Positions 1 through 64,000 of a stretch of 64,000 bases of DNA are shown here, piece by piece. The notes beneath the pieces are model-generated. The model had not been told where the DNA came from. It ran no database searches and saw only the letters and a list, made by a program, of their open reading frames with translations. The stretch comes from Patescibacteria group bacterium (lineage in GTDB: Bacteria > Patescibacteriota > Minisyncoccia > Phycocordibacterales > Phycocordibacteraceae): NCBI GenBank assembly GCA_018826905.1, contig JAHJYC010000004.1, forward strand, positions 141,717-205,716. Direction: 5' to 3'. How positions within the stretch are numbered: position 1 is the first letter of the stretch; every line of letters begins with the position of its first letter. Made by a program: the position numbers and the translations under genes.

Positions 1-96
1 TGATTCAAAAACTTCCTCAGGAAACATTCTCTCAAATGCTTCCTGAGCTGCACGTACCTTCACCGGATTCTTTGAGGCAACAATAATCTTTTTCAT
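1..96 (-). CDS. Gene truncated by the window edge: only the N-terminal 32 codons are present (MKKIIVASKNPVKVRAAQEAFERMFPEEVFES...). The N-terminus resembles inosine/xanthosine triphosphatase (YjjX-like).
   Basis: The start codon is read as CAT at 94-96 on the plus strand, and the frame stays open to position 1. The MKKIIVASxNPxKV pattern is typical of YjjX-type NTPases. It sits 4 nt downstream of the FtsB-like gene. Confidence 0.3.
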   Translation of the reverse strand, partial: MKKIIVASKNPVKVRAAQEAFERMFPEEVFES

Positions 97-100
97 ATAT

Positions 101-463
101 CTATTTCCAAAACAGCATCGTATTCAAAAGCTTTTGGTGCCACTTCAGTTCTTCCTGAATTGGCACTTCCTTTGGAGGCACCACGATAATCACCTCTTCT
201 CCTGGTCTTGCAACGCCGTAGGTTTGTCGCAGTGTCGCTTCGTGCCCTCGCTCTGTAGAAAGCTCATTTATGTTTTCTTGTAGGATTGCCTGACGTTCTG
301 TAAGCAAGGCAAGTTCTGCCCTTCTCTCATCAACGGCCTTGCGGGCAATTTCTTCTTTCCTCGCAATACCCCACACAAGGAAGGACAGCCAAATAAGGAG
401 AAGAGCGAGCAAGGCCGCAAAGGCATATTGATGTATTCGTTGCTTTGTTGCCTTTCGCGCCAT
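101..463 (-). CDS. Septum formation initiator family protein (FtsB/DivIC-like).
   Basis: 120 aa with an N-terminal transmembrane helix followed by a coiled coil (ALLTERQAILQENINELSTER), which is typical FtsB/DivIC architecture. Confidence 0.55.
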   Translation of the reverse strand: MARKATKQRIHQYAFAALLALLLIWLSFLVWGIARKEEIARKAVDERRAELALLTERQAILQENINELSTERGHEATLRQTYGVARPGEEVIIVVPPKEVPIQEELKWHQKLLNTMLFWK

Positions 464-481
464 GCGTTTAGTATAGCAACC

Positions 482-2272
482 CTATCTATCGCTATCCTGA
501 ACCATCTTCATGAACACGTCCTGAGGGATGTCCATTTTTGCATGCTCTCCTCTGCGCTTCTTTCCCTTCTTTTGTTTTTCCAAGAGCTTCATCTTTCGTG
601 TAATGTCTCCCCCGTAGAGGTACCCCGTTACATCCTTCCTTAACGCTGAGATAGATTTGGACGCGATGATACGTCCAATGGCATGCGCCTGAATTTTAAG
701 CACGAACATCTGTCGTGGGAGGATCTTCTCAAGTTTCTCAACCATTCGCTGCCCCTCTTCTTCAACACGACGACGCGATACAACGCGAGCAAATGCAGGA
801 ACCGGTTCCTCTGCAACATATATCTCAAGCTTCACTACGTCTGCAGGACGCTCATCAAGGAACTCATAGGAGAGTGATGCATACCCAGAGGAAGCATTCT
901 TTACTTTGTCAAAGAATCCGCGCATAAGTTCTCGTAGCGGCATTTCAGCAGCAAGCTCAATACGCCCATCCAAGTGAGTCTCTGTGTCCATAACCGCCCC
1001 CTCGTGATCATGGAAGAGCTGCATCATAGAAGAGAGCGTGTCTGCAGGAGTGATAAGCACCACCTTTACCCACGGCTCTTCAATTGCCTGAATGTCTCCA
1101 AACGCAGGGAACTTTGACGGGGTGTAGACCGTCTCTCGCTTCCCATTCTTTGCAGTAACGATATAGGCAATGGTGGGAATCGTAACAATAAGAGAAAGAT
1201 TGAACTCTCTTTTTAACCGCTCCGTCACAATCTCAAGATGAAGCATGCCAAGGAACCCACACCGGAACCCACGCCCCAGCACGCCTGAAGACTCCTCTTC
1301 AAAAGATAAAGACGAGTCTGAAAGGCGAAGACGCTCAAGAGACTGACGCAGCTCTGTGAGGTCGTCCTGACTCTCAGGATACACAGACGCCCATACAACG
1401 GGACGAGGGCGCTCAAAGCCTCCCAGGGCCTTTCTAGGGCCTTTATCTGTAAGAATAGTATCTCCCACAGCAACCACACCAGCTTCCTTAACGCCGGTTA
1501 CAATGTAGCCAATTTCTCCTGCAGAGAGGCTTTCTGTTTGTACTTCGTCTGGCATAAAAATACCTGTTTCAAGAGCGGTGAACTTCTGCTCTGCCGCAGA
1601 AAAACGCAGCACATCCCCTTTCTTAAAGGTTCCATCAAACACGCGGGCAAAGACTGCGATACCGCGGTGTGGAGTGAAGGAGAAATCAAAGATGAGTGCG
1701 CGAGAATCTCCAGGTTCACTCGGGCGAGGCGCCGGCACGCGCGCTATAACAGCTTCAAGGAGTGCTTCAACTCCTTCTCCCGTGCGACCAGATACTGCCA
1801 GTACCGTCTCAGGTTCAACATTTAGAAGTTCTGCGAGCTCAAGTGTTACATCCTCAACTCTCGCAGCAGGTGCATCAATCTTTGAAAGGACAGGGATAAT
1901 TACACAGCCAGCATTTCGTGCCATGCCGAGCGTGGTGAGAGTTTGTGCTTGAATACCTTGTGTTGAGTCAACAAGAAGAATAACTCCCTCAACAGCAGAG
2001 AGCGCGCGAGATACCTCGTATGCAAAGTCTATGTGTCCTGGAGTATCAATAAGATTAAGCACATACGGGGTACCATCTTTAGCCTTATACTTCATGCGCG
2101 CCGGCTGCATCTTAATAGTGATACCGCGCTCTCGCTCCAGATCCATTTTATCTAGCACCTGGTCCCTCATTTTTCTCGCTTCAATTGTGCCGGTACGCTC
2201 AAGAAGCCTATCCGCTAGAGTAGATTTCCCATGATCAATATGGGCGATGATGCTGAAGTTTCGTATGTTCAT
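482..2272 (-). CDS. lepA: Elongation factor 4 (LepA), a translational GTPase.
   Basis: 596 aa with the G1 motif AHIDHGKST and the DTPGHIDF motif, plus a LepA-specific C-terminal domain. Confidence 0.95.
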   Translation of the reverse strand: MNIRNFSIIAHIDHGKSTLADRLLERTGTIEARKMRDQVLDKMDLERERGITIKMQPARMKYKAKDGTPYVLNLIDTPGHIDFAYEVSRALSAVEGVILLVDSTQGIQAQTLTTLGMARNAGCVIIPVLSKIDAPAARVEDVTLELAELLNVEPETVLAVSGRTGEGVEALLEAVIARVPAPRPSEPGDSRALIFDFSFTPHRGIAVFARVFDGTFKKGDVLRFSAAEQKFTALETGIFMPDEVQTESLSAGEIGYIVTGVKEAGVVAVGDTILTDKGPRKALGGFERPRPVVWASVYPESQDDLTELRQSLERLRLSDSSLSFEEESSGVLGRGFRCGFLGMLHLEIVTERLKREFNLSLIVTIPTIAYIVTAKNGKRETVYTPSKFPAFGDIQAIEEPWVKVVLITPADTLSSMMQLFHDHEGAVMDTETHLDGRIELAAEMPLRELMRGFFDKVKNASSGYASLSYEFLDERPADVVKLEIYVAEEPVPAFARVVSRRRVEEEGQRMVEKLEKILPRQMFVLKIQAHAIGRIIASKSISALRKDVTGYLYGGDITRKMKLLEKQKKGKKRRGEHAKMDIPQDVFMKMVQDSDR

Positions 2273-2279
2273 GAAAGAC

Positions 2280-3962
2280 TTAGGCGTCCGATCGGTCAGA
2301 CAGCACGGGACCTGATGGTTTCAGTGCTGTTCCTGGCTTCAGGCGCTTTAGAGAGGCAACAAGATCTTTAAACTCTTGGTTTGCAAGTAGTGCCAGAACT
2401 GCTGCCGCTACCGTCAGTCCCACCATACCAGCAAGCGTAGCTTCAGCAAAGACAATGAAGAGCGTGGTTGCAGGAGCGAGGGAGGCGGTAAACGTAAGAA
2501 CGCCATAACTTGTTGCCCCTCCAAGAATGGCCGCCCCAAACCCTTCAAACAACGGACGAAGCAGACTCTTTGCTACTCCCGGTGCAACACTCTTTAGTGT
2601 AAGGAGTGCAATAGCTCCGGTTGCCAACTGGCCCAGGGCCGCTCCAAGTGCAATAAGAAGAATTTCAGAACCTGGCGTGTCCTCAATTCTAAACAAGGCT
2701 TCAATAAAGTACTTGAACAGTGGGAAGCTCTCAGCAAGTGCCAACGCTCCCCACGCAAAGAGAACTGAAATAATAGCTCCAACTGCTTGAATAACAAGTG
2801 GGTTCCAAGACTTTTGTGCAGCGTAAAATGCGCGTGACGCAAGCAACACAAGTCCTTGCGCAATAAGCGCTGAAACAAGTACAGCAAGGATAGCGGCAGT
2901 AAGCTTTGTTGCGTTCCAATCAAACGCTCCCGTTCCAAGTACGATGCGTACTATATGGGCACGCAATACGAGCGTAAGCACTGCAACAATGGCTGACCAA
3001 AAAATAATATGTCTAGCCGCAGCAGAGAGTGTTGATTTAAACGCTTCATACCGTTTTGCTTCCATAGACTCAGCAAGCACAGGGAATGCTGCAGTTGCGT
3101 AGGAGGCGCCTATAAGAGAGAGCGGTACTGCCTGCAAGTTACTTGCAAGGGTATAGACTGCAATACTTCCTTCACCAGTTCGTGCGGCAAGAATAGTGAG
3201 TAGCAGGGTCGTTATAGACCCCATAGCAAGCGCAAGAGAACGTGGTACAGAATCCCGTACTACCGGCCACAACAATTTTGGATCTGGGAGCGTGAGCGTA
3301 GGGACTAGCTTTGCCTGCATAAGAACAGGGACGTGGACGAGCAGATGCGCAAGTGCACCAAGCAATACACCCACACCAATTCCGGTGAGTCCAAACAGTG
3401 GATACAACACAACCGTACCGAATATGATTCCTAAATTGTAGAGAACTGGAGAAAGTGCAAATAGAACAAATCTCCTGCTAACCTGGGTTACGCTCGTAAT
3501 AATCCCCGACAATCCAAGAAGTATTGGCTGGATTAAGAGAAGACGCGTGAGCAAAACAAATGATTCGGCATGTTGAGATGTCGCTGCATTCGGGAACAAA
3601 ACAAAGATGAACGAAGGAACAAATAGTGCCAACAACAAACACAACAGTCCTCCTCCTATAAGAAGAAAGGACGCTGTTTGTGAAAGAAGTTTTCTATTTT
3701 GCTCTTTGCTTCCCCCCGTAATGCGCGGGATAAGTACGTACGCAGAAACTAGTGATGCAACGAGAGCAAACACTAAGTCAGGCACCTTAAAAGCCGCATA
3801 GTACAGATCCAATATTTCACCCGCGCCAAAACTGTGCGCAAATAATCGGTCTCGTAAGAGAGCCAGTATCTGGGAAGCCAGGGTAAGGCCCGCAAGCACG
3901 TACGCGGCCTGGTGAAGGCCGCGTACTGGTGCTGAGAGTGTTTTTAGGATTGCGCGAACCAT
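2280..3962 (-). CDS. murJ: Lipid II flippase MurJ (MviN family).
   Basis: 560-aa polytopic membrane protein. The N-terminus (LLRDRLFAHSFGAGEILDLYYAAFKVPDLVFAL) matches the MurJ/MviN signature region. Confidence 0.8.
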   Translation of the reverse strand: MVRAILKTLSAPVRGLHQAAYVLAGLTLASQILALLRDRLFAHSFGAGEILDLYYAAFKVPDLVFALVASLVSAYVLIPRITGGSKEQNRKLLSQTASFLLIGGGLLCLLLALFVPSFIFVLFPNAATSQHAESFVLLTRLLLIQPILLGLSGIITSVTQVSRRFVLFALSPVLYNLGIIFGTVVLYPLFGLTGIGVGVLLGALAHLLVHVPVLMQAKLVPTLTLPDPKLLWPVVRDSVPRSLALAMGSITTLLLTILAARTGEGSIAVYTLASNLQAVPLSLIGASYATAAFPVLAESMEAKRYEAFKSTLSAAARHIIFWSAIVAVLTLVLRAHIVRIVLGTGAFDWNATKLTAAILAVLVSALIAQGLVLLASRAFYAAQKSWNPLVIQAVGAIISVLFAWGALALAESFPLFKYFIEALFRIEDTPGSEILLIALGAALGQLATGAIALLTLKSVAPGVAKSLLRPLFEGFGAAILGGATSYGVLTFTASLAPATTLFIVFAEATLAGMVGLTVAAAVLALLANQEFKDLVASLKRLKPGTALKPSGPVLSDRSDA

Positions 3963-3977
3963 GTACGCCCGTGAGAA

Positions 3978-6404
3978 CTACTGTGCTGGGGCATTAGTTG
4001 CAGACTCATTAAGGGATCCTTGTGGAATTCCAAGTGCTCCAAGGCGCGATGGTGGGAATGGGTTTCTTCCCTGGCGAAGTGCTGCGAGATCAGCTGCAAT
4101 TGCTTCTTCATTCTCAGGTGAAAGTGCGGCAACTGTTTCAAGCTCTGCAATAGCCCTGTCATACTGGCCACTGATACCGTACATAACTCCTAGGAAGAAA
4201 CGGGCATTAGCATACTGAGGATTCAGTTCAACAGAGCGTGCAAGTGCCTGAATTGCTCCAGGATTATCTCCGTTTGCTGATCGCAAGATTCCTACCTGGA
4301 AAAGTACTACAGGGTCATTCGGTGCGAAGTACGCTGCGGCTTCAGCTGCCTCAAGTGCTTCACGTGCACGGCCCTGTTGCACTGCGAGCTGTGAGAGCAA
4401 GAAGATTGCCTCAGTGTAATCACGCTTTAGGTTAATTGCTTGCATAAGGTTCTCCTCAGCTGCTTCTGCATTTTCGTTTGCAATCTCAAGCTGAGCGAGA
4501 ACAAATGGAAGTGTTGGGTTTGTTGGGTTAAGCGCAACTGCTCTATCGTATGCAGCCTTAGCATTGTCATACGCACCTTCAATGTTAAGTGGCACAACTG
4601 TCTGGTACACGTTTCCAAGGATTGCCCAATTCTGATAGTTGTTTGGGCCAAGTCTTGTCGCAGTGAGTGCTGCTTCAATACTTCCAGAGAGTGCCTGCTG
4701 GAACTGTTGCTGTGCATCTGCAGCGGCTAGCGTGCTATCTGATGCAATGGTGTTCATACGAGCAATTCCAACACCTGCAGCAAGCTGGTATGCGCGATCT
4801 GAAGGAGCAAACAGTATTGAGCGTGCAATATCTGCTTCTGCTTCTTCTAGGTTTCCAGAAGAAAGCGCAACGGTTGCTTCAGTGTATGCAACTCCTGCAA
4901 GGTAACGCTCAATAACAACGTACGCTGCAACGATAGAGGCAAGGAGAAGCAGTGTAAGCCCAAAAACGATAATGAATCCGATGCGTGGACTGCGCGCGAA
5001 GATAACTCCCCACTCCCGAGCATTCGTTCCATAACGGAGCGAAGACACAAAGAGTCCGACTAGCAAGAACCCAGCAAGCAAAACAAGTGGTCCAGGGACG
5101 TTAAATATCGCAAGCGCAAGCACGTACAGCACTCCTGTGAAAGAAGCTGCTGAGACAAACCGCACAAACGGATCCTGTGGCATGCGCAGAAGGAGCGCAC
5201 GAAGACCAAAGAACAGGAAGAGACCAATGAAACCAAGCCATGCAAGTGCTCCTACAAGTCCTGTAGTAACAAAAGACGACGGAATGAAGCCAATGCCTGA
5301 CGTAAAGTCTATGTTCCAGAAGATGGTGTCGTTTAGACTCCTGTCTTTAAACTGAATCCACTGAGCGCCAAATGTTCCAGGCCCTGAACCAAAGAGCGGA
5401 GAGGAAGCATAGGTATGCCCTCCAATATCAAAGGTTGATTGCCATGATGGACGAACATCAACAACACTTGTTCCAAGTGCTGATACAAGCGCATTTCCAA
5501 TTGTTGATCCTCCAATGAGGAAGAAAAGTGAGATGGCGAGTACTGCGAGAGGTGCCGCGAGCGAGCTTGATGCACCTGCCTCCTCTTCAGTCTCAGTCTC
5601 AGCGAGCATGAGTGCAACTCCATCTAAATCAGAATCGTCTGCCATAGGACGACGACGCATAATCGCTTCAATAAAGAGCGCAAGCGAAACGAGCGCAATG
5701 AGAGACCACACAACTGCTGAGTTCACGAGAGCGAGCATCAAGAGACCGAGTCCTCCTCCTATAAGAAGGAGCGTGCGCTTTCGTCCGGTAACTGCAAGTA
5801 GACGAAGTGCTAGGAGGATCACGGTAACACCGAGTCCCACGAACATACCGAAGTCAGCAAATGAGCCGATTAGGTTTGTTGTCGGTGAGATAAAGCTTGG
5901 TGCAATGCGTCCAAGGACAAGAATCAGTACCTGCGCAACAAGCGTAATACCGAATACAAATGAACTTACCTTAAAGAAGGTCTGATAGCTCTGAGTGCGT
6001 CGGAACGCGAGGGCCGTAAGCGTTGCGAGCATTGCGAGAATCAATACAAAGCCAAACGTGTCTGTCTCAAGTTCAGTTCCGAAGAATCCGTTCTGAATTC
6101 CCACTCCTGAAAACAAAGATGAGAACAGATAAGCAAGCGGTACGAGCCAGAGTGCTCCAAGAAGTGGTAGTGGAGGCACAATCACATTGCCACGAGTAAG
6201 ACGCGCAAGAATGAAGAGCGCTAGCGTAACAAGTGCTCCGAGAGCAATGATAGTTACTTTCGTGTAAAGGAACGGAATTGTAATAACAGGGATAAAGGCG
6301 ACAACGCTTATTGCAAGCGTAAGAACTGCTGCCCAACTTGTGGCAACATCAAATGACAAACGCTTTGTGCGCGCCGGTCGTACTCCAGATGAATTCTCGT
6401 GCAT
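3978..6404 (-). CDS. Polytopic membrane protein with an O-antigen ligase/Wzy-like core and a C-terminal TPR repeat domain.
   Basis: 808 aa. The N-terminal ~550 aa carry about 10 TM helices of Wzy_C type. The C-terminal ~250 aa contain several TPR-like repeats (AYDRAVALNP..., ALARSVELNPQYANARFFLGVMYGISGQYDRAIAEL). Confidence 0.55.
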   Translation of the reverse strand: MHENSSGVRPARTKRLSFDVATSWAAVLTLAISVVAFIPVITIPFLYTKVTIIALGALVTLALFILARLTRGNVIVPPLPLLGALWLVPLAYLFSSLFSGVGIQNGFFGTELETDTFGFVLILAMLATLTALAFRRTQSYQTFFKVSSFVFGITLVAQVLILVLGRIAPSFISPTTNLIGSFADFGMFVGLGVTVILLALRLLAVTGRKRTLLLIGGGLGLLMLALVNSAVVWSLIALVSLALFIEAIMRRRPMADDSDLDGVALMLAETETEEEAGASSSLAAPLAVLAISLFFLIGGSTIGNALVSALGTSVVDVRPSWQSTFDIGGHTYASSPLFGSGPGTFGAQWIQFKDRSLNDTIFWNIDFTSGIGFIPSSFVTTGLVGALAWLGFIGLFLFFGLRALLLRMPQDPFVRFVSAASFTGVLYVLALAIFNVPGPLVLLAGFLLVGLFVSSLRYGTNAREWGVIFARSPRIGFIIVFGLTLLLLASIVAAYVVIERYLAGVAYTEATVALSSGNLEEAEADIARSILFAPSDRAYQLAAGVGIARMNTIASDSTLAAADAQQQFQQALSGSIEAALTATRLGPNNYQNWAILGNVYQTVVPLNIEGAYDNAKAAYDRAVALNPTNPTLPFVLAQLEIANENAEAAEENLMQAINLKRDYTEAIFLLSQLAVQQGRAREALEAAEAAAYFAPNDPVVLFQVGILRSANGDNPGAIQALARSVELNPQYANARFFLGVMYGISGQYDRAIAELETVAALSPENEEAIAADLAALRQGRNPFPPSRLGALGIPQGSLNESATNAPAQ

Positions 6405-6486
6405 AGATATATATAAAAACGGCCCTAGTAATTCATTCAGTATACCGCGTTGCTTTTCTTACATTAGAAAAGAGGTGGGGACATAT

Positions 6487-6517
6487 AAGGCAAAACCCAC
6501 CCTTGTGGGGCGGGTTT
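6487..6517 (-). terminator. Hairpin downstream of the RNase P RNA (AAAACCCGCCCC-ACAA-GGGTGGGTTTTG in the minus orientation).
   Basis: A GC-rich imperfect stem with a short U tract, lying immediately 3' of the predicted rnpB 3' end. Confidence 0.35.
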
Positions 6518-6519
6518 TG

Positions 6520-6868
6520 CACGAATGGATACCGGTCCGATAAGCCGAATTCTGTCCCTTCAAAGAAGAGGACGGTCATCTATCTGGGAGTGTTGTTACC
6601 AACACCCTCAAGCGGCGCTCCCGCACGAGGACGGGCACGGCCTTGCACAGGGGTAAGGATTTAGCCGTTTCAGCTTGAAGTCACCTTCAGGACACTCTTA
6701 GAAAGAGTCTCTATCCTTTCGGAATTGAGCGTTTCTGTTCGCACCTCGCGCCTTTCGGCGGACGGGCGTTACCCGCTACCTGTCTGCAGCGAACTGCCTG
6801 TGTTCGGACTTTCCTCTCTACAATACAAGTATCATAGAGCGACCGTCTGGGCCGGTCCATATATATTA
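6520..6868 (-). ncRNA. rnpB: RNase P RNA (bacterial M1-like RNA).
   Basis: The minus-strand sequence carries the universally conserved P4 and neighbouring elements. These are GAGGAAAGUCCGAACAC (E. coli GAGGAAAGUCCGGGCUCC), GGUAACGCC in the P10/11 region, and the 3'-proximal GACAGAAUUCGGCUUAUCGGACCGG (E. coli GACAGAACCCGGCUUAUCGGUCAG). The 5' segment CCCAGACGGUCGC aligns with E. coli CCAGACAGUCGC, and the P1 ends can pair. The region contains no credible ORF. Confidence 0.75.
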
Positions 6869-6879
6869 TACAACGATCT

Positions 6880-7344
6880 TTATTGCTGCGCTAGAGGCAG
6901 CTCAATCTGTGTTCCTATAGTCCACCCTTGGCGCTCAGCCTCTCCTGGGACAGTTTCAAGAACGTAGCGTACTGGTTCTGGGGGAAAGAATGATTGAGGA
7001 AAAGACTCCGGTGTTGCTTCTTGTTCAATTCCTATGATAGTTCCATCGTCTCTAATCCAGATCATATCAATTGCAAATTGCATGTCTTTCATCCAAAAGC
7101 CATGGAGGTCTTTTTGTGGAAAGACAAAGAGCATTCCATAGTTTTCTGGAATACTTGTGCGTCCACTTAACCCTTGCTCCCGTGTCGCATCTGTAGACAC
7201 TATTTCATAAGTGAAAGAAGCAGATGTCTCCACCTGTGTCGCAGCTGGAGGAGCTGGTGCCTGCACTCTTGTAGCAACAAAGAAGATTCCTCCAAAGAGA
7301 ATTCCTATAATAAGCGCAGGCAGAGCTAGTTTGAGGTAGTTCAT
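6880..7344 (-). CDS. DUF192 domain protein (COG1430-like), membrane anchored.
   Basis: 154 aa with an N-terminal TM helix. The core (GLSGRTSIPENYGMLFVF...FWMKDMQFAIDMIWI...DGTIIGI) matches the DUF192 pattern. Confidence 0.6.
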   Translation of the reverse strand: MNYLKLALPALIIGILFGGIFFVATRVQAPAPPAATQVETSASFTYEIVSTDATREQGLSGRTSIPENYGMLFVFPQKDLHGFWMKDMQFAIDMIWIRDDGTIIGIEQEATPESFPQSFFPPEPVRYVLETVPGEAERQGWTIGTQIELPLAQQ

Positions 7345-7378
7345 AACGTGTTGGAAAAAATTCTTAACACAAGATAGC

Positions 7379-7464
7379 GGAGGCGGAGAGATTCGAACTC
7401 TCGAGACCCTTTCGGGCCTGCCGCCTTTCCAAGGCGGTGCACTAGACCTCTATGCGACGCCTCC
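7379..7464 (-). tRNA. tRNA-Ser (anticodon GGA).
   Basis: The minus-strand sequence GGAGGCGUCGCAUAGAGGUCUAGUGCACCGCCUUGGAAAGGCGGCAGGCCCGAAAGGGUCUCGAGAGUUCGAAUCUCUCCGCCUCCG folds as a cloverleaf with a 7-bp acceptor stem, a CCGCC/GGCGG anticodon stem, loop UUGGAAA (anticodon GGA), a long variable arm typical of tRNA-Ser, and a GGUUCGAAUCU T-arm. Confidence 0.85.
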
Positions 7465-7498
7465 TGTGCGTGGCTGTTATACCACAAATTCCCTTCTC

Positions 7499-8392
7499 TT
7501 ACGCCCCCTTTCCAAGCAACGCTTCAACCCTGTCCTCAACCGGCGGATGCGTTGAGAAGATGCGGTTCATGAACTTGCCTGCTTGGTTTCCAAAAGGGTT
7601 TCCGATAAAGAGGTGCGCTGTTGCATGATTGGCCCGGCGCATAGGCTGCGCATATCCACTAATCTTCTGAAGTGCTGACGCAAGTCCCTCAGGATAGCGC
7701 GTAAGGAGAGCTCCAGAGGAGTCCGCAAGGAACTCTCTTCTTCTAGAAATTGCCATCTGAATAAGTTGGGCTGCGAGTGGCGCCAAGATTGCTGCAACAA
7801 GAGCGAGTACAAGGAAGAGCGCTCCGCTCTTGTTGTCTCCTCTATCGCCCCCGCCAAACAACGACATGCGTAAGAACAAATCTGCGATTATGGCAATAAA
7901 GCCCGCAAGCACCACAGCAACGGTCATAACTAGCATGTCCTTATTTCTGATGTGTGAAAGCTCATGTGCAATAACTCCCTCAAGTTCAGCACGGGTAAGC
8001 AAGGAAAGAAGACCAGTGGTTGCGGCTACAACAGCATGCTTTTCATCCCTTCCAGTTGCAAACGCATTCGGTGCTGGGTCTTCAATAACATAGAGCTTCG
8101 GCATTTCCATCCCTGCTGTAATAGAAAGGTTCTCTGTAACTGTATAGAGATCAAAATACTCCTCACGGGTAGCAGGACGTGCTCCGTTCATAGAGAGTGC
8201 AATCTTATCGGAGAACCAGTAGCTCCCTACATTCATAAGCACGGAAAAGATAACTGCTCCATACAAAATAGCAGGGGAGTTGTAGTACCAAGACACTGCC
8301 CACCCAATAGCAATAACTATAATCAAGAACACTGCCATGAGCATGTAGGTCTTGAATACGTTATGTGATCTTTCTTGGTAGAGGTCTGCCAT
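7499..8392 (-). CDS. htpX: Zinc metalloprotease HtpX (peptidase M48).
   Basis: 297 aa with N-terminal TM helices, an HELSH zinc-binding HExxH motif, and a C-terminal region of M48/HtpX type. Confidence 0.9.
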   Translation of the reverse strand: MADLYQERSHNVFKTYMLMAVFLIIVIAIGWAVSWYYNSPAILYGAVIFSVLMNVGSYWFSDKIALSMNGARPATREEYFDLYTVTENLSITAGMEMPKLYVIEDPAPNAFATGRDEKHAVVAATTGLLSLLTRAELEGVIAHELSHIRNKDMLVMTVAVVLAGFIAIIADLFLRMSLFGGGDRGDNKSGALFLVLALVAAILAPLAAQLIQMAISRRREFLADSSGALLTRYPEGLASALQKISGYAQPMRRANHATAHLFIGNPFGNQAGKFMNRIFSTHPPVEDRVEALLGKGA

Positions 8393-8415
8393 AGTTATGT
8401 AGACGAGTATCTCAG

Positions 8416-8727
8416 TTATTTCTTTTCAAAGCGGTCTTTGTCTCGCCCGTAGCACTTGTTCATCTTCTGAGCAAACGCTTCATCAAGATCTATCTCGTGC
8501 TTGTTTGCAAGACACATAGCCGCAAATATCACATCCACAATCTCTTCTCCGAGCTCTTGCGCAGCTTCCTCAGCTTTCTTTTGCTTAGGGCCATACATGT
8601 GATTCACGAGTCGCGCAACTTCCCCAACTTCTTCGGTGAGAGCAGCAAGCTGGGCAAGCGCTGGCCAATAGGGATCCTTAAACCCCTGCGCCCAGTCATC
8701 TATCTGTTTCTGGGCGTCTTTGAGCAT
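8416..8727 (-). CDS. MazG-like nucleoside triphosphate pyrophosphohydrolase domain protein.
   Basis: 103-aa all-alpha protein. LTEEVGEVARLV...EELGEEIVDVIFAAMCLAN matches the MazG/HisE EExxE-type motif arrangement. Confidence 0.5.
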   Translation of the reverse strand: MLKDAQKQIDDWAQGFKDPYWPALAQLAALTEEVGEVARLVNHMYGPKQKKAEEAAQELGEEIVDVIFAAMCLANKHEIDLDEAFAQKMNKCYGRDKDRFEKK

Positions 8728-8731
8728 GGAG

Positions 8732-9292
8732 CTAGAAGGCGACTTTTACGGGCTCGCGTGCAGCTTCTTCCCCTTCTGCAAGTTCAAACAAACTCATCTG
8801 CTTGAAACTGAACATGCCAGCAATAACATTTCCTGGGAACTGCTCTAGTGCTGTGTTGAGTGTCTGCACGGTAGTGTTGTAGAAGCGGCGAGAGGCCATA
8901 ATCTTATTCTCCGTGTCAGACAATTCACGCTGCAGTTCCAAGAAGTTAGTGTTTGCTTTAAGGTCTGGATAGCTCTCAGATACAGCAAAGAGGGACTTGA
9001 GTGCTCCGGTAAGCATATTCTCAGCAGCTGCGTGCTGTTCAACTGTTCCTGCGTTCATTGCTGCAGTACGCGCTTCAGTTACCTGAGCAAGCGTAGTACT
9101 TTCATGCGCAGCGTATCCCTTAACCGTCTCAATAAGGTTAGGGATGAGGTCATAGCGGCGCTTCATCTGCACCTCAATATCAGACCACGCTTCCTTAGCG
9201 CGATTACGCAGACTAATAAAGCCGTTATATGAGAGCACTACCCACAAAACAACAAGGGCGAGTACACCGAGCGCGATATAAAGAATAGTCAT
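8732..9292 (-). CDS. LemA family protein.
   Basis: An N-terminal TM helix followed by the LemA core (YNGFISLRNRAKEAWSDIEVQMKRRYDLIPNLIETVKGYAAHE...). The start is placed at the internal Met (MTILY...); the ORF-track start at 9328 would add 12 poorly conserved residues. Confidence 0.75.
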   Translation of the reverse strand: MTILYIALGVLALVVLWVVLSYNGFISLRNRAKEAWSDIEVQMKRRYDLIPNLIETVKGYAAHESTTLAQVTEARTAAMNAGTVEQHAAAENMLTGALKSLFAVSESYPDLKANTNFLELQRELSDTENKIMASRRFYNTTVQTLNTALEQFPGNVIAGMFSFKQMSLFELAEGEEAAREPVKVAF

Positions 9293-9383
9293 ATACGTAC
9301 ATTGTAAGGTGCAGAAAAATGTATGCAAGTGGTTTGCAGAGCCACTGCCTTAGGTGTAGGGTCAGGTGCGAGGAGGAGAGAAT

Positions 9384-9542
9384 ATGCACATTAATCTGGA
9401 TGGGGTTGCAGACCACTTGGCTGACAAGGTTCTGGCGGCTGTCCCTGCGATCTGCTACACAGCGATTGCGGCGGTAATTGTGATCGGAGCCCTGGAAGCT
9501 TTCCTGCGGCACATAGACAGCACCAAGAGCAACAACAAGTAG
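9384..9542 (+). CDS. Small hypothetical membrane protein of 52 aa (MHINLDGVADHLADKVLAAVPAICYTAIAAVIVIGALEAFLRHIDSTKSNNK). It is too short to appear in the ORF track.
   Basis: A strong Shine-Dalgarno sequence AGGAGG sits 7 nt upstream of the ATG (9371-9376). There is one predicted TM helix, and an intrinsic terminator follows at 9562-9597. Confidence 0.4.
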   Translation: MHINLDGVADHLADKVLAAVPAICYTAIAAVIVIGALEAFLRHIDSTKSNNK

Positions 9543-9561
9543 TCGCCGCCCGAATCACAAA

Positions 9562-9597
9562 CGCCCCAGTCCTTATTTGGACCAGGGCGTTTTTTCT
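9562..9597. terminator. Intrinsic terminator hairpin (CGCCCCAGUCC-UUAUUU-GGACCAGGGCG followed by UUUUUU), probably bidirectional for the small plus-strand ORF and for groEL.
   Basis: A GC-rich stem followed by a T6 run on the plus strand, lying 14 nt downstream of the groEL stop when read on the minus strand. Confidence 0.5.
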
Positions 9598-9610
9598 TGT
9601 GTGTAGGCTT

Positions 9611-11263
<1,653 letters not shown>

Positions 11264-11281
11264 TTACTAGGGGAGTAAGAA

Positions 11282-11593
11282 CTACTGAATAACGGCAAGC
11301 ACATTGGACTCAGAGAGTATGAAATACTCCTGTCCATCAATCTTTACCTCGTCAAATCCGTACTTAGAGAACAGAACGGTGTCTCCAATCTTTACAGAGA
11401 GGGGAATGAGCTTGCCGTCTTCTGTGCGACCTTTGCCAACTGCAACTATTGTTCCGCGTTCTGGTTTTTCTCGGTTGCCCGTGTCGGGGAGGATAATGCC
11501 CATTGCCGATACCTCATCCTTCTTAAGAGGTTGGACAACGACACGATCTCCAAGCGGCGTAATTGAAAGAGTCTCACGTGCTGCTTTAGCCAT
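11282..11593 (-). CDS. groS: Co-chaperonin GroES (Hsp10).
   Basis: 103 aa with the PLGDRVVVQ mobile-loop region and a GroES fold. It lies immediately upstream of groEL. Confidence 0.95.
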   Translation of the reverse strand: MAKAARETLSITPLGDRVVVQPLKKDEVSAMGIILPDTGNREKPERGTIVAVGKGRTEDGKLIPLSVKIGDTVLFSKYGFDEVKIDGQEYFILSESNVLAVIQ

Positions 11594-11638
11594 AGGAAAA
11601 ATATTCGCTTATGCGGGTTTATAACAAAGCTCCATCAC

Positions 11639-11661
11639 TTGGCGCGAGTTCCCTCGCCCAA
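11639..11661. promoter_or_regulatory. Inverted repeat TTGGCGCGAG-TTCC-CTCGCCCAA in the groES leader, a candidate heat-shock operator that does not match the CIRCE consensus.
   Basis: A 9/10-bp inverted repeat with a 4-nt spacer, located between the predicted groES -10 element and the groES start. Canonical CIRCE is TTAGCACTC-N9-GAGTGCTAA. Confidence 0.35.
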
Positions 11662-11672
11662 AGTTATCCACA

Positions 11673-11700
11673 GTATAGAACGCGAGTGAAGTGCGTCAAA
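11673..11700 (-). promoter_or_regulatory. Putative sigma70-type promoter for groES-groEL: -35 TTGACG (11695-11700, read on the minus strand) and -10 TATACT (11673-11678), with a 16-nt spacer.
   Basis: Good matches to both hexamers with canonical spacing, located about 80 nt upstream of groES. Confidence 0.4.
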
Positions 11701-11701
11701 C

Positions 11702-11733
11702 TTGACTCATATTGTTTTTTGTTTTGTTACAAT
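11702..11733 (+). promoter_or_regulatory. Putative divergent promoter for secG: an extended -10 TGtTACAAT (11725-11733), with TTGACT (11702-11707) sitting in the same palindrome GTCAAACTTGAC as the groES -35.
   Basis: The extended -10 lies 57 nt upstream of the secG ATG. The spacing from TTGACT to the -10 is 20 nt, which is long, so the -35 assignment is uncertain. Confidence 0.3.
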
Positions 11734-11789
11734 TATGTGCAGAAATCCATTGCTCCGGACCAGTTCTCGTGCTATTCTCCAGAGCACCG

Positions 11790-12020
11790 ATGGAGACTCT
11801 TTTGGCATATCTGCCCTACATTCAAATAGCACTTGCCCTACTCCTTATCACAGGGATTGTTCTGCAGAACCGCGGAGCATCTCTTGGAGGAGCTTTTGGA
11901 GGCGACAACTTTGCGTCTACATTCTACAAGCGCCGTGGCGCTGAGAAATTTCTTTTTAATGCAACTGTTGTACTCGCTGTCTTGTTTGTACTTGCAGCAA
12001 TTGCTGGACTCTTTGTCTAA
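11790..12020 (+). CDS. secG: Preprotein translocase subunit SecG.
   Basis: 76 aa with two TM helices flanking the Gly-rich SecG motif (LLLITGIVLQNRGASLGGAFGGDNFASTFYKRRGAEKFL). The longer ORF-track version (11712..12020) starts inside the promoter and is rejected. Confidence 0.7.
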   Translation: METLLAYLPYIQIALALLLITGIVLQNRGASLGGAFGGDNFASTFYKRRGAEKFLFNATVVLAVLFVLAAIAGLFV

Positions 12021-12031
12021 CCCCAATTCAC

Positions 12032-13756
12032 TTGTCGCGTATGCGGCCCTCTTCCCTTTTTACTCTGTTGCGCACCCGCCAGCCGATTCCTTGGCTTGAG
12101 GCGCTTTCAGCACATATCCGTTCCCTTTCTTACGGAGACAAGCTCATCGTAAGTGTATTAGGCATATTTGTACTTGCCTCAAGTCTTGCAGGACTCTACG
12201 CACTTGAGCGTTCCTTACTTATTGAGGTACCCGCTCGCGGAGGCAGTCTTACTGAAGGTGTTGTTGGCTCCCCTCGTTTTGTAAATCCTTTGCTAGCACT
12301 CACGGACGCTGATAGAGATCTTACTGCCCTTACGTATGCCGGGCTTATGGGAGTAGCGCCAGACGGCTCTCTTATTCCAGTTCTTGCTGAAAGCTACAGT
12401 GTCTCAGAAGACGGAAAGGAGTATTTGTTTACACTTCGCTCAGATGCACGCTTCTCAAACAATACTCCTGTTACCGCTGAAGACGTTGTCTTTACTATAG
12501 AGAAAGCGCAGGATCCTTCTCTAAAGAGTCCGGAGCTTGCGAACTGGGCAAACATTAAGGCTGAGATTGTTGATGCACGCACCGTGCGATTCCTGCTTCC
12601 AAAACCATATGCACCCTTTCTTGTAGACACCACACTCGGTATTCTTCCTGCACAATTATGGAGGAACATCCCTGTTGATGAATTCCCCTTCTCCCCTCTT
12701 ATGACTGAGCCTGTGGGAGCTGGACCTTTCCAGGTACAGAATGTCACTAGAGGAAAAAAAGGAACGATCATCAGTTACGAACTCCGCGCGTTTTCTAAGT
12801 ACGCACTAGGGCGTCCCTACCTTGATCGTATTCTGCTTCGCTTCTACGAGAGCACCGATGCTCTAGGAAATGCATATCGTAAGGGAACCATTGAAAGCGC
12901 ATACGGCATAAATACGAGTACGGCACTGCGTGTTCCCTACTCTCGTACCTTTGGTGCATTCTTTAACCCAGACGAGAACCCTGTCTTTACGAACCTTGAA
13001 GTGCGCAAAGCACTTTCACTTGCCATTGATAGACAGGCACTAGTTTCGGGTGCCCTTGGGGGAAATGCCACGCCACTCTTTGGCCCAGTCCCGCCCGGAA
13101 GCGGCATAACACAACCAGAGATTCCTGTAGAGGATGGCGTGCTTCTTGCAACAGAGATTCTTGAAGACAACGGCTGGGAACAGGACGCTGAAACAGGGGT
13201 GTGGGAAAATGCAAAGGAAGAGCTACTGCTTGAAACAATTACACTGAAAACGTCAAACGTTCCAGAGCTTAAAGCAGTTGCAACGAGTATAGAGAGCGAC
13301 TGGGAGCGTCTTGGAGTAAATACAGAGATTGAGCTGTATGAGCCAGGGGATCTCGCATCTTCAGTTATCCGCCCTCGTGCGTATGAAGTACTTCTCTTTG
13401 GCATGGTTATCGGAAGAGACCAGGACCTCTTTGCGTTCTGGGATTCAGGAGAGCGAAGCGATCCTGGTCTTAATATTGCAGGCTATGCAAACAGGTCTGT
13501 TGATACACTTCTTGAAAGTGCTCGTGTGGAACTTAATCCTGAGATTGCACGCGCGGACTTACAGAAATTATCTCAACTAATTGCAGAAGATTACCCCGCA
13601 GCCTTTACGCATGCACCAGACTTCCTGTATGCTGTGCCTCAAAGCGTGCAGGGTATCCGTCTTGTGCAGATAACCGCACCCGCAGACCGTTTCGCTGCAG
13701 TCCATACGTGGTACCGACGAAGCGAGCTCGTGTGGCCATTTCTTGTTTCAAAGTGA
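12032..13756 (+). CDS. Family-5 extracellular solute-binding protein (SBP_bac_5; oligopeptide/nickel-type ABC substrate-binding protein), membrane anchored.
   Basis: 574 aa with an N-terminal TM anchor and SBP_bac_5-like blocks (NPLLALTDADRDLTALTYAGL, FTLRSDARFSN, ITAEDVVFT). Confidence 0.65.
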   Translation: MSRMRPSSLFTLLRTRQPIPWLEALSAHIRSLSYGDKLIVSVLGIFVLASSLAGLYALERSLLIEVPARGGSLTEGVVGSPRFVNPLLALTDADRDLTALTYAGLMGVAPDGSLIPVLAESYSVSEDGKEYLFTLRSDARFSNNTPVTAEDVVFTIEKAQDPSLKSPELANWANIKAEIVDARTVRFLLPKPYAPFLVDTTLGILPAQLWRNIPVDEFPFSPLMTEPVGAGPFQVQNVTRGKKGTIISYELRAFSKYALGRPYLDRILLRFYESTDALGNAYRKGTIESAYGINTSTALRVPYSRTFGAFFNPDENPVFTNLEVRKALSLAIDRQALVSGALGGNATPLFGPVPPGSGITQPEIPVEDGVLLATEILEDNGWEQDAETGVWENAKEELLLETITLKTSNVPELKAVATSIESDWERLGVNTEIELYEPGDLASSVIRPRAYEVLLFGMVIGRDQDLFAFWDSGERSDPGLNIAGYANRSVDTLLESARVELNPEIARADLQKLSQLIAEDYPAAFTHAPDFLYAVPQSVQGIRLVQITAPADRFAAVHTWYRRSELVWPFLVSK

Positions 13757-13864
13757 GTGCTCAGTTGGTAGGTTAGAGAATTCTTCTCCAGGTTACCGAC
13801 TGCGCACTGACACCATATACGGTGTGCATCTAATAAAAGTATTTAACATCTAATCATTATTGCT

Positions 13865-15781
13865 ATGTCAGCACCCGCACCAGCGCCAGCGCCTGCCCCT
13901 CAAGGCCGCGCACCGCGCTCAGAAAGTAGCCAAGGACCACGCCCAGAGAGGCGTACTGACGGCCCTCGCCCTCCTCAAGCACGAGGAAAGGAGACAGGTC
14001 CTCGCAGAGCCCGTCCAGCGAATCGCACTATGCGACGACCTGGAGGCGCTCAAGGAGGCACCCCCACCGTTAAGAAGGCTCCTGACTACTTCCCGGAAGC
14101 TCCTGGAAAGGACGTCGTTCGCGTCGTTCCTCTTGGAGGAGTTGAGGAGGTGGGACGAAACATGTTTACCATTGAAGCCAATGGAGACATCTTTGTGTTT
14201 GACGTCGGATTCCAGTTCGTGTCTGAGGACACTTCTCCCGGCGTTGACTACGTCCTTCCAAACACTCGGTACCTTGAAATGAACAAGGATCGTATTCGTG
14301 GCGTGTTCATCACACACGGACACCTTGACCACATTGGAGGTATTCCCTTCCTCATGAACCGCATGGGGAACCCAACAATCTACACGCAGAATCTTTCTGC
14401 AGTGATGATCAAAAAGCGACAGGAAGAATATCCTGATCAACCAGAACTCAATATCGTAACGGTTGAGCCTGGGTCAACGATGACCATTGGGTCAACGAAA
14501 GTGCAGTTCTTCCCTGTAACACACTCAATCCCTGATTCAATGGGTATTGCTATAAGTACTCCATACGGAAACGTTATTGCTACAGGAGACCTTAAGCTTG
14601 ATCATGAGAACGGTATTCCTACTGAGACTGAAGCCAAGAAATGGGGAGCACTTGGAAAACAGAAGAACCTCCTCTTTATTGCAGACTCAACAAACGCAGA
14701 GCGTGACGGATTCTCCGTACCAGAGCGCAAAGTTCATGAGACTCTTGAAGAGATTATTAGGACCGTCAAAGGACGTTTGATAATCGGTACATTTGCTTCT
14801 CAGTTTGAGCGCATGGTCCGTATCATTGAAATCTCTGAAGCTCTTGGAAAGAAAGTAATTACTGAGGGACGCTCTATTAAGACGAACTTGGAAATTGCAC
14901 AGAAGACAGGTCTTCTTACTGTTAAGAAGGACACTATCATTAGCTCCCAAGAGATCGGAGATTATCCTCCAGACAAAATTGTTATCCTTTCAACAGGAGC
15001 ACAGGGAGAGGAGTTTGCGGCGCTCATGCGTATTGCAACCAAGCAGCACAAGAGCATCACACTTAATTCTCGCGACACAATTGTGCTCTCTTCTTCCGTT
15101 ATTCCTGGAAACGAGATTTCAGTACAGAAGCTGAAAGACAACTTGTACCGCAACGGCGTTACGTTGATTCACTACCGCTCAAGCGATGTGCACTCAACAG
15201 GGCACGGAAATACTGGCGAACTTATCTGGATTAACCAGCAAGTGAACGCAAAGTACTTCATGCCTGCGTACGGGTACTACTCAATGACAGCGAGCCATGC
15301 TCGCGCAGTTGAACAGGCAGGACGTCCTCGCGAATCAATCATTCTTGCTGATAACGGAATGGTTATTGATATTGAGGAGAACGGCGAGAAGCTCAATTAC
15401 CACAAGCAAAAAGTTCCCTCTACACCACTCGTGGTTGATGGATTCTCCATTGGAGATCTTCAAGAGGTGGTAATTCGTGATCGCCAGATGCTTGCTAAGG
15501 ACGGCATGTTCGTTATCATCGCAACGGTTAACCTAAAGACCGGGAAACTCAGGAAGTCACCGGATATTATCTCTCGCGGATTCGTGTACCTCCGTGAAAA
15601 TCAGGAGATGCTCAATCAAGCACGACTTCTTATCAAGAAGACCGTTGAGGATTCAACTGAGGGAATGAATCCTGTTGATCTTGATTACGTTAAGAATGCA
15701 CTCTCAGATACTATGGCTGGCTACTTGTTCACTAGAACAAACAAAGCACCAATGGTGATCCCTGTTCTTATCGGAGTGTAA
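13865..15781 (+). CDS. rnj: Ribonuclease J (metallo-beta-lactamase plus beta-CASP RNase), carrying a ~80-aa Pro/Arg/Gly-rich N-terminal extension.
   Basis: HGHLDHIGG (the HxHxDH motif), beta-CASP motifs, and an RNase J C-terminal domain. The N-terminus MSAPAPAPAPAPQGRAPRSESSQGPRPERRTDGPRPPQARGKETGPRRARPANRTMRRPGG is low complexity. Confidence 0.9.
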   Translation: MSAPAPAPAPAPQGRAPRSESSQGPRPERRTDGPRPPQARGKETGPRRARPANRTMRRPGGAQGGTPTVKKAPDYFPEAPGKDVVRVVPLGGVEEVGRNMFTIEANGDIFVFDVGFQFVSEDTSPGVDYVLPNTRYLEMNKDRIRGVFITHGHLDHIGGIPFLMNRMGNPTIYTQNLSAVMIKKRQEEYPDQPELNIVTVEPGSTMTIGSTKVQFFPVTHSIPDSMGIAISTPYGNVIATGDLKLDHENGIPTETEAKKWGALGKQKNLLFIADSTNAERDGFSVPERKVHETLEEIIRTVKGRLIIGTFASQFERMVRIIEISEALGKKVITEGRSIKTNLEIAQKTGLLTVKKDTIISSQEIGDYPPDKIVILSTGAQGEEFAALMRIATKQHKSITLNSRDTIVLSSSVIPGNEISVQKLKDNLYRNGVTLIHYRSSDVHSTGHGNTGELIWINQQVNAKYFMPAYGYYSMTASHARAVEQAGRPRESIILADNGMVIDIEENGEKLNYHKQKVPSTPLVVDGFSIGDLQEVVIRDRQMLAKDGMFVIIATVNLKTGKLRKSPDIISRGFVYLRENQEMLNQARLLIKKTVEDSTEGMNPVDLDYVKNALSDTMAGYLFTRTNKAPMVIPVLIGV

Positions 15782-15844
15782 GCACTTCACTAGAGAGAAG
15801 TACACAACAACTGTCGCAGAAATGCGGCAGTTGTTGTTTTATGA

Positions 15845-17017
15845 GTGCTACAATCTCTTATCATGGGTCCTCGCCTTGCTCTTTCTATTGGCAACTTCTT
15901 TGCCGCAGGACATTTCTTTCTCGTTGCATACATTATTGCGCCCTATTTAGCGCTATACATGCCAGCCGCACAGACTGGCCTCGTTGTTTCATTAGGGGCA
16001 GTCTTTACTCTTTCTTTGTTCCCGTTCATGCCGCGCATTACGGCGCATTTTGGCGCGCGCAAGATGGCCATTGCGCTCACCTCTCTACAAGCAATTATCC
16101 TTGGATCTCTCGCTATTAGCCCAGGGGTTATTCCTGCTGTTATTTTTATTGCAGCCGCCTGTGCTACAGCTCCTTTCATTAGCTACCAGCTTGATTTACT
16201 GCTTGAGGCGACTGTCCGCGAAGAAAACACTACGGGACGTGTGCGTACGCTCTTCCTTACTGCCGCTAATATTGCTCTTGTTCTTGCGCCTTTGATTATT
16301 GGTTTCTTGCTTGGGAGCACTGAGAACTACGCACGAGTCTTTTTTGCTTCAGCACTCATGCTTACTCCCTTTATTACGCTCTTTCTGTTTGAACGCACTC
16401 CAGAGCCACAGCCTCACGGCATAACAAGAGTAGGTCTCACTTGTAAGTGCATCTGGGCAGACAAAGACTTGCGAGCCGCATCAATTGGGAATGCTGTACT
16501 GCAGTTCTTTTACCACCTGGCTCCTCTCTATACCTCTTTATATTTACACACTGCTCTTGGTATTCCTTGGAGCGAGTTAGGATGGATATTTGCCATAATG
16601 CTCATCCCGTTTGTGTTTATTGAGTATCCCGCAGGGTATATTGCAGACCGCTGGCTTGGAGACAAAGAGCTACTTATCACAGGGTTTGTCATAACCGGTG
16701 TCTTCTTTGCCCTCTTAGGATTTGTCACCATAGAAACCCCTCTTCTTCTTATAGCCGCGATACTCTTTATGACTCGCGTTGGTGCTGCTCTTGTTGAAGC
16801 AATGGTTGAAGGACATTTCTTTAGACGCGTGAGCGAACGTGATGCAAACACTATTAGTGTCTTTCGTATGACACGTCCACTTGCAGGATTAACTGCCCCG
16901 TTGTTTGCAAGTATTGTTCTTCTTTCTGGAAACTACCTCGCTTTCTTCATTCTTTCAGGAGGAATCATCGTTGCACTTGGAGTGGTAAGTGCTGCTGCAA
17001 TTCACGACATACGTTAG
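15845..17017 (+). CDS. Major facilitator superfamily (MFS) transporter.
   Basis: 390 aa with about 12 predicted TM helices and 2x6 MFS topology. Confidence 0.65.
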   Translation: MLQSLIMGPRLALSIGNFFAAGHFFLVAYIIAPYLALYMPAAQTGLVVSLGAVFTLSLFPFMPRITAHFGARKMAIALTSLQAIILGSLAISPGVIPAVIFIAAACATAPFISYQLDLLLEATVREENTTGRVRTLFLTAANIALVLAPLIIGFLLGSTENYARVFFASALMLTPFITLFLFERTPEPQPHGITRVGLTCKCIWADKDLRAASIGNAVLQFFYHLAPLYTSLYLHTALGIPWSELGWIFAIMLIPFVFIEYPAGYIADRWLGDKELLITGFVITGVFFALLGFVTIETPLLLIAAILFMTRVGAALVEAMVEGHFFRRVSERDANTISVFRMTRPLAGLTAPLFASIVLLSGNYLAFFILSGGIIVALGVVSAAAIHDIR

Positions 17018-17823
17018 TCTGCCAAAGTGTACGTGCTTCTCCTTTTCTGAATAAGCCCTTCTCGTAACAGCACGGTTATTTGTTCATCAACTTCTTGTAC
17101 TCGTTCTTTAGGGAAAAGTTTTAGAAGCGTCGCCTTTGTTGCAGGAGATTGTACGAGTGCTTTTAGCAGTGCCCCACGCACCTCACGCCTAGATCCTTTA
17201 AACGCCTTTTGCTTTTTATACGTAGTGCTTCTTTTATTTTGTGAAGCACCGGTACGCTTTAAATAAGTCCCATAATCCATAAGCGCGGCATACCATTCTC
17301 GGGCATTTCCCTTTGGAAGTGCTTTCTCAAGGACGTGTAGTACCTCAGCATCAGAAACGTGCTCCGCTTCACTAAAAAAGTGATGTAGTACTACAGTGCG
17401 AATATTGGTCTCAATGCAAACGACATCTGTGTTATACGCGAAGGCACATACCGCTCTGGCTGTGTATGAACCGATTCCTGGCAGAGCTTGAAGCTCCTCC
17501 GGTGTTTTAGGAAAGACTCCTCCATGGAGCGCAACTACCTCCTGCGCTGCTTCCTTTAAATATTTAGCACGTCTGTTGTAGCCAAGTCCTTGCCATTCGC
17601 GAAGCACAGAAGAAAGAGGCGCTTTTGCAAGCGATGAGACAGAGGGAAACTTTTTGAGAAAGGAGGTGTAGTACGGAACTACACGTTCTACCTGTGTTTG
17701 CTGCAACATCATCTCTGAGACCAGAATATGGTACGGATCACGGGTCTTCCTCCAGGGAAGCGTGTGTCTCCCTAGAGAAGCGTAGTATGCGAGAACGAGT
17801 TCCCTAAACTTTCTTGGTGTCAT
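17014..17823 (-). CDS. HhH-GPD superfamily DNA glycosylase (MutY/EndoIII-like N-terminal domain) that lacks the Fe-S cluster cysteines.
   Basis: LPWRKTRDPYHILVSEMMLQQTQVERVVPYY...LPGIGSYTARAVCAFAYNTDVVCIETNIRTVV has the helix-hairpin-helix and GPD motifs. There is no C-x6-C-x2-C-x5-C block and no NUDIX-like C-terminal domain. The start is set at the internal Met MTPRKF to limit overlap with the upstream PspC gene. Confidence 0.55.
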   Translation of the reverse strand: MTPRKFRELVLAYYASLGRHTLPWRKTRDPYHILVSEMMLQQTQVERVVPYYTSFLKKFPSVSSLAKAPLSSVLREWQGLGYNRRAKYLKEAAQEVVALHGGVFPKTPEELQALPGIGSYTARAVCAFAYNTDVVCIETNIRTVVLHHFFSEAEHVSDAEVLHVLEKALPKGNAREWYAALMDYGTYLKRTGASQNKRSTTYKKQKAFKGSRREVRGALLKALVQSPATKATLLKLFPKERVQEVDEQITVLLREGLIQKRRSTYTLAD

Positions 17824-18019
17824 CTGCTGAAACAGGCGCGTCAGGCAAGATAAAGAAAGCGAGTATGTATATGAGTATTCCAGGAGCAACTGCTGTTATG
17901 AGCATGAAAAACAAATAGATGAGACGAACGATGTTGCCGTCTACTTCTAAATACTCTCCCACTCCCCCAAGCACTCCTGCTACCATGCAATCTTTTCTGC
18001 TTCGCGTTAGTTTCTTCAT
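17804..18019 (-). CDS. PspC-domain protein (phage shock protein C family).
   Basis: 71 aa. SRKDCMVAGVLGGVGEYLEVDGNIVRLIYLFFMLIT matches the PspC motif, and a TM helix follows. Confidence 0.6.
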   Translation of the reverse strand: MKKLTRSRKDCMVAGVLGGVGEYLEVDGNIVRLIYLFFMLITAVAPGILIYILAFFILPDAPVSADDTKKV

Positions 18020-18031
18020 ACGAAAAGTATA

Positions 18032-18715
18032 TCAAAGCTCATGAATAACGTCTTTTCGTTCAACAATAATCCTCCACAGTTTTGATTTTGCATGCCTATA
18101 GAGACGACTGTCAGGATTGAATGCAATAGCATCCTCAACCATATCAAGCATGGACACATCGCTCTCCCACCCCCCAACTCCTACAGAACCATTCAACGAA
18201 AGGTTCTCCTTTTCAAGGGCGCGTGCAAGCACTGATGCCTTATTCATAATGATATGCTCGTCCTCAATCTCTCCAGTGAACCTGCTTGCGGCACCTGTCT
18301 CATAAAAGATTCCGTATGACTTCTCAAACCCAAGCTCGTACGCAAACCCGTCAACTATAAACTTTGGAGAATGAGAGACAGCAAGTAGGAAGTGACCCTC
18401 TTTCTTTAGCTCCTGCACAAGATCCCGGGTATACCTAAAGACATTCTTTTGTTCTTTCTCAATTAACTCCCCAGCAACATCTGCCACCTCTCCATATGAA
18501 AGTCCTTTTGCATGTGTGGCGAAAGCTTTCACTGCCTTCTTCATTAGCTTTGCGTGGTCACTCGCATGGAGGTCTTCTTGTAAAAGTCCTTCGTAGCTTG
18601 CCTCGGCACTTTTTGGGAGAAGTTCCCGTGCCACGAGCTCTTCCATAAGTTTCGCCAGTAGGCACGAGCGATACAGTGTTCCGTCTATATCAAAGACTGC
18701 TACAGGGCGCTTCAT
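18032..18715 (-). CDS. HAD-superfamily hydrolase (HAD-IB/phosphoserine phosphatase-like).
   Basis: AVFDIDGTL (HAD motif I, DxDG[T]), a cap domain, and later SHSPKF and GDxxxD-type motifs. Confidence 0.55.
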   Translation of the reverse strand: MKRPVAVFDIDGTLYRSCLLAKLMEELVARELLPKSAEASYEGLLQEDLHASDHAKLMKKAVKAFATHAKGLSYGEVADVAGELIEKEQKNVFRYTRDLVQELKKEGHFLLAVSHSPKFIVDGFAYELGFEKSYGIFYETGAASRFTGEIEDEHIIMNKASVLARALEKENLSLNGSVGVGGWESDVSMLDMVEDAIAFNPDSRLYRHAKSKLWRIIVERKDVIHEL

Positions 18716-18730
18716 ACTTCCTATGGTACC

Positions 18731-19411
18731 TTATTTTGCCTTAGGCCATCGCAGTGCTGCCTTAGGCCATAGCTTCGTTAAAGGATGCTCCTCACACGCA
18801 TGAGGGAGCGCAGGACATACATAGCGGCCGTACAGAACAAGTCCATTATTTACGTACTTCCAGTCTTTCTTCGGAATGAGTACCTCTAGGTCCTTAGATA
18901 TCTTAGTGAGTTCTGTATTATCCGTAAGATCAAAACGAAGAGCGAATCTACGTACATGGGTGTCTGTGGGAATACCTTCCCAAACACTAAACAGCTCCCC
19001 CAGCACTACATGTGCAGTTTTATATGCAACACCTGGCAAGAGAATTAACTCCCTTTCTGTCTGCGGTACCTCACCATTAAATTGATCGCGTATCATTTGC
19101 GCCGCAGAGACGATGTAGCGTGCCTTGGACTGATGATACGTTATGGACGAGGTTTCATTTGAAAAGACCGCGACAGACGCAGTAGCGAAATCATCAACTG
19201 TCTTGTACTTTTTCCAAAGCGTCTCTGTAACGGCATTTACTTTCTTATCTGTACACTGCGCTGACAATATAACTGCAGCTACAAATTGAAATGGAGTATC
19301 GTACGCAAGTTCACTCTTAGGCTCTGGGTACGAACGCCTTAGATAGCGAACTATCTCCTGTGCTCTCTTCTTTCGTTCTTCTTTGTGTACGTCTCTGAAA
19401 AGTTCATCCAT
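18731..19411 (-). CDS. Endonuclease III-like HhH-GPD DNA glycosylase with a degenerate Fe-S site.
   Basis: FQFVAAVILSAQCTDKKVNAV...LPGVAYKTAHVVL...PTDTHVRRFALRF matches the Nth pattern. The C-terminal region has only two Cys (VCPALPHAC) instead of the four Fe-S ligands. Confidence 0.6.
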   Translation of the reverse strand: MDELFRDVHKEERKKRAQEIVRYLRRSYPEPKSELAYDTPFQFVAAVILSAQCTDKKVNAVTETLWKKYKTVDDFATASVAVFSNETSSITYHQSKARYIVSAAQMIRDQFNGEVPQTERELILLPGVAYKTAHVVLGELFSVWEGIPTDTHVRRFALRFDLTDNTELTKISKDLEVLIPKKDWKYVNNGLVLYGRYVCPALPHACEEHPLTKLWPKAALRWPKAK

Positions 19412-19871
19412 GCACTACATCTTGAAGTACTTCTGCTGCGTGTTCCTCGGGACGCACATTTTCATATATCTTCTCTACGTATCCTTCAGGATTTATAAGA
19501 AATGAAGTACGAAATACTCCGTCATACTCTCGTCCCATAAACTTCTTCTTTCCCCACACGTCGTAGGTAGAAATAACGTCCTTCTCAGGGTCTGCGAGTA
19601 GCGTAAATGGAAGTGAGTACTTTAGAGCAAACTTTTTATGGCTTTCTACAGAATCGGGAGAGATCCCGAGGACAACCATTTTGCTCTTAGCAAACGAAGG
19701 GAATGCATCTCGTATAGAGCACGCCTCCTTGGTACATCCTGGCGTATCGTCCTTAGGATAGAAGTAGATGAGCACAGGTGATCCACGATACGAAGAAAGT
19801 GTGTGCGGCGCTCCGTCTTGATCAAGGAGGGTAAAATCTGGAGCGAGAGAGCCAACTGAGGGATGTGCCAT
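19404..19871 (-). CDS. bcp: Peroxiredoxin of Bcp/PrxQ type (thiol peroxidase, thioredoxin fold).
   Basis: 155 aa with the PKDDTPGCTKE peroxidatic Cys motif and APDFTLLDQDG. Confidence 0.85.
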   Translation of the reverse strand: MAHPSVGSLAPDFTLLDQDGAPHTLSSYRGSPVLIYFYPKDDTPGCTKEACSIRDAFPSFAKSKMVVLGISPDSVESHKKFALKYSLPFTLLADPEKDVISTYDVWGKKKFMGREYDGVFRTSFLINPEGYVEKIYENVRPEEHAAEVLQDVVHG

Positions 19872-19874
19872 GAA

Positions 19875-21050
19875 TTACAGATCTTCTCCAGTTTCTTCAA
19901 GAAGCGTTCTTGTAAAAGCGAAATGGAAGAGAATTGAAATAATTGAGCCAGTAGCAACCAAGAAGAGGACAAAGGAGACAAGTCCTCCAACAACTGGCAC
20001 GACACTAATGAGATACAGGGCGAGCATACCAAGAAGCGCGAACTTCCACGTTACTTGTGTACGCTTCATCAAGCCCCGAGAGAGAGCGGCACCCGCAAGA
20101 ATACCTGCATAGACATACCCAACAGCAAGAAGGAGTACATATGCCGTTGCCAATATGAATGCAACCCCAATACCTACGAATGAAACAGCGAGTAACAGGA
20201 TAAGCATCGGCGTGGCAAAGACCATTCCAAACCCAAGGAGTCCAAGGAGCGCAAATCTGCCAGGAGTACGTGCAAGTGCCTTATCAGCAACACGCTGAGA
20301 GAAGACGGGAAATAGCCCGGCAAAGAGACCGGCTAGTATAAGTACAGCAATTATCTTGACCACAAACAACACACTCGCTCCCGCAAGCGCGAAGGTCTTT
20401 GCCTGCTCAATTGTTGGCAAGTAGGAAGAGGCACCAATATACGTTACTGCTCCTATAATCTCAGCTGAAGCAGGAATAGCTGCCTGCTGTGGTGCATCGT
20501 ATTCAAATGTCCCATTGATGATAGTGCCCTCTTCAAGGGTTATACGATCTGAAGCTATAACTTCAACATCTCCCGCAAACTCTCCAGACAAAGTTACATC
20601 AGCTCCATAGATAACCACTGGCCCACCAGAACCTGTGAGTCGCACAGTCCCACCAATGATTCGTGTATCGCGAGCAGTAGTTGAAGCAACGACAGACCCT
20701 CCCGCAAGCATAAGATCTCCCGAGACTGGAGCAGAGACCGTTACCTGTCCTCCCGCTGCTCGGAGATCTCCCTCAATTGGATGCGTGATAGAAATTGTTC
20801 CCCCTCCAAGCAACGCATCTCCTGCAATAGGTGCAGCTACGGAAAGCGTCCCACCAAAGGCAAGAAGATCTGCAGGAAGTGGTACGGTGAGTGTTATATC
20901 TGTACCTGTGAGATACAGGTTTTCAAGCGGAGCCTCGGTTATAACAAGCGTACGGGCACTCGCTAGAGTAGCCGCTGAAACTGCGCCAGGAGTAAGGAGG
21001 AGCACCAAAAGGAGAGCTCCAGCTATGCGAAATCGCTTCATGGAACCCAT
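19875..21050 (-). CDS. Hypothetical protein with a signal peptide, a Gly-rich beta-helical-like repeat domain and a C-terminal polytopic membrane domain.
   Basis: 391 aa. Repeats of about 20 aa of the form GG(T/S)(L/I/V)x(V/I)xAP(I/V)xGD(L/A) recur at least 5 times, reminiscent of bactofilin-like beta-helices. The C-terminal ~180 aa contain 5-6 TM helices. Confidence 0.45.
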   Translation of the reverse strand: MGSMKRFRIAGALLLVLLLTPGAVSAATLASARTLVITEAPLENLYLTGTDITLTVPLPADLLAFGGTLSVAAPIAGDALLGGGTISITHPIEGDLRAAGGQVTVSAPVSGDLMLAGGSVVASTTARDTRIIGGTVRLTGSGGPVVIYGADVTLSGEFAGDVEVIASDRITLEEGTIINGTFEYDAPQQAAIPASAEIIGAVTYIGASSYLPTIEQAKTFALAGASVLFVVKIIAVLILAGLFAGLFPVFSQRVADKALARTPGRFALLGLLGFGMVFATPMLILLLAVSFVGIGVAFILATAYVLLLAVGYVYAGILAGAALSRGLMKRTQVTWKFALLGMLALYLISVVPVVGGLVSFVLFLVATGSIISILFHFAFTRTLLEETGEDL

Positions 21051-21071
21051 AGTACCACACGGTACTTGCCG

Positions 21072-21500
21072 TCAAGAACTTCCCTTTCTCAAGGAGTACA
21101 CAATGCCCCAAGACACCACTGCAATGGCAGCAGAGGCAAGACAGTAGACACAAATTGCTTTAATAAGAAATAGTTGTATAGCAACAAACACTGCTGAGGC
21201 TCCCACTCCTCCTATTGCAAGAAGGTGTAGTAGATTCCATATGATCTTCTGTTGAAAGAAGACCCATATTCCAGCAAGTATAAAAAACACCATGTAGAAC
21301 AAGACACCGTACAGTGCAAGTGGTATTCCAAACAATTGAGAGTATGGACTCTGAGCAACAATGTTGCATCCGTCTAACACTCCACCAATTTCACACGTAA
21401 GAGCGGTGTCTGTAACTGCACTTTGGTAGAGATACCAAGAGTCAGCAATACCTGCAAGAAGGAGTATAAAGAGAAACACTACAAGGATAGTGCGGTGCAT
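21072..21500 (-). CDS. Vitamin K epoxide reductase (VKOR) family protein, a DsbB analogue.
   Basis: 142 aa with 4 TM helices, a loop Cys pair (CEIGGVLDGC) and an active-site CVYC within a TM helix. Confidence 0.7.
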   Translation of the reverse strand: MHRTILVVFLFILLLAGIADSWYLYQSAVTDTALTCEIGGVLDGCNIVAQSPYSQLFGIPLALYGVLFYMVFFILAGIWVFFQQKIIWNLLHLLAIGGVGASAVFVAIQLFLIKAICVYCLASAAIAVVSWGIVYSLRKGSS

Positions 21501-21968
21501 GTGTCTATCGTACCGCGGTGAAGTTCAACGAGCAATCGCCTGAAACCCTGTGCACTTTCCTGCAGTTTATATAAGTGGAGGGACAGAACACTACAACGAG
21601 ATAGAGAGACGCCTTGCGCTCTCGTCATCTGCACTCGTGCTGATGACTTATATACTTAACCCAATTATTCATATGCCTATTTTTCAGGCGATTGGGCTTG
21701 GAGTATGTATCCTCGTCCTTAAACTTCTTGTCCCACAGATTCTTACCGAAGTAGAACACACCGCAATTGTATTCCTCAAAGGAGCACAACTGTCGGCTGT
21801 GGTTGCTACGGATCTTGTTGCTGGCGCCAGCGCTATACAGTTCTCCCAAGAACCGTTTGCTCTGCCCCACGCAACTCCCATCCCCTAGCACTTCTACTTC
21901 TTATGGCCGGACTCACATGAGTTCGGTCTACGTGTTTTTACTTACGCTCTACCGTATACTCTACAGAC

Positions 21969-22634
21969 ATGGAACATCTCAAGGCAAAGGTGACTGAACA
22001 ATTAAATGTTATCGGAATTGCCATAACAATCATTCTTCTTTTAGCTCTTACTATTTTCGTTGATATAAAGGAGCTTCAAGAGTTGGTTGCTACGAGCGGA
22101 GCACTTGCACCCCTCATCCTTATTGTTCTTAAGGCATCAACGATTGTAGTTGCTCCACTTTCAGGCTCCCCTCTGTATCCATTAGTTGGACTTATCTTTG
22201 GGTTCTGGCCAGGTATTTTATACATTGTTGCAGGAGATTTCCTTGGTATCACCATCGCCTTTACGTTAAGCCGTGTATTTGGGTATCCGGTTGTTAATCG
22301 TCTAATTGTAGGAAAAGAGCGGAGCACCCTTGCAAAGATTGTTCGGCACGTTGGCACCACAAAGGGATTCGTTCATATGTGCCTTACTTGCTTTGCACTC
22401 CCTGAACTTATTGCATACGGCGCAGGGCTCTCTACGCTCCCCTATTGGAAGTTCATACTCCTCTACCTTCCTATATCAATCGCAGTCTCTTCTGCAGCAG
22501 TACTCTTTGGTTCTCTCCTAGATCCCTCCCAATCTTCACTCTTTATCGCAGTTGGCGTACCGCTTGCAGGAGCAATTATTGTAGGAGCTGGAGCACTTCT
22601 CTTTTTGCGGGGAGTACGGCAAAAGGAAGACTAA
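21969..22634 (+). CDS. TVP38/TMEM64 (DedA-like, VTT domain) family membrane protein.
   Basis: 221 aa. PLYPLVGLIFGFWPGILYIVAGDFLGITIAFTLSRVFG is a typical VTT-domain core. Confidence 0.55.
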   Translation: MEHLKAKVTEQLNVIGIAITIILLLALTIFVDIKELQELVATSGALAPLILIVLKASTIVVAPLSGSPLYPLVGLIFGFWPGILYIVAGDFLGITIAFTLSRVFGYPVVNRLIVGKERSTLAKIVRHVGTTKGFVHMCLTCFALPELIAYGAGLSTLPYWKFILLYLPISIAVSSAAVLFGSLLDPSQSSLFIAVGVPLAGAIIVGAGALLFLRGVRQKED

Positions 22635-23224
22635 GATTTCTTAGGTAGACAAAGTACAATCCAGAACAAGCCCAAAAGAAAGCCTCCCATTACGTCTGAA
22701 AAGAAATGTACGCCGAGTACAAGACGACTGAATCCAATAAGGAATACGAGTGCACCTAAAGCAGTAACTAGAGATACACGCATATATCCGCGTGTAAGTT
22801 GTGCACTCATAAAAGCCAGGAAACCAAAGAGCGCCATAGCTGAAGTGGCATGCCCGCTTGGAAATGAATACGTAAGTAAAGAGTCAAACCACTGCAACGG
22901 CTCTGGTCTAATGCGTGCGACAAGCACCTTTATGAGATTCGCACTTATGATGCTCCCCGCAAGCACTAGTACCAGCGCTCGCATATATGCAACACGCTTC
23001 CGTATAAAATAGACAGCACCCAACCCTATGGCAACGGTGCCGGACACACCTGCAAGCGCTGTTATTACGAGAAACAACTGGATACTTGTAAGTGTCTGAT
23101 GAGACACAAGAAATCGCGCAATTGGTACATCAATAGCACGCACGAGTTCAGGGAACTGCCACGTAGCAAACGCTAGGAGCAAGAAAGCAACTCCCAGGAA
23201 TACTGTCGCATGAATTCTACTCAT
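22631..23224 (-). CDS. PAP2 family phosphatase (possibly an undecaprenyl-diphosphate phosphatase).
   Basis: Three PAP2 motifs are present: KxxxxxxRP (KVLVARIRPEP), PSGH (FPSGHAT) and SRxxxxxHxxxD (SRLVLGVHFFSDV). Confidence 0.7.
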   Translation of the reverse strand: MSRIHATVFLGVAFLLLAFATWQFPELVRAIDVPIARFLVSHQTLTSIQLFLVITALAGVSGTVAIGLGAVYFIRKRVAYMRALVLVLAGSIISANLIKVLVARIRPEPLQWFDSLLTYSFPSGHATSAMALFGFLAFMSAQLTRGYMRVSLVTALGALVFLIGFSRLVLGVHFFSDVMGGFLLGLFWIVLCLPKKS

Positions 23225-23730
23225 AGCTTCCGACTATCATACGCCCAATGAAGCAACGCCTGGCGTTGTCGTGTATGACAGGTCTCGTCTGCTTGTCTAC
23301 AGGCATACTTTATCTGTGCAACGTGTCTCACCATTTGTCGCCACCTTTTTATTTGTCGTGCATCTTCCTTTGGAATACGCCTTCCGCTGAAATATCTGCA
23401 GTACCACTGAAACCATCCTCTCGGATCTTCTTTGTATATCCATCCCTTCTCCCTCCACACTGAAAGAGATTGCGATGCATCTACACCAAAGAAGTTACAT
23501 GACCTATCATGTCCTCCTGGAGAGAGTCTCGCGTGAGTAAACCACTCTACCGGAAATTCTTTCTTGCAATCCGTCATATACTTCCCTCCAAATACACCAA
23601 GAGCAAGCATCTCTTTGGGTGTTAGGTCTGGGGTGAATTCTGGAGAGAAGTTCTCACCCATTGGTTCTGTGCGCACATAGGAGTACCCTTGCTGCATAGT
23701 ATCTGAGACAGTTACTGTGACAGGCCGCAT
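23221..23730 (-). CDS. Hypothetical protein with a Trp/Cys/His-rich conserved-looking core (EWFTHARLSPGGHDRSCNFFGV...GWFQWYCRYFSGRR).
   Basis: 169-aa ORF with an even codon pattern. No family was recognised, and the true start is possibly an internal Met. Confidence 0.35.
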   Translation of the reverse strand: MRPVTVTVSDTMQQGYSYVRTEPMGENFSPEFTPDLTPKEMLALGVFGGKYMTDCKKEFPVEWFTHARLSPGGHDRSCNFFGVDASQSLSVWREKGWIYKEDPRGWFQWYCRYFSGRRIPKEDARQIKRWRQMVRHVAQIKYACRQADETCHTRQRQALLHWAYDSRKL

Positions 23731-23794
23731 TAAGAATAGTATACGCGAAAACGGACCCCCGAGAGGGTCCGTTTTCTTTCCTGCTAGTAACGTT

Positions 23795-24523
23795 CTACTT
23801 CAACTCGCTTTCAATAAGCGCCTTCACTGCGTCATACGGCTGTGCTCCAGAGAGAAGCGTTGTGCCGATGATAAGACTCGGAGTTCCATTAATACCGAGA
23901 GCTTGTCCTTCTGCACGGTCTGCTGCAATTGCAGCCTCATACTCAGAACGCTTATCAGTAATGAGCTTAAGAACACGATCAGTATCAATTCCAGGAATAG
24001 TACGGGTCAATGCTTCAATGCTTGCAAAGTCGCCGAATCCACCAAACTCTTCGTCCTGACTTTCAGCCATAGCACGGAACCAATCATAGAAGCGATCAGG
24101 ATGTGCGTCCCATACCGCACGTCCAAAGATTGCTGCGCTCATTGAATCCTCATTGCGCTCCGGATTCTTTGAGTACTCATCAAGGAACTGGAAGTCCTTG
24201 AATACAATCTTTACCTTCCCGTTCTTCACATAATTCTCGTACACTTCTGCTGTAGTGGTGAGCTCAAACTGTTTGCAGAACGGGCACTGGTAGTCGTACC
24301 ACACTGCCATAACAACAGGAGCATTCTTCTCACCAACATATGGGCTTGAATCAGTGTCCACATCTTTAATGTCTACAGCCATAGCCTGTCCGTCCTGAGG
24401 AGTGTTCTTAGATCCGCCCTGTCCGAAGGCAACAGCGACAGCAATAATCACACAGCCCAAAACAACAGCGATAGGCGTCAGATATTTCTCCATAAATCCT
24501 CCTCCCTGTGCGTTCGTTTCCAT
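23795..24523 (-). CDS. DsbA-family thiol:disulfide oxidoreductase (thioredoxin fold), membrane anchored or secreted.
   Basis: An N-terminal TM/signal sequence, a CPFC active site (WYDYQCPFCKQF), and a C-terminal DsbA-like helical insert. Confidence 0.7.
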   Translation of the reverse strand: METNAQGGGFMEKYLTPIAVVLGCVIIAVAVAFGQGGSKNTPQDGQAMAVDIKDVDTDSSPYVGEKNAPVVMAVWYDYQCPFCKQFELTTTAEVYENYVKNGKVKIVFKDFQFLDEYSKNPERNEDSMSAAIFGRAVWDAHPDRFYDWFRAMAESQDEEFGGFGDFASIEALTRTIPGIDTDRVLKLITDKRSEYEAAIAADRAEGQALGINGTPSLIIGTTLLSGAQPYDAVKALIESELK

Positions 24524-24567
24524 ACCAAGTATTTATCCCTTATTTAAGTATTATGTCCCTAGTATAA

Positions 24568-24604
24568 CAAATCCCCGCTAATAGGTAGCAGGGATTTGTT
24601 GTCC
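24568..24604 (-). terminator. Hairpin (CAAAUCCCUGCUA-ccuau-UAGCGGGGAUUUG in the minus orientation) downstream of the DEAD-box helicase gene.
   Basis: A 12/13-bp stem 15-50 nt past the helicase stop with only a weak U tract; it may also act as an RNA stability element. Confidence 0.35.
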
Positions 24605-24618
24605 TCTATAGAGGGGGG

Positions 24619-26088
24619 TTACGGAATGAAGGTAAGTGCTTTCCCTGTTGTTCCAGCGCGTCCTGTGCGACCAATACGGTGCGTATAGTCCTCGTATGTT
24701 GAAGGAAGATCGTAGTTGATCACGTGAGTAACACCAGAGATGTCTAGTCCACGAGCAGCAACATCTGTTGCTACAAGAACACGAACATCATTCTTTTTGA
24801 ATGCAATGAGTGCCTTCTGGCGCGCACTGTGTGTCTTGTTTCCGTGAATAGAATCTGCGCGAATACCTTGCTGACGAAGGTCTTTCGCCATTCGTTCAAC
24901 ACCGTGCTTGGTACGTCCAAAGACAAGTGCCTTTTCAAACTCAGGTTCTTTCAAGAGCTCAACAAGTCTGTCAAACTTCTGCGAGTGATGTACTTGCACA
25001 ACGTCTTGATCAATCGTATGCGAAGTCTCTCGTGTCTTCACTGAGACAGAAACAGGATCCTTAAGGAAGGCCCCGATAAGTGCCTGGATGTCGCGAGACA
25101 TTGTTGCAGAGAAGAAAAGTGTGTGACGTTCTGCACGCATCTTGCTAAGGATGAAACGCATGTCGTCAATGAATCCCATGTCTAGCATGCGGTCCGCCTC
25201 ATCAAGTACAACTGTACCGAAGTGAGTAAGGTCTAGATCGCGGCGCTCCATGAGGTCCTTTAGACGTCCTGGTGTTCCGATAACAAATGCAGGGTTACGC
25301 TTAAGAACGCGAATCTGAGGAACAATGTTTGCTCCCCCGACACACGTTACAGACGCAAGACCAAGTCCCTTCGCAAAGCCAAAGAACTCAGATTCAATCT
25401 GAATTGCGAGCTCGCGGGTTGGAACCATAACGAGCACACGCTCGTCGCTTCCAAGTGCACGGAACTTGAGCACTTTATCAATAAGAGGAATAAGGAATGC
25501 GGCTGTCTTTCCTGTTCCGGTGTTTGCAATACCTACAACATCCTTCCCAAGAAGAACGTGCGGGATTGATTGATCCTGAATTGGTGTTGGTGTGACGTAT
25601 CCCTTATTAGCAATATTTGCCTTGAGGCGTTCGTCTACTGCAAAGTCTGCGAACGCGTGAGTTGAGTTATATGCTTCAACTTCGCCTGCTGGCTGTGCTT
25701 TGTTTACGAGTTTTGAGAGATCAACAGCCATCTCTTGGTATCCACGTCCTCCACGAGTAGGGCGAGCGTTTTGTGAACGCTCTGGGCGTCCTGTTGGGCG
25801 TCCTCCTGTACTTGCGCGACGAGGTCCTCCACGAGAGCCTCCGCTTGAACGGCGCTGTTCAACAGCAGCGGTCATAGGACGCTTAAAGCCGTTTTCAAGC
25901 GCAAAGCGCATGCCTGCCTCGTATGCAGGGTTTGTTCTAGTATCGCGTCCTCCGAAACGAGAGCGCTGGGGTGCGTTCGTGCGGCGTGGGCCACGTGAAG
26001 AACGCGTATCTTTCTTTGTATCCATGTTGAATGCGTGAGCACGGGTCTGCCGTGCCTTGTAAATTATAAGGCGCCAAATATGGCTCAA
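24619..26088 (-). CDS. DEAD-box ATP-dependent RNA helicase carrying a ~130-aa Arg/Gly-rich N-terminal extension.
   Basis: The Q motif, Walker A (ANTGTGKT), PTRELA, DEAD (VLDEADRML), SAT, and HRIGRTGR motifs are all present. The N-terminus is RG-rich (RGGPRRASTGGRPTGRPERSQNARPTRGGRG). The true start may be an internal Met. Confidence 0.9.
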   Translation of the reverse strand: MSHIWRLIIYKARQTRAHAFNMDTKKDTRSSRGPRRTNAPQRSRFGGRDTRTNPAYEAGMRFALENGFKRPMTAAVEQRRSSGGSRGGPRRASTGGRPTGRPERSQNARPTRGGRGYQEMAVDLSKLVNKAQPAGEVEAYNSTHAFADFAVDERLKANIANKGYVTPTPIQDQSIPHVLLGKDVVGIANTGTGKTAAFLIPLIDKVLKFRALGSDERVLVMVPTRELAIQIESEFFGFAKGLGLASVTCVGGANIVPQIRVLKRNPAFVIGTPGRLKDLMERRDLDLTHFGTVVLDEADRMLDMGFIDDMRFILSKMRAERHTLFFSATMSRDIQALIGAFLKDPVSVSVKTRETSHTIDQDVVQVHHSQKFDRLVELLKEPEFEKALVFGRTKHGVERMAKDLRQQGIRADSIHGNKTHSARQKALIAFKKNDVRVLVATDVAARGLDISGVTHVINYDLPSTYEDYTHRIGRTGRAGTTGKALTFIP

Positions 26089-26243
26089 CCGTTCTCGAGA
26101 GTCTCAAGCGATGCGCGCTGGCGCGGTGCCTGGTCTTGAATTCTCTTCAAGACGGCGATCCGTGGAGCAACTGTTGTAAAAGTAGTATACCAGACGCTTG
26201 TATTTGCGCAAGTAGAGAAAGCGCCCGTTCTCCGGGCGCTTTC

Positions 26244-26420
26244 CTAACTTTTTCTGCCTGATCCTGACTTCTTTCCCCCTCCCGATTCCTTATTCACTGT
26301 TGCCCAGGCACGGGCCTCCGCTTCCTTTTCAGATACTCCCTTCTCCTTATATCCCTCTTCTATGTGTGCAGCCTGTCGCTTCTGCTTGTCTGTATAAGCT
26401 GACTTGTCTCCACGAGGCAT
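26244..26420 (-). CDS. Small hydrophilic Lys/Gly/Glu-rich protein of 58 aa (MPRGDKSAYTDKQKRQAAHIEEGYKEKGVSEKEAEARAWATVNKESGGGKKSGSGRKS); stress-protein-like.
   Basis: It begins 6 nt after the stop of the lmo0937-family ORF on the same strand. The 151-aa ORF-track version (26244..26699) is rejected because its upstream part overlaps the small TM ORF in another frame and is Cys/Pro-rich nonsense. Confidence 0.4.
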   Translation of the reverse strand: MPRGDKSAYTDKQKRQAAHIEEGYKEKGVSEKEAEARAWATVNKESGGGKKSGSGRKS

Positions 26421-26425
26421 ACACG

Positions 26426-26578
26426 TTACGCAACAGGATTCTTGCCCTGAATAAGGCGGATGAGCACCATGATTATTGCCACAACGAGAAGGAGATGCAG
26501 GAAGCCTCCAACTGTGTATGAGGTCACCAGGCCAACGAGCCAAAGCACCAAGAGGATTGCAGCTATTGTATAAAGCAT
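26426..26578 (-). CDS. lmo0937-family small membrane protein of 50 aa (MLYTIAAILLVLWLVGLVTSYTVGGFLHLLLVVAIIMVLIRLIQGKNPVA).
   Basis: Found by manual translation; it is below the ORF-track size cutoff. It matches the widespread lmo0937/DUF-type ~50-aa hydrophobic peptide (ILLVLWLLG...GGxIHxLLVIA...LIQGR). Confidence 0.55.
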   Translation of the reverse strand: MLYTIAAILLVLWLVGLVTSYTVGGFLHLLLVVAIIMVLIRLIQGKNPVA

Positions 26579-26705
26579 GACTATATTTGCTTACTAGTAA
26601 GTAGTGCCCTAATACTACAGACGCGAGCATAAAGACTTGGTGAAGGGAGGAAGATACAAAAAGGAATGGAGGAGGAAGGGTGTGGACACCAACCCCCATC
26701 CAATG

Positions 26706-27071
26706 TTATTTGAATTCAATCAGAATTCTGTTGCTCTGCTTGATCAGGTCGATGAACTTGTGACGGCCCGTCATCACCTCCTCGTGCCATAGGTCTCCGA
26801 AGAGTTCCTCCATTTGGCCGAGGATGTGCTCGTCGTCCAGGTCCAGCTCGTGCGAATTGCGGACAAGCAACTGCACAATGGCTCTGGTCCCTTGATCTGC
26901 TTCTGAGTAATGCAGATCGTATTTGTCATCAAGCATATTAACGAAAGTGAACTTCCGAATTCTCAGTTCGTTTTCCTGAAAGGGGTACTGAATGCCGAGC
27001 TCTTCGGCAACGCCAGCAACCCGCCCTAGGAATTGTTCGTTAGCCTCAAGCATGACACTTGTTCCTTTCAA
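26706..27071 (-). CDS. Hypothetical acidic protein; no recognisable domain.
   Basis: 121-aa ORF lying between terminator hairpins with coding-like composition. Confidence 0.4.
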   Translation of the reverse strand: MKGTSVMLEANEQFLGRVAGVAEELGIQYPFQENELRIRKFTFVNMLDDKYDLHYSEADQGTRAIVQLLVRNSHELDLDDEHILGQMEELFGDLWHEEVMTGRHKFIDLIKQSNRILIEFK

Positions 27072-27157
27072 ACTATTTGGGTGAGGTCTTCCCCACTCCT
27101 TTTTGTATCCATACTTTCAAAGAGCATGAGTACCCTACCAAATGGATTCTGAAACGC

Positions 27158-27186
27158 AAAACGCCTCCTGAAGGAGGCGTTTTGTT
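27158..27186. terminator. Bidirectional intrinsic terminator AAAACGCCUCC-UUCA-GGAGGCGUUUU downstream of typA.
   Basis: A perfect 11-bp stem including the A and T tracts on both sides; it overlaps the typA stop codon. Confidence 0.65.
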
Positions 27187-28969
27187 AGCGACGTGCTTTT
27201 GCTCTATCGCTGTCAGTGAGGTGTTGCTTACGCAAACGAACGTTATCAGGAGTTATCTCCAAATACTCGTCTTCACTCATAACTTCAAGTCCGCGCTCAA
27301 TAGTAAGCGTGTATGGAGGGAAGAGGTTAATTGCCTCATCATTTCCAGAAGAACGAACGTTTGTAAGGTTCTTGCCCTTTGTTGGGTTTGAGGTCATCTC
27401 CTCTCCCTTTGAAGTGTTTCCAATAACCATACCTTCATAGACTTCTGTTGCAGGAGAGATGTACAGAATACCGCGCTCCTGAAGTCCCCAGAGGGCGTAG
27501 CCAAGCGCCTTCCCTGTTGCCATTGAAATCATTGATCCAACCTGACGCTTCTTGATTTCTCCAGCGTATGGCTTAAAGCCGAGTACTCGTGAAGAAAGAA
27601 TTCCTTCTCCCTTTGTATCAATAACAAACTGGCTACGGTATCCGAGAAGTCCGCGAGTCGGGCCCTCAAGAGTAAGACGTACGATATCGCCATCTTGCGT
27701 AAGGTTCTGGAGCACAAAGCTACGAGTACCGAGGCGCTCAATAATAGCTCCCTGGTATTCGCTTGGAGTATCAATAATAACCTCCTCATAAGGCTCCATC
27801 TTCACTCCCTCTTCCTCACGAACGATTACTTGTGGCTGAGAGACTTGCATTTCGTATCCTGCACGACGCATGTTCTCAAGCAAAATAGCGATGTGGAGCT
27901 CTCCACGTCCAGACACCTTGAATGAATCAGGAGAAACAAAGTCCACCTTTAGACCTACGTTCACTTCAAGTTCTCGCTCAAGATACTCACGAAGCTGGCG
28001 ACTAGTTACATACTTTCCTTCACGTCCAGCAAACGGAGAGTTGTTAACAAGGAAATTTAGAGTGATGGTCGGCTCATCAATCGCAATTGCTGGAAGTGGT
28101 TCAGCTGCAGGATCTGTTGTAACAGTTTCTCCAATGAAGATATCTGAAAGACCAGCAATGATAACAATATCTCCTGCCTGGGCTTCTGTAGCTTCCACAC
28201 GCTCAAGACCCTTAAAGCTAAACATCTTCGTTAGCTTTCCGGTGCGAGTTGAACCATCTGGTTTCTTAACGATAACGTTGTCAGTTGATTTAACTATTCC
28301 CTCGTACACGCGAGCAATCGCGAGACGGCCTAGGAAGTTGTCGTACGCTAGGTTAAATGCCTGAAGACGAAGTGGCTTTTCAACCTGCTCTGATGTTCCA
28401 GCTACAGGAACGAGTTCCAAGATTGTGTCTAGGAGCGGAGTAAGGTCTTTTCGTTCGTCGTTAATTCCCTTCATCGCAACACCCTCGCGTCCAATAGCGT
28501 ATACGGTGGTGAAGTCAGCCTGCTCGTCTGATGCTCCGAGCTCCAAAAAGAGTTCAAGTACCTGCTCCTCTGCACGATCTGGATCTGCTGCAGGCTTATC
28601 TATTTTGTTGAGGACCACAATTGGCTTAAGGCCAAGCTCCAAAGATTTCTTAAGTACAAAACGTGTCTGAGGCATTGGGCCTTCCTGAGCATCAACAATA
28701 AGAAGCACTGAATCAATAGAACGGAGTACACGCTCAACTTCTGAACCGAAATCGGCGTGCCCTGGAGTGTCTACGATATTGATCTTAGTTCCCTTGTATT
28801 CAACAGCTGCATTCTTTGAGTAGATGGTAATACCACGCTCCTGCTCAATGGAGTTGCTGTCCATTGATACACCCTCAGCAGCAGCACCTGTCTGCTTCAG
28901 AATGGCGTCTGTAAGTGTCGTCTTCCCGTGATCCACGTGGGCAATAATGGCGATATTCCTGATTTCCAT
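27185..28969 (-). CDS. typA: Translational GTPase TypA/BipA.
   Basis: 594 aa with [17 protein letters not shown], and a TypA-specific C-terminal domain. Confidence 0.95.
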
Positions 28970-29048
28970 AAGATAAAAATAAAATGCCCCGTGGGCTGTT
29001 CTCTATACCGTACCGTATATATAGGTATACCGTCAATCTATAGTCACT

Positions 29049-30062
29049 CTATTTAAGATACCTTTGTACATTTGCGAGGTGTCCCGCATAAGAAACAGCA
29101 CAATGGATCTCTCCATTTCTGTCATGCAAATAATAGATACAGGTCGTCTTTTGAGGATTAAGAGCAGCTTCTATAGACTCAAGAGAAGGGTTCGCTATTG
29201 GGTGCGGAGGAAGACCTGCATACTTATAGGTATTAAACGGAGATTCCAGTTTCTTGTCTTCAGGCGTTGGCACTGGCCACCAATTTCCCTCTTCTCCGCG
29301 GATGTACTGCAGCGTTGCGTCAACTTGAAGACGCATACCGTCATTGATACGGTTCCATAAAATTCCTGAAACCAGATGCTTATCATCCTTTGCGGCCTCT
29401 CGTTCAATCAATGACGCCATAATCAGCACCTCTGTCCACGAAACATTCTTTTGAGCTGCTTGTGGTGCGTATTTTGCAAAGACTTCTTCAAACCTCCCAC
29501 GAAGTCTTGCGGCAACTTTCGCTGGTGCTTGGTCTGATGGAATCAAATAGGTATCGCCATAGTAGACACCTTCAATTTGCGAGAGAGAGGGAGCGGTATC
29601 AACAGTTATCCATTGCTCCTTCTGCTCCTCAGTCCAGCGCAACTTCTTTGCAAGCAGTGTGGCAATTTGTTCTTTTCTCCAGCCAGGTGGGAATGTTATC
29701 CATGAAAGATACGGAGGTTCTGTGAGCGCTTCAGCAATCGTCCACGCATCCATACTTGGACTAATACGATACCCTCCTTCAGAAATGCCTTTTAAATTTC
29801 CTGTGCGTGCGTATGCAATTCTGAACGCAGTGATGCTACGAATGTACCCCTCAGTTTTAAGATCGCTCGCAATCTCTTCAAACGTCTCGTCCGGCGTAAC
29901 AATGAGCTCCTGCATTGGTGCAGATTTATCTACAGGACCGAAATATCGTGCGTATACAAGAAAGAATGCGAACAAGAAAACAATCGCTCCAATACCTATA
30001 TATATGGTGAGTTTTCGTGAGGGACGATTCCTCTGAACAGTCTCAAGGAAAGGAACGTGCAT
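29049..30062 (-). CDS. mltG: Endolytic murein transglycosylase MltG (YceG family).
   Basis: An N-terminal TM helix plus the YceG domain (GEEGNWWPVP...YNTYKYAGLPPHPIANPSLESIEAAL). Confidence 0.8.
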   Translation of the reverse strand: MHVPFLETVQRNRPSRKLTIYIGIGAIVFLFAFFLVYARYFGPVDKSAPMQELIVTPDETFEEIASDLKTEGYIRSITAFRIAYARTGNLKGISEGGYRISPSMDAWTIAEALTEPPYLSWITFPPGWRKEQIATLLAKKLRWTEEQKEQWITVDTAPSLSQIEGVYYGDTYLIPSDQAPAKVAARLRGRFEEVFAKYAPQAAQKNVSWTEVLIMASLIEREAAKDDKHLVSGILWNRINDGMRLQVDATLQYIRGEEGNWWPVPTPEDKKLESPFNTYKYAGLPPHPIANPSLESIEAALNPQKTTCIYYLHDRNGEIHCAVSYAGHLANVQRYLK

Positions 30063-30086
30063 GGATAGGTATTGTACCGTACTCGC

Positions 30087-31760
30087 CTACGCTTGCTTGT
30101 GGAATAGCGCTCTTGCAAGAGTTAGGTCGTCATACGAAAACTTATTCTTAAGAAAGGTGCGGACTGGAGCAAGTTTGTCTGAGCCTTTCTTTGAGAACGC
30201 TTCATAAATAGCGGGGAGTGCGTCTTGCAGACGTTCAGGGATAAGTTCTAGGAGAGTATCCTCAGTGATGCGGTTTGTCTCTAAGAGCTTTGCCGCATGA
30301 TCAGAAATAGTCCCAAGTGTAAGAGAGCGCTCTAGTGCAATCTCTGTAAGAGGCATGCCGTCTATAAGGAGAGCGAGAGTTTCGTCATGTGTACTGCGCT
30401 TTGGTGTCTTTTTGCGTTCTGTTATCGCTGTTGCTTTTAAGGACCCTCCAGACGCCTTAATAAAGTTCTGTTCCATAAGCTCTCTATCTCCCGCTGCATC
30501 AAGTCCCGCAAACCTTGCACCAGCTGCCTCAGATGCTTCTTGGAAAGAGCGGTCTCTCTCTGCAACGCGTGGATGTACTGAGAGCGCGTGTTCGCTCCAT
30601 CCCAACAAGAAAACTCCATCAAGTCTTCGGACACGAGAGAGCGCAACGTATCCTTGCCCATGTTCAAACGCGCGTGAAAGATCAATTGCTGCTGCATCCA
30701 TACTCATACCCTGACTTTTATGCACTGTTATAGCCCACGCAAGTCTAAGGGGAATCTGTGAAATCTTTGCTTTTATCTTTCCTCCCTCTTCAACTGCCCA
30801 TTCAGCAGGGGCGATCGTTATCTCTCGCTCGTCGTGCGTTTCAATGATCGGATAGCCAGTCCCCACCTCAAAATCAATAACCGTACCAAGGGTGCCGTTT
30901 GAATATCCTGCAGCAGGATTATTCTTTGTGGCCATAACAATGGCTCCCTCCTTAAGGAGGAGTTGTTCCGGAGACAAGCACCCACGCACTAAGGCTTGTG
31001 CAAGCGTTTGTGAGCCAGAACTTTCCATAGCAAATTCATGCATCTTTCCTGGTAATGCATTCAGGCGATCTCTGTTAATACGATCTACATCCGCATTGTG
31101 TGTGAACAGCTGAGGAGTGTTTTCGTCATAACTGTCATACTCGCACTCTCTCGCCATGATGCTAGAGACATGTGTATGATCCCATTCTCCTTCGCGAATA
31201 GCTGTAAGAATGTCTAAGAATCCAGGGTCGTCTTGCCGATGCTGTTCAGTTAAGTAACAGATCAAAGGATTGAGTGATCGCCACGACGCTGATTCAAAAG
31301 CGAACTCAGTTTCTCCTCTTGAGATCGGAGGGAGCTGGAAGAAATCTCCTACCAGCACAACCTGCAATCCTCCGAATGCACGCTCTGGTTCTTGCCGTAC
31401 CGCACGTGTAACTTCATCAACCATTGAGAGCACACTGCCTGAGAGCATTGAAATTTCGTCTATGATAAGCACTTTTGCTTTCTGTATGCGTTTTGCGACG
31501 TGTTCCTTGTTCACAATTGCATCAAGGATCTGTGGAGTTAAGTGATCATTAATACCAATACCGCTCCACGCATGAAGTGTCATCCCGCCAACATGGGTGG
31601 CTGCGATTCCTGTAGAGGCTGTTATAGAGGGTTCAATGCCATGCGAACGTAGCCAATTTACATACGCATTAACCGTATGCGTCTTTCCGCTTCCCGGGCT
31701 TCCCGTAAGAAACACATGAGCGCCAGTTTGTAGTATGGAAAGTGCTTCTTGTTGTGTCAT
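30087..31760 (-). CDS. PIF1/RecD-like superfamily-1 DNA helicase.
   Basis: Walker A (GSPGSGKTH), Walker B (IIDEISML), the PIF1-family motif VLVGDFFQLPPI, and a C-terminal SH3/2B-like domain. Confidence 0.7.
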   Translation of the reverse strand: MTQQEALSILQTGAHVFLTGSPGSGKTHTVNAYVNWLRSHGIEPSITASTGIAATHVGGMTLHAWSGIGINDHLTPQILDAIVNKEHVAKRIQKAKVLIIDEISMLSGSVLSMVDEVTRAVRQEPERAFGGLQVVLVGDFFQLPPISRGETEFAFESASWRSLNPLICYLTEQHRQDDPGFLDILTAIREGEWDHTHVSSIMARECEYDSYDENTPQLFTHNADVDRINRDRLNALPGKMHEFAMESSGSQTLAQALVRGCLSPEQLLLKEGAIVMATKNNPAAGYSNGTLGTVIDFEVGTGYPIIETHDEREITIAPAEWAVEEGGKIKAKISQIPLRLAWAITVHKSQGMSMDAAAIDLSRAFEHGQGYVALSRVRRLDGVFLLGWSEHALSVHPRVAERDRSFQEASEAAGARFAGLDAAGDRELMEQNFIKASGGSLKATAITERKKTPKRSTHDETLALLIDGMPLTEIALERSLTLGTISDHAAKLLETNRITEDTLLELIPERLQDALPAIYEAFSKKGSDKLAPVRTFLKNKFSYDDLTLARALFHKQA

Positions 31761-31763
31761 GCG

Positions 31764-32582
31764 TTATCGCTTTTCAATACTGAATGTAAATCTATAGTCA
31801 GCATCTGTAAGTGAGTCTGTTGAAACTTTAGCTGGAGACACATCAGTGAGGGTCACTGAAAATACTTCTGTTGTTATGGTAGTGCCGAGTGTGAACTCCG
31901 CAGTACTCTCACCCAACCCGTCGGTCAGCTTTACCTGAACCAGGACCGTTCCTGCTTGGATACACTGTACGTCCGTTGGACACCTACTGTCTTCAATCAC
32001 CTCAAGTGGTTGTACTGTGACACTCCATGCCTCAACGACTTCATTGAGTCGTGCAATTACTGATACTCCAGAAAGCTCAACTTGTTCTCCAGTAGTACTT
32101 TCTACATACCTCGTAATAAGTAATTTCCCTTTAATAGTCTCAACAGTAATGGACACAGGAACTCTTCCTGCATCGCCAGTACTTGTTACTAATACAATTT
32201 CTCCAGCTACTTCATAAATACCTGTGTCCAATTTCGTCACAGAAATAATATCTATGTAGTCTGGAGATGGGCTTGAGGCGAGTCTTCCAGGAGCTTCAAG
32301 CGGTGCTGCTACCCATGCATCAATAAGGAGCGGTGCCACATAGGGCGCATATACCTCTCTAATAGTCTCTGTTGCATTGGGTGCTTGCAACGAAACGGCA
32401 TCCATCTGATTGCTGAATGACTGTACGAGTGCACGCACATCTCCCTCGTGCTCGTTATCCAAAACCCCATCTGGGTGCGTTCCTATATACGAATAGGCAA
32501 GCGCTCCCATCACCAGGAGTGCCCCAAGAATCCAGAGGTACATAAATGCGTGGTGTTGAGTAGCGTGCTTGTGTAGAGGCAT
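31764..32582 (-). CDS. Hypothetical membrane-anchored protein.
   Basis: 272 aa with an N-terminal TM helix, a beta-rich C-terminal region, and no recognisable catalytic motifs. Confidence 0.4.
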   Translation of the reverse strand: MPLHKHATQHHAFMYLWILGALLVMGALAYSYIGTHPDGVLDNEHEGDVRALVQSFSNQMDAVSLQAPNATETIREVYAPYVAPLLIDAWVAAPLEAPGRLASSPSPDYIDIISVTKLDTGIYEVAGEIVLVTSTGDAGRVPVSITVETIKGKLLITRYVESTTGEQVELSGVSVIARLNEVVEAWSVTVQPLEVIEDSRCPTDVQCIQAGTVLVQVKLTDGLGESTAEFTLGTTITTEVFSVTLTDVSPAKVSTDSLTDADYRFTFSIEKR

Positions 32583-32657
32583 ATCAATTAGAATACCATT
32601 CTTATTCTAGAAGAAACTGTAGTAATAATTGACATCGGACTATATATGGTATAATTT

Positions 32658-34202
32658 ATGGCTATGTCTATTTTTGCACGCATACGGCCCCATTTAAAAA
32701 GTATTTCCACACGAAGCAAAGCGCTCTGGAAGCGCTATCGTTCCCTTCCCCGCTGGCAGCAAGCAGGTATCGCTGTACTTCTTATCGCGCTCCTCATAGG
32801 AGGTGTGGCCTTTGCGCGATCTGGTGGTTCTGTCGCTGAGCCAACTCCAGGAAGAACAGTAACCCTTCAATCGGTGCGCGAACTCTCCGGGGGCGGAAGC
32901 TCAGTGAATCTTATAGGGACCGTTCGTTCTGTAACTGAAGCAGCAATTCTTGCTCAAACAGGAGGGACCGTACGGAGTGTGCGCACCAGTCTCGGGAAAA
33001 GTGTTCCCGCAGGATTCATACTAGCCGAGCTTGAGAATGCTTCTGAGCGTGCTGTTGTTCTTCAAGCAGAGGGTGCCTACGAGGCAGCCGTTGCGGCTCG
33101 CAGTGCACAGTCTCTCCCTGACACGGAAATAACAGCGCGCAATGTGTACCGCAGTGCATATAGCACCCTAGACACTGCACTTCAGCTTCAGGTTGATACT
33201 TTGTATGGAGGACCTACTGCAGTTGGACCTGACCTCCTTTTGTACCCTAACCGAGATACTGCTGTGCGCCTTTCGCGTGAACGCGCACGCATTCAGGACC
33301 TTATGGAGTCTTGGGAAGCTTCACTTGCTTCTGTGGACACCCGTCAACCACAAGCACTTCTAACTGAAGCAGAGACAAACACTCGTTCCATTGAATCATT
33401 CTTGAACGAACTTGCTGCAGCAGCAAACCAACACAACTCACGCGCAACAAGTGAGCAACTTTCTGCACTTGCAACAGCACGCTCTAATGTTGCGGGAGTT
33501 CTTTCTACAATTGTCAGCGCCAAGGGCAGCTATCGCTCTGGGAGCACAAGCGCAACTGCTAGTGCTGATGCATCAGTAAAGCAAGCATTGGGTAGTTTGC
33601 GTGCTGCACAAGCAAACCTTGAGCGCACTGTTGTTCGCGCTCCTATTGGAGGGCAGGTAAACTTCCTTCCAATTCGCGTGGGAGACTACGTGACTGCATT
33701 TACCCATGTAGCAACCATTGCACAAAATGGTGCGCTTGAAATCGTTGTCTACGTTTCAGAGAACGATCGAGATCTTCTTGCAGCCGGAAGTTCTGTTGTC
33801 GTTGAAACTGACTATGGGGGGGTAATCACCTCAGTGTCTCCTGCACTTGATCCAGTGACAAAACAGATTGAGGTGCGTGTTGCGGTAACTGGGGCGAGTG
33901 ATCTCGTAAATGGTCAATCTGTACGCGTCTCGTTCCCAGATCTCGCTGCTGAGACAAATGAACTCGCGCAAATAGAGGGTCCTATTCTTCTTCCTCTTTC
34001 TTCAGTTAAGCTCCGTGCAGGAGATCGCATCGTCTACACCCTAGACGAGGACAATCGTCTTGTTGCTAATGCAGTAACAGTCGGTGAGGTGCGTGGCGAT
34101 CGTATTGAGATAGTGAGCCCGCTCTCTCCAGAACTTCGCATAGTTCGGGACGCTCGCGGACTCTCTGAGGGAGAGCAAGTTGGAGTAGTTTCAACTAATT
34201 AA
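32658..34202 (+). CDS. Efflux transporter periplasmic adaptor subunit (HlyD/RND membrane fusion protein family).
   Basis: An N-terminal TM helix, a long coiled-coil hairpin region, and a C-terminal beta-barrel signature (VVRAPIGGQVNFLPIRVGDYV). Confidence 0.55.
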   Translation: MAMSIFARIRPHLKSISTRSKALWKRYRSLPRWQQAGIAVLLIALLIGGVAFARSGGSVAEPTPGRTVTLQSVRELSGGGSSVNLIGTVRSVTEAAILAQTGGTVRSVRTSLGKSVPAGFILAELENASERAVVLQAEGAYEAAVAARSAQSLPDTEITARNVYRSAYSTLDTALQLQVDTLYGGPTAVGPDLLLYPNRDTAVRLSRERARIQDLMESWEASLASVDTRQPQALLTEAETNTRSIESFLNELAAAANQHNSRATSEQLSALATARSNVAGVLSTIVSAKGSYRSGSTSATASADASVKQALGSLRAAQANLERTVVRAPIGGQVNFLPIRVGDYVTAFTHVATIAQNGALEIVVYVSENDRDLLAAGSSVVVETDYGGVITSVSPALDPVTKQIEVRVAVTGASDLVNGQSVRVSFPDLAAETNELAQIEGPILLPLSSVKLRAGDRIVYTLDEDNRLVANAVTVGEVRGDRIEIVSPLSPELRIVRDARGLSEGEQVGVVSTN

Positions 34203-34207
34203 ACTCT

Positions 34208-37200
34208 ATGACTTCCTTTTGGACATTCTTCATACAGAAGAATCACTTTACAGCACTTCTCGCAGGGGTACTTATCCTTGCGGGTATTGTTGCTGTTACA
34301 AGTATTCCTAAGGAATCATCTCCTGAAGTTCAGATTCCTGTTGGAATTATCACCACCGTTCTTCCTGGAGCTTCTGCTGAGGATGTTGAACGACTTATTA
34401 CAGACAAGCTTGAGGATAAGGTGCTTGGTGTTGAGCGCGTTTCAAAAGTAACCTCCACATCCGGATCTGGTGTCTCTTCAATAACGGTTGAGTTTGACGC
34501 AAATGCTGACATTGATAAGTCTATTCAACTTCTTAAGGATGAAGTGGATAAGGCAGTCCCTGAACTTCCTGCTGAGGCTGAGGATCCACGCGTTACAGAT
34601 GTTAACTTTGCTGACCAGCCAATTCTCATCATTTCCATTGCAGGAGACCTTGCTCCAGCAGAACTTACCCAACTAGGTGAAGAAGTCCAAGAAACAATTG
34701 AGCGAGTTCCCGGTGTTTCTTCTGTTGCTCTATCTGGTGTGCGCGAGCGCGAAGTGCAAGTAATTGTTGAGCAAGCAAAACTTCGTCAGTATGGGCTTTC
34801 TGTCTCAGATGTAACCAATGCTATTCGTGCATCAGGTGTAGCATCTCCTGCTGGGAGTATCACCATTAGCAACATTCAGTACGACATCCGTCTTGAGGCT
34901 GGCCTCACAAAGACTGAGGAAGTTGGCGACATTGCCCTAAAAGGACCAGGTGGTGCAGTGCTCCGCGTTCGCGACGTCGCACGGGTCGTTGATGGCCTCT
35001 CTGACGCAACCACGTTTTCTCGCGTATCTGTTGATGGCAGTCCTTCAGCGCCAGCACTCACACTTTCAGTATTTAAGAGTCGCGGAGGAAATATTCTTGC
35101 AACCGGGAGTGATGTAAAGAAAACTCTTGAAGAACTTTCCGAGGGACCTCTCTCAGGGACAGAGACGGTTATTTCGTATGACGCCGCAGATGATATTGCT
35201 CATGACCTGACCGAACTCACCCGTGTAGGACTTGAAACAGTAGTACTGGTTATGATCATGCTCTTCCTTACCCTAGGGTGGCGTGAATCTTTAGTAGCGG
35301 CTGCGTCAATACCTCTCTCCTTTCTCATTGCCTTTATTGGTCTTGCCGCAAGCGGAAACACCATTAACTTTATTTCCCTCTTCTCACTCATTCTTGCAAT
35401 CGGTATCTTGGTGGATTCGGGAATTGTAGTAGTTGAGGCGATACACACCCGTCTTGCAAAGACTGGCGACAAGAAAGCAGCGGCCATCGCAGCAATTAAA
35501 GAATATGCGTGGCCACTCGTTGCAGGAACATTTACTACTGTTGCTGTATTTATTCCCCTCTTCTTCCTTTCGGGTATCGTTGGGAAATTCATTGCGTCCA
35601 TTCCATTCACCGTTATCTTTGTGCTCCTTGCTTCAATCTTTGTTGCGCTTGGACTTGTTCCGCTTCTTGCAGTGTATGCACTTCGTCCTTCAACAGGGAA
35701 ACTTGCAGAGCGACAGGAGAAATACAATGAGCTCGCTCAAGCGTGGTACGAGCGCTTCCTTCGTGGCATCCTTGGGAACCGTAAGAGAGAGAACCAGTTT
35801 ATCTGGCTTATGGGAGGTCTATTCATACTCGCGCTCGCGCTTCCTGCAGTTGGTGCAGTTAAAGTGGCCTTCTTCCCAGGAGAGGACTCTGGTTTTGTGT
35901 ATGTGGAAATTGAAAAACCCCAAGGCACAGACCTTTCTGATACCGATCTTTCTGTGCGGGAGGTTGAAGAGCTTCTCTACACTGACTCACGCATAGAATC
36001 ATTTGTGTCTGAAGTAGGCGCTGGAAGCGCGTTTGGAGGAAGTGGCATTTCTGGAAGCAAAGCAGCAAACATAACTGTTAACTTTAAGGATTCCAACAAA
36101 CAGACAAGTTCAGAAATTGTAGAGGAGCTTAGACGTGATCTCACTTCAGTAACTTCAGCAAAGATAACCGTCTCAGAGCCTGCAGGAGGTCCTCCAACAA
36201 GTGCGCCGGTACAAGTAACTTTTGTAGGAGAAGATCTTGCTTCTCTTGAAGAAGCGCTTCGTATGGGCGAACGGGTGCTGTCCGAGATTCCTGACGTTAC
36301 AAACATCTCAACCTCAATGAAAGATGACGGCGCTGAGTTTGTAGTGCGGCTTGATACAGCAAAAGCAGTACAGCTAGGTGTCTCGCCACTCACTGTTGCA
36401 GATACCCTCCGCACAGCATTGTATGGAGCTAAAGCAACAGATATACGAACAGGGACTGATGATATTGAGGTGCGCATGAAGGTTGATCTTAATCAGTCAT
36501 ACAAAGACCCTTCAGAGACGACGCACACGACTATTGAATCAGTACAGGCGCTCTCAATTCCTGGAAGCCAGGGTCCTGTTCCGCTTGCAACCATCGCAAC
36601 AATTAGCTACGAACCTGCAAATGCTGTTATCAGACACGAGGACGGATCTCGCACCGGAACACTTACGAGCGATGTGACTAAAAACGGAAATGCACTTGCT
36701 GCAGTGAGTGAATTCCAGAAGCGTATTAAGAATGCTGAACTCCCAGAAGGAGTTACGATGAAAATTGGTGGAGAAAGTGAAGACGTAAATCAATCATTTG
36801 CGGAGATGGGACTGGCACTTCTTGCAGGAGCTGCTCTTATGCTTGCAATTCTTGTTCTTGAATTTAATTCCTTCAGACACTCTCTTTATTTGCTCGCTAT
36901 TATCCCTCTCTCTTTGATTGGGGTGTTGGCAGGTCTTATGATTACTGGTTCTCCACTCTCCTTCCCATCCATGCTGGGAGTTATTGCGCTTGCTGGGGTG
37001 ATTATAAATCACGGCATTATCCTCATGGATTCTATGGCACGTATTGGAAAGTCCTCAACCGATGCATCCCTTACTGATGTAGTTGTTGAAGCATCTGTCT
37101 CTCGCTTCCGTCCAATTCTTCTCACCACCATAACTACAGTGGTCGGTATGATTCCTCTCTCATTTGCATCAGCACTATGGGGGCCACTCGCCTTCTCAAT

Positions 37201-37309
37201 TATGTTTGGACTTGCGTTCTCTATGGTGCTCACACTTATCCTCATTCCTGTCTTGTACCATCGCTGGCCAGGGAAAGAGATACGAGAACAGTTTAAGAAC
37301 GAGATATAA
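34208..37309 (+). CDS. RND efflux transporter permease (AcrB/AcrD/AcrF family).
   Basis: 1033 aa with 12 TM helices in a 1+5 / 1+5 arrangement and two large periplasmic loops, characteristic of AcrB. It lies 5 nt downstream of the adaptor gene. Confidence 0.85.
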   Translation: MTSFWTFFIQKNHFTALLAGVLILAGIVAVTSIPKESSPEVQIPVGIITTVLPGASAEDVERLITDKLEDKVLGVERVSKVTSTSGSGVSSITVEFDANADIDKSIQLLKDEVDKAVPELPAEAEDPRVTDVNFADQPILIISIAGDLAPAELTQLGEEVQETIERVPGVSSVALSGVREREVQVIVEQAKLRQYGLSVSDVTNAIRASGVASPAGSITISNIQYDIRLEAGLTKTEEVGDIALKGPGGAVLRVRDVARVVDGLSDATTFSRVSVDGSPSAPALTLSVFKSRGGNILATGSDVKKTLEELSEGPLSGTETVISYDAADDIAHDLTELTRVGLETVVLVMIMLFLTLGWRESLVAAASIPLSFLIAFIGLAASGNTINFISLFSLILAIGILVDSGIVVVEAIHTRLAKTGDKKAAAIAAIKEYAWPLVAGTFTTVAVFIPLFFLSGIVGKFIASIPFTVIFVLLASIFVALGLVPLLAVYALRPSTGKLAERQEKYNELAQAWYERFLRGILGNRKRENQFIWLMGGLFILALALPAVGAVKVAFFPGEDSGFVYVEIEKPQGTDLSDTDLSVREVEELLYTDSRIESFVSEVGAGSAFGGSGISGSKAANITVNFKDSNKQTSSEIVEELRRDLTSVTSAKITVSEPAGGPPTSAPVQVTFVGEDLASLEEALRMGERVLSEIPDVTNISTSMKDDGAEFVVRLDTAKAVQLGVSPLTVADTLRTALYGAKATDIRTGTDDIEVRMKVDLNQSYKDPSETTHTTIESVQALSIPGSQGPVPLATIATISYEPANAVIRHEDGSRTGTLTSDVTKNGNALAAVSEFQKRIKNAELPEGVTMKIGGESEDVNQSFAEMGLALLAGAALMLAILVLEFNSFRHSLYLLAIIPLSLIGVLAGLMITGSPLSFPSMLGVIALAGVIINHGIILMDSMARIGKSSTDASLTDVVVEASVSRFRPILLTTITTVVGMIPLSFASALWGPLAFSIMFGLAFSMVLTLILIPVLYHRWPGKEIREQFKNEI

Positions 37310-37354
37310 CAAAAGACCCGCTATTGTGCGGGTCTTTTGTTATGTGTGCTGTTC

Positions 37355-38083
37355 TTAAGAAGAAGCCTGTGCTGAAGCGTTTGCGGAAAGCGCTACTTGA
37401 ACTTTTTCAAGGATGCGTGCCCATCGCTGACTTTCAAGCATTGCAGAGTTTTCACTCTCCGTTGCCATATCTGCTGAAGCTGTAGCACTTGCATCATTAT
37501 TTACTGATGCAATTTCTGACGCAATGCGTGCCTCAAGATCTGCTTGGCTCTCACCTGTGGCCATAAGGAAAGAGTACCAGGGGTACTTAACAGAGACAGC
37601 TCCATTATCATCAACATGAACGCGAACGCTCATCTGTGATGGGATGACTGCAAGGAAGCGAGCTTCACGCATATAGGTTATGTCCATTCCATTCTCGTTC
37701 ATTACCACTCCTTCAAACTGGGCATCGCTCTTCAGAGAGTTCTCTGCGTAAGCACGGAATGAATCATTTGAACTAACTTCTGATGCGCTTTGAACCATTA
37801 CATCTCCCGATGCAGATGCATCAAGAGAATCGCGCACGAGACTGAAGTTAAGTATTCCCTCGGCTTGCGCTGAGGTAGTGGAAGTATCTTCTGTTGAGGT
37901 ATCCTCATCTGAGGTGTTCGCGGTTGTTGACGTGTCTACAGAGCCTGATACGTCCGTGCTATCAGAATCAGCTCCCACGTTTACATCAAGGGATGTTCCA
38001 GTATTTAGTGTCTGTGCTTGAATCACGCCTCCGCTAAGGGCAACGCCAAACGCACACAAGAGGGCGAGAGTGCCGTATTTCAT
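37355..38083 (-). CDS. Secreted hypothetical protein that is Ser/Thr/Asp-rich.
   Basis: A signal peptide followed by a low-complexity acidic S/T/D-rich stretch, then a ~120-aa globular C-terminal region. Confidence 0.4.
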   Translation of the reverse strand: MKYGTLALLCAFGVALSGGVIQAQTLNTGTSLDVNVGADSDSTDVSGSVDTSTTANTSDEDTSTEDTSTTSAQAEGILNFSLVRDSLDASASGDVMVQSASEVSSNDSFRAYAENSLKSDAQFEGVVMNENGMDITYMREARFLAVIPSQMSVRVHVDDNGAVSVKYPWYSFLMATGESQADLEARIASEIASVNNDASATASADMATESENSAMLESQRWARILEKVQVALSANASAQASS

Positions 38084-38172
38084 AATAGAATAGTGTTAAG
38101 GGTTAGATTAGAGCGGTACAGCCGCATACCCACCACACTCCCACGAGCGGGATTAAGGTTTCATGAACGACC

Positions 38173-38619
38173 TTATGGCACGAGCTTTAGGTCTAACGAA
38201 GCTTGAGTCTCTATTTCATTTCCATCTCTATCCAGGAGACGGAGTGTTGTTTCGTCAACAAGTAGATACCGCTGAGATATCTCTGGCTGATTTGGGTCAA
38301 GTACAATAATCGGCGTCTCCAAATTACCCAGCTCATACTCCCACTCACCCTGAGATACAACTGGCTCAACATCTCTTTCAAGGTACGTTAACGAAAGCTC
38401 ATATGTACCACCAGACGCTCCAGTTATTGCATTTGTGAGAGTGAGCCTTGTTTGGATTCCAGGACAATCTGCACACGGCAAAACTCCTTCATAGACTTGC
38501 TGCCCTCCTTCAACAGGAATTGGTTCAGATACCTGAGTGAGACGCTCTGGCGGGGGCACGAGTGCAAGTACAATCAGACCAAATAAAACGAGTAGCGCTG
38601 TAGGTAGATACTTTTTCAT
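38173..38619 (-). CDS. NlpE N-terminal domain-like (copper resistance/CpxP-pathway lipoprotein family) protein.
   Basis: A signal/TM sequence plus the LPCADCPGIQTRLTL...GTYELSLTY motif (CxDC with a lipocalin-like fold). Confidence 0.5.
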   Translation of the reverse strand: MKKYLPTALLVLFGLIVLALVPPPERLTQVSEPIPVEGGQQVYEGVLPCADCPGIQTRLTLTNAITGASGGTYELSLTYLERDVEPVVSQGEWEYELGNLETPIIVLDPNQPEISQRYLLVDETTLRLLDRDGNEIETQASLDLKLVP

Positions 38620-38813
38620 ATACGATTAATAGTACACCCAGCCTAAACGAGGGTTACCCTCTTTCTGTGCATTTCCCAAATGTGTTGACAAAAAATGCCA
38701 CTTGTTGCAAACTAAGAGTATCAATAGCAACGTTGCGTAGAAGAAGCAGTGAATTCGCTCTCCTCTGGTTGTGGTGCAGTTGATGTTACTTACGTGCGAA
38801 TAGAAAATAGAAC

Positions 38814-39014
38814 ATGCAGACAGGAACTATCGTTGGTCTTACCGACAAAGGATTTGGATTTATCAAGGGCGAAGGAATGGAGAAGGATCTCTTCTTCCAC
38901 TCAAATGAGCTCGTGAATGTTAACTTTGACGATCTTCGTCAGGGTGACCAGGTTACTTTTGAAATCGGCGAGAGCCCTCGCGGACCAAACGCAATCAAGG
39001 TGAGCAAGGTGTAA
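38814..39014 (+). CDS. cspA: Cold-shock protein (CspA family).
   Basis: 66 aa with the RNP1 motif KGFGFI and the RNP2-like FFHS motif. Confidence 0.9.
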   Translation: MQTGTIVGLTDKGFGFIKGEGMEKDLFFHSNELVNVNFDDLRQGDQVTFEIGESPRGPNAIKVSKV

Positions 39015-39029
39015 TAACCTACTCTTTCA

Positions 39030-39063
39030 AAAACAGGCGCTCTCTGAGCGCCTGTTTTTGTTT
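39030..39063. terminator. Intrinsic terminator CAGGCGCUC-ucu-GAGCGCCUG followed by UUUUUGUUU, after the csp gene.
   Basis: A 9-bp GC-rich stem with a flanking A tract and T tract, 16 nt after the csp stop. Confidence 0.65.
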
Positions 39064-39298
39064 ACCCAAAGAACCCCTTCTTCTTCACTCCCTGGTCTTG
39101 ATAGTTTACGAACAAACTCGGGCCAGGCTTTTTCTCCTTTGGTTTTGGTGCAGTTGTGCGAGTGTTCTCTTCTATTTTCTCAAGAAGCTGTATCACTTTG
39201 TTTATCTTCAAATACCACGCAAGGACCTCTCGCAGTATAAACAGTGCGAGCAGTCCAAGCAGTATGGGAAATATGATATTTACATCAAGAGTAGGCAT
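39062..39298 (-). CDS. Small hypothetical membrane protein (one TM helix plus a Lys/Pro-rich tail).
   Basis: 78-aa ORF whose end overlaps the csp terminator; weakly supported. Confidence 0.3.
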   Translation of the reverse strand: MPTLDVNIIFPILLGLLALFILREVLAWYLKINKVIQLLEKIEENTRTTAPKPKEKKPGPSLFVNYQDQGVKKKGFFG

Positions 39299-39323
39299 AA
39301 GCAGAATGCGCTACGAACTGCGA

Positions 39324-39902
39324 CTAATACTCAATAGTGATAGGAAACGAAATTGATGCGTCATTTTCAGGAAGACCTGATGGATTGTCTTTCTTAAGCA
39401 CAAGGGTGGCCGGACCTATGTAGCTTTCTGGAGCTTTGATGTTTGTACTGAAGGGGACGAACTCTGTTGTCATCCAATCTCCGTCAGCCTGTGCTATTGC
39501 AGTGGCGAGCACCTTTCCATCTTTATCAAGAAGCGTTATGGGGAATGAAGCTTCAAAGAACCAGTTTCCTCGTGCCTCTCCTTGTACACCAAACTCCTTC
39601 CCGGTAACCGCTCCAGGAAACGGGAGCGAAACAGAGATCATGTCTGGTGTTGCATTCATGTAGGTAATCATTTCAGGGATTTCTTCTGCATAGAGCCTCC
39701 CATCTGGAGTCCTACACTGCCGTGGATTACTTTCAGCGACTGGGTAGCCAGCTGCTACACAGTCCTCAAAAGAGAGCACTGTTGCAGGATCTATGTAATC
39801 ACCATCTGCTTGCTTCTCGTTGTATATATAGGTATTAAGCACAAAGAAAAGCCCAGCCAAGATCACAATCGCACCGAGGATATATAGGAATGGTTTCATC
39901 AT
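39324..39902 (-). CDS. Gmad2-like (Ig-like, GerMN-associated) domain protein, membrane anchored; paralogous in its N-terminus to 44673..45587.
   Basis: Shared N-terminal block with the paralogue: ...AGLFFVLNTYIYNEKQ versus ...AGFFALNSYIYNEKQ. Cys pair FEDCVAAGYPV...RQCRTPDG. Confidence 0.45.
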   Translation of the reverse strand: MMKPFLYILGAIVILAGLFFVLNTYIYNEKQADGDYIDPATVLSFEDCVAAGYPVAESNPRQCRTPDGRLYAEEIPEMITYMNATPDMISVSLPFPGAVTGKEFGVQGEARGNWFFEASFPITLLDKDGKVLATAIAQADGDWMTTEFVPFSTNIKAPESYIGPATLVLKKDNPSGLPENDASISFPITIEY

Positions 39903-39949
39903 GAGACTGAGTATAGCAAATCAAATCTAAAGGCTTCATGAAATGCCCT

Positions 39950-40501
39950 TTACGCCTGAGCAAGCAAAACAATGATCAAAATACCTGTGGTATTGAGTAC
40001 ATACGTAAGAAGCATGAACTGCCACTCACGCATCTTGCTGAGACCCATGAGCCCTATCCCGGCTTCGTCCGGGAGCGGGGACGCAATAATCAGCGCTCCG
40101 AGTACTGGAGTGAACCATCCAAAATACGAACTTTTAAAGAGCGCGAACACTGGTCGTTGTTTAATGCGCTCAATTAGTGGAGAAAGCTCTGCAAAGGCGT
40201 CTCCCCGCACAAAGCGGAAGATAAGAAGATCTCCGATAACTCCTCCTGCCCCTGCTGTTAGTGCAATCAGTACTGGGTGAAATTCTTCAGCAAGATGGAA
40301 AAGTACCACGGCAGACGGTGCAACAGTAAAAGTAGAGACAAAGAATATTCCTGCAATGAAAGACCCCAGGTATCCATATGATCCTATATGTTCAATCATT
40401 GCGTGCGCAGCCGGAGTGTCCGCAAGGAAAATGAAAAGACCGATACTCGCAATCGTGAGTGCAGTATTTTGATACGCCCACTTTTTCTGACGCGGCTTCA
40501 T
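39950..40501 (-). CDS. Hypothetical polytopic membrane protein.
   Basis: 183 aa with 4-5 TM helices. Confidence 0.4.
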   Translation of the reverse strand: MKPRQKKWAYQNTALTIASIGLFIFLADTPAAHAMIEHIGSYGYLGSFIAGIFFVSTFTVAPSAVVLFHLAEEFHPVLIALTAGAGGVIGDLLIFRFVRGDAFAELSPLIERIKQRPVFALFKSSYFGWFTPVLGALIIASPLPDEAGIGLMGLSKMREWQFMLLTYVLNTTGILIIVLLAQA

Positions 40502-40521
40502 GTTTCCTAGTGTAGCAAGTG

Positions 40522-41373
40522 TTACTTCGCTATGTGCGTAACGCGCTGAGGAAATGGAATCTCTATCCCCTCTACATCAAAAGCAATTTTAAGCCGTTTC
40601 CGCAGTTCTCCTGCAACATCCCATTGCTTAATGGGAAGCGTGTCTCCAAGAATCTTGATGATAATCGCAGAGTCAGCAAATTCATCAACACGCAAGAATT
40701 CTGGTGTCTTTAGTATCTGATCTTTCCATACCGGGTCTTCAGCGAGCTCTTTCCCGACGCGGTTCACCACCTGAATAACATGCTCAAGATCTGAGCTGTA
40801 CCCAATACCAATATTTAGGTTCACCCGTGAAAATCCCTTTGAAAGGTTGGAGACTGTGTGTATTTCCCCATGGGGCACATGATGCACGGTGCCATCTAGA
40901 TCTCTGAGTGTTGTCATACGCAAAGATAGATGCTCTACGAGCCCACAGGTTGAATCAAAACATACAACATCCCCTGTGCGGTACTGGTTTTCAAGAATAA
41001 TAAATATTCCTGATATGAGGTCTCGTATGAGGTACTGACCTCCAAAACCAAGTGCAAGCCCTGCAACTCCTGCTGCCGCAAGAATTGGACCAATAGCAAT
41101 CCCAAACTCAGACAAGAGCATCATGAGTGCGATGATCCAGACGAGAATAGAGACTCCTCCACTAAGTACCTGAGTAAGAGTATTTTCTCGCTTCTCTTCT
41201 GCTTCTTTGGAGTGAGCGCCTTGCTTAACTAAGCGACGCACCAAGCGAGCGATAAGCCTTCCAGAGAAATGCTGCACAAGGAACGTGAGAACGAGTATGA
41301 AAAGAATTCGTACTCCGTGATCTGTAATCCATTCGTAAGAATATGCGTAGAACGCTGTATATAAATCATTCAT
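40522..41373 (-). CDS. Small-conductance mechanosensitive channel (MscS family).
   Basis: 3 TM helices followed by the MscS beta-domain (VGDVVCFDSTCGLVEHLSLRMTTLRDLDGTVHHVPHGEI). Confidence 0.8.
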   Translation of the reverse strand: MNDLYTAFYAYSYEWITDHGVRILFILVLTFLVQHFSGRLIARLVRRLVKQGAHSKEAEEKRENTLTQVLSGGVSILVWIIALMMLLSEFGIAIGPILAAAGVAGLALGFGGQYLIRDLISGIFIILENQYRTGDVVCFDSTCGLVEHLSLRMTTLRDLDGTVHHVPHGEIHTVSNLSKGFSRVNLNIGIGYSSDLEHVIQVVNRVGKELAEDPVWKDQILKTPEFLRVDEFADSAIIIKILGDTLPIKQWDVAGELRKRLKIAFDVEGIEIPFPQRVTHIAK

Positions 41374-41426
41374 ATAAACACCATACCCGCCTGAGCGAGT
41401 ATGGCAACCCGTGGAAAAGTACGAGA

Positions 41427-41612
41427 CTACTGACGGAGCGAGATATAGATGATGTACAGAGCAAATACAACACCAACGCTAACAAGCAACGCAAGGTGCG
41501 GAAGGAACAGTCCCTGCCAGTACGCACCGATTGCAACTCCTATGGCGAGTAACGACAGTTTAAAGATCCCGATCTGCCACCAACTATACGTATGATTTTT
41601 GAATATGTTCAT
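41427..41612 (-). CDS. Small hypothetical membrane protein (2 TM helices).
   Basis: 61-aa ORF. Confidence 0.3.
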   Translation of the reverse strand: MNIFKNHTYSWWQIGIFKLSLLAIGVAIGAYWQGLFLPHLALLVSVGVVFALYIIYISLRQ

Positions 41613-41663
41613 ACATATAAGTGTACTCCCGTTCTAAAACACTTATAGAAGTGAGGAGGATAA

Positions 41664-42368
41664 CTATGCAACCTCCTTTTCTTGCTCAATTACCCTTTCT
41701 TCTTCCTTAACCACCTCTACTGCCACAGCCCTTTTAACTGAGAAACGAAGAAGCGCAAATACAATCATCGCAGAGAAAAGAATTCCAATGACATTCACTA
41801 TAAAGAGCATGAGTGCGTTACTGAAAACTCCCCACTCAAATACAGAGAGAGCAACACCTGCTGAAGCGAGCGGTGGCACGAGTGCAACTGAGATAGCAAC
41901 ACCAGGAAGTGTTTCGTTTAGATGTGGCTTTGTCATTGCAAACGCAGCAGCAAATCCTGCGATTGCGGCAACAATAGCGTACATAAGTGCAGAGTAGTCG
42001 TTTGAAATAACTCCGGGAGGGAGAAGCGCTACTCCACTATGATCTGAGAACAAGAATCCAATTATGAAACTTGCTCCGAGCGCTAGTACAATTGATTTAA
42101 GCAATGTATAGAATGATCTCCCAAGAAGTTTCTCGTCTGCAACAATCACACCAAGCGCAAGAGAGAGGAGCGGATATAGGAGGGGTGCTATGAGCATACT
42201 TCCCACTAGAATAACGGTGCTCTGGAGAAGAATTCCAAAAGAAGCCATTGATACTGAGAGGACCAACATCATGAAAAAGTCCTGTCGTGGGGTAGCGTGC
42301 TGAATGATGCCTTCAATCGCAGTATTCTTTTCTGGCTCGCTGAGGTTGTTGAAGAGTGCCTTAAGCAT
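41664..42368 (-). CDS. DUF389-like hydrophobic membrane protein.
   Basis: 234 aa with a pattern of Gly/Ala/Pro-rich TM helices (LPGVAISVALVPPLASAGVAL), as in DUF389. Confidence 0.45.
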   Translation of the reverse strand: MLKALFNNLSEPEKNTAIEGIIQHATPRQDFFMMLVLSVSMASFGILLQSTVILVGSMLIAPLLYPLLSLALGVIVADEKLLGRSFYTLLKSIVLALGASFIIGFLFSDHSGVALLPPGVISNDYSALMYAIVAAIAGFAAAFAMTKPHLNETLPGVAISVALVPPLASAGVALSVFEWGVFSNALMLFIVNVIGILFSAMIVFALLRFSVKRAVAVEVVKEEERVIEQEKEVA

Positions 42369-42414
42369 AGAAATTTATTATGCCTCTATATTATCAGATG
42401 ATACGTAGCTCGCC

Positions 42415-43662
42415 CTACAGCAAAATAAGAGTTGCTAGACCGAGGAATGCGAAGAACCCGAACACGTCTGTAGCTGTGGTAATGAAGATGGTTGCTGATG
42501 TAGCAGGATCCTTTCCAAGAGCCTTCATAACAAGCGGGATCAGGGCCCCAAAGAACCCTGCAACAACGAGGTTAAAGATCATAGCAACGGCGAGCACAAA
42601 CCCAAGAAGAGGATCCCCGTTCCATAGGGTCGCAACGATGGCCACAATAACGCCATTGATGGAGCCATTGATGAATCCTGCTCCTACCTCTCTCAAAATA
42701 GCAGGCGTCCCATTCTTAAGGGTAATCTCCCCTACAGTAATACTGCGCACAATGACGGCAAGCGTTTGAGTGGCAGCGTTTCCTCCCATACCCGCAACAA
42801 TAGGCATATACACGGCGAGCACTACTAGTTGACTGAGTGTGTCTTCAAAAAGACTCACCACAGACGCAGCAAGGAACGCGGTGCCTAAGTTTATAATCAG
42901 CCACTTGTATCTGCTCTTTACCTTGCTCTGCACACTGTCAAAAGATCGTTCTGCCTCAGCAACTCCAGCGAAGTCATACAACGCAGTTGCTGGAGCGTTT
43001 GCAAAGAGAGCAAGAGCATCATCCGAATAAATAAGCCCGATCACACTCCCGTCTTTATCAAGCACAGCCACCTTCCCGCGTTTCGTTGCGGAGAAGCATT
43101 CCATAACCTCTTTTATCTCTGCTTGATAGGTAACCGTTTTTATCGGAAGAATATACTTGTGGAGAGGTTTTGAGTTTGGTTCTCGCACCAGTGCTGATAC
43201 GGGTACTTCTCCAACTAACTGTCCATCCTTTTGAATTAAAATCTCAGGGAGCTTCCCTACCGCTCTATAGTGCTCATCAATAGCATCAGCGGCAGTTCCA
43301 ATAGTGCTGTCGGCAGAAAGGAGGAGATAGTTAAAGTTCATTAATGAAAACGCTGCCTTTGGATGGAAGCGTAGGAAGTATTGTGTCTTTTCCTTTAGTT
43401 CACTACGGACTCGAGAGAGAATTCTTTCTTTTCTCTTTCTATTCTTGAATATGGCGAGAGTATGTTCTGCCTGCTGCAGATCCATTTGATCTAGAAGATC
43501 AACGAGTTCCGAGTCTTTTAAATCCTCAAAGATGGCTTGCTTTACCCGCGGAGAAAGTCTTAGGAACGCAACGGCCTGCTCACCAACAGTCAAAGAACGA
43601 AAGAGCTCCGTACGTTTGCCGGGGTGATAGGTGATGTCGTGACTTACCGCTACTTCGTTCAT
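42415..43662 (-). CDS. mgtE: Magnesium transporter MgtE.
   Basis: An N-terminal MgtE_N domain, tandem CBS domains, and 5 TM helices with the conserved GGNAATQ/PLGxD-like motifs (AGMGGNAATQTLAV). Confidence 0.85.
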   Translation of the reverse strand: MNEVAVSHDITYHPGKRTELFRSLTVGEQAVAFLRLSPRVKQAIFEDLKDSELVDLLDQMDLQQAEHTLAIFKNRKRKERILSRVRSELKEKTQYFLRFHPKAAFSLMNFNYLLLSADSTIGTAADAIDEHYRAVGKLPEILIQKDGQLVGEVPVSALVREPNSKPLHKYILPIKTVTYQAEIKEVMECFSATKRGKVAVLDKDGSVIGLIYSDDALALFANAPATALYDFAGVAEAERSFDSVQSKVKSRYKWLIINLGTAFLAASVVSLFEDTLSQLVVLAVYMPIVAGMGGNAATQTLAVIVRSITVGEITLKNGTPAILREVGAGFINGSINGVIVAIVATLWNGDPLLGFVLAVAMIFNLVVAGFFGALIPLVMKALGKDPATSATIFITTATDVFGFFAFLGLATLILL

Positions 43663-43686
43663 GAAGAAAGTATACCAATCGGTCAG

Positions 43687-44082
43687 CTACTCGTCTGCTC
43701 GCAAATCTAGCAACACCCTCCCCTTCTTAGAGATTGGATCCAAGCACTCCTTTTTAAATGCGGCATGCTCTTGGTTTATTTGGACATCTGGGTCACCAGT
43801 CCTATAGGGCTCACGTGCTTCATTAAGCCCAATCAAGTAATAGGAACCATCCTCCCCCTCAAAAAGGGTTACCACCTCCCGCGTTACATTTTCATAGTTA
43901 AATGTTGCGATAGCTTCTTCACGTCTTCCGGTCGCAAGTGTCTCCATCCACGCCAGAACTCTTTCCAACTTCCCGGCCTTTACCCTGAATAGTTTAGAAA
44001 AATGCATATAGGGACAGTATACAATGAGCAATTTCTCCTCTTGAAAAGAGGGTTTAAAAGTGGCATTGTGTATGCAGAGCAT
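43687..44082 (-). CDS. Hypothetical protein (possibly a small alpha+beta domain); the true start may be the internal Met MHFSKL.
   Basis: 131-aa ORF. Confidence 0.35.
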   Translation of the reverse strand: MLCIHNATFKPSFQEEKLLIVYCPYMHFSKLFRVKAGKLERVLAWMETLATGRREEAIATFNYENVTREVVTLFEGEDGSYYLIGLNEAREPYRTGDPDVQINQEHAAFKKECLDPISKKGRVLLDLRADE

Positions 44083-44115
44083 TCATGGTGAGTGCTCTTT
44101 GAAAGGAACAGACTG

Positions 44116-44610
44116 ATGCAAAGTATCGTCCTTTCCGGCCCCGCAGCGGGAACTGTTCCTGCGGGACTGCTCGCGAAGCTCGCGCTGATCGATTCCCTCG
44201 ATCTCTCGCGGGCCCAGGAGCGCATGTCCGTTGACTTTCCCGGAAGCGAAGCCTCGTTCGAAGAGGTGTCCGTGGAGGTGAAGCGGTTCCTCGCCCTGGC
44301 TGTTCTCGAGCGCGATCCGGGCCACCGCATCGTGATCGGCGAAAAGATCGACGGGCTGTGGCACTACTTCATCCTGCACACCCGCGAATACCGGGACTTC
44401 TGTGCGGATGTCTTCGGCGCCTACCTGCACCACGTTCCGATTCTCCCGTCGGAGAAACCGGATCTGGCCGCAGACTACCAGAAGACGCGAGACCTCTACC
44501 GCACCTACTTCGGCGAGCCGCCTGTCCATCTCTGGGGCGACGGCGACATGATCTGCTGGGGCGGGTGTGACGAGGTTCGCGACGACGAACCCATCACCAA
44601 ACTGAACTGA
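44116..44610 (+). CDS. DUF1399-like (glycine-rich-domain-containing-protein-like) protein, encoded by a clearly GC-richer, horizontally acquired gene.
   Basis: The motif LWHYFILHTREYRDFCADVFG is the signature block of DUF1399/GRDP-like proteins. A Shine-Dalgarno sequence AAAGGAA sits 7 nt upstream of the ATG at 44116. Third-codon positions are almost all G/C, unlike neighbouring genes. Confidence 0.55.
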   Translation: MQSIVLSGPAAGTVPAGLLAKLALIDSLDLSRAQERMSVDFPGSEASFEEVSVEVKRFLALAVLERDPGHRIVIGEKIDGLWHYFILHTREYRDFCADVFGAYLHHVPILPSEKPDLAADYQKTRDLYRTYFGEPPVHLWGDGDMICWGGCDEVRDDEPITKLN

Positions 44611-44622
44611 TCTACGGATCAC

Positions 44623-44675
44623 ACGCTTGTCTATAAAGTGCCGAAAGGCATTTCGTAGACAAGCGTTTTACTTTA
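44623..44675. terminator. Long nested hairpin ACGCUUGUCUA-[UAAAGUGCC-GAAA-GGCAUUUCG]-UAGACAAGCGU followed by UUUUACUUUAUC; a bidirectional terminator between convergent genes.
   Basis: A perfect 11-bp outer stem with an inner stem capped by a GAAA tetraloop. It lies right after the DUF1399 stop and overlaps the stop of the downstream minus-strand gene. Confidence 0.55.
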
Positions 44676-45587
44676 TCTAAAGTAAACTGATCCACTATCA
44701 AACTTCAGATTCAACACTAGTTCTCCTTTTGAGGTAAACAAATACTCTCCGGTATTCTCTAGGATCTTCCTGAAGTCTGCTTCCTGGGATCCTTCACAAT
44801 ACATTAGTGTTGATACCATCTCACTGAAACGTATCGTTGATTCTGTAGCCGTGTACTTTCCTCCAACACCGTTACAGTCGGTAGCCGCCCCGAATGTTCC
44901 GTCATTCTTGAATGTCAGTGTGAATACATCCCTGTTCGGAGTAACAACTGTTCCGTCATTGTATTCAGCACGTACCCACTCCCATGTCTTCATGGTGAGG
45001 CTCATTCTGTTTGGGTCAGCCTCTCCTTCAAAATTCTGTTCTACTACGCCAAACTGTAGCGCGACAGGATCAAGCTTGAGCCACACACTTCTCCCAACAG
45101 AAGGCTGGGCTGTCATTGGTTCTCCAGGCGCACGATCCATGTAGTTCACCACAATGACATTTTGATGACCTGGGTTCTGACTAAGTTCAGTACTCTGTGG
45201 TGCAATTCTGTCTCCCAGTACGTATGCCTCTGAACCAACATAGCCCTCTTCCGTATTGAGTGCTGCGACTACGTAATAGAACGTACCTGACCCCCTGCCC
45301 TCTTGAGTAAGAACGAACACAACATCCTCTCGTCCGTCATTATCCAAATCAGCACTGATCTCATTGCCAAAATAACGAGTAACACTCTTTGAAGCAGACC
45401 CTGGGGCTGATTGTGTCTCTGCAATACCATCCTGAAGCTTTACACGTTGTCCTTCAATAATATATTCGGCATTCTTGTAGTCAGTTGCCGTATCTACCTG
45501 CTTCTCATTGTAAATATAGGAATTAAGAGCAAAGAACCCTGCAATAAGCAGTGCTACAGCTACAAGCGCAGTAAGAATCCATTTCAT
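44673..45587 (-). CDS. Membrane-anchored protein with a Gmad2-like N-terminal region and a C-terminal META/HslJ-like (DUF306) domain.
   Basis: N-terminal block shared with 39324..39902. The C-terminal MVSTLMYCEGSQEADFRKILENTGEYLFTSKGELVLNL resembles the META domain. Confidence 0.45.
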   Translation of the reverse strand: MKWILTALVAVALLIAGFFALNSYIYNEKQVDTATDYKNAEYIIEGQRVKLQDGIAETQSAPGSASKSVTRYFGNEISADLDNDGREDVVFVLTQEGRGSGTFYYVVAALNTEEGYVGSEAYVLGDRIAPQSTELSQNPGHQNVIVVNYMDRAPGEPMTAQPSVGRSVWLKLDPVALQFGVVEQNFEGEADPNRMSLTMKTWEWVRAEYNDGTVVTPNRDVFTLTFKNDGTFGAATDCNGVGGKYTATESTIRFSEMVSTLMYCEGSQEADFRKILENTGEYLFTSKGELVLNLKFDSGSVYFR

Positions 45588-45620
45588 ATAGTTCAGTGTA
45601 GCAGGTGTAGGTCAGAGTTT

Positions 45621-46370
45621 TTAAGCCCTGTATACTTTTCCGGTTACAAAAGCTGGATCAAGATTTGCAAACATAAGTCGTATGAACAATCTTGGGTTTG
45701 CGTCACTCACCTGCTCGTCTAGTGTTATCGGTTCTGCGTGAGGAGTGTAATTAGTTATGTGATAGAGCCTGCGCGGAAGAAGCGACACTGCACTAAGACT
45801 CGCAGGACTAACTTTGGAAAGTTCTTCTCTCAATTCGCTCCCCGGTCCTGTGGCAGTTGTAAGTTCTGTTTCCCCCAGATACTGAGTGGTAGTGGGACCA
45901 GAAAATGAAATGATGTATCCGCTTACATTTCCAAATTTCTCATGTCCATCAAAATGCAGGAGCTTCTGTTCTGGATCAATGCCCTCTGCGAGAGCTTTAT
46001 CATTGTTCTCTCTGAAATCTCGTGCTTTCGCATCTCCCTGCACTCTCACACTTATATGACACGCTAATGCGTCAACATTCTCGTTGAGTTGTCTTTCATT
46101 TGCTAGAGCAAGATTGAACACTTCTTTAACGACTTCAGGCATCTCTTCAGGTTCAGGCCACTTACCCTCTCTAGGGAATAAGAGTGCCTGGAACTGACCA
46201 AATCCTTCCCCATCTCCTTTGATGGTTTCTTTAAGAATGCGGGCGTCTCTTACTTCCTGAATGGCAGACTCCGCATTCTTTCCTATTGGTTCTTTAGAAA
46301 CTAAATCAATCCCTGGGAATACAGCCGTAGTCTTCTCAGGGCCTTTTTGTATACGGAATGCTTCGCTCAT
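45621..46370 (-). CDS. Hypothetical protein; no recognisable domain.
   Basis: 249-aa ORF with coding-like composition. Confidence 0.4.
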   Translation of the reverse strand: MSEAFRIQKGPEKTTAVFPGIDLVSKEPIGKNAESAIQEVRDARILKETIKGDGEGFGQFQALLFPREGKWPEPEEMPEVVKEVFNLALANERQLNENVDALACHISVRVQGDAKARDFRENNDKALAEGIDPEQKLLHFDGHEKFGNVSGYIISFSGPTTTQYLGETELTTATGPGSELREELSKVSPASLSAVSLLPRRLYHITNYTPHAEPITLDEQVSDANPRLFIRLMFANLDPAFVTGKVYRA

Positions 46371-46393
46371 ATGTAATAGCTGGCTTTGTTCTA

Positions 46394-46753
46394 TTATATA
46401 CCTGCCTTCCGCAGAATCTTTTCCATATCTTTTCCCCTTGCAAGCTCATCTATGAGCTTATCTAGATAGCGGATCTCACGCATTGTCTTCTCTGTAATAT
46501 CCTCCACTCGCACACCACACACCACGCCTTTAATCAGTTTCCTTGAAGGGTTTAGCTTTGGAGCATTTGCAAAGAAGGTCTGAAAGTCTGTCTCCTTCTT
46601 AAGAACAGTTTCCATACCCCTTTGGGTATACCCGGTGAGCCAACGAATTATTGTATCTACTTCTTCTTTGGTGCGTCCTTTCTTTTCTGCTTTAGCAACA
46701 TAAAGCGGGTACACTCTTGCAACACTCATCGTGTAGATGCGGGGCTTCGTCAT
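46394..46753 (-). CDS. DUF2200 family protein.
   Basis: [34 protein letters not shown] matches the DUF2200 N-terminal signature. Confidence 0.5.
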
Positions 46754-46818
46754 ACACGCATAGTATCAAAGAAAAAGGCACCCATTGGTTGGGGCCTTTT
46801 TCTTTTAGAAAGGTCTCC

Positions 46819-47202
46819 CTACACGAAGTAGGCAACCCACGTAACATACCCACCGATAAGAAGCATGAGTGCTCCTGCAACAGGGATAAGGTTCATGTTC
46901 GCCCAGCGATCTCCTGCTTTATCTACAAAGCTTGGAGCCACTATAAAGACAGCTCCCTTAACAAGAGTTGCCCATCCAAGAAGGCTTATGACAATCTGCG
47001 GAAGAGTATTCCAGATGGAGTGGAAGAGAACCTGCGCAATACCTGCAACAAGCATAACCATACCAATGAGGAAGACTGCAAGAGTGTCCTTCTCAAGGTC
47101 TCTATAGATTCGTGTGTAATACGCACGACTTATAAACATACCAATTCCAATGAGGAGCAAAGCAGGGCCCCAGAGCGACGCAAGCAAGAGTGTTATATCC
47201 AT
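46819..47202 (-). CDS. Hypothetical integral membrane protein (4 TM helices).
   Basis: 127-aa ORF. Confidence 0.4.
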   Translation of the reverse strand: MDITLLLASLWGPALLLIGIGMFISRAYYTRIYRDLEKDTLAVFLIGMVMLVAGIAQVLFHSIWNTLPQIVISLLGWATLVKGAVFIVAPSFVDKAGDRWANMNLIPVAGALMLLIGGYVTWVAYFV

Positions 47203-47277
47203 TTTAGATATGAAGTATTAGGGGACTAATACATAAAGTATACTCCTCCCCAGCAGCGGTCTTAGACACGAGGTGGA

Positions 47278-47814
47278 CTAGAAGCCCTTGTTGCTTTTCA
47301 TGAATTCAATCTCTTTTGGAGTTGAAGTACGTCCGAGAATATCGTTCCTGTGCGGATAACGACCGAACCGGTCAATTATCTTCTTATGTTTCAGCTCAAA
47401 AGAAAGTGTGGAGAAATCCCCCAAGAACAAGAACAGCCAAAAGGCCTTTTTGTGCATTACCGGAGATTCACTATGCATATACGGCATGTACAAAAACTTT
47501 CGTTCTACACGAGTCAGTCTTCTGTCCGCACCAACTTTAATTGCTTCCTCTGCGAGCTGTAGCGCAAGAGGATCATACTCAAATGCTTGCGGCGTATCTC
47601 TGAACATATTGCGCGCAAACTGATCAAGCACGATAATTTCCGCAAGACGTCCTTCAGGAACTTCACGCCATTCAGCTGTTTCCCCCTTCACCACCTTCAG
47701 ATACGTACTAAGAAAACGATTGCGAATTTCTTCGTCCAAAGCAGGGTCTTTGATAAACCACTGACTAGGGGAAAGAGTCTCAAACCAAAATGTAATTACC
47801 TCATTCCAATTCAT
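47278..47814 (-). CDS. DUF924 family protein.
   Basis: FWF...GRLAEIIVLDQFARNMFRDTPQAF...RKFLYMPYMHSE matches the DUF924 signature. The start is taken at MNWNEV to avoid overlapping the upstream Msr fusion gene. Confidence 0.55.
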   Translation of the reverse strand: MNWNEVITFWFETLSPSQWFIKDPALDEEIRNRFLSTYLKVVKGETAEWREVPEGRLAEIIVLDQFARNMFRDTPQAFEYDPLALQLAEEAIKVGADRRLTRVERKFLYMPYMHSESPVMHKKAFWLFLFLGDFSTLSFELKHKKIIDRFGRYPHRNDILGRTSTPKEIEFMKSNKGF

Positions 47815-47830
47815 ACACACATTGTACCGC

Positions 47831-49624
47831 TTACGCAGACTGGTCAAAAAGGTGTAGGTACTGCTCGTACCCTTCTTTTACCATTTCTTCTTTTGGAATG
47901 AACTTGAGAGACGCAGAGTTGGTGCAGAAACGACGGCCACCCTCCTCAGCGGGTCCGTCGTTAAAAACATGACCAACATGTCCCGCCTCACTTCGTATTT
48001 CTGTTCGGGTAGTAGAGAGTGAATTGTCCTCGTGCATCGTCACTGAATTATCATCAATCGTTCTCCAAAAGCTTGGCCAGCCTGTTCCTGAGTCATATTT
48101 GTGTGTACTTGAGAAAAGCGGTTTTCCTGTAACCACGTCCACATAGATGCCATCAGCCTTATTATCCCAATATGCATTGTTGAAGGGCGACTCGGTGCCA
48201 TTCTCAGCAACAACGTGGTACGCCAGCGGATCTAAGTTCTTTAGCAGTTTCGCAATTTCTTCGTCTGTATAGTTGTACGCATCATTTGTATCCATAGAGG
48301 TTGTTTGTTTAGATTCTAAAAATTGGATTGCTGCATCTTTTGCCCAGGTCTCTTCAACGAATCCTGCCCTGCCAGATGCTTTCTTATAGCGCTCGTAATG
48401 ATCTGCTGCTTTTTTGTAATAGTCCTGATGATACTCCTCTGCTTTGTAGAAGCTTGCGAACGGGAGTACTTCTGTCGCAATCAGCGCATCAAACACGCCA
48501 CTTGCTTCAAGACGCTCCTTAGAATCGCGCGCTATCCTTTTCTGTTCATCATTCTGATAATAAATGGCTGTCGTGTACTGGAACCCTGTATCAGCAAACT
48601 GGCCCTGCTCATTTGTTGGATCAATGTGCGACCAATAGATATCTAGTACCTCTTCTGTTGAAAGTATCTTTGGGTCATAGGTTATCTGTACTGCTTCCCT
48701 ATGGTTAGTTGTGCCCTTTGAAACAAGAAGGTACGACGCCTCTGATTCATCTCCTCCTGCATATCCTGAGACTGCATCAATGATCCCTTCTTCTTCCTGG
48801 AAGTACGCTTCGGTGCACCAGAAGCATCCACCTGCTAGGGTGATTGTCTCGTACTCTCCATTTAGCATAGCGCTCTCCTCTACAGAACTCTCTGGAGCGA
48901 ATCGCTCAATAAGAGCATTCTCAAACTGAATCGTTGCTCCGTAGCCTGAATCTAGAATGAATGTCTCAATCTTTTTGTCGTACCCGGTAAGTATGGCAAT
49001 ACCAACAAGAACAATCAGTACACCAAATACCTGCTTCACTCTCCCGGCAGTTTGCAGGTGTCCCAGTGCTTTGTTGATGAGCTGTTGCCCGAAGTACGCA
49101 ATGAGCAAAAGCGACACCGAAAGACCAAGGACAAACCCGAAGAGGTATGTAACTCCCTCTGCGAACGTTGCCGGCAAGACAGTTGCAATAATGAAGAGAT
49201 AGGTCGGCGAGCAGGTCGTAAAGACTGGCCCGAGCGCAGCCCCAATTGCGATGTCTCCCGCATAGCTTTTCTTCTGATAACCCGTACCCACGAGCTTATT
49301 ACTTGCAAGACTAAGTCTGTTTACGAGTGGAACCCTCGCCCACAAGGACGGGAACACTATGGCAAGACCAACAAGAATAAGAACCGCTCCAGAAAACCAG
49401 CTCCAGAACACTTGAGGAATATCAATAAGCAGTGTTGATGCTTTCAGCAAAAGCGTGAAGACGATGACTGAGACCGATAGCGATCCGACAACAACGAGAG
49501 CTCGTCTTGAGATATATCTTCCACCAGTTTCTGAGGCTCCAATAACTACCGGGAGAAGCGGAAGTATGCAGGGAGCTAGAACCGTGAATATTCCTGCCAG
49601 AACTGATATTCCAAAGAAAATCAT
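47831..49624 (-). CDS. msrAB: Triple fusion of a CcdA/DsbD-like thiol-disulfide transporter membrane domain, peptide methionine-S-sulfoxide reductase MsrA, and methionine-R-sulfoxide reductase MsrB.
   Basis: The N-terminal ~230 aa have 6 TM helices with the CcdA cysteines (LAPCILP, TTCSPTY). The middle region carries GGCFWCTEA (the MsrA GCFWC motif). The C-terminal region carries GTGWPSFW...RTEIRSEAGHVGHVFNDGP (MsrB SelR motifs). Confidence 0.8.
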   Translation of the reverse strand: MIFFGISVLAGIFTVLAPCILPLLPVVIGASETGGRYISRRALVVVGSLSVSVIVFTLLLKASTLLIDIPQVFWSWFSGAVLILVGLAIVFPSLWARVPLVNRLSLASNKLVGTGYQKKSYAGDIAIGAALGPVFTTCSPTYLFIIATVLPATFAEGVTYLFGFVLGLSVSLLLIAYFGQQLINKALGHLQTAGRVKQVFGVLIVLVGIAILTGYDKKIETFILDSGYGATIQFENALIERFAPESSVEESAMLNGEYETITLAGGCFWCTEAYFQEEEGIIDAVSGYAGGDESEASYLLVSKGTTNHREAVQITYDPKILSTEEVLDIYWSHIDPTNEQGQFADTGFQYTTAIYYQNDEQKRIARDSKERLEASGVFDALIATEVLPFASFYKAEEYHQDYYKKAADHYERYKKASGRAGFVEETWAKDAAIQFLESKQTTSMDTNDAYNYTDEEIAKLLKNLDPLAYHVVAENGTESPFNNAYWDNKADGIYVDVVTGKPLFSSTHKYDSGTGWPSFWRTIDDNSVTMHEDNSLSTTRTEIRSEAGHVGHVFNDGPAEEGGRRFCTNSASLKFIPKEEMVKEGYEQYLHLFDQSA

Positions 49625-49626
49625 TC

Positions 49627-50112
49627 CTACTGAATACTACCTACAAGACCTGTGAGCGTAGGGCTACCACTCCACTTCTTAATCAGATTGCCTTCAGCAT
49701 CTACCTGAACAAGTGTGTGCTGAGTTGTTACTCCATATTTCTTCTTAAGCTCTGTCTCTGTATCATAATCAAGCTTTAAGATACTCACGTTTGCAGGTAT
49801 TGCCTCTAGATTGTTCTCAATGTCCGCATTAAGTCCTCTACATGAAGGACACCACGTTGCATGAAAGAAGAGGACAACATCTCCCTCTTTAGCTCGTGCT
49901 AGCTTTTCAGGAGCGTATGCTTCGTATAACCCAGTCTTCATCATGTCCTCTCCTTTTTCCATTCCCTCCTCCGTCGACATATCCTTCTCACCTGTCTGAC
50001 TCGTTTCATCTTTCACGCTCACATCAGCACTCTTGTTCATAGATGCGTATGCAAATCCAGCAATCGCAATGAGCGCGACAACTGCAATGCTAATCCCTGC
50101 GGTTTTATTCAT
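49627..50112 (-). CDS. Membrane-anchored thioredoxin-like protein (TlpA/ResA-like), the likely reductant partner of the Msr fusion.
   Basis: An N-terminal TM helix and a WCPSC active site (FFHATWCPSCRGL). It sits 3 nt upstream of the CcdA-MsrAB gene on the same strand. Confidence 0.75.
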   Translation of the reverse strand: MNKTAGISIAVVALIAIAGFAYASMNKSADVSVKDETSQTGEKDMSTEEGMEKGEDMMKTGLYEAYAPEKLARAKEGDVVLFFHATWCPSCRGLNADIENNLEAIPANVSILKLDYDTETELKKKYGVTTQHTLVQVDAEGNLIKKWSGSPTLTGLVGSIQ

Positions 50113-50133
50113 AGAATCGTTACTGGTTATACC

Positions 50134-50159
50134 CTTACTATGTAACTAATTGTAGTAAG
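50134..50159. repeat. Inverted repeat CTTACTA-N12-TAGTAAG in the thioredoxin upstream region.
   Basis: Seen directly in the sequence: 7-bp arms located about 20-45 nt upstream of the trx start on the minus strand. Confidence 0.35.
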
Positions 50160-50201
50160 CACTGAGCCAGATGTAAAGTGTACTTTACATCTGGCTCAGT
50201 G
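50160..50201. repeat. 42-nt near-perfect palindrome CACTGAGCCAGATGTAAAGT-gt-ACTTTACATCTGGCTCAGTG.
   Basis: 20-bp perfect arms. It lies between the XRE/membrane-protein operon stop and the trx-msrAB operon start, and no U tract follows in either orientation. Confidence 0.6.
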
Positions 50202-50215
50202 GATAACGAACGGTT

Positions 50216-50578
50216 CTACAGATACTTGTCGCTCCAGATACGGGTTCCGATCTTAACCAAGATCATTGCAATGAGTGCAATAACGAGCCATGGATCTACA
50301 GTGTGTGTGTACCCCTGCACAACAATGCCCAATGTCAGAACTCCTGAACCGACTAAGAACGCATTCCTCCCCGCTAGAGTACGGTGCAACCCGTCGCGTT
50401 CATCCTCTACTTTCTCTCTCAGAATAAAGCTTGAAAATACTCCAAAGAGCCCCAGGGTGACTGCGAGCATACAGATTACGATCATGTCTGGCATCCAGAA
50501 ATGGAAAGGATTGAGAAGCAGGATTGCGAGCGCAACCAGACATAGTGTGACGATGGTTTCTATAAGATTATTTTTCAT
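50216..50578 (-). CDS. Small polytopic membrane protein (DUF2975-like) that is typically paired with a YozG-type HTH regulator.
   Basis: 120 aa with 4 TM helices. It overlaps the upstream XRE gene by 11 nt. Confidence 0.45.
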   Translation of the reverse strand: MKNNLIETIVTLCLVALAILLLNPFHFWMPDMIVICMLAVTLGLFGVFSSFILREKVEDERDGLHRTLAGRNAFLVGSGVLTLGIVVQGYTHTVDPWLVIALIAMILVKIGTRIWSDKYL

Positions 50579-50780
50579 ATGAAATTCTGAATAGCTTCTC
50601 CACAGGCATTTTGAAGAAACCTGCTATTTTCAAGGCCAGTAAAATTGATGGTGTGTAGTTCCCCTTTTCTAAAGCAATAATAGTCTGCCGACTCACATTC
50701 ACTTTTGCGGCAAGCTCTTCCTGCGTCACATTCATCTGTGTTCTATAGGTACTCACTTCATTCTCTATCGTTCCTTGCAT
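50568..50780 (-). CDS. XRE-family (Cro/C1-type) helix-turn-helix transcriptional regulator, YozG-like.
   Basis: 70 aa. MNVTQEELAAKVNVSRQTIIALEKGNYTPSILLALKIA is a classic HTH_XRE. Confidence 0.75.
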   Translation of the reverse strand: MQGTIENEVSTYRTQMNVTQEELAAKVNVSRQTIIALEKGNYTPSILLALKIAGFFKMPVEKLFRISYEK

Positions 50781-50856
50781 GCGTTATGCAGTATAGTTGA
50801 GCGCAGAGCATCAGTAAAGCTAACTTTACATGCTAGAAGCAGTTTGGTTGGTGCCC

Positions 50857-51348
50857 TTAGGTAGAGGCCTTTCGTGCTGTATCAATAGCAGCAACGTCAA
50901 TCTTTTGCATGGTCATCATTGCTGTAAAGGCGCGCTCTGCCTCATCTCCTCCTGCAATCAGCGCATCCGTTAGAGTGCGCGGCGTAATCTGCCATGACAC
51001 TCCCCAGCGATCCTTGCACCATCCACATGCGCTTTCTTTTCCTCCGTTTCCTACAATTGCATTCCAGTAGCGATCTGTTTCCTCCTGATCGTCTGTTGCG
51101 ATTTGGAAAGAGAATGCTTCGCTTTGTTTAAATATGGGACCTCCATTCAAACCAACACAGGGAATTCCGCAGACCGTAAACTCAACCGTTAACACATCAC
51201 CCTTCTTTCCGCCTGGAAAATCAGCTGGTGCAGTGAAGACAGTGCCTACTCTGCTATCTGGGAATGTAGCGGCGTAAAAGGTGGCAGCGTCCAGTGCATC
51301 CTTTTCAAACCAGAGACAAATGGTGTTCTTAGGTGTCATATAGTTCAT
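50857..51348 (-). CDS. VOC/glyoxalase-superfamily protein of the PhnB-like family (3-demethylubiquinone-9 3-methyltransferase domain).
   Basis: ICLWFEKDALDAATFY...GDVLTVEFTVCGIPCVGLNGGP...ESACGWCKDRWGVSWQI matches the PhnB-like family (PF06983). Confidence 0.65.
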   Translation of the reverse strand: MNYMTPKNTICLWFEKDALDAATFYAATFPDSRVGTVFTAPADFPGGKKGDVLTVEFTVCGIPCVGLNGGPIFKQSEAFSFQIATDDQEETDRYWNAIVGNGGKESACGWCKDRWGVSWQITPRTLTDALIAGGDEAERAFTAMMTMQKIDVAAIDTARKAST

Positions 51349-51579
51349 TTGTTTAGAGCTCTTGTATACCTAGATTATTGCATGTAAATCTATGCTCTAG
51401 GAAATGAGCTGGCAAGAACCGCTCAGTTATAGGTCCTTCTATACTAAACTAGGCTGCTGGCCGTCTGGGGCGGTATCCGAACTCTTCTTACCGGGCCAGT
51501 TCCTCAATTGAACGAGTAGAGTGATTGAAAATGGCTTCCTTCTGATTATATTAAGATTTTTGCTCATTAATCTACGTTC

Positions 51580-52209
51580 TTAAACAGGCAGAAAGCGAGT
51601 TGCACCATTTTCAACTATCAAGACCTCTCCGTCTCTTAGTTTCTTACATTCATAAGGAAGTGCTTTCATTTGCTCTTCGCCTTCAGGCTGTAGGTGGCGA
51701 TACTTCTCAGTACCCCAATGAGGCCATACGAAATAGTCCATAAGACCAAGGCCTTCAAATATAATTGAAGGTGCTTTATTGGGATCATCCATCAGTTCGA
51801 TGGGGTGCATTGACGGTCCTGCAACGACGATACCCGCACTCCATCCGCCATATACTATTCCTTCTTCAAGCAGGTCTTTAATAATCCTATCGAATCCGCT
51901 TGTTCTCATTACATAACGCAACCAAAACGAATTTCCGCCTGCGCACCAGACGAGCTGGCAGGTTCGTAGTTCTGCAGCTAATTCCTCCCCATTCGCTACA
52001 TATTCCCGTAAATCAACCTCAACCGGTTCAAAGCCTAAGGAGTCAAAGAGTTTAGAGAGATTCTCACCGCGCTCTTTTGCTTTTTCTTCTGGGTATGGAT
52101 CTTGAGCATTGTTTATGAGAGCAACTCTGGGCTTCTCGACTCCATTCCTCAAAAGTCCTTTCAGCAAGTCAGCGTGCGGCACACCCTCAGAGCTAAGGAA
52201 GAGCTTCAT
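51580..52209 (-). CDS. Peptidase S51 (dipeptidase E-like) family protein.
   Basis: LVWCAGGNSFWLR...GIVYGGWSAGIVVAGPS matches the S51 core with the catalytic Ser (GGNSF ... GWSAG). Confidence 0.55.
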   Translation of the reverse strand: MKLFLSSEGVPHADLLKGLLRNGVEKPRVALINNAQDPYPEEKAKERGENLSKLFDSLGFEPVEVDLREYVANGEELAAELRTCQLVWCAGGNSFWLRYVMRTSGFDRIIKDLLEEGIVYGGWSAGIVVAGPSMHPIELMDDPNKAPSIIFEGLGLMDYFVWPHWGTEKYRHLQPEGEEQMKALPYECKKLRDGEVLIVENGATRFLPV

Positions 52210-53144
52210 ACTACTTTGTACTGATCTTCTCCAGTCTCAAGAATATTCAGGAGCGACTTAGTAGCTGTATCACTTGTGAGCTTAAGTTCAGTTGAAGTAT
52301 TAAAAGCGTTTGACCCATTGAACGAATACCAGACTCCAAGTGGGAGGCTTTTAAACTCCTCGTTCTTAGCAGGATTGTCAGAAGCCACACGGATACGACT
52401 GGCCTTGAGTTCTTTGAGAAGTGCGTCTTCGTTAATGATTCCGTGATGCATGAATGATACGAGGAGTGCGCCATCTTTCACCAAACCAAGTTCGCGTTCA
52501 CTGATAAAATCCTTACCTGCATCCTTAGAGACACAAAGAAAAAGAACGTCGCTTTCTGCTAGGAGGTTATCGAGAGTCTTGTGATTAAGAGCTACGTCCG
52601 CATGATCGTGTTTGCTGGAGTAGGAAATAGAAGCAGGGCGGAACGGCACCAGAATCTCGGCGATATGCATTCCAATACGACCCAAGCCAATGATCCCAAT
52701 ATTCTGCCCTTCAATTCCCTTAGTCGTCATAAACTTCTTTTCTCCCATTCGCCCAAGTTCGAAGAAGCCACGATTCATTGCTATTGCCGAACCGACAGCC
52801 CATTCCGCAACAGCATGAGTAGGAGCGTCTGGGGTGTTCGTTATTGCAATACCTTTCTTTGTCGCATACTCCCAAGCTGGAATGAGATCCTTGTAGCCTA
52901 TACCAGTAAAGGAAATGACCTTGAGTTCATCTCCTGCGTCGATAATATCCTCGTCAACGTGTTCGACACCCCCAAGAATATAGCCAACCTTCCCTTTAAT
53001 TGCAGAGATCAATTCTTCCTTGGAAGGCTCAGACTTATCTATTCGCTCAATCTCATATCCTGCAGCATGGATCTGCTCCTCGTGTTCTGGGAAGATAAAC
53101 AGGCTATCGGTGATAAGAATTTTACCCTTCATTACTAAAATCAT
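52206..53144 (-). CDS. D-isomer-specific 2-hydroxyacid dehydrogenase family (NAD-binding) protein.
   Basis: The Rossmann motif GIIGLGRIGMHIAEIL and a catalytic region with His and Arg in a C-terminal (D-2HADH) arrangement. The start is chosen at the internal Met MILVMKGKIL; the ORF-track start at 53183 adds 13 aa. Confidence 0.7.
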   Translation of the reverse strand: MILVMKGKILITDSLFIFPEHEEQIHAAGYEIERIDKSEPSKEELISAIKGKVGYILGGVEHVDEDIIDAGDELKVISFTGIGYKDLIPAWEYATKKGIAITNTPDAPTHAVAEWAVGSAIAMNRGFFELGRMGEKKFMTTKGIEGQNIGIIGLGRIGMHIAEILVPFRPASISYSSKHDHADVALNHKTLDNLLAESDVLFLCVSKDAGKDFISERELGLVKDGALLVSFMHHGIINEDALLKELKASRIRVASDNPAKNEEFKSLPLGVWYSFNGSNAFNTSTELKLTSDTATKSLLNILETGEDQYKVV

Positions 53145-53528
53145 ACCAGAAGTCCTGACATTCAATTCCCCTACCTGTAGCATCCCCTATTTGAAGGCTG
53201 GAATGGGCTGCGATGTTCGGTCTGGTACCAGAGCGACCAAGCTTCTAGGCCACCGTGTACCACACCACGACCTCACTCCCCGACCCCAATAGGTCGCCTT
53301 GGCACTAGATTGATCAGGAGTATATTTGGGGATTATTTATGGGAAGTTTGTGGGATAGAAACGGCTATCTTTCCACCATATAAACGCACCTTTCGAAAAG
53401 GTGATACGGCCTAAAACAAAGATATTTTGCGAGAAAATGAATTTTATAGTGGTAAAGGCGGCTAAGGATAACCCCAAACGACCCCACTTCAAATCATTAA
53501 GATAATCCACACCCCTTCCCCATACATA

Positions 53529-54356
53529 TCAAGGGCGCTTCCACATAACTTCCATCTCTTTTTCGGACTTTTTAGGATGCGTGCTGAAAAGAAGTGTAGA
53601 ACCTTCCTTCGGGAAGTCTTCAATACGAACGACATCCGGTTCTAGGTCAAAATGCTCTGTAACTACACGAAGAGATTCCAGAACTGACACAAACACCTCC
53701 TTAGTAGCAACAGTCTTAAGAAAGTTTATATATGGACGATCCTGTAGGAAGTCTCGGTTCCCAAACTGAGCATGGGTGAACCCGGAGAGTCGTGAGTAAA
53801 GTGGGGCATGGGTGTCTTTGAGATCGAGCTCTGAAAATATCTCGCTTATACTCTTGCCGTCCCAGTGATGCCTTCTCTTTCCTGCTGGCTTATGACTCTT
53901 TAGTTCCTCCTGCATTTTCCTGAGCAACTTGGCCTGCAATTCGGATATATTCGGTAGACTTTCCGTTCGCATCACATACTCACGTAGTGGATAGTGATAA
54001 AAATTCCGCGCTCGCTGCTCCGTGTCCTTTTGATAGATGTATTGGAGATTTATGGAGTTCTCAAGTAGAGACCGTGCAAGTGTGAGGCATGGAAGGAATC
54101 TGCCTTTCTTGCGTAGAGTGATAATAGACTCGTATATGTCTATATTCTCCTCTACCAGGAAACGCGTAACTGCAAAAAGCTCTGGAGTGGTTTTCCTTTC
54201 CAGCTGACTTAGGTTTGAAAGATATCTGTGCAGGAATACTACGATCTCTCGCAGGTCCTTTATCTCTCCACTTTCCCAGAATCTAAGCATATACAGGGAG
54301 TATATGCTTCCTGGCCAGGATGACGAATTAGGGATTAAATTCACTCGCACCAACAT
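53529..54356 (-). CDS. Hypothetical alpha-helical protein carrying a HEPN-like Rx5H motif (YSRLSGFTHAQ); a candidate Abi/HEPN RNase-like protein.
   Basis: 275 aa in the AT-richer region flanking the integrative island. Its start overlaps the upstream membrane-protein gene by 29 nt, so the two are likely translationally coupled. Confidence 0.35.
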   Translation of the reverse strand: MLVRVNLIPNSSSWPGSIYSLYMLRFWESGEIKDLREIVVFLHRYLSNLSQLERKTTPELFAVTRFLVEENIDIYESIITLRKKGRFLPCLTLARSLLENSINLQYIYQKDTEQRARNFYHYPLREYVMRTESLPNISELQAKLLRKMQEELKSHKPAGKRRHHWDGKSISEIFSELDLKDTHAPLYSRLSGFTHAQFGNRDFLQDRPYINFLKTVATKEVFVSVLESLRVVTEHFDLEPDVVRIEDFPKEGSTLLFSTHPKKSEKEMEVMWKRP

Positions 54357-55005
54357 ATTTACCTACGACAGCACTCGACTTGGAGGCTGCTGGGAAGAAA
54401 GACAGTGTATTCCGATACAGCATGTTCTCTAGTTCGCCGTCGAAAGACGCGATGTAGTGCCGCTCAAGCAATGCTGTTTCCTCAGCAGTACGTGCTCTTC
54501 CAAGAGAAAGAGTGCCGTATTGGCGATACGCTAGATTGAGCGCATTCGCATCGTCAAAGAAATTGAGTGAGACTTTCGTGCCATGCGCTTTGGTCAGATC
54601 ACGAACCCATCCCGTAACATTATTCTTGAACGAAGCATCTGATAGCTCCACTGGGTCTATGAGCAGATAGAAGACAATTCCTCCATCAGATCGCTCTTTA
54701 GAAGTTTGTACGATTTGGGGTGCTGTAGGCACCAGAGACTCACTTACTGACTGGACTTGTGCAATTGATTCAGTTGTTGCTGGGGTTTCGGCCTCAACCT
54801 CTATAGAAGGCTCAACGGTCGTAATCACAGGAGGCTTAGAATCACTCGGAGGAGCCGTGGCACCAAAAAGAATAAAGAGAACCACTAGCGTAGCTCCAAA
54901 ACCAAGTCCGATGACTTTTCTAGACTGCTTAAAGACTGAAGGCTTAATCAAACCAACGACAAGTCCGACAAGAGACACGAAAAACAGAAAGAGAAAAATA
55001 CCCAT
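54328..55005 (-). CDS. Hypothetical membrane-anchored protein (N-terminal TM helix, Pro/Thr-rich linker, globular C-terminal domain).
   Basis: 225-aa ORF. The left copy of the island direct repeat lies within codons ~25-31. Confidence 0.4.
   Translation of the reverse strand: MGIFLFLFFVSLVGLVVGLIKPSVFKQSRKVIGLGFGATLVVLFILFGATAPPSDSKPPVITTVEPSIEVEAETPATTESIAQVQSVSESLVPTAPQIVQTSKERSDGGIVFYLLIDPVELSDASFKNNVTGWVRDLTKAHGTKVSLNFFDDANALNLAYRQYGTLSLGRARTAEETALLERHYIASFDGELENMLYRNTLSFFPAASKSSAVVGKYVGASEFNP
54908..54929 (+). repeat. Left direct repeat CCGATGACTTTTCTAGACTGCT (attL-like).
   Basis: It matches 60931-60951 at 20/21 positions with a single 1-nt indel; 16 nt are identical (ACTTTTCTAGACTGCT). 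Confidence 0.6.
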
Positions 55006-55290
55006 ACGTAGTTCCTTTAAGGCGAGTAAGCCTAGAAGCGGAATTGTGCGGGTAGCACAAAACCCGCCACCAGGAGCCCGAAGGCCTATAGAAGTTTCCC
55101 TCTATAACGTAGGACACGCCCTGATGACGGGTTTTCTATGTCCTACGATTTTCGACCATGCTCGGGATTCCTCCGCAGGTTTAGGTCATTCTTATTCAGT
55201 TGTTGCCCAGGCTTAGCGCCGTACTAGAACATTAGCGTACAAACGAGAAAGTGTGTAGGTCAGAGCCATAAGCGAGTATAATTTGACTCA

Positions 55291-57597
55291 ATGCCCGATT
55301 ACAATTTCCAAACCCTTAACGATAGAGAGTTTGAGAGGTTAACTCGTGATTTATTGCAAAAGGAAACAGGTCTTACGTTCGAGAGTTTTAAACCTGGGCG
55401 TGATGGGGGTATAGATTTACGCCATTCCTCTCCAACAGAAGATGTGACTACTATTGTTCAGGCAAAGCATCGAGTCCGAGCCAGCTATAAGGATCTTTTG
55501 TATGACCTCAGCAAGACTGAGCTACCAAAAGTTAAGAAGCTGGAGCCCTCACGTTACATATTAGTAACTAGTGTTGAATTTAATCCCGCCCAAAAGAAAG
55601 AACTGAAGAATCTTTTTGCTCCCTATGTTCTTACGACTGGAGATATCCTTGGTAGAGATGACTTAAACGGACTGCTCGGAAAATTTTCTGAAATTGAAGA
55701 GAAGCATCCAAAACTATGGTTATCGAGTATTCCTATACTTAATAAGATTGTAAATAACGGTATAAAGGGCCGTTCTGATTTTACAGACGAAGTGATTAGA
55801 AAGAACGTAAGCCTATATGTAGCCAATGAAACATATGCCGAGGCTCTTGAAATTCTTAACGAAGAACAATTTCTTGTAATAGTTGGGGAACCGGGAATCG
55901 GAAAGACGGTTCTTGCAAAAATGCTTATTTATCAGTTGCTTGGAAACGACTACAGACTCGTGACTGTAACAGAAAAGATCTCCGAAGCAGAAGATTTGTG
56001 GGAACCTGAACAGAAACAAGTGTTTTATTTCGATGATTTTCTTGGAGCCAACTACTTAGAAATAGCTCAGTATCATAACGGTGATTCAGCCCTAGTGAAC
56101 TTTATAGCCCGAATAAAATTAGATCCTCTTAAACGTCTTATGCTGACGAGCAGGACTGCAGTTTTGAACCAAGCGGCTCAGGTTTATCCGCGTCTAGAAG
56201 CACCCGGGCTTGAGCTGGCGCGGCACGAAGTAAAAATTGAGGACTACTCAAAGCTAGACAAGGCTCAGATTTTGTATAACCACCTTTACTTTCTAGGTTT
56301 GGGAGAAGATTACAAGCAAAAGGTAAAAGAAGACAAGAATTACTGGAAAATTATAAAGCACAAAAACTATAATCCGCGCCTGATTGAGTTCATTTCTGAC
56401 CCACTGAGACTGAAGGAGGTACCGCCTGAAGATTATATGGGTTTTATACAGGAGAGACTGGATAATCCTGCGGACATATGGAAGCAAGCATATTTACATC
56501 AGACGGACGACTACTGTAAATTCTTGATTCAATCGCTATTTTCTCTTGGCGAAAAAGTTCCCGAACGAATTCTAAAGAGAGCATTTAATGCGCGTTTAGA
56601 CTACGAAATAGAGCACAATGGCTTTCGAAGAGAAGCAGATGTTTATGCATTGCGTCTCAAGCATTTAATGGGCGGATTCTTAAAGGCAGTCAGGCACGGG
56701 GAGAATGTTTATCTCAGTTTCTTTAACCCTTCTATTACAGACTTCTTGTTGCACTACTTAAGTGAGAATAAAGATGAGAAGTGGCGAATACTTAACTCTG
56801 TGATTTTTACATCACAACTTACAAATCGCTTTATAACCAGTAAAGATTCATTGCTCGCGTTCGTCGAGGACGAAATATCGCCACTTGAAGCACTTATATC
56901 GAGAAGAGCTGACGACCTGGTAGACCCAGAAGGCGGATCCAGAGATATAGAGCTACTACACTTTTATTACTTTGCCTTCCCTGTTGATCTTATTGATACT
57001 AAATCTGCACCTATTTTAGAACGCTTGGATCTAGATGAAGCTTTACCATCACAGTTTGATGCATTGCTATCAACTCTTGATGCACTTCAAACATACGACG
57101 AGTCAATTCGGATAGTTAAGAGTCGCTTTCGTGAAATTATAAATTATCTTTTTAGTTCTGATACCGGCGGGAGAAAACTTAGTTCTATCAAGAAGCTTTT
57201 CAAGGCCTACGATGAAAGTTATGAGGAATATATTGCTGACGAGAATAGCCGAACTATTGTTGAATCAGCATTAACCCGACACTGGGGCGAGCGAATTAGC
57301 GATATAGAGGCCGGGCAAGATTCAGACGTTGCGGAATTTGGCACTTCTTCTGAGATTGAGACTTTCATAGGAGAAATTCAAGAGGACGGGAGGCAATATA
57401 ATAGGAGTTTTGGGTTCGCTGAACTGCGAATAATGGAAAGTTTCGAAGATATAGATTATGACGAGATTGCAAGATCCTCAAGAGAGCGTGCACAAATAGA
57501 AGACTATATGTCCGACTACCATGCAGAGGAATATTATTCTGAGCGTTCTGAACCTCAAAGAAACGAGAATGCGGAAATAGACGAATTATTTCAATAA
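55291..57597 (+). CDS. Mrr-like PD-(D/E)xK restriction-endonuclease domain fused to a STAND-like P-loop NTPase and a helical C-terminal region (Avs/AVAST-like architecture).
   Basis: The N-terminus FERLTRDLLQKETGLTFESFKPGRDGGIDLRHS...IVQAKH gives a D...(Q)xK Mrr_cat-like pattern. Walker A is GEPGIGKT and Walker B is VFYFDDFLG (hhhhDD, STAND type). A C-terminal ~400-aa alpha-helical region ends in an acidic, Tyr-rich tail. Confidence 0.55.
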   Translation: MPDYNFQTLNDREFERLTRDLLQKETGLTFESFKPGRDGGIDLRHSSPTEDVTTIVQAKHRVRASYKDLLYDLSKTELPKVKKLEPSRYILVTSVEFNPAQKKELKNLFAPYVLTTGDILGRDDLNGLLGKFSEIEEKHPKLWLSSIPILNKIVNNGIKGRSDFTDEVIRKNVSLYVANETYAEALEILNEEQFLVIVGEPGIGKTVLAKMLIYQLLGNDYRLVTVTEKISEAEDLWEPEQKQVFYFDDFLGANYLEIAQYHNGDSALVNFIARIKLDPLKRLMLTSRTAVLNQAAQVYPRLEAPGLELARHEVKIEDYSKLDKAQILYNHLYFLGLGEDYKQKVKEDKNYWKIIKHKNYNPRLIEFISDPLRLKEVPPEDYMGFIQERLDNPADIWKQAYLHQTDDYCKFLIQSLFSLGEKVPERILKRAFNARLDYEIEHNGFRREADVYALRLKHLMGGFLKAVRHGENVYLSFFNPSITDFLLHYLSENKDEKWRILNSVIFTSQLTNRFITSKDSLLAFVEDEISPLEALISRRADDLVDPEGGSRDIELLHFYYFAFPVDLIDTKSAPILERLDLDEALPSQFDALLSTLDALQTYDESIRIVKSRFREIINYLFSSDTGGRKLSSIKKLFKAYDESYEEYIADENSRTIVESALTRHWGERISDIEAGQDSDVAEFGTSSEIETFIGEIQEDGRQYNRSFGFAELRIMESFEDIDYDEIARSSRERAQIEDYMSDYHAEEYYSERSEPQRNENAEIDELFQ

Positions 57598-57658
57598 CCA
57601 TTTATCCCCTTCCCGGTTTACTAGACTTCCCGGCGGTATCCAGTATGTTCGTGTCTGT

Positions 57659-58987
57659 ATGGAGACAACAATGCTCTATGGAGCTCAGACAGCCGCCCCG
57701 GCACACCAAGCAGCGGTTACCGTCAGATACTGCCTGTATGCCCGTAAATCGAGCGAGGCAGAGGAGCGACAGGCGCTTTCGATAGATTCTCAGGTTAACG
57801 AGATGTTGGCCCTAGCCCAGCGAGAGGGACTGACAATTGTCGACATGTACCGAGAATCTCACTCGGCCAAGGATTGCGGGCAACGGCCAGTATTCAACCA
57901 ACTCCTCACAGACATACGCGAGGGTAAGTTTGACGGAATCCTCGCATGGCACCCTGACCGACTCTCTCGCAACGCCGGGGACCTCGGAGCTATCGTTGAC
58001 CTCTTTGATCAGAAGAAGCTTCTTGAGATACGTACCCATAGTCAGCGATTCACGAATAACCCGAATGAGAAATTCCTTCTCATGATTCTCGGCTCTCAAG
58101 CCAAGCTCGAGAATGACAACAAGAGCATTAATGTGAAGCGCGGACTCAAGACTAAATGCGAGCTTGGGCTTTGGCCTTCAGTAGCGCCAACTGGATACCT
58201 CAACTCCAAGAATAAGGACCAGAAAGGAGTCGTATTCGTGGATCCGGACCGAGCACCAATCATCAAAGAACTATTCAACAAAGTAGCCAATGAAGGATGG
58301 AGCGGACGGAAGATCTACCGCTGGCTCAAAGATATAAAGTTCCTCACTCGCACCGGCAAGCCCCTTACACTCAGCAATGTCTACTGTATTCTCAACAATC
58401 ACTTCTATCACGGTTCATTTGAGTACCCAAAGAACAGCGGTCGGTGGTTCCTGGGCAAACATACTCCGCTCATATCCAAAGAGCTCTTTGATGATGTTCA
58501 GAAACAGCTCCATTTACAGATTAGAGCTCCTAATCGAAATAAGGAGTTCGCTTTCACCCGCCTTCTCTCATGTGGCACATGTGAATCTGGCGTAACAGCA
58601 CAGGAGAAGTTTAAGAGTTTGAAAGACGGATCGATCGCTAAATATATTTATTACGGATGTACGCGTGCGCGGAATATTAACTGTAAGGAGGGCTACATCG
58701 AGGAGAGGGTTCTCATCTCTCAATTAACTGTAATCATTGACCAAATCGACCTTGATCGCTCAGGTATTAAAAAGAAGCTTGAACTTGAGATTGAGCGTCA
58801 CAAGAAATTTCACTCAGGAATTATGGGCAAAACCGACGAAGAGTACTTCGCCAAAGATGCAGACATAAGAAATTACGCTAAGTACCTCCTTACCGAGGGT
58901 TCTATCTTTGAGAAGCGTGACTTACTCACCTGTCTGAAAAGCAAACTTCTTCTAAAGGAAAAGATAATATCTACAACCAGTACCTAG
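57659..58987 (+). CDS. Large serine recombinase (resolvase/invertase catalytic domain plus recombinase domain plus zinc-ribbon domain).
   Basis: The N-terminal resolvase motif YARKSS...Q...SIDSQ carries the catalytic Ser. The length of 442 aa and the Cys cluster CGTCESGVT...YYGCTRARNINC (zinc ribbon) are typical of LSR integrases. Confidence 0.8.
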   Translation: METTMLYGAQTAAPAHQAAVTVRYCLYARKSSEAEERQALSIDSQVNEMLALAQREGLTIVDMYRESHSAKDCGQRPVFNQLLTDIREGKFDGILAWHPDRLSRNAGDLGAIVDLFDQKKLLEIRTHSQRFTNNPNEKFLLMILGSQAKLENDNKSINVKRGLKTKCELGLWPSVAPTGYLNSKNKDQKGVVFVDPDRAPIIKELFNKVANEGWSGRKIYRWLKDIKFLTRTGKPLTLSNVYCILNNHFYHGSFEYPKNSGRWFLGKHTPLISKELFDDVQKQLHLQIRAPNRNKEFAFTRLLSCGTCESGVTAQEKFKSLKDGSIAKYIYYGCTRARNINCKEGYIEERVLISQLTVIIDQIDLDRSGIKKKLELEIERHKKFHSGIMGKTDEEYFAKDADIRNYAKYLLTEGSIFEKRDLLTCLKSKLLLKEKIISTTST

Positions 58988-58993
58988 GAATGA

Positions 58994-60850
58994 TTAGGAG
59001 AAATTAAATTCGTCTTCCTGGAGAGCCTGGTCGACGAAAGTAAAGATTTCTTCAAAAGCCGTTATCGTAGTTTTGCTTAAGTCATCTTTCTTAATCTGTT
59101 TTTTCTTTGCCTTTTCCAAGAACAGTTTTGCAAAGATGTTTTTTCGACTCTTTCCTATATATGAAACGTTATCTTTCTTTTGGGGCTTAGGAGCTAGAGC
59201 AAAGTTCTTTGAACCGCCCGCGATTGTTTGTATATCACTTATCGAAAATAGTTCTTCGATATCAGACACATCGAGGGTCTTAACTTTCTTTTCCGCTCGG
59301 GTCTTGTCTCCAGCAAAAATACCCTCCTTAAGATCATCGAACTTGGCTTGACCGACTGGCTCGCCATCAATTACCACACACCACTTCAAATTGTACCCAA
59401 TACAGATCCCTACAAGAGGGTTCAATTTACTCCCCAATGCCCCAACTCCAGGGATAAGAGCGTAGTCCAATTTCTTTCCAAGAACAATTGCCATTGCTTG
59501 CAAATGCATGTAATCACTTACACCTTCAAGAATTACATTTTTCTCTTTGAAGATGAGATTCTGGTGCGGTACGTCGCAGCCGATTGCGTAGTTAACAAGA
59601 GACATTGCCTCCTGCTTATTCTTAGAATTTCCAATTTGAGTCTTAAGGATATTCTCACAGAGTGTGCCTTGATCCTTATCGTTAAAAACAAGAGCCACAC
59701 GATAGATGGTCTCTAATGGAACTAGAGTCGGTGCATGCGTCGTGTAAAGTATCTGGTGACCGAATTTACCACTAATTTTCTCAAAGACTTTAAGGAGGTC
59801 TTTTTGAGCATTTATGTGAAGGCTTCTATCAGGTTCATCCACCAAAATTATGGCCTTCTTTTCTTTTAATGATTTTAGTGCCAACCAGAAAGATAGGAAC
59901 CAGATCATTCCCTGGCTGCGCATTCTAACTGGTAGTTCTTTCCCTTCTTTGGTCCTAACAGCAAAGTCGATATAGTTCTTTTCAACTTCATCCTCTTTCT
60001 CTTTTCTCTTTTCGATATTAAAAACCAACCCAAGTTTATCGTTCTCAATCCCGTGAAGTTTTTGAGAAAAGTCATTTTTCAGGTCGGCAGTAATATCAGA
60101 AATTCGTTTATTGGTTTCATCAAGGCGACGAATGGAAGGCGTCTCTGCAAGAGACTTGAAGGTAAAATCTGCATTCCCAGTAAGCTCCTGGAGACAAGCT
60201 TCCAACCATGTGACCGAAACCCAGCCATCTCCAGTTTCTTCCACCAGATCATCAATTGATATGAAATCTGGAAGCGTATCGCAAGTCCCTCCTTCAAAAA
60301 ATATAAACTCCGGAATGATGTTATCTACAATGAACTTTCCTACATCTGGGGTAAGGATAGAAGCGTCAAACTCTTCTTCATTTTCATCGGCATCTTCCTC
60401 AGCCTCTACCGATGCTGCACCGGTAGACTCGACCTCAAGGTTATTAATTAAGGCATTCTGAAAAGTTGTATCCAATGAGTAGTTCTTTCCATCAAAAGTA
60501 AGAGTAAAATTTGAAATACGGCTTATGGTATTTGGCTTAAATGCCACAACCTCCTTGAATATTTCCTCGTTCGCGAAATTCTCGATTTCATCTAGAATCG
60601 CAGGCTTATCATCAGCTGCCTCGAAAGAAAACTGACATGAGACAACTTGATCAAGCCCTGCTGGGGATTCATACGGGTAGGAGTCCCCATCAAACTCACC
60701 ATTATAAAAATCTCTCAGGGCCTCTAAGATGCTTGATTTCCCCGATTCATTCTGTCCGATCAGAGACAGAATATTGTCACTTTGACCCAAATCAACCTCT
60801 ACCCTAACGATAGATTTGTAGTTGTGAATCTCAACCTTATCTAGCTTCAT
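58994..60850 (-). CDS. OLD-family nuclease (N-terminal ABC-type ATPase plus C-terminal TOPRIM domain); a stand-alone Class-1-like gene.
   Basis: Walker A is GQNESGKSS. The Q-loop, signature and Walker B are present (AIILVDEPDRSLH), and a TOPRIM-like VILEGVSDYMHL...VVIDGE follows. There is no adjacent UvrD-like partner gene. Confidence 0.75.
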   Translation of the reverse strand: MKLDKVEIHNYKSIVRVEVDLGQSDNILSLIGQNESGKSSILEALRDFYNGEFDGDSYPYESPAGLDQVVSCQFSFEAADDKPAILDEIENFANEEIFKEVVAFKPNTISRISNFTLTFDGKNYSLDTTFQNALINNLEVESTGAASVEAEEDADENEEEFDASILTPDVGKFIVDNIIPEFIFFEGGTCDTLPDFISIDDLVEETGDGWVSVTWLEACLQELTGNADFTFKSLAETPSIRRLDETNKRISDITADLKNDFSQKLHGIENDKLGLVFNIEKRKEKEDEVEKNYIDFAVRTKEGKELPVRMRSQGMIWFLSFWLALKSLKEKKAIILVDEPDRSLHINAQKDLLKVFEKISGKFGHQILYTTHAPTLVPLETIYRVALVFNDKDQGTLCENILKTQIGNSKNKQEAMSLVNYAIGCDVPHQNLIFKEKNVILEGVSDYMHLQAMAIVLGKKLDYALIPGVGALGSKLNPLVGICIGYNLKWCVVIDGEPVGQAKFDDLKEGIFAGDKTRAEKKVKTLDVSDIEELFSISDIQTIAGGSKNFALAPKPQKKDNVSYIGKSRKNIFAKLFLEKAKKKQIKKDDLSKTTITAFEEIFTFVDQALQEDEFNFS

Positions 60851-60930
60851 GATGCCCTCATTTTACTACTGTCTGGTGGAAGTTCCACCCCGGACAGGGA
60901 TAGTGGCAATTAGGGACCCGTCTAGGTCCT

Positions 60931-60951
60931 TCGATACTTTTCTAGACTGCT
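60931..60951 (+). repeat. Right direct repeat TCGATACTTTTCTAGACTGCT (attR-like), abutting and overlapping the 3' end of tRNA-Gln by 2 nt.
   Basis: See the left repeat. It lies immediately 3' of the tRNA gene on the tRNA strand. Confidence 0.6.
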
Positions 60952-61020
60952 GCGGGACTAGGACTCGAACCTAGATAGACGGTACCAGAAACCGTAGTCC
61001 TACCATTAGACGATCCCGCA
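60950..61020 (-). tRNA. tRNA-Gln (anticodon CUG).
   Basis: The minus-strand sequence UGCGGGAUCGUCUAAUGGUAGGACUACGGUUUCUGGUACCGUCUAUCUAGGUUCGAGUCCUAGUCCCGCAG folds as a cloverleaf with a U1:A72 pair (typical of tRNA-Gln), an ACGGU/ACCGU anticodon stem, loop UUCUGGU, and a GGUUCGAGUCC T-arm. No CCA is encoded. Confidence 0.85.
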
Positions 61021-61088
61021 ATACTGGAAGCTGCCCGAAAGCGACTCCAGTAGAAGCACGATACTTGAAAGATGCCTCTATTTCAAGG

Positions 61089-61517
61089 CTACTGCCATAC
61101 CGCAAGGATAACGCCCATCGCCACAAGGGTAACGAGGTAGTATCCAGCAGTTATAAACCAGTACTTCCAAGGCCGATCCTCCCACAGCACTGAGCCAATA
61201 GTGGCAGGAACCACAAACCCAATCCAACTCCAGAGAGCAACCTGCACCCCTGAATCAACACCCGTAACCCGGGTAATGGAGGTCGTGTAGTACAAGACAT
61301 GCGCAAGTACATACGCCATACCAAAGCTAGTGATGATACTGAGCGTATAGCTACGCATCATAGTACGCTTAACAGCTGGTGTTATCTCATCTGGCTTTTT
61401 AATACCAACGATGCGCATCCAGGTCTTCCCAAAGAGGGGGCCGTACCAGAACGATCCAATAACAACAGCAACAACGACACACAAAAGGATTGCCCAATAG
61501 TTAACCACTACATCCAT
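61089..61517 (-). CDS. DUF1761 family membrane protein.
   Basis: 142 aa with 4 TM helices. MDVVVNYWAILLCVVVAVVIGSFWYGPLFGKTWMRIVG matches the DUF1761 N-terminal pattern. Confidence 0.5.
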   Translation of the reverse strand: MDVVVNYWAILLCVVVAVVIGSFWYGPLFGKTWMRIVGIKKPDEITPAVKRTMMRSYTLSIITSFGMAYVLAHVLYYTTSITRVTGVDSGVQVALWSWIGFVVPATIGSVLWEDRPWKYWFITAGYYLVTLVAMGVILAVWQ

Positions 61518-61600
61518 AGAACTAATGCATTAAAGGAATATACCAATAAGTATACCGCTTCTAGACTGCATGCTATGATTCTCCTGTACAACCGAATACG

Positions 61601-61750
61601 CAGTATCAAGAGTGCGGCGAGGGACCTGGCCCTTTGACCCGTCGGCAACCATTCCTAAAGGAAACGGTGCCCCCAGACCCCAACGCGGGAACGATGCCTC
61701 TGTAACGAAACATCTCCCGTAGTGGGAGATGTTTCGTTTCGTACCTTTAT
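61601..61750 (+). promoter_or_regulatory. SAM-I (S-box) riboswitch with an intrinsic terminator expression platform, sitting in the metK leader.
   Basis: Conserved core AUCAAGAGUGCGGCGAGGGACCUGGCCCUUUGACCCGUCGGCAACC ... GGUGCC ... P1 closing GUAUC/GAUGC. This is followed by the hairpin GAAACAUCUCCC-GUAG-UGGGAGAUGUUUC plus a U-rich tract, 17 nt before the metK ATG. Confidence 0.8.
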
Positions 61751-61767
61751 CTTAATTTCTTCCGTAC

Positions 61768-62820
61768 ATGTTTCATCTTCTTACGCATTACACGACCGAG
61801 AGCGTTACTGCAGGACACCCAGACAAAGTCTGCGACCAAATATCAGACGCCATCCTAGATGCCTGCCTCACCCAAGACCCAAATAGCCGTGTTGCTGTTG
61901 AAACCTTTGGGAGCCACGGCACACTCATGATTGGCGGCGAGGTTACCACAACAGCCTCTGTAGATTACGAAGCAATCGCACGCGAAGTGTATGCCTCTAT
62001 TGGCTACACAGAAGACCTAGAGGTGCTCTCACGCGTTGTAACGCAGTCCGGAGACATTGCTATGGGAGTAGACACAGGAGGCGCCGGAGACCAGGGAATT
62101 ATGTACGGCTACGCAACGAACGAGACTGATCAGTATCTTCCGTTAGGTGTTGTGCTCGCCCACGGACTCGCACGAAAACTAGAGGAGCTTCGCACGAGCG
62201 GGACACTCCCCTACCTGCGTCCAGACGGAAAGACTCAGGTAACCATAAAGAATGGAGAAGTAATCACCGGCCTCACTTCAACCCAACACACTGAAGAGAC
62301 TGAACTTGAAACAATCCGTGAGGATCTAACCAAGCACCTCTTCACACCAATCCTCGGAGACCTAAGTAACATAGAAATCCTCGTAAACCCAACAGGACGT
62401 TTCGTACAAGGCGGGTTTGAGGCAGACGCAGGTCTTACCGGTCGCAAGATAATGGTAGACACCTATGGAGGACTTATGCCACACGGCGGGGGCTGCTTCT
62501 CAGGAAAAGATGCAACAAAAGTAGACCGCTCTGCAGCCTATATGTGTCGCTTTGTAGCAAAGAACCTTGTTGCAAACGGACACGCAAAGAAAGCACTCGT
62601 CTCAGTTGCCTACGCTATTGGCCGTGTTGACCCAGTTATGGTTGAAGCATTTGATGAGAACGGAAAGAATCTCTCAGAGATTGTGAACACACACTTTGAC
62701 TTCCGTCCTCTTATGATTCGCGAGCGACTTGGACTCACCCGTCCTATATTCCGCGAGACTGCCGCATACGGACACTTCGGAGTTCAGGGCCGTCCCTGGG
62801 AAGAAATTATCTCTCTTTAG
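61768..62820 (+). CDS. metK: S-adenosylmethionine synthetase (methionine adenosyltransferase).
   Basis: The signature ESVTAGHPDKVCDQISDAILDA, GGGAFSGKD-like GGGCFSGKDATKVDRSAAY, and C-terminal AYGHFG. At 350 aa it is somewhat shorter than E. coli MetK. Confidence 0.92.
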   Translation: MFHLLTHYTTESVTAGHPDKVCDQISDAILDACLTQDPNSRVAVETFGSHGTLMIGGEVTTTASVDYEAIAREVYASIGYTEDLEVLSRVVTQSGDIAMGVDTGGAGDQGIMYGYATNETDQYLPLGVVLAHGLARKLEELRTSGTLPYLRPDGKTQVTIKNGEVITGLTSTQHTEETELETIREDLTKHLFTPILGDLSNIEILVNPTGRFVQGGFEADAGLTGRKIMVDTYGGLMPHGGGCFSGKDATKVDRSAAYMCRFVAKNLVANGHAKKALVSVAYAIGRVDPVMVEAFDENGKNLSEIVNTHFDFRPLMIRERLGLTRPIFRETAAYGHFGVQGRPWEEIISL

Positions 62821-62821
62821 C

Positions 62822-62851
62822 AAAAAGCGCCGGGATCACCCGGCGCTTTTT
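62822..62851. terminator. Bidirectional intrinsic terminator AAAAA-GCGCCGGG-AUCA-CCCGGCGC-UUUUU between the convergent metK and EEP genes.
   Basis: A perfect 8-bp GC stem flanked by A5 and T5 tracts; it overlaps the stop of the minus-strand gene. Confidence 0.7.
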
Positions 62852-63578
62852 ATACCTTCTCAACTTGAGCTACAAGGGCACAATGATCACTCACGCCACA
62901 CACCATTTCCACATCCCGTACCGCATACCCTCCTCTTGAAAACAAACCATCAACCATAAAAGGAATAGGACCAGCGCGATGCAAGCTCCCATCTATACTG
63001 CTTCCGTACTGAAGCGGCACATTGTCTATAAACTTCTCTGAAATTCTGGAAAACACTTCCCTTCCACGAGGCGCATTAAAATCTCCTGAAATTACACATT
63101 CAGTAAAGAGATCGGTAGTTTCTAGAAACTTCTTAAGTACTCCCTCTTGAATCTCATTCATCTCTCCCTTATCCGTAACTGGGAAGTGCGTCGTACCAAA
63201 TCGGTACACAGCCCCTTCGTGTTCAATGTCTGCAGTAGCCAACACATACCGCTGTGTTTCATTCTTCTCAACTGGCGTACCGTCAAGATACGTAGTGAGC
63301 TCTCCCTCCCAACCGCCCAGTTGATGAAACGCTGTGGAAAGAAATCCTGTGCGTGAAAATAGTGCTACTCCCTCAGGAGTTGTTCCTTCTTGCCAAGGGT
63401 AAAGCGTCATAGGAACAAAGAAACACTCTGCATCAAGCACCTCTCTGAAAAATGGAATATCGCTCTCAAAGACTTCTTGCATACAAACAACGTCCGGAGC
63501 ACGCTCTCTTAGAAAGGGCTCAATGCGCGCAAGGTGCCTGTGTCGCTCAATATTAATGTGAGCAAATGTAAGACTCAT
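62850..63578 (-). CDS. Endonuclease/exonuclease/phosphatase (EEP) family protein.
   Basis: Motifs are spread across the protein: N-terminal VVCMQEV, mid GDFNA, C-terminal SDHCAL (catalytic His), fitting the EEP fold. Confidence 0.6.
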   Translation of the reverse strand: MSLTFAHINIERHRHLARIEPFLRERAPDVVCMQEVFESDIPFFREVLDAECFFVPMTLYPWQEGTTPEGVALFSRTGFLSTAFHQLGGWEGELTTYLDGTPVEKNETQRYVLATADIEHEGAVYRFGTTHFPVTDKGEMNEIQEGVLKKFLETTDLFTECVISGDFNAPRGREVFSRISEKFIDNVPLQYGSSIDGSLHRAGPIPFMVDGLFSRGGYAVRDVEMVCGVSDHCALVAQVEKV

Positions 63579-64000
63579 TAGCTTCCGGCTTTCTTTGAAG
63601 CTGCTTTAAGGAACGCACTGAAGAGCGGGTGTGGTGCAAGAGGACGTGCCTTAAGTTCAGGATGGAACTGTGTGCCGAGGAAGAACGGGTGCTCCTCCTT
63701 TGGAAGCTCTGCAATTTCCATAAGTACACCGCTTGGAGAGGTGCCTGAGAAGACGAGTCCTGCGTTCTTAATCTGCTCTACGAATTCAGGATTAATCTCA
63801 TAGCGATGGCGATGGCGCTCTTGTACTTCTGATGCCCCATATGCCTCTTGTGCAATAGACCCCTCTGAAAGCTTGGCAGGATAGGTACCAAGACGCATGG
63901 TGCCTCCAAACTTGCCGTCCTTAATAAGATCTTTCTGCTCAGGCATCACGTCAACAACAAGATGCTCTCCGTTTGGATCTATCTCAGCTGTAATAGCCCC
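63578..64000 (-). CDS. pyrG: CTP synthase, C-terminal glutamine amidotransferase domain. The gene continues beyond the window end.
   Basis: MRLGTYPAKL...ERHRHRYEINPEF...GTQFHPELKARPLAPHPLF matches the PyrG C-terminus. The frame is probably open upstream of the Met at 63949, to the window edge. Confidence 0.8.
   Translation of the reverse strand, partial: GAITAEIDPNGEHLVVDVMPEQKDLIKDGKFGGTMRLGTYPAKLSEGSIAQEAYGASEVQERHRHRYEINPEFVEQIKNAGLVFSGTSPSGVLMEIAELPKEEHPFFLGTQFHPELKARPLAPHPLFSAFLKAASKKAGS

Follow-up and report, generated by a model that had tools for sequence, protein, structure and literature searches.

Two small genes beneath a spurious reading frame

The window, a stretch of 64,000 nucleotides from a Patescibacteria genome, of Paceibacterota type, contains a minus-strand unit of two small genes flanked by bipA/typA and a DEAD-box helicase gene (Table 1). 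The first gene encodes a 50-residue, putative membrane protein of the lmo0937 family and the second a 58-residue hydrophilic protein; in minus-strand order, the TAA stop of the first (26428..26426) is followed by the spacer CGTGT and the ATG of the second (26420..26418). A first-pass annotation, made from the sequence alone, had proposed two tandem small genes here instead of the one 151-residue gene of a longest-ORF track, and profile matches, homologues and GenBank annotation all agree with it. It had also placed the 50-residue ORF on the same strand but in a different frame, with exactly the sequence that we recovered, and the start of the 58-residue gene at the sixth base after the lmo0937 stop. 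Its coordinates were correct, with the amendment that the genes run from right to left on the minus strand.

Table 1. Features of the two-gene unit (window coordinates; gene coordinates include the stop codon)
Feature	Position	Strand	Basis or remark
58-residue hydrophilic protein gene	26244..26420	minus	predicted two-helix core, residues 1-46; basic Gly/Lys/Ser tail, residues 47-58
50-residue lmo0937-family/DUF5670 putative small membrane protein gene	26426..26578	minus	HMM matches
151-residue ORF	26244..26699	minus	not a gene; the 58-residue frame stays open upstream, through the lmo0937 gene
Candidate promoter or regulatory site CTTCA-N21-22-GTAnnnT, here CTTCACCAAGTCTTTATGCTCGCGTCTGTAGTAT	26612..26645	minus	ends ~33 nt before the lmo0937 ATG
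Perfect 12-bp palindrome CTTACTAGTAAG	26590..26601		between the upstream motif and the start codon; read from the sequence
5-nt intergenic spacer CGTGT	26421..26425	minus	between the lmo0937 and 58-residue genes
Terminator-like hairpin GAAAGCGCCCGG-AGAAC-GGGCGCUUUC	26217..26243	minus	starts at the first base after the stop of the 58-residue gene; terminator scan

The first gene product is a bona fide member of the lmo0937/DUF5670 family, as the first reading had suggested. It matched NF033488 across the full model (positions 1-43 of 43) with 58.5 bits (cut-off 30; E = 4.9e-16) and PF18919 (DUF5670) with 53.6 bits against 23.5, a full-length assignment above both curated cut-offs. The protein is identical to GenBank MBU1293037.1, annotated as 'lmo0937 family membrane protein' in a Patescibacteria MAG, and the ORF is conserved, with 2460 homologues. 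Compared with relatives, the gene showed 78-92% amino-acid and 69-79% nucleotide identity. The length fits that of the family (~45-50 residues), and an alignment of 33 homologues showed W13, G16, S20, Y21, T22, G24, G25 and H28 to be invariant. Hydrophobic stretches at residues 2-19 and 26-40 lie on either side of SYTVGG, and AlphaFold2 modelled residues 2-43 as a single unbroken helix (pLDDT 91.6) with no hairpin. We know of no member of the family with an established biochemical function, and a literature search found no mention of 'DUF5670'.

The 151-residue ORF is an artefact that covers the two, apparently co-transcribed, small genes. Its C-terminal third, from Met94, is the 58-residue protein (MPRGDKSAYTDKQKRQAAHIEEGYKEKGVSEKEAEARAWATVNKESGGGKKSGSGRKS), and residues 1-93 lie across the lmo0937 gene in a different frame. 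One could suppose that this ORF is the true gene and the 50-residue ORF a chance overlapping frame, given that it is the longest ORF at the locus, that one gene caller reported its product (the metagenomic Logan call P0122, its only record) and that N-terminal extensions are also present on 81 of the 137 family representatives of the 58-residue protein in a 50%-identity library. However, residues 1-93 had no family match in Pfam or NCBIfam, whereas the frame that they overlap is the one recognized by NF033488 with 58.5 bits. Moreover, the conserved Met of MPRGDKS is the first residue in 79 of the 80 genomic homologues, the in-frame sequence ahead of it being unrelated and often stop-interrupted, and a longer protein continuing in the 151-residue frame was not seen. 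PGAP calls both small genes, and the extensions in other records are mutually non-homologous, which is the pattern of over-called starts in a family that is often over-extended at its start. The single-gene reading, to which we assign next to no probability, is effectively refuted already.

Both small ORFs truly encode proteins, with profile and homologue matches far beyond chance, and both evolve under purifying selection. Compared with relatives, 35-69% of their conserved codons were synonymously different, a coding-type divergence. The first-pass view that such genes are missed by annotation holds for the longest-ORF track and for some metagenome calls (P0122), but not for GenBank, where four MAGs carry PGAP annotations of the two genes. 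The finding is thus correct but largely ordinary because both small proteins are already in GenBank; for the window itself, its value is the clean correction of a spurious 151-residue ORF into two small genes.

Candidate regulatory elements of the unit

Conservation suggests that the sequence CTTCA-N21-22-GTAnnnT upstream of lmo0937 may serve the two-gene unit as a promoter or regulatory site. All the Paceibacterota lmo0937 loci that we retrieved (L001/2, L083-L092, L120 and L129) have it at a constant position (-64 to -31), including L092, which keeps the motif despite a different gene neighbourhood. The remaining ~160 loci yielded two matches only, and the intergenic region outside the motif was not conserved among relatives. 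Within the window, the motif matched twice compared to 0.91 expected matches, the second time inside metK. The palindrome is of doubtful significance because it is not conserved in relatives. The promoter scan returned no sigma-70-like promoter at the locus, and no Shine-Dalgarno sequence was found ahead of either ATG. An Rfam search over 25900..27300 gave a single sub-threshold Phe_leader match, which we attribute to chance since its score was below threshold (27.2 bits compared to 55).

The short spacing between the two genes is consistent with co-transcription; the corresponding spacers in relatives that carry the pair are 3, 10 and 11 nt. The hairpin had a folding energy of -26.9 kcal/mol (z = -6.1 compared to shuffled sequences) and a weak U-tract on the minus strand. 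An equivalent strong hairpin closes the unit in every relative, following the 58-residue gene in L083 and L129 and directly following lmo0937 in L086 and L089, from which the 58-residue gene is absent.

A large, unnamed and highly conserved family

The second gene product is a member of a huge, unnamed, highly conserved family. It is identical to GenBank MBU1293036.1, a 'hypothetical protein' from a Patescibacteria MAG, and the family contains more than 8000 clusters at 90% identity and 1669 at 50% identity, from at least nine phyla. The Lys/Gly/Glu-rich hydrophilic peptide described in the first reading is therefore real and conserved, with more than 8000 homologues at E values down to 1e-25. 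We obtained no match to the protein in Pfam or NCBIfam (E<=1), in PADLOC (defence), in PHROGs (phage) or in a PDB sequence search, and a literature search found no paper describing the 'MPRGDKS' family. It is among the larger small-protein families still without a family model.

The protein consists of a conserved core and a short tail. The 46-residue core reads MPRGDKSxYTDKQKRxAEHIEEGY..RGVS..EAERRAWATVNK, with an invariant N-terminal MPxGDK..YT, and the consensus of 80 genomic homologues, MPrGDKs.YTDKQKRqAeHIEegYe.rGvs..EAErRAWATVNK, opens at the initiator Met. Mean identity of the core to these homologues, which come from at least eight other phyla, was 80% at the amino-acid level and 69% at the nucleotide level. 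Recent horizontal transfer was rejected as the cause of this cross-phylum identity, since synonymous sites are heavily diverged (61% of the conserved codons of the core differ synonymously) and GC3 fits the host genome. The cross-phylum constraint on the family is thus unusually strong. AlphaFold2 predicted helices at residues 11-26 and 31-46; pLDDT exceeded 90 over residues 11-40, and confidence was low for the last ~12 residues. Fold searches returned generic helical hairpins only, and ChaB was not among the matches. The GGGxKSGSGR linker and variable basic tail of the family are present here, the tail in the window being GGGKKSGSGRKS with a net charge of +4, and for tails across the family the medians are 44 residues in length and +7 in net charge. 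One family member is fused to Rho_N, and some carry histone-H1-like KKA repeats.

Distribution of the pair, stress link and relation to known systems

The two genes do not form a conserved module; their pairing is restricted to one Paceibacterota subclade. Neither an lmo0937-like gene nor any other hydrophobic small ORF was found near the 58-residue gene in 80 diverse genome loci, and a 58-residue gene lay beside the lmo0937-family gene in 2 of 80 metagenome loci. The window and loci L083-85, L120 and L129 share the order bipA-(hypothetical)-lmo0937-58-residue gene-DEAD, and L086-L091 have the same synteny without the 58-residue gene. Among the 150 nearest neighbours of the 58-residue family, which are variable, there was no conserved operon partner. 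The two proteins are not an obligate functional pair: the first-pass description of them as a pair stands as adjacency at this locus and in a few close Paceibacterota relatives, but not as a recurrent module.

This distribution also bears on whether the locus encodes a toxin-antitoxin or plasmid-stabilisation module, composed of a hydrophobic membrane toxin and a hydrophilic 'ParE'-labelled partner. A small hydrophobic peptide does adjoin a small hydrophilic protein, homologues of the latter are labelled 'plasmid stabilization (system) protein (ParE)' by JGI and PGAP ('transcriptional regulator' is also common), and 211 plasmid records contain a homologue. However, the pairing was missing in all 80 loci of the 58-residue family and in 78 of the 80 lmo0937-family loci, the plasmid homologues are mostly on rhizobial megaplasmids or chromids with general-stress genes adjacent, and the two genes have evolved slowly, in a vertical-type pattern, and match the host in GC3. 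Nor did the 58-residue protein match a ParE/RelE Pfam family or PADLOC, and its predicted two helices are not the alpha/beta structure of RelE. We consider such a module very improbable. The 'ParE/plasmid stabilization' and 'transcriptional regulator' labels are wrong, the former being a propagated misannotation; both identities were rejected for want of any Pfam or NCBIfam domain match (E<=1) and for an incompatible predicted fold.

The association of the pair with stress, assumed in the first reading, is indirect and comes by analogy from two sources, the sigma-B dependence of Listeria lmo0937 and EcfG-type promoters in Alphaproteobacteria. In Listeria, loss of sigB down-regulates lmo0937, as does an inhibitor of sigma-B (PMC7690807, PMC3225968). 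Upstream of homologues of the 58-residue gene, the strict motif GGAAC-N16-17-CGTT, which matches the published EcfG consensus (PMC6599016), was detected in 17 of 80 loci compared to ~0.65 expected (background 0.008 per 200 nt), mostly 56-64 nt before the ATG. All but one of these 17 loci were alphaproteobacterial, the taxon being taken from record titles. A relaxed motif was present in ~23 of 32 alphaproteobacterial loci, and also in R. johnstonii 3841, where the homologue is RL_RS31330 on pRL11, and in A. fabrum C58, where an unannotated homologue lies at ~369.4 kb on pAt. Upstream of lmo0937 homologues, none of 73 metagenome loci had an EcfG motif.

Recurrent neighbours of the 58-residue homologues were a PRK06701-type SDR (10 of 80 loci), LigD, topoisomerase IB, BON/OsmY-like proteins, PhoH and an eRF1-like protein resembling the 'Rv2629 ribosome hibernation factor'; topoisomerase IB is annotated beside the homologue in two Rhizobium plasmids. 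Genes of these kinds are typical of general stress or dormancy, and PRC-barrel and catalase genes also occurred nearby. The promoter motifs, which come from another phylum than that of the window, suggest that the 58-residue family may be under stress regulation. We found no published EcfG regulon list naming the family; a paper on R. etli EcfG contained no matching locus, and the best literature matches did not link 'plasmid stabilization protein' to EcfG.

Taken together, the upstream motif, lmo0937, the 5-nt spacer, the 58-residue gene and the hairpin terminator probably form, on the minus strand, a lineage-specific operon of two stress-type small proteins. A single transcript would carry both genes and be induced under stress or growth arrest; the lmo0937 product would then insert into the cytoplasmic membrane, and the 58-residue protein would stay in the cytoplasm. 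The predicted two-helix hairpin of the latter may dock to a conserved partner or dimerise, and its flexible basic Gly/Lys/Ser tail may contact polyanions (nucleic acid or the ribosome) or act as a hydrophilin-like protectant. The adjacency presumably arose in the one Paceibacterota subclade, either because the 58-residue gene was gained between lmo0937 and the terminator or because sister lineages lost it.

A different explanation for the 58-residue protein is that it is simply an intrinsically disordered hydrophilin (KGG/YciG/GsiB or DtpA-like) that protects non-specifically against desiccation or osmotic stress and lacks a specific partner, and that its adjacency to lmo0937 is coincidental. 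Hydrophilins are defined by a Gly content above 6%, high hydrophilicity and disorder, and the protein has such a composition (Gly 13.8%, GRAVY -1.54); its net charge is +5. Tail motifs resembling [KR]xGG occur in about one third of family representatives, and the regulatory context of the family is one of general stress. Bacterial hydrophilins protect against desiccation (review PMC13552118). However, the core is predicted to be folded, and its strong conservation (~80% identity over at least nine phyla) and invariant N terminus are atypical for disordered protectants, whose sequences drift. Membership in KGG/YciG was rejected, as neither the window protein nor 10 long-tailed homologues matched PF10685 (E<=1), and the homologue in A. 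baumannii is not part of the katE/dtpAB cluster. We regard a purely hydrophilin-like role as unlikely and prefer the operon reading given above.

A broader reading, which we put forward tentatively as possible but not probable, is that the 58-residue protein acts in stress or dormancy in nearly all bacteria and has so far gone unrecognised. Its ~80% identity across phyla would then stem from binding to a conserved machine (ribosome, RNA polymerase or nucleoid), the basic tails with KKA repeats or Rho_N would serve as nucleic-acid anchors, and in Alphaproteobacteria the protein would belong to the EcfG regulon. The presence of the protein in a reduced Patescibacteria genome suggests a function worth keeping even in minimal cells. 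A curated HMM, the right name and an alphaproteobacterial knockout would be cheap and could give a function to thousands of database entries.

Comparison with known systems separates the 58-residue family from several look-alikes. First, ChaB and ribosome modulation factor (RMF) are small two-helix proteins that share short local similarities with it, E..A...AWA.VK in the former and KQKR...GY in the latter. ChaB (PF06150) was rejected, with an hhalign probability of 1.3% over 19 columns against E. coli ChaB and no support from Pfam or PDB, as was RMF (PF04957), with an hhalign probability of 0.13% and no BLASTP alignment. Second, ParE/RelE toxins resemble the protein in database label and small size only; they have an alpha/beta RelE fold, compared to a predicted helical hairpin plus tail, and the 58-residue family lacks an antitoxin partner or conserved neighbour. 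Third, KGG proteins and hydrophilins (E. coli YciG, B. subtilis GsiB, A. baumannii DtpA/DtpB) are likewise small, very hydrophilic, Gly/Lys-rich and stress-associated, and many family members share basic flexible tails with KGG-like motifs; the family is, however, defined by a highly conserved core that is predicted to be folded, and not by a degenerate repeat.

The PhyR-NepR-EcfG regulon provides a regulatory parallel for the alphaproteobacterial homologues, which have the EcfG consensus as far ahead of the start codon as is usual and lie among typical EcfG-regulon genes (LigD, topoisomerase IB, BON, PRC-barrel and catalase). The organism of the window, in contrast, is a Patescibacterium. Since EcfG occurs in Alphaproteobacteria only and members of the family are seen in at least nine phyla, regulation of the 58-residue gene elsewhere must use other factors. 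Lastly, the 50-residue protein resembles the lmo0937 family (NF033488/PF18919) in its whole-model match, its length and the invariant W13, G16, SYT-GG and H28; the locus differs in its clade-specific upstream motif and in the second small gene that is, unusually, inserted ahead of the terminator.

Two small genes in place of a 151-aa reading frame

The first-pass annotation proposed that a 151-aa ORF had obscured two tandem small genes, encoding a 50-aa lmo0937-family membrane peptide and a 58-aa hydrophilic peptide. The ORF list gives exactly the proposed 50-aa peptide, and the coordinates and the start of the second gene 6 nt after the first stop were correct; we add that all of these features lie on the minus strand. 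Three observations identify the 151-aa ORF as an over-extension. First, the 58-aa family, which we call MPRGDKS after its conserved N-terminus, starts at a conserved Met. This Met is the protein start in 79 of 80 genomic homologues, and the in-frame sequence 5' of it differs from locus to locus, often with a stop within a few codons. Second, residues 1–93 had no match in Pfam or NCBIfam profile searches. Third, both small products have homologues. We found neither homologues continuous through the longer frame nor a lack of conservation of the 50-aa ORF, and we are almost certain that both small genes are real and that the 151-aa ORF is not a gene. Miscalled starts are common in the 58-aa family, with the start placed 5' of the conserved Met in 81 of 137 cluster representatives.

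The further claim that annotation misses these genes held for the longest-ORF track and some metagenome callers but not for PGAP. By exact look-up, both proteins are in GenBank from four Patescibacteria-group MAGs (MBU1293037.1, 50 aa, labelled 'lmo0937 family membrane protein'; MBU1293036.1, 58 aa, labelled 'hypothetical protein KJ819_03170'), and the 151-aa product is on record solely as a Logan gene call. The original finding is correct, tidy and modest; its most interesting by-product is a 58-aa family characterised in breadth, constraint, misannotation and EcfG promoters.

Coordinates of the features discussed (window positions unless a locus handle is given)
Feature	Position	Strand	Remark
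151-aa ORF	26244..26699	-	ORF list
50-aa lmo0937-type ORF	26426..26578	-	different frame from 151-aa ORF; ORF list
TAA stop of 50-aa ORF	26428..26426	-	read from sequence
Spacer CGTGT between 50-aa and 58-aa genes		-	read from sequence
ATG of 58-aa gene	26420..26418	-	read from sequence
58-aa gene	26420..26244	-	including stop; C-terminal third of 151-aa ORF, from Met94
TAG stop of 58-aa gene		-	ends 58 codons, hairpin directly after; read from sequence
Hairpin, 11-12 bp, G+C-rich	26243..26217	-	directly 3' of TAG
Palindrome	26590..26601		11 nt 5' of lmo0937 start codon
121-aa ORF	26706..27071	-	between bipA and small-gene unit
Phe_leader match	27080..27187	+	bipA-upstream region, opposite strand
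bipA/typA	27185..28969	-
DEAD-box helicase gene	24619..26025	-
Helicase upstream region	26026..26216	-
Second gene, long-tailed	L129:878-1165		Paceibacterota-type metagenome contig
58-aa homologue, divergent	L175:2501-2701		A. baumannii NZ_CP104448.1; unannotated
eRF1-like gene	L023:3202-4410		Acidobacteriota
eRF1-like gene	L032:2111-3298		Acidobacteriota
eRF1-like gene	L044:3208-4479		Acidobacteriota

A named and an unnamed family

The first gene belongs to a named family and is an ordinary member of it. As proposed, its product matched NCBIfam NF033488 'lmo0937 family membrane protein' over the whole model (58.5 bits, cut-off 30), as well as Pfam DUF5670 (53.6 bits, cut-off 23.5). In a large protein collection it had 2460 homologues, the closest 74–94% identical and nearly all exactly 50 aa. 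Conservation of the ORF was evident against seven relatives, where protein identity was 78–92% and DNA identity only 69–79%, with synonymous differences in 35–69% of conserved codons. The protein would be a small integral membrane protein, its predicted topology differing between the sequence, which suggests two hydrophobic segments flanking SYTVGG, and AlphaFold2, which gave a single helix (residues 2–43). A literature search found no paper on DUF5670. Separately, a non-Patescibacteria lmo0937 clade (C-terminus ...RLISGRG) has a palindrome, GTACG-N4-CGTAC, conserved in 11 metagenome loci (L104, L106-L109, L113, L136, L140, L145, L152, L156, L161) about 86–101 nt 5' of the ATG (153 nt in L107). 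Most of these loci also have (G)ATACTG ~20 nt further on and a CACGGC...GCCG hairpin, and the arrangement looks like an operator, promoter and leader specific to these genes.

The second gene is an already deposited 'hypothetical protein' of a very large, unnamed and uncharacterised family. Its product had no match in Pfam, NCBIfam, PADLOC or PHROGs, and a literature search found no paper on the family. Homologues of the ORF fill more than 8000 clusters at 90% identity (a lower bound), and a filter-free search of a 50%-identity library gave 1669, of which 837 had E<=1e-10. The core consensus, MPrGDKs.YTDKQKRqAeHIEegYe.rGvs..EAErRAWATVNK, is followed by GGGxKSGSGR and a variable tail (median 44 aa, median net charge +7). 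About one third of tails carry [KR]xGG-like motifs, many proteobacterial members contain SASAKKAAATRKR, Xanthomonadaceae members have long KKA/AKK repeats, and a Rho_N domain (PF07498, 27 bits) forms the C-terminal end of one member from Pseudomonas. The window protein, whose tail is GGGKKSGSGRKS, shows the minimal form (GRAVY -1.54, Gly 13.8%, net charge +5). AlphaFold2, from a 28-sequence alignment, predicted helices at 11–26 and 31–46, with pLDDT >90 over residues 11–40, a low-confidence tail and a mean of 79.9. PDB structure and sequence searches returned nothing specific. Relations to ChaB (hhalign 1.3%) and RMF (hhalign 0.13%) were rejected, as were KGG repeats (no PF10685 match) and a ParE/RelE identity (no profile match, wrong predicted fold). 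A divergent A. baumannii homologue, MSRGDKSSYTAKQKRQAKHIVESEVDRGHSQEEAERIAWSTVNKQDGGGKKK..., is 63% identical and does not lie within the katE/dtpA/dtpB desiccation cluster; its 4.09-Mb record, a PLSDB 'plasmid', is evidently a misfiled chromosome.

Operon anatomy and the pairing of the genes

The unit is flanked by bipA/typA and a 121-aa hypothetical ORF on one side and a DEAD-box helicase gene on the other, all on the minus strand, and the order bipA-(hypothetical)-lmo0937-DEAD is retained in relatives. The closest relatives (L083-85, 50-aa protein 92% identical) carry a second-gene homologue of 59 aa, 3 nt downstream of lmo0937, and among 80 further metagenome lmo0937 loci the second gene occurs only in L120 and L129 (spacers 11 and 10 nt), both of the same Paceibacterota type. 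It is absent in L086-L091 (84% identical), where the lmo0937 stop leads straight into a hairpin. The L129 form has 95 aa and the tail ...KSPAKKGGAKGGKAAARRSPAKKSAKTRAKKKSS, so tail length varies even inside the subclade carrying the pair.

A strong hairpin follows whichever gene comes last in every relative looked at (in the window, -26.9 kcal/mol, z = -6.1). Upstream, CTTCA-N21-22-GTAnnnT lies at -64..-31 from the lmo0937 ATG in an otherwise unconserved intergenic region. All Paceibacterota lmo0937 loci carry it, L092 with its different neighbourhood among them, and it is essentially missing from the other ~160 loci; in the 64-kb window it recurs once, inside metK, by chance. It is unlike the canonical TTGCGC-N17-TATACT promoter 5' of the helicase gene, and we read it as a candidate gene-specific promoter or regulator site. 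By sequence reading, no Shine-Dalgarno precedes either small gene, and no Rfam family matches the region of the unit. Co-transcription of the two genes is likely; the unit would be a lineage-specific operon in which two independently widespread stress-type small proteins share one promoter and one terminator.

Could the two genes form a toxin-antitoxin or obligate two-component pair? The evidence argues against it. The 58-aa family was followed through 80 genome loci from Alpha-, Beta- and Gammaproteobacteria, Acidobacteriota, Chloroflexota, Planctomycetota, Verrucomicrobiota, Ignavibacteria, Gemmatimonadota and Myxococcota. None had an lmo0937-like ORF within 3 kb (phmmer and an HMM from 120 homologues, filters off) or a hydrophobic small ORF within 500 nt, and nearest neighbours share no family (commonest Pfam domain in 5 of 150). 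The pair is not a module.

Several surrounding features were also recorded. The 121-aa ORF matched nothing in Pfam (precomputed annotation), NCBIfam, PADLOC or PHROGs; its GenBank length differs between two MAGs (76 and 121 aa), L083 and L084 have a 117-aa version, and L086-L089 lack it, so the bipA-to-helicase interval behaves as a small variable islet. The perfect 12-bp palindrome CTTACTAGTAAG is not conserved in relatives. A sub-threshold Rfam Phe_leader match (27.2 bits, gathering score 55, E=0.054) is most likely chance. The helicase probably starts at the ATG at 26025 (MDTKKD...), as in the GenBank 468-aa call, not at the ORF tool's TTG at 26088. A promoter of canonical appearance, TTGCGC-N17-TGGTATACT, precedes its leader of ~170 nt, which had no Rfam match. 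The leader blocks CACAACGGTTnCTCCA and GAGAACGnTTGAG are conserved in L086 and L089, and the leader may be regulatory, of the cold-shock type.

Constraint and stress association

Over 46 core codons, the window gene and the 80 genome homologues averaged 80% protein and 69% DNA identity, with 61% of conserved codons synonymously different. The GC3 of the gene (0.46) falls inside the range of its neighbours (0.42–0.64), and the syntenic L083 gene (87% amino acid, 78% nucleotide) is no closer than a Nevskiaceae gene (85%, 77%). We therefore rejected transfer as the source of the cross-phylum likeness and attribute it to very strong purifying selection. Such selection on a small folded domain is our main reason for suspecting a specific conserved partner, a suggestion that we hold only tentatively. 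The 58-aa protein would be cytoplasmic, with a helical hairpin that could offer a surface for dimerisation or a specific interaction and a basic, flexible tail that might contact polyanions or give hydrophilin-like protection.

To our knowledge, Alphaproteobacteria alone have EcfG. Of the 80 genome loci of the 58-aa family, 17 have the strict EcfG motif GGAAC-N16-17-CGTT <=200 nt upstream (~0.65 expected, background 0.008 per 200 nt), 16 of them alphaproteobacterial by record title, and 15 of the motifs sit 56–64 nt before the ATG. When NGTT is allowed as the last box, the motif precedes about 23 of 32 alphaproteobacterial members, as well as the plasmid-borne genes of R. johnstonii 3841 (RL_RS31330, on pRL11) and A. 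fabrum C58 (on pAt, unannotated in the PLSDB table). Motif and position agree with the published EcfG consensus (PMC6599016).

The recurring neighbours are typical general-stress or dormancy genes: 10 of the 80 loci, spread over several phyla, have a PRK06701-subfamily SDR <=3 kb away, and LigD, BON/OsmY-like and PhoH genes also recur within this distance. Both Rhizobium plasmids have an annotated topoisomerase IB gene two to three genes away, and a third recurring neighbour, in three loci, resembles it by eye, with no NCBIfam match. In three acidobacterial loci, an eRF1-like (baeRF) gene, weakly matching the Rv2629 family ribosome hibernation factor model (80 bits, cut-off 320), lies immediately downstream on the same strand with PhoH and BON-domain genes close by, a neighbourhood that may point to translation or dormancy.

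On this comparative evidence, we lean slightly towards stress-linked expression of the small genes in the window organism. In Listeria, lmo0937 is down-regulated by a sigma-B inhibitor and on mutation of sigB, alone or together with sigL, and is a target of the sRNA Rli51 (PMC7690807, PMC3225968, PMC11394854).

Follow-up and report, generated by a model that had tools for sequence, protein, structure and literature searches.

Plant GRDPs are distant relatives of the protein studied here. They carry two DUF1399 domains and a glycine-rich domain (PMC13001069). Cotton GRDP1 both binds UDP-L-rhamnose synthase and activates it, which is the sole biochemical lead for the family (PMC13001069). The literature that we found on GRDP relatives concerned plant GRDPs only. 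A second group, the UCP032817-like proteins (PF27765), consists of uncharacterised bacterial proteins of about 150-180 aa. Here we describe a gene of this second group in a 64,000-nucleotide stretch of a Patescibacteria contig, which is referred to as the window. The gene lies at 44116..44610 on the forward (+) strand, starts with the ATG at 44116, ends with the TGA at 44608-44610 and encodes 164 aa plus the stop codon. We call it the UCP gene. Taken as a whole, the evidence is best explained by a real gene that belongs to a cassette with a terminator of its own and that was gained by horizontal transfer long ago, and we regard this account as probable.

In the precomputed Pfam assignments, this very protein and each of its 26 close homologues belong to PF27765. 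The length of the window protein matches that of PF27765 proteins, and both share the conserved core D-x2-WH-x3-LHT-x2-Y-x2-FC ... YLHH-x-P ... ICWGGC. Close relatives are few, with just 26 among 5.8 billion proteins, at 47-88% identity. When 1.84 billion cluster representatives were searched with a profile, 10,480 relatives were returned at E <= 1e-3. Only 8 of these clusters reached E <= 1e-30, so the subfamily closest to the window protein is a tiny part of its superfamily.

The first-pass annotation had assigned the product to the DUF1399/GRDP-like family by a motif, and the block in question, GLWHYFILHTREYRDFC, was found in the protein. Membership itself did not hold. A hmmscan of the window protein at E <= 1 gave no family, PF07173 included (the Pfam set searched was without the PF27765 model), and the NCBIfam search gave no match at E <= 1. 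Ten short members of the superfamily had no PF07173 match either. The motif nevertheless marks a real distant relationship, because long proteins matched by the window-family (A1) profile pass PF07173. Six long, multi-domain proteins (P0033, P0035, P0038, P0041, P0102 and P0106) were matched by this profile at E 1e-20 to 1e-28. They scored 25-47 bits against PF07173, at model positions ~94-143 only, where the Pfam gathering threshold of 22.7 bits served as the cut-off for membership. In this set, at least one PF07173 stretch overlaps the region matched by A1. These intermediate sequences place PF27765 as a distant sister of the GRDP-like/DUF1399 domain (PF07173; plant GRDP1/GRDP2), with which the window protein has the WH...H...Y...(D/F)C block in common. 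Unlike plant GRDPs, the window protein is a single domain of 164 aa without a glycine-rich tail.

Four residues of the UCP protein are invariant in the superfamily, namely D79, H83, Y92 and H106. This Asp/His/Tyr/His constellation suggests a putative catalytic or metal-binding site, and the four positions form a short list of mutagenesis targets. The product may well be a small, mostly helical soluble protein. Around distant relatives on Rhizobium, Pseudomonas and Ralstonia replicons, the annotated surroundings were heterogeneous, with the proteins all labelled 'hypothetical'.

In composition, the UCP gene is a clear outlier. Its GC content is 0.62 and its GC3 is 0.78, in a window with an overall GC of 0.469 (46.9%). 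The 17 long ORFs around it have a GC3 of 0.43 +/- 0.04 and a maximum of 0.54, which puts the UCP gene ~8 sd above its neighbours. GC at four-fold sites was 0.82 in the gene versus 0.34 in the background, and the GC plot revealed a sharp step whose edges coincide with the ends of the coding sequence. The computed GC3 is thus not uniform, and the strong compositional anomaly that had been read from the letters is confirmed. The skew at third positions is real, but the statement that nearly every third position is G or C was exaggerated; the actual figure is 78% (C 48%, G 30%). Amino-acid composition was rejected as the cause of the high GC3, as the value expected from the gene's own amino acids and the codon usage of the host is 0.42.

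A Shine-Dalgarno-like AAAGGA, read from the sequence, is located at 44102..44107 (+), 8 nt 5' of the ATG. A ribosome-binding site is kept in the relatives of the gene as AAAGGA, GGGAG or AAAGAG. The window and its closest relative, locus L025 (88% protein identity), differ at 12, 14 and 84 sites in sense codon positions 1, 2 and 3, so that 84 of 110 differences fall on position 3. Within the family, dN was 0.14-0.23 where dS was >1. Because the 26 homologues have a common core and dN lies far below dS, ORF 44116-44610 is, on the grounds of its sequence conservation, a real protein-coding gene. The ribosome-binding site and the low dN in the sense frame also sustain the earlier view that the gene appears adapted for expression.

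The opposite strand carries an ORF of 179 aa at 44083..44622 (-). It would have to be considered as a real gene, or as the second gene of a dual-coding locus, for its 179 codons are open over the entire UCP gene and it was picked by one automatic gene caller. Stops in the antisense frame correspond to sense TTA, CTA and TCA codons, and the UCP gene has none. The counts of these codons were 0 in the window, L009, L017 and L021, 1 in L013, 4 in L010, 5 in L007 and 19 in L008. Only the copies richest in GC have an open antisense frame, and the frame is not conserved; in L013, L010, L007 and L008 it is broken by 1-19 stops. Furthermore, the substitutions heap on sense position 3 (position 1 of the antisense frame), and the conservation at the protein level and the Pfam assignment all lie in the sense frame. 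A coding role for the antisense ORF is extremely unlikely in our judgement, and we rejected it as a gene. It is a by-product of the GC-rich third positions, which agrees with its earlier description as a high-GC artefact. The Logan gene caller wrongly chose this ORF.

What had been described as a lone gene turned out to be one half of a conserved DUF6176/UCP cassette. The partner gene, at 43687..44007 (-), is divergent from the UCP gene and encodes a DUF6176 protein of 106 aa (Pfam E 2e-13). The 108 nt between the two genes (44008..44115) presumably hold the promoters; a promoter scan of this region found no sigma-70 consensus. In five cassette copies, the spacer measures 97-123 nt. A DUF6176 gene was the neighbour of the UCP gene at 8 of the 12 loci examined, which represent 7 distinct loci. 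The pair is divergent in the window, L025, L009, L010-12, L013-16 and an Allosphingosinicella MAG (L007/L020), and it is arranged in tandem in a Saccharibacteria MAG (L008) and in L022. The outer flanks are all unrelated: the window has MgtE and META, L013 has LysRS and a histidine-kinase-like gene, L010 has a diversity-generating retroelement together with AhpC, and L007 has a serine recombinase of 501 aa. UCP genes without DUF6176 were found in L017, L021, L023 and L024. DUF6176 occurs alone in L027 and L030, on contigs of ~39-40% GC whose neighbourhoods are common to the Patescibacteria-type loci L032 and L033.

Nucleotide similarity between the window and L025 runs from the DUF6176 stop codon to just past a hairpin behind the UCP gene. 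Since the similarity starts and stops there, the extent of the cassette can be set at ~43687-44676. We conclude from these comparisons that the DUF6176 and UCP genes constitute a conserved cassette of ~990 bp (~1 kb), in which the pairing is frequent and non-obligatory. The protein distances of UCP and DUF6176 rank broadly alike across loci, and between the window and L025 each of the two genes has diverged by 0.57 at four-fold sites. By these measures, the two genes have evolved together. In the literature, no description of a DUF6176/PF27765 pairing was found. New here are the association of the two genes and the compositional puzzle described below; otherwise, the UCP gene is an uncharacterised member of a known family. 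For DUF6176 and for PF27765, a bacterial family related to the stress and seed-size GRDP domain of plants, the pairing offers an initial clue from genomic context.

The hairpin that ends the cassette lies at 44623..44666 (+) and starts 12 nt past the UCP stop codon. It consists of a 12-bp outer stem (44623-44634/44655-44666; 11 Watson-Crick pairs and 1 G-U), a 1x1 internal loop, a 7-bp inner stem (44636-44642/44647-44653) and a GAAA loop, and its tail reads UUUACUUUAU. The fold (63 nt) has a dG of -29.1 kcal/mol and a z of -7.4, and 0 of 200 shuffles were as stable. Directly 3' of the hairpin is a T-rich tract, TTTACTTTAT, at 44667..44676 (+). This tract shares positions with the stop codon of META (44673-44675), a convergent gene, and with one arm of a small A/T hairpin at 44667-44686. 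The structure is like intrinsic terminators in its stable stem-loop 3' of a stop codon, its T-rich tract, its covarying stem and its convergent-gene setting. It differs from the textbook terminator in a longer stem (19 pairs with an internal loop) and in the interruption of the T-tract. A simple terminator consensus scan missed it; long stems are usual in this genome. Long-stem hairpins at gene ends are common in the window, where the UCP hairpin ranks third in length among 57 inverted repeats. A repeated element of the REP or MITE kind was rejected, as the hairpin sequence is unique within the window.

The hairpin is conserved in L025 and L009. Compensatory double changes were present in 4 of 18 pairs, in a comparison of three sequences only (window, L025 and L009), and the loop varied between them, with GAAA, a 9-nt loop and a 6-nt loop. 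At each of the loci L007, L008, L010, L013, L017, L021 and L022 there is a separate stable hairpin, in most cases with a T-run behind it. These features mark the hairpin and its tail (44623-44676) as a predicted intrinsic (Rho-independent) terminator, one that travels with the cassette and would close it on the UCP side. The nested GAAA hairpin that had been singled out as striking is therefore present as described, but it has the make-up of an ordinary terminator, and the GAAA loop lacks conservation.

An abrupt change in GC could also result from a high-GC fragment that was joined into a Patescibacteria contig, by chimeric assembly or contamination. It would fit this idea that assembly GCA_018828265.1 breaks beside the UCP gene. 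The break is, however, inside the hairpin palindrome, and both fragments have the expected junctions: one (L003) joins META to a hairpin arm, and the other (L006) joins the UCP gene to DUF6176 and MgtE. The window region is also contained in JAHJYZ010000001.1, a 376-kb contig of GCA_018826595.1 ('Patescibacteria group bacterium'). The same junctions were observed in GCA_018826595.1, in an independent Logan assembly of SRR10598221, which spans the whole region, and partly in GCA_018828265.1. An identical UCP protein is encoded on 5 contigs, and the order DUF6176/UCP/terminator recurs in unrelated samples. Mis-assembly or contamination at the junctions, a concern raised in the first-pass annotation, was not borne out, as the junctions are reproduced in independent assemblies. 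We give a chimera hardly any probability and consider it excluded for practical purposes. The locus does hold a warning for annotation, since a spurious antisense ORF was called by one pipeline and one assembly broke at the palindrome of the hairpin.

The cassette is very rare. Among 185,579 species genomes, just 2 had a UCP relative, an Allosphingosinicella and a Saccharibacteria genome, which belong to different phyla. Homologues of the adjacent META gene number 4,749, many of them 60-77% identical, and the labelled META relatives are Patescibacteria, Parcubacteria or Minisyncoccia. META orthologues at 71-77% identity (L032, L033) have no cassette within 8 kb. The search via these orthologues yielded neither an empty site for comparison nor an insertion scar; gene order around META is too scrambled in the relatives. 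The other cassette contigs have only the cassette genes in common with the window, where the assignment of L009, L010, L013, L017 and L025 to different hosts was judged by flanking genes and GC only. The Allosphingosinicella cassette has a host-like GC and adjoins the 501-aa serine recombinase.

Within about +/-10 kb of the window cassette, no flanking mobility gene, tRNA or direct repeats were found, in line with the earlier remark that a flanking mobility gene is lacking. The closest serine recombinase lies at 57659-58987 and the closest tRNA at 60949, and 11-16 kb from the cassette there is a defence and recombinase island that includes a tRNA-Gln. Signals of mobility were seen at other copies only, as the serine recombinase in L007 and a possible tRNA end in L025. 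A specific link between the serine recombinase of the window and that of L007 was rejected, as their similarity is generic (28% identity). Because the cassette is very rare, sits at unrelated sites in different uncultured bacteria, adjoins a serine recombinase in one copy and is absent near META in the closest META-bearing relatives, we infer an accessory unit that has spread horizontally. Foreign ancestry would then be the simplest reading of the GC-rich codons in the UCP gene. The acquisition would be old, predating the split of the window lineage from at least its closest cassette-bearing relative, and the cassette appears to be fixed in every assembly of the window's population. Of the horizontal acquisition proposed at first, a foreign origin remains plausible, given 26 relatives and so few genomes, while 'recent' and 'single gene' do not stand. 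The case would be a neat illustration of a long-past horizontal acquisition by a reduced Patescibacteria genome.

The age of the acquisition was judged against the proposal that a single gene was recently gained from a high-GC donor and is still un-ameliorated. The distance of ~8 sd from the neighbour GC3 and the sharp GC step at the ends of the coding sequence are what such an event would leave behind. The codon choice resembles a GC-rich mutational bias at position 3, and a relative with host-matched GC exists in the 60%-GC Allosphingosinicella MAG. That copy is just 66% identical, however. The best homologues (88, 79, 78 and 73% identical) lie in contigs of 46-52% GC, in the same cassette and with the terminator, and not in high-GC genomes. 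Homologues in L025, L009, L010 and L013 have a like excess of GC3 over their partner. Even between the window and L025, 57% of four-fold sites have changed, which argues for an old common ancestor of the cassettes, and every assembly of the population encodes an identical protein. In the four other cassette copies, more than half of the four-fold sites are changed relative to the window. A recent date fails because the copies are alike in composition yet differ to this extent, and we regard a recent transfer as very unlikely.

An old acquisition leaves a puzzle in GC3. The difference in GC3 between UCP and DUF6176 was +0.29, +0.32, +0.35, +0.30 and +0.26 in five cassettes (with small backgrounds), and this gap spans host backgrounds of 0.34-0.62 at four-fold sites. 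The gene that departs from its surroundings is UCP in the window and DUF6176 in L013. In a crude relaxation model, the residual four-fold identity of 13-23% corresponds to a GC deviation that has decayed to 36-48% per lineage. With this decay, a GC excess in the window that is older than the split from L025 could only stem from an ancestral GC4 of more than 1. Simple amelioration after a single old transfer thus misfits quantitatively. It also speaks against the favoured account that import of the whole cassette from a high-GC donor should have made DUF6176 GC-rich, and the GC3 of this gene in the window is only 0.49, near the host value. In Allosphingosinicella, both cassette genes are GC-rich.

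A high GC3 could instead be actively maintained in the UCP gene, for example by nucleotide selection or by GC-biased gene conversion in a gene prone to recombination, in which case it would be no fading mark of transfer. The steady gap between the two genes across host backgrounds would be accounted for in this way, as would synonymous sites near saturation between copies and the impossible ancestral GC that neutral decay demands. On the other hand, no mechanism was found. Selection on mRNA structure was rejected (z -2.47 versus -1.09 +/- 1.38 in controls), and the folding is unexceptional. Translational selection is unlikely, since the proxies for high expression have a GC3 of 0.48-0.52 (cold-shock protein 0.52, MetK 0.48). 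The antisense ORF is not conserved, and in hosts at 34-38% and 60% GC both cassette genes match the host, so that the bias is not family-wide. The case for maintenance is further built on only five short genes, small backgrounds and the crude relaxation model. We regard active maintenance as unlikely, and stay with an old horizontal acquisition. Should a larger sample confirm the gap of ~0.3 in GC3, it would be relevant to the reliability of GC3 anomalies for dating transfers.

The function of the pair can be approached through the partner protein. DUF6176 is predicted to adopt a mutarotase-like alpha+beta-barrel fold. In the fold similarity test, the model resembled the L-rhamnose/L-fucose mutarotases (RhaM/YiiL, RhaU and the FucU-like 7byu), which are ABM-type dimeric alpha+beta-barrel enzymes. 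Sequence identity to these mutarotases is only 12-13%, and at Pfam E <= 1 the partner matched DUF6176 only and no mutarotase-family profile. The UCP protein would probably act with the DUF6176 protein on a small molecule. By analogy, a 6-deoxy-sugar is one lead for the substrate, because the fold predicted for the partner is mutarotase-like and because UDP-rhamnose synthase is activated by plant GRDP1. The larger scheme, in which DUF6176 and UCP are a mobile two-protein unit, the GC3 of UCP is actively maintained and the pair may act on 6-deoxy-sugars, is quite unlikely in our view. A toxin-antitoxin or anti-phage pair was rejected, with 0 matches in PADLOC and PHROGs for both proteins and an enzyme-like fold of the partner. 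Scans of viral contigs found no relatives of the cassette proteins, and a phage collection gave only 3 weak partial matches.

Upstream of the UCP gene, a possible 5'-leader hairpin, AGAGCAUUCA-UGG-UGAGUGCUCU, can tentatively be drawn at 44076..44098 (+), ending 3 nt 5' of the ribosome-binding site. Rfam contained no known RNA family for this hairpin or for the terminator hairpin. Taken singly, the leader hairpins were non-significant (z -0.2 to -2.0). The automatic alignment contained 1 compensatory pair only, and the comparison by eye was suggestive. The hairpins occupy a like position in five cassettes, with stems that differ between them (AGAGCA/UGCUCU, GAGCA/UGCUC, GAAGG/CCUUC and GGAU/AUCC).

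A small hairpin at 44076-44098 of the window immediately precedes the UCP gene's ribosome-binding site. Its position is kept in five cassettes (window, L025, L009, L010 and L013), while the stem sequences differ. Because the position is conserved despite the differing stems, the hairpin may be a leader element, with weak statistical support.

The cassette also affected assembly and gene calling. The assembly break in GCA_018828265.1, between the end of fragment L003 and the start of fragment L006, falls exactly within the terminator palindrome. The gap gives the impression of a faulty junction but is produced by the assembler. In the contig L005, Logan's gene calling reported the spurious antisense ORF (5386-5925, 179 aa) where the real GC-rich gene should stand.

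Sequences related to tRNA genes were observed near two loci. In the contig L027 (4700-4990), two partial repeats of a tRNA gene's 3' end come after the gene itself, and a solitary DUF6176 gene lies directly downstream of this array. Such att-like repeats may mark an integrated element. In L025, the stretch 3' of the cassette terminator (1100-1173) contains GGGGGACAGGGATTCGAACCC, which resembles the 3' part of a minus-strand tRNA gene. The contig end falls at this tRNA-like sequence, and ARAGORN called no tRNA in the stretch (1100-1173).

The surroundings of other UCP copies were compared. At L017 the UCP gene is flanked by dnaJ and dnaK-grpE (3604-8847), and DnaJ is encoded no more than a few kilobases away in L013 (8961-10034) and L022 (1279-2328). 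In the window, the neighbour of the UCP gene encodes a META/HslJ-like protein. The dnaJ/dnaK-grpE and META/HslJ-like neighbours may represent a stress-gene neighbourhood or mere shared synteny. A diversity-generating retroelement (bAvd and reverse transcriptase) adjoins one cassette copy, at L010 (536-2692) and likewise at L011 and L012.

Distant UCP-like relatives were found on plasmids, with 26-42% identity (matches H1-H25). Megaplasmids of Ralstonia solanacearum often carry them (119 records), and plasmids of Rhizobium, Streptomyces and Pseudomonas savastanoi have them too. All are annotated as 'hypothetical', one being labelled a TIGR04222-domain membrane protein.

Two further regions of the window differ in composition. 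A low-GC defence and mobile island spans 55291-61020. It comprises an Mrr-nuclease with an nSTAND3 NTPase (55291-57597) and an AAA_15/AAA_21 ATPase (58994-60850), with GC of 0.405 and 0.407 respectively. A large serine recombinase (57659-58987) is encoded between these two, and tRNA-Gln (60949-61020) follows the ATPase. The RNase J gene (13865-15781) carries an N-terminal extension of about 75 aa that is of low complexity and rich in Pro, Arg, Gly and Ala. This extension accounts for the local GC bump at 13860-14440 and for two overlapping ORFs that are spurious, one on the plus strand (13860-14282) and one on the minus strand (13919-14440).

Follow-up and report, generated by a model that had tools for sequence, protein, structure and literature searches.

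Thioredoxin and a CcdA-MsrA-MsrB fusion protein as a predicted surface methionine-sulfoxide reductase system of Patescibacteria

Are a membrane electron transporter and two methionine-sulfoxide reductases truly joined in one polypeptide at this locus and, if so, on which side of the membrane would the enzymes lie and how would electrons reach them? The locus is part of a 64-kb stretch of DNA from a Patescibacteria group bacterium (hereafter, the window), and a first-pass annotation had described it as a self-contained repair module made up of a WCPSC thioredoxin (Trx) gene and, 3 nt later, a gene for a 597-aa CcdA-MsrA-MsrB protein. Both ORFs were found where they had been placed (Table 1), but the gap between the trx stop codon and the ATG of the fusion is 2 nt rather than 3. 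All available tests agree with the view of the locus as a module; the unit is larger than the interval originally flagged, however, because it also includes a regulator pair, two operators, and the Met-rich tether of Trx. A search of the operon and its surroundings gave no Rfam family. Hairpins that resemble terminators (47856-47872 and others) are within coding sequence, and we therefore took them as chance matches.

Table 1. Positions, in the window, of the features of the trx-ccdA::msrAB locus
Feature	Coordinates	Strand	Details
CcdA + MsrA + MsrB in one 597-aa polypeptide	47831..49624	-	Profile matches, relatives
MsrB domain, residues 464-577	47894..48235	-	Catalytic Cys567 (RFCTNS), single Cys
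MsrA domain, residues 260-411	48392..48847	-	GCFWC; catalytic Cys267, CxxC-type resolving Cys270
Conserved post-TM6 segment, residues 216-244 (DKKIETxILDSGYGATI...FAP)	48893..48979	-	In every CcdA variant of the clade
CcdA domain, residues 1-215, six TM helices	48980..49624	-	Cys19 in TM1 (APCILPLLP), Cys138 in TM4 (TTCSPTY)
Extracytoplasmic thioredoxin ORF (predicted), 161 aa	49627..50112	-	WCPSC at residues 87-91, C88/C91
Met-rich, acidic/charged Trx tether, ~residues 25-62	49927..50040	-	4 Met in ~30 residues here
Promoter-like site of trx-ccdA::msrAB	50149..50177	-	TTTACA, 17 nt, TACAAT; 10/12 consensus matches
Operator copy 1 (candidate)	50160..50201		Core TGTAAAGTGTACTTTACA at 50172-50189 within perfect 20+20 inverted repeat
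DUF2178-like four-TM membrane protein, 120 aa	50216..50578	-	Start overlaps HTH_3 stop by 11 nt
XRE-family HTH_3 regulator, 70 aa	50568..50780	-	Pfam HTH_3 (PF01381) 50.1 bits, cut-off 23
Promoter-like site of HTH_3/DUF2178-like pair	50790..50818	-	TTTACT, 17 nt, TATACT, 9 nt to ATG; consensus match only
Operator copy 2 (candidate)	50813..50830		AGTAAAGCTAACTTTACA on + strand; 1 mismatch to TGTAAAG-N4-CTTTACA

The single ORF might have arisen from an assembly or frameshift error that joined separate ccdA and msrAB genes, and one relative (L055), in which the order trx-ccdA(DipZ-like)-msrA-msrB is unfused, illustrates that these genes can be separate. However, an identical protein is found on 9 contigs from independent assemblies, and GCA_018826595.1 (Patescibacteria group bacterium) also encodes it; the fusion is shared, with full-length coverage, by at least 120 protein clusters at 75-82% identity, all named members of which are Patescibacteria; and distant fusions at 52% and 42% identity, represented by P0122 and P0125, are also encoded in a single continuous frame. 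Further, both Msr motifs are in frame with CcdA in 42 of the 70 complete ORFs from metagenomes. The clusters and the relatives at 42-52% identity rule out the error that the first-pass annotation had named as fatal to its reading, and we regard an artefact as vanishingly improbable. A scan of GTDB genomes with generic MsrA motifs added at least two full-length fusions (L006 and L007) among the matches listed, and it carries little weight for the taxonomic range. The same annotation had called the fusion unusual. This holds for the published record, in that we found no description of a CcdA-MsrAB fusion in the literature searched and no entry for it in the table of a 2026 review, but within Patescibacteria the fusion is common. 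A distant fusion relative (L086) needs genetic code 25 and has a HisKA + response-regulator gene upstream.

The assignment of the N-terminal domain to the CcdA/DsbD type was borne out by both profile and structure searches. The DsbD_TM profile (PF02683) matched residues 6-212 with 30.2 bits (Pfam cut-off, 27.1) and DsbD_2 (PF13386) matched the 597-aa protein with 27.4 bits (Pfam cut-off, 24.9), each by a small margin, and residues 7-224 matched the solved CcdA structure 5VKV (phmmer, E=4e-5). The domain displays the hallmarks of the CcdA family, i.e. one redox cysteine in TM1 (in LAPCILP) and one in TM4, each beside a proline, and neither these cysteines nor their proline-containing motifs vary among 40 relatives or in the fusions at 52% and 42% identity; the three cysteines of the Msr domains are likewise invariant there (five in all: Cys-19, Cys-138, Cys-267, Cys-270, and Cys-567). 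In an AlphaFold2 model computed for the whole fusion protein from a 40-sequence alignment, helices are interrupted at both CcdA cysteine positions; with a mean pLDDT of 55 (~30 over MsrB) and a pTM of 0.36, the model was too poor for inter-domain geometry and was consulted for the helix pattern alone. Six hydrophobic segments were seen, and the successive loops between them hold 3/0/5/0/3 Lys and Arg residues, which is a positive-inside pattern. Because six TM helices with positive-inside loops would place the C terminus outside, the predicted topology supports MsrAB facing outward, in line with the extracytoplasmic location previously claimed for the Msr domains.

It could be argued that the Msr domains are cytoplasmic and that the CcdA-like region is a mere anchor with no electron-transfer function, since the DsbD_TM score is borderline and this profile gave no match to P0122 and P0125 at E<=0.001. 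Yet a mere anchor would not be expected from CcdA cysteines and motifs that are invariant down to 42% identity, and an even number of helices returns the C terminus to the side of the N terminus, opposite the Lys/Arg-rich loops. The partner Trx, with hydrophobic residues ~5-23 at its N terminus, has an export or anchor segment of its own, and DsbD, a relative with eight TM helices, bears periplasmic domains at both termini (PMC3322552). We consider a cytoplasmic location highly improbable. The conserved segment that follows TM6 (Table 1) is retained even in the stand-alone CcdA of the same clade and may be a docking surface for Trx.

The two enzyme domains were readily identified. MsrA, which had been recognized by its GCFWC motif, was confirmed by matches to PMSR (PF01625; 192 bits) and TIGR00401 (173.5 bits; cut-off, 108.1) and by the invariant pair Cys-267 and Cys-270. 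MsrB matched SelR (PF01641; 143 bits) and TIGR00357 (169 bits; cut-off, 113), and its Cys-567 is invariant. Of the CxxC...HLGHVF-family motif previously ascribed to MsrB, the second part is present (GHVGHVFNDGP) but CxxC pairs, which would bind Zn, are absent from the domain, in which Cys-567 is the only cysteine. Further, the GCGWPSF motif usual in the 2-Cys/Zn-binding subclass here reads GTGWPSF, with Thr-514 in place of the resolving cysteine. Because Thr-514 is invariant and the domain has no further cysteine, MsrB is, as judged from its residues, of the 1-Cys, Zn-less type. The MsrAB part also matched the solved structures 7E43, 5FA9, and 3E0M, whereas the PilB-type equivalog NF010625 scored 313 bits against a cut-off of 522 and aligned at model positions 187-517 only, the Trx part being absent.

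We then consider the thioredoxin, which matched the Thioredoxin profile (PF00085) with 44.2 bits (cut-off, 23.5) and carries the WCPSC motif. It scored far below the cut-offs of the TlpA/ResA/CcmG subfamily models (dsbE, 16.8 against 123; ResA, 17.6 against 170; StoA, 20.7 against 210), and we propose by analogy that it would work like these reductants while lying outside the subfamily by profile. The trx gene is an obligatory neighbor of the ccdA gene: in all 66 metagenome loci, the CcdA gene is preceded at 0-27 nt by the end of an ORF for a WCP[ST]C Trx, and in eight of eight fusions from distinct contexts a Trx ORF lies 1-7 nt upstream. Trx-CcdA thus forms a fixed cassette, and what varies is the C terminus of CcdA, which carries MsrAB, MsrA, DUF3179, or nothing; for DUF3179, fusion to the same CcdA module provides a redox context. 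A CcdA-DUF1254/DUF1214 form (L094 and L095) was not accepted as a designed variant, because it has an extra TM helix and is joined precisely at the first MsrA residues, so that it resembles a recent rearrangement. The adjacency of trx in the 66 loci is the evidence from which we infer that CcdA would pass electrons from a cytoplasmic thioredoxin to an extracytoplasmic Trx-like partner.

Whether this partner is needed for MsrAB can be questioned, as CcdA might reduce the fused MsrA and MsrB directly, in cis, and leave the neighboring Trx to serve other surface clients. By covalent fusion, the CxxC of MsrA would come to lie close to the side of CcdA that faces outward, and the pairing of Trx with CcdA-DUF3179 or bare CcdA indicates that Trx is not specific to Msr. 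Direct transfer, however, fits poorly with the 1-Cys type of MsrB, the sulfenate of which requires a thiol-disulfide partner such as Trx. It also fits poorly with two natural four-domain variants, P0177 and P0127 (the latter of the same clade), which carry a TlpA and a Trx domain, respectively, inserted exactly between CcdA and MsrAB, P0177 having no separate trx gene upstream. DsbD-family proteins pass electrons to thioredoxin-like domains (PMC3322552), and in Streptococcus gordonii purified CcdA1 and CcdA2 left MsrAB unreduced, whereas the Trx-like lipoproteins, which CcdA reduces, were able to reduce it (PMC7034828). The model for S. pneumoniae CcdA-Etrx-MsrAB2 has the same relay (PMC3914529). 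Direct transfer in cis is, in our judgment, quite unlikely, and we favor a relay through Trx.

The thioredoxin also differs from a plain Trx fold by the tether between its N-terminal hydrophobic segment and the fold. In 54 distinct orthologs, Met makes up 14.5% of the tether, Asp + Glu 23%, and Lys + Arg 14.5% (38% charged residues in total), compared with 0.9% Met in the Trx fold; the median for Met in MsrAB cassettes is 18%. The tether holds at least 10% Met in 33 of 37 MsrAB-type cassettes versus one of nine DUF3179-type cassettes. This association lacks phylogenetic independence, as near-identical sequences account for eight of the nine DUF3179-type tethers, and it has exceptions in both directions: the tethers of L110 and L106, both MsrAB-type, are Met-poor, and that of L137, which is DUF3179-type, is Met-rich. 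The tether in the window is at the modest end for Met. In other phyla, exported Met-rich proteins adjoin MsrAB. A parallel is offered by MrpX-YedY(MsrP) of Azospira suillum, in which an exported, Met-rich, charged polypeptide (20% Met and 44% charged residues) is encoded with an extracytoplasmic Msr, recycled by this periplasmic enzyme, and serves as a hypochlorite sink (PMC4436054). Composition and Msr linkage of the tethers fit this comparison; a profile match is absent, an NCBIfam scan having matched the Met-rich tethers to no curated family, and the tether encoded here has 4 Met among 30 residues. The systems differ in that MrpX is free in the periplasm, where a molybdoenzyme recycles it, and is under sigma/anti-sigma control, whereas here the putative sink is a segment inside Trx and the reductase is the thiol-based MsrAB. 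By this analogy, the tether is probably a local sacrificial oxidant sink re-reduced by MsrAB, and the possible tethered, MrpX-like sink is a lead worth pursuing.

The main role of the system could instead be nutritional, with surface MsrAB turning free environmental or host-derived methionine sulfoxide (MetSO) into Met for an auxotrophic cell with a reduced genome. Patescibacteria genomes are small (a related complete genome has 721 kb), free MetSO can be reduced by MsrA enzymes (PMC13488963), and such a role could coexist with repair. On the other hand, a methionine transporter was linked to the cassette in none of the loci examined, 42 of ~46 Msr-type loci keep MsrB, an enzyme for which free MetSO is a poor substrate, and oxidant defense is favored by the Met-rich tether together with a regulatory layout of the stress type. 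We therefore think a mainly nutritional role unlikely and retain oxidant defense and repair as the preferred reading.

The regulatory layout consists of genes for an HTH_3 protein and a DUF2178-like membrane protein, which are found directly upstream in 28 of 29 MsrAB-type cassettes. The HTH_3 protein is highly conserved over 42 distinct orthologs and is always accompanied by the DUF2178-like protein, in which W28-M29-P30 and D59-E60-R61 are at least 95% conserved; the assignment of this ORF to DUF2178 (PF09946) comes from a weak precomputed match only, our own scan having given none at E<=0.001. A 20-bp palindrome, ATGTAAAGTnnACTTTACAT, overlaps the -35 element of both promoter-like sites (Table 1). 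At copy 1, the -35 hexamer of trx-ccdA::msrAB is itself the 3' half-site of the operator, and 41 of 43 distinct loci have the exact core, the other two differing from it by 1 mismatch; for copy 2, which overlaps the -35 upstream of the HTH_3 gene, 31 of 38 orthologous loci show no more than 2 mismatches. As the control, 343 random 110-nt windows were searched, and the best operator match had 3 mismatches. In the 64-kb window, these two copies are the only matches to the palindrome. We also asked whether the 20+20 inverted repeat could end transcription of the upstream pair as an intrinsic terminator and decided against this, because no T-run follows it, the half-site sequence is conserved and not just its pairing, and the second copy precedes the HTH gene. 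Because the same palindrome precedes both trx-ccdA::msrAB and the HTH_3/DUF2178-like pair, the arrangement suggests that the module is under the control of an XRE-type repressor that also regulates its own gene, and the membrane protein may provide an input. The HTH_3 protein is the candidate binder of the palindrome, and the DUF2178-like protein may serve the regulator as its partner or sensor at the membrane; this uncharacterised pair gains its first functional context and a defined operator. L004 and L006 have no adjacent regulator pair, and L006 also has no operator.

We conclude that the locus presents a known antioxidant pathway of the cell surface in a new and compact form, and we consider it likely that it encodes an extracytoplasmic, membrane-tethered methionine-sulfoxide reductase system of Patescibacteria (Paceibacteria/Minisyncoccia-type) with a Trx relay to MsrAB, a Met-rich sink, and HTH_3 regulation. 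Enzyme activity, topology, and electron flow are predictions made from sequence. In the proposed mechanism, trx and ccdA::msrAB would be transcribed from the promoter with its -35 in the conserved palindrome. Electrons would pass from cytoplasmic Trx to CcdA, from there to the co-encoded surface Trx (Cys-88/Cys-91), and on to MsrA/B, this order and direction being deduced, and surface Trx would reduce the MsrA disulfide (Cys-267-Cys-270) and the MsrB sulfenate (Cys-567). A gene for a cytoplasmic Trx/TrxR donor was not found within the window. Both Msr domains would be suspended from the outward C terminus of CcdA, and the benefit of fusion, if the cell has no outer membrane as we assume, would be enzymes that are anchored at the membrane, close to their electron source and in a 1:1 ratio with it. 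The tether would be oxidized as a local sink and then restored by MsrAB. A fuller reading, which we offer tentatively and regard as possible but rather doubtful, is a complete autoregulated oxidant-scavenging cycle. MsrAB, fused to CcdA, would re-reduce the oxidized tether in situ, the HTH_3 and DUF2178-like proteins would act as a sensor-repressor pair that reads extracytoplasmic oxidative stress, perhaps via the outward W-M-P, and de-represses both promoters through the palindrome, and Patescibacteria would use Trx-CcdA as a platform into which surface redox clients (MsrAB, MsrA, and DUF3179) are plugged by fusion.

How the locus relates to known systems is best seen component by component. 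First, in Mycobacterium tuberculosis DipZ-type proteins (CcdA-like TM + Redoxin + Thioredoxin_10), CcdA likewise carries a C-terminal extracytoplasmic redox domain. The nearest relatives of the CcdA domain in the window (44-51% identity) have this architecture, and in L055 a DipZ-like gene occupies the same place in the order trx-ccdA-msrA-msrB. The DipZ-type ectodomain, from the structure of which (DipZ/Rv2874) PF17991 derives, is a Trx-like relay, whereas the ectodomain fused here is the terminal enzyme. Second, Neisseria PilB (Trx-MsrA-MsrB) resembles the system in having an extracytoplasmic MsrA-MsrB that is fed via a DsbD-family protein and a Trx domain, again with components fused, but in PilB it is Trx that is fused to MsrAB and DsbD that is separate, whereas here the transporter is fused and Trx is separate. 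Third, S. pneumoniae CcdA1/2-Etrx1/2-MsrAB2 and S. gordonii CcdA1/2-SdbB/Sgo_1177-MsrAB combine, in a Gram-positive-type envelope, a CcdA membrane transporter, a surface Trx-like protein, and a membrane-tethered MsrA-MsrB (PMC3914529 and PMC7034828), three functions that match those of the locus in kind and order. Their genes are clustered, and the systems defend against extracellular oxidative stress. The streptococcal systems differ in that they comprise three separate polypeptides, MsrAB2 having its own single TM anchor, whereas here MsrAB is joined to the CcdA C terminus; their Trx proteins are TlpA/ResA-type lipoproteins, whereas this one has a plain Thioredoxin fold (WCPSC) with a TM/signal anchor and a Met-rich tether; and here MsrB is 1-Cys and the candidate regulator is an XRE/DUF2178-like pair rather than a two-component system. 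Finally, ccdA-trx-msrAB-modRS of Fusobacterium nucleatum is also a cluster of ccdA, trx, and fused msrAB, with a linked regulator, and is induced by oxidants (PMC9239216), but there the CcdA, Trx, and MsrAB proteins are separate and the regulator is a two-component system.

The CcdA-Trx-MsrAB surface pathway is an established virulence and stress determinant in streptococci, Neisseria, Haemophilus, and Fusobacterium, and the locus represents its most compact natural form so far, with the membrane transporter covalently bound to the terminal enzymes. Such a ‘Rosetta-stone’ fusion is independent support for functional linkage, and as a simple two-protein system it could be used to reconstitute the delivery of electrons across the membrane to Msr enzymes. 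In Patescibacteria, a group of uncultured and often epibiotic bacteria with reduced genomes, the locus indicates a conserved and apparently regulated investment in surface oxidative repair. Among the genes around the operon, that for DUF924, 3' of the fusion, was rejected as part of the module because it is not kept in other contexts. Three further redox genes that had been reported for the window are indeed present, encoding a Bcp-type peroxiredoxin (19404-19871), VKOR (21072-21500), and a DsbA-like protein (23795-24523).

The 597-aa open reading frame on the reverse strand joins a CcdA-type membrane domain, MsrA and MsrB, and is preceded by the gene for a 161-aa thioredoxin (Trx) with a WCPSC motif, a hydrophobic N-terminal segment and a Pfam Thioredoxin fold (44.2 bits). 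The CcdA identity of the N-terminal region, as proposed in the first-pass annotation, holds: DsbD_TM and DsbD_2 both score above their Pfam cut-offs (see the table), and residues 7-224 match the Thermus CcdA structure 5VKV (E=4e-5). In NCBIfam, the Msr part clears the cut-offs of the models for MsrA (173.5 versus 108.1 bits) and MsrB (169 versus 113 bits), and among solved structures it matches the MsrAB fusions of H. pylori, T. denticola, and S. pneumoniae; the PilB-type equivalog in NCBIfam is not reached (313 bits versus a cut-off of 522). Two details of that annotation needed correction. First, the gap between trx and the fusion gene is 2 nt, not 3 nt. Second, the MsrB domain, which was said to carry CxxC pairs, has none and is of the 1-Cys type, with Cys567 alone and Thr at the usual position of the resolving Cys; MsrA has a CxxC-type pair of catalytic and resolving Cys.

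Features of the window and of the fusion protein
Feature	Position	Strand	Remark
trx	49627..50112	-	161-aa ORF
Trx tether, between N-terminal anchor and Trx fold	49927-50040	-	low-complexity, Met-rich, charged
ccdA::msrA::msrB fusion	47831..49624	-	597-aa ORF
DsbD_TM	fusion residues 6-212		Pfam, 30.2 bits (cut-off 27.1)
DsbD_2	fusion N-terminal region		Pfam, 27.4 bits (cut-off 24.9)
PMSR	fusion residues 260-411		Pfam, 192 bits
SelR	fusion residues 464-577		Pfam, 143 bits
Post-TM6 segment	48893-48979	-	~30 residues, DKKIETxILDSGYGATI...FAP, strongly conserved
DUF2178-like gene	50216-50578	-	four-TM protein; overlaps HTH_3 gene
HTH_3 gene	50568-50780	-	XRE-type; upstream of trx, same strand
Palindrome site 1	50160-50201, core 50172-50189		before trx
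Palindrome site 2	50813-50830		before HTH_3 gene
Bcp-type peroxiredoxin	19404-19871	-	
VKOR	21072-21500	-	
DsbA-like protein	23795-24523	-	
RNase P RNA	6525-6858	-	Rfam
LOOT RNA	55075-55187	-	Rfam
SAM riboswitch	61600-61700	+	Rfam; upstream of 350-aa ORF 61768-62820

A protein identical to the fusion is on record in the Patescibacteria MAG GCA_018826595.1 (nine contigs in total), and at least 120 clusters at the 90% identity level share 75-82% identity with it across 97-100% of its length; nearly all of these clusters have the same three Pfam domains. Those that are named all belong to Patescibacteria or Paceibacterota, and public annotation calls these proteins plain 'MsrA'. Among the representatives of 50%-identity clusters, P0122 (52% identity) and P0125 (42%) are full-length fusions that retain all five cysteines and their motifs. 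We therefore consider a frameshift or assembly artefact excluded for practical purposes and the single polypeptide genuine. The P0125 gene, at locus L086, is open throughout only under genetic code 25, in which UGA is read as sense, as is the Trx gene upstream of it, and the architecture thus reaches a recoded lineage.

The first-pass annotation had called the CcdA-MsrAB fusion unusual, and the literature bears this out: a 2026 review recognizes only Trx-MsrAB, MsrAB, and TM-MsrAB2 as types of MsrAB fusion (PMC13488963), and targeted literature searches found no description of a CcdA-MsrAB protein. One match to 'ccdA-msrAB' was set aside because it refers to a dicistronic operon. The streptococcal CcdA-Etrx/SdbB-MsrAB systems, Neisseria DsbD-PilB, and the Fusobacterium ccdA-trx-msrAB locus share the pathway logic of the window's module, but in none of them is CcdA fused to MsrAB. 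The chemistry of the module is predictable, and its packaging is new.

Hydropathy divides the membrane part of the fusion into six TM segments, with 3, 0, 5, 0, and 3 Lys+Arg residues in successive loops. The AF2 model, of low confidence and too poor for use beyond its helix pattern, shows six long helices, with TM1 broken at Cys19 and TM4 at Cys138. The charge pattern places both termini of the CcdA domain opposite the basic loops, i.e. outside the cell. In stand-alone CcdA, the N and C termini are likewise both outside. In the DsbD family, extra domains lie on the periplasmic side, where electrons are handed to Trx-like partners (PMC3322552). Together, these points agree with the earlier claim that the Msr domains are extracytoplasmic, as is now predicted.

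A Trx ORF with a WCP[ST]C motif ends 1-7 nt 5' of the fusion in 8/8 distinct genomic contexts, including the 52% and 42% relatives and one CcdA-MsrA-only variant. Further, a metagenome scan in which just the CcdA domain served as query gave 80 loci, and a Trx ORF of this kind lies upstream in all 66 that have enough upstream sequence. Judged by this linkage, Trx is a presumably obligatory partner of the fusion. In P0127/P0276, of the clade of the window protein, a Trx domain sits between CcdA and MsrAB; P0177, from another CcdA clade, is a CcdA-TlpA-MsrA-MsrB protein, and no trx lies upstream at its locus. In S. gordonii, MsrAB is reduced by Trx-like lipoproteins, which the CcdA proteins reduce, and not by the CcdA proteins themselves (PMC7034828). 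The linkage, the internal Trx and TlpA domains, and this biochemistry support an order in which electrons would pass from CcdA to Trx and from there to MsrA/MsrB. Because MsrB is of the 1-Cys type, its sulfenate would, by established Msr chemistry, have to be resolved directly by Trx. The window contains no gene for a cytoplasmic Trx or TrxR that could serve as electron donor to CcdA. The genes for a Bcp-type peroxiredoxin, VKOR, and DsbA noted earlier in the window are indeed present; with VKOR/DsbA-like and CcdA-Trx genes, the organism has both oxidative and reductive surface thiol pathways.

Across the collected loci, the Trx-CcdA pair is constant and the CcdA C terminus varies, a pattern of gene and domain order that marks the pair as a modular cassette. 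MsrA-MsrB follows CcdA in 42 loci; in the others, the C terminus carries MsrA without MsrB (4 loci judged by motif, one with an ORF of just 278 aa, and in addition P0121), DUF3179 in about 12, DUF1254/DUF1214 in 2 (probably a rearrangement), and nothing in about 9 (CcdA of ~250 aa). The post-TM6 segment is common to every CcdA variant of the clade, stand-alone CcdA included, and may be a docking surface. The closest non-Msr relatives of the CcdA domain are DipZ-type (CcdA-Redoxin-Thioredoxin_10) and CcdA-DUF3179 proteins. An unfused order, comprising a DUF2178-like gene, trx, a DipZ-like ccdA (CcdA-Redoxin-Thioredoxin_10), msrA, and msrB, occurs at L055:1968-5670; no export signal is evident in either the MsrA or the MsrB of this locus. 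DUF3179 is fused to the same CcdA, with the same Trx upstream, in L126, L127, L129, L130, L134-L137, L144, L145, and L147 and in P0137 and P0194, and it carries a CPLCGS motif; fusion and motif suggest that DUF3179 could be an extracytoplasmic thiol-redox client. Separately, P0154 (Paceibacterota, 540 aa) fuses DM13 ('electron transfer') to MsrA and MsrB, and its DM13 may be another route of electron supply to surface Msr enzymes.

The HTH_3 and DUF2178-like genes are translationally coupled (50216-50780, -), and the pair precedes 28 of the 29 MsrAB-type cassettes with enough upstream sequence and 0/9 of the DUF3179 type; at L086, genes for a histidine kinase and a response regulator stand in its place. 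A conserved 20-bp palindrome, ATGTAAAGTnnACTTTACAT (18-bp form TGTAAAG-N4-CTTTACA), is present in two copies, the sole matches in the window at two or fewer mismatches, and at the same positions in L093-L172, L001, L004, L005, L007, L055, and L087. The 18-bp form has 63 exact matches in 513 kb of collected loci, 54 just upstream of trx and the other 9 grouped ~650 nt beyond these, close to where the HTH gene starts; none of 343 random windows gave a match with fewer than three mismatches. Of the 43 distinct loci in which the whole arrangement is present, 41 match exactly at site 1 and 2 do so with a single mismatch; at site 2, 31/38 loci show two mismatches or fewer. At both copies, the -35 hexamer of a promoter-like site overlaps the palindrome, a layout typical of an autoregulated repressor. 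We infer that the HTH_3 protein would bind the palindrome and that the membrane protein would have a role alongside it. The latter has a W-M-P motif (at least 95% conserved) in a short loop placed outside by hydropathy and a conserved D-E-R in its central loop; the literature searched held no mention of DUF2178.

The tethers of 54 distinct Trx orthologs average 14.5% Met, 23% Asp+Glu, and 14.5% Lys+Arg, compared with 0.9% Met in the Trx fold and 1.3% in the fusion proteins; Met reaches 32% among orthologs in L004-L007, L087, and L093-L172. In raw counts that ignore kinship, and with exceptions in both types, the tether has at least 10% Met in 33/37 MsrAB-type cassettes (median, 18%) and in just 1/9 of the DUF3179 type. 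Cassettes of the latter type have neither the palindrome nor the regulator pair, and most are without a Met-rich tether. In the tether of the window's Trx, 4 Met fall within 30 residues; no window ORF of at least 60 aa exceeds 5 in any 30-residue stretch. An NCBIfam scan gave no curated family match for the tethers. Their composition resembles that of MrpX, an exported protein (20% Met, 44% charged) that acts as a sacrificial sink for hypochlorite and is regenerated by a periplasmic Msr (PMC4436054). Further, in unrelated phyla, exported small proteins with 11-18% Met lie directly 5' of exported MsrAB at L026:1838-2263, L036:2480-2932, L053:2212-2682, and L068:1719-2015 (Saccharibacteria, Syntrophobacter, Limnobacter, and an unclassified bacterium), the last built of MxKDx repeats; the arrangement looks like an MrpX-like pairing with a thiol-based MsrAB. 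As far as we found in the literature searched, the regulatory and tether features are previously unreported. The L119 Trx has a ~130-residue insertion, a folded-looking domain between two Met-rich tether stretches. Elsewhere in the window, three RNA elements (see the table) score above the Rfam gathering score.
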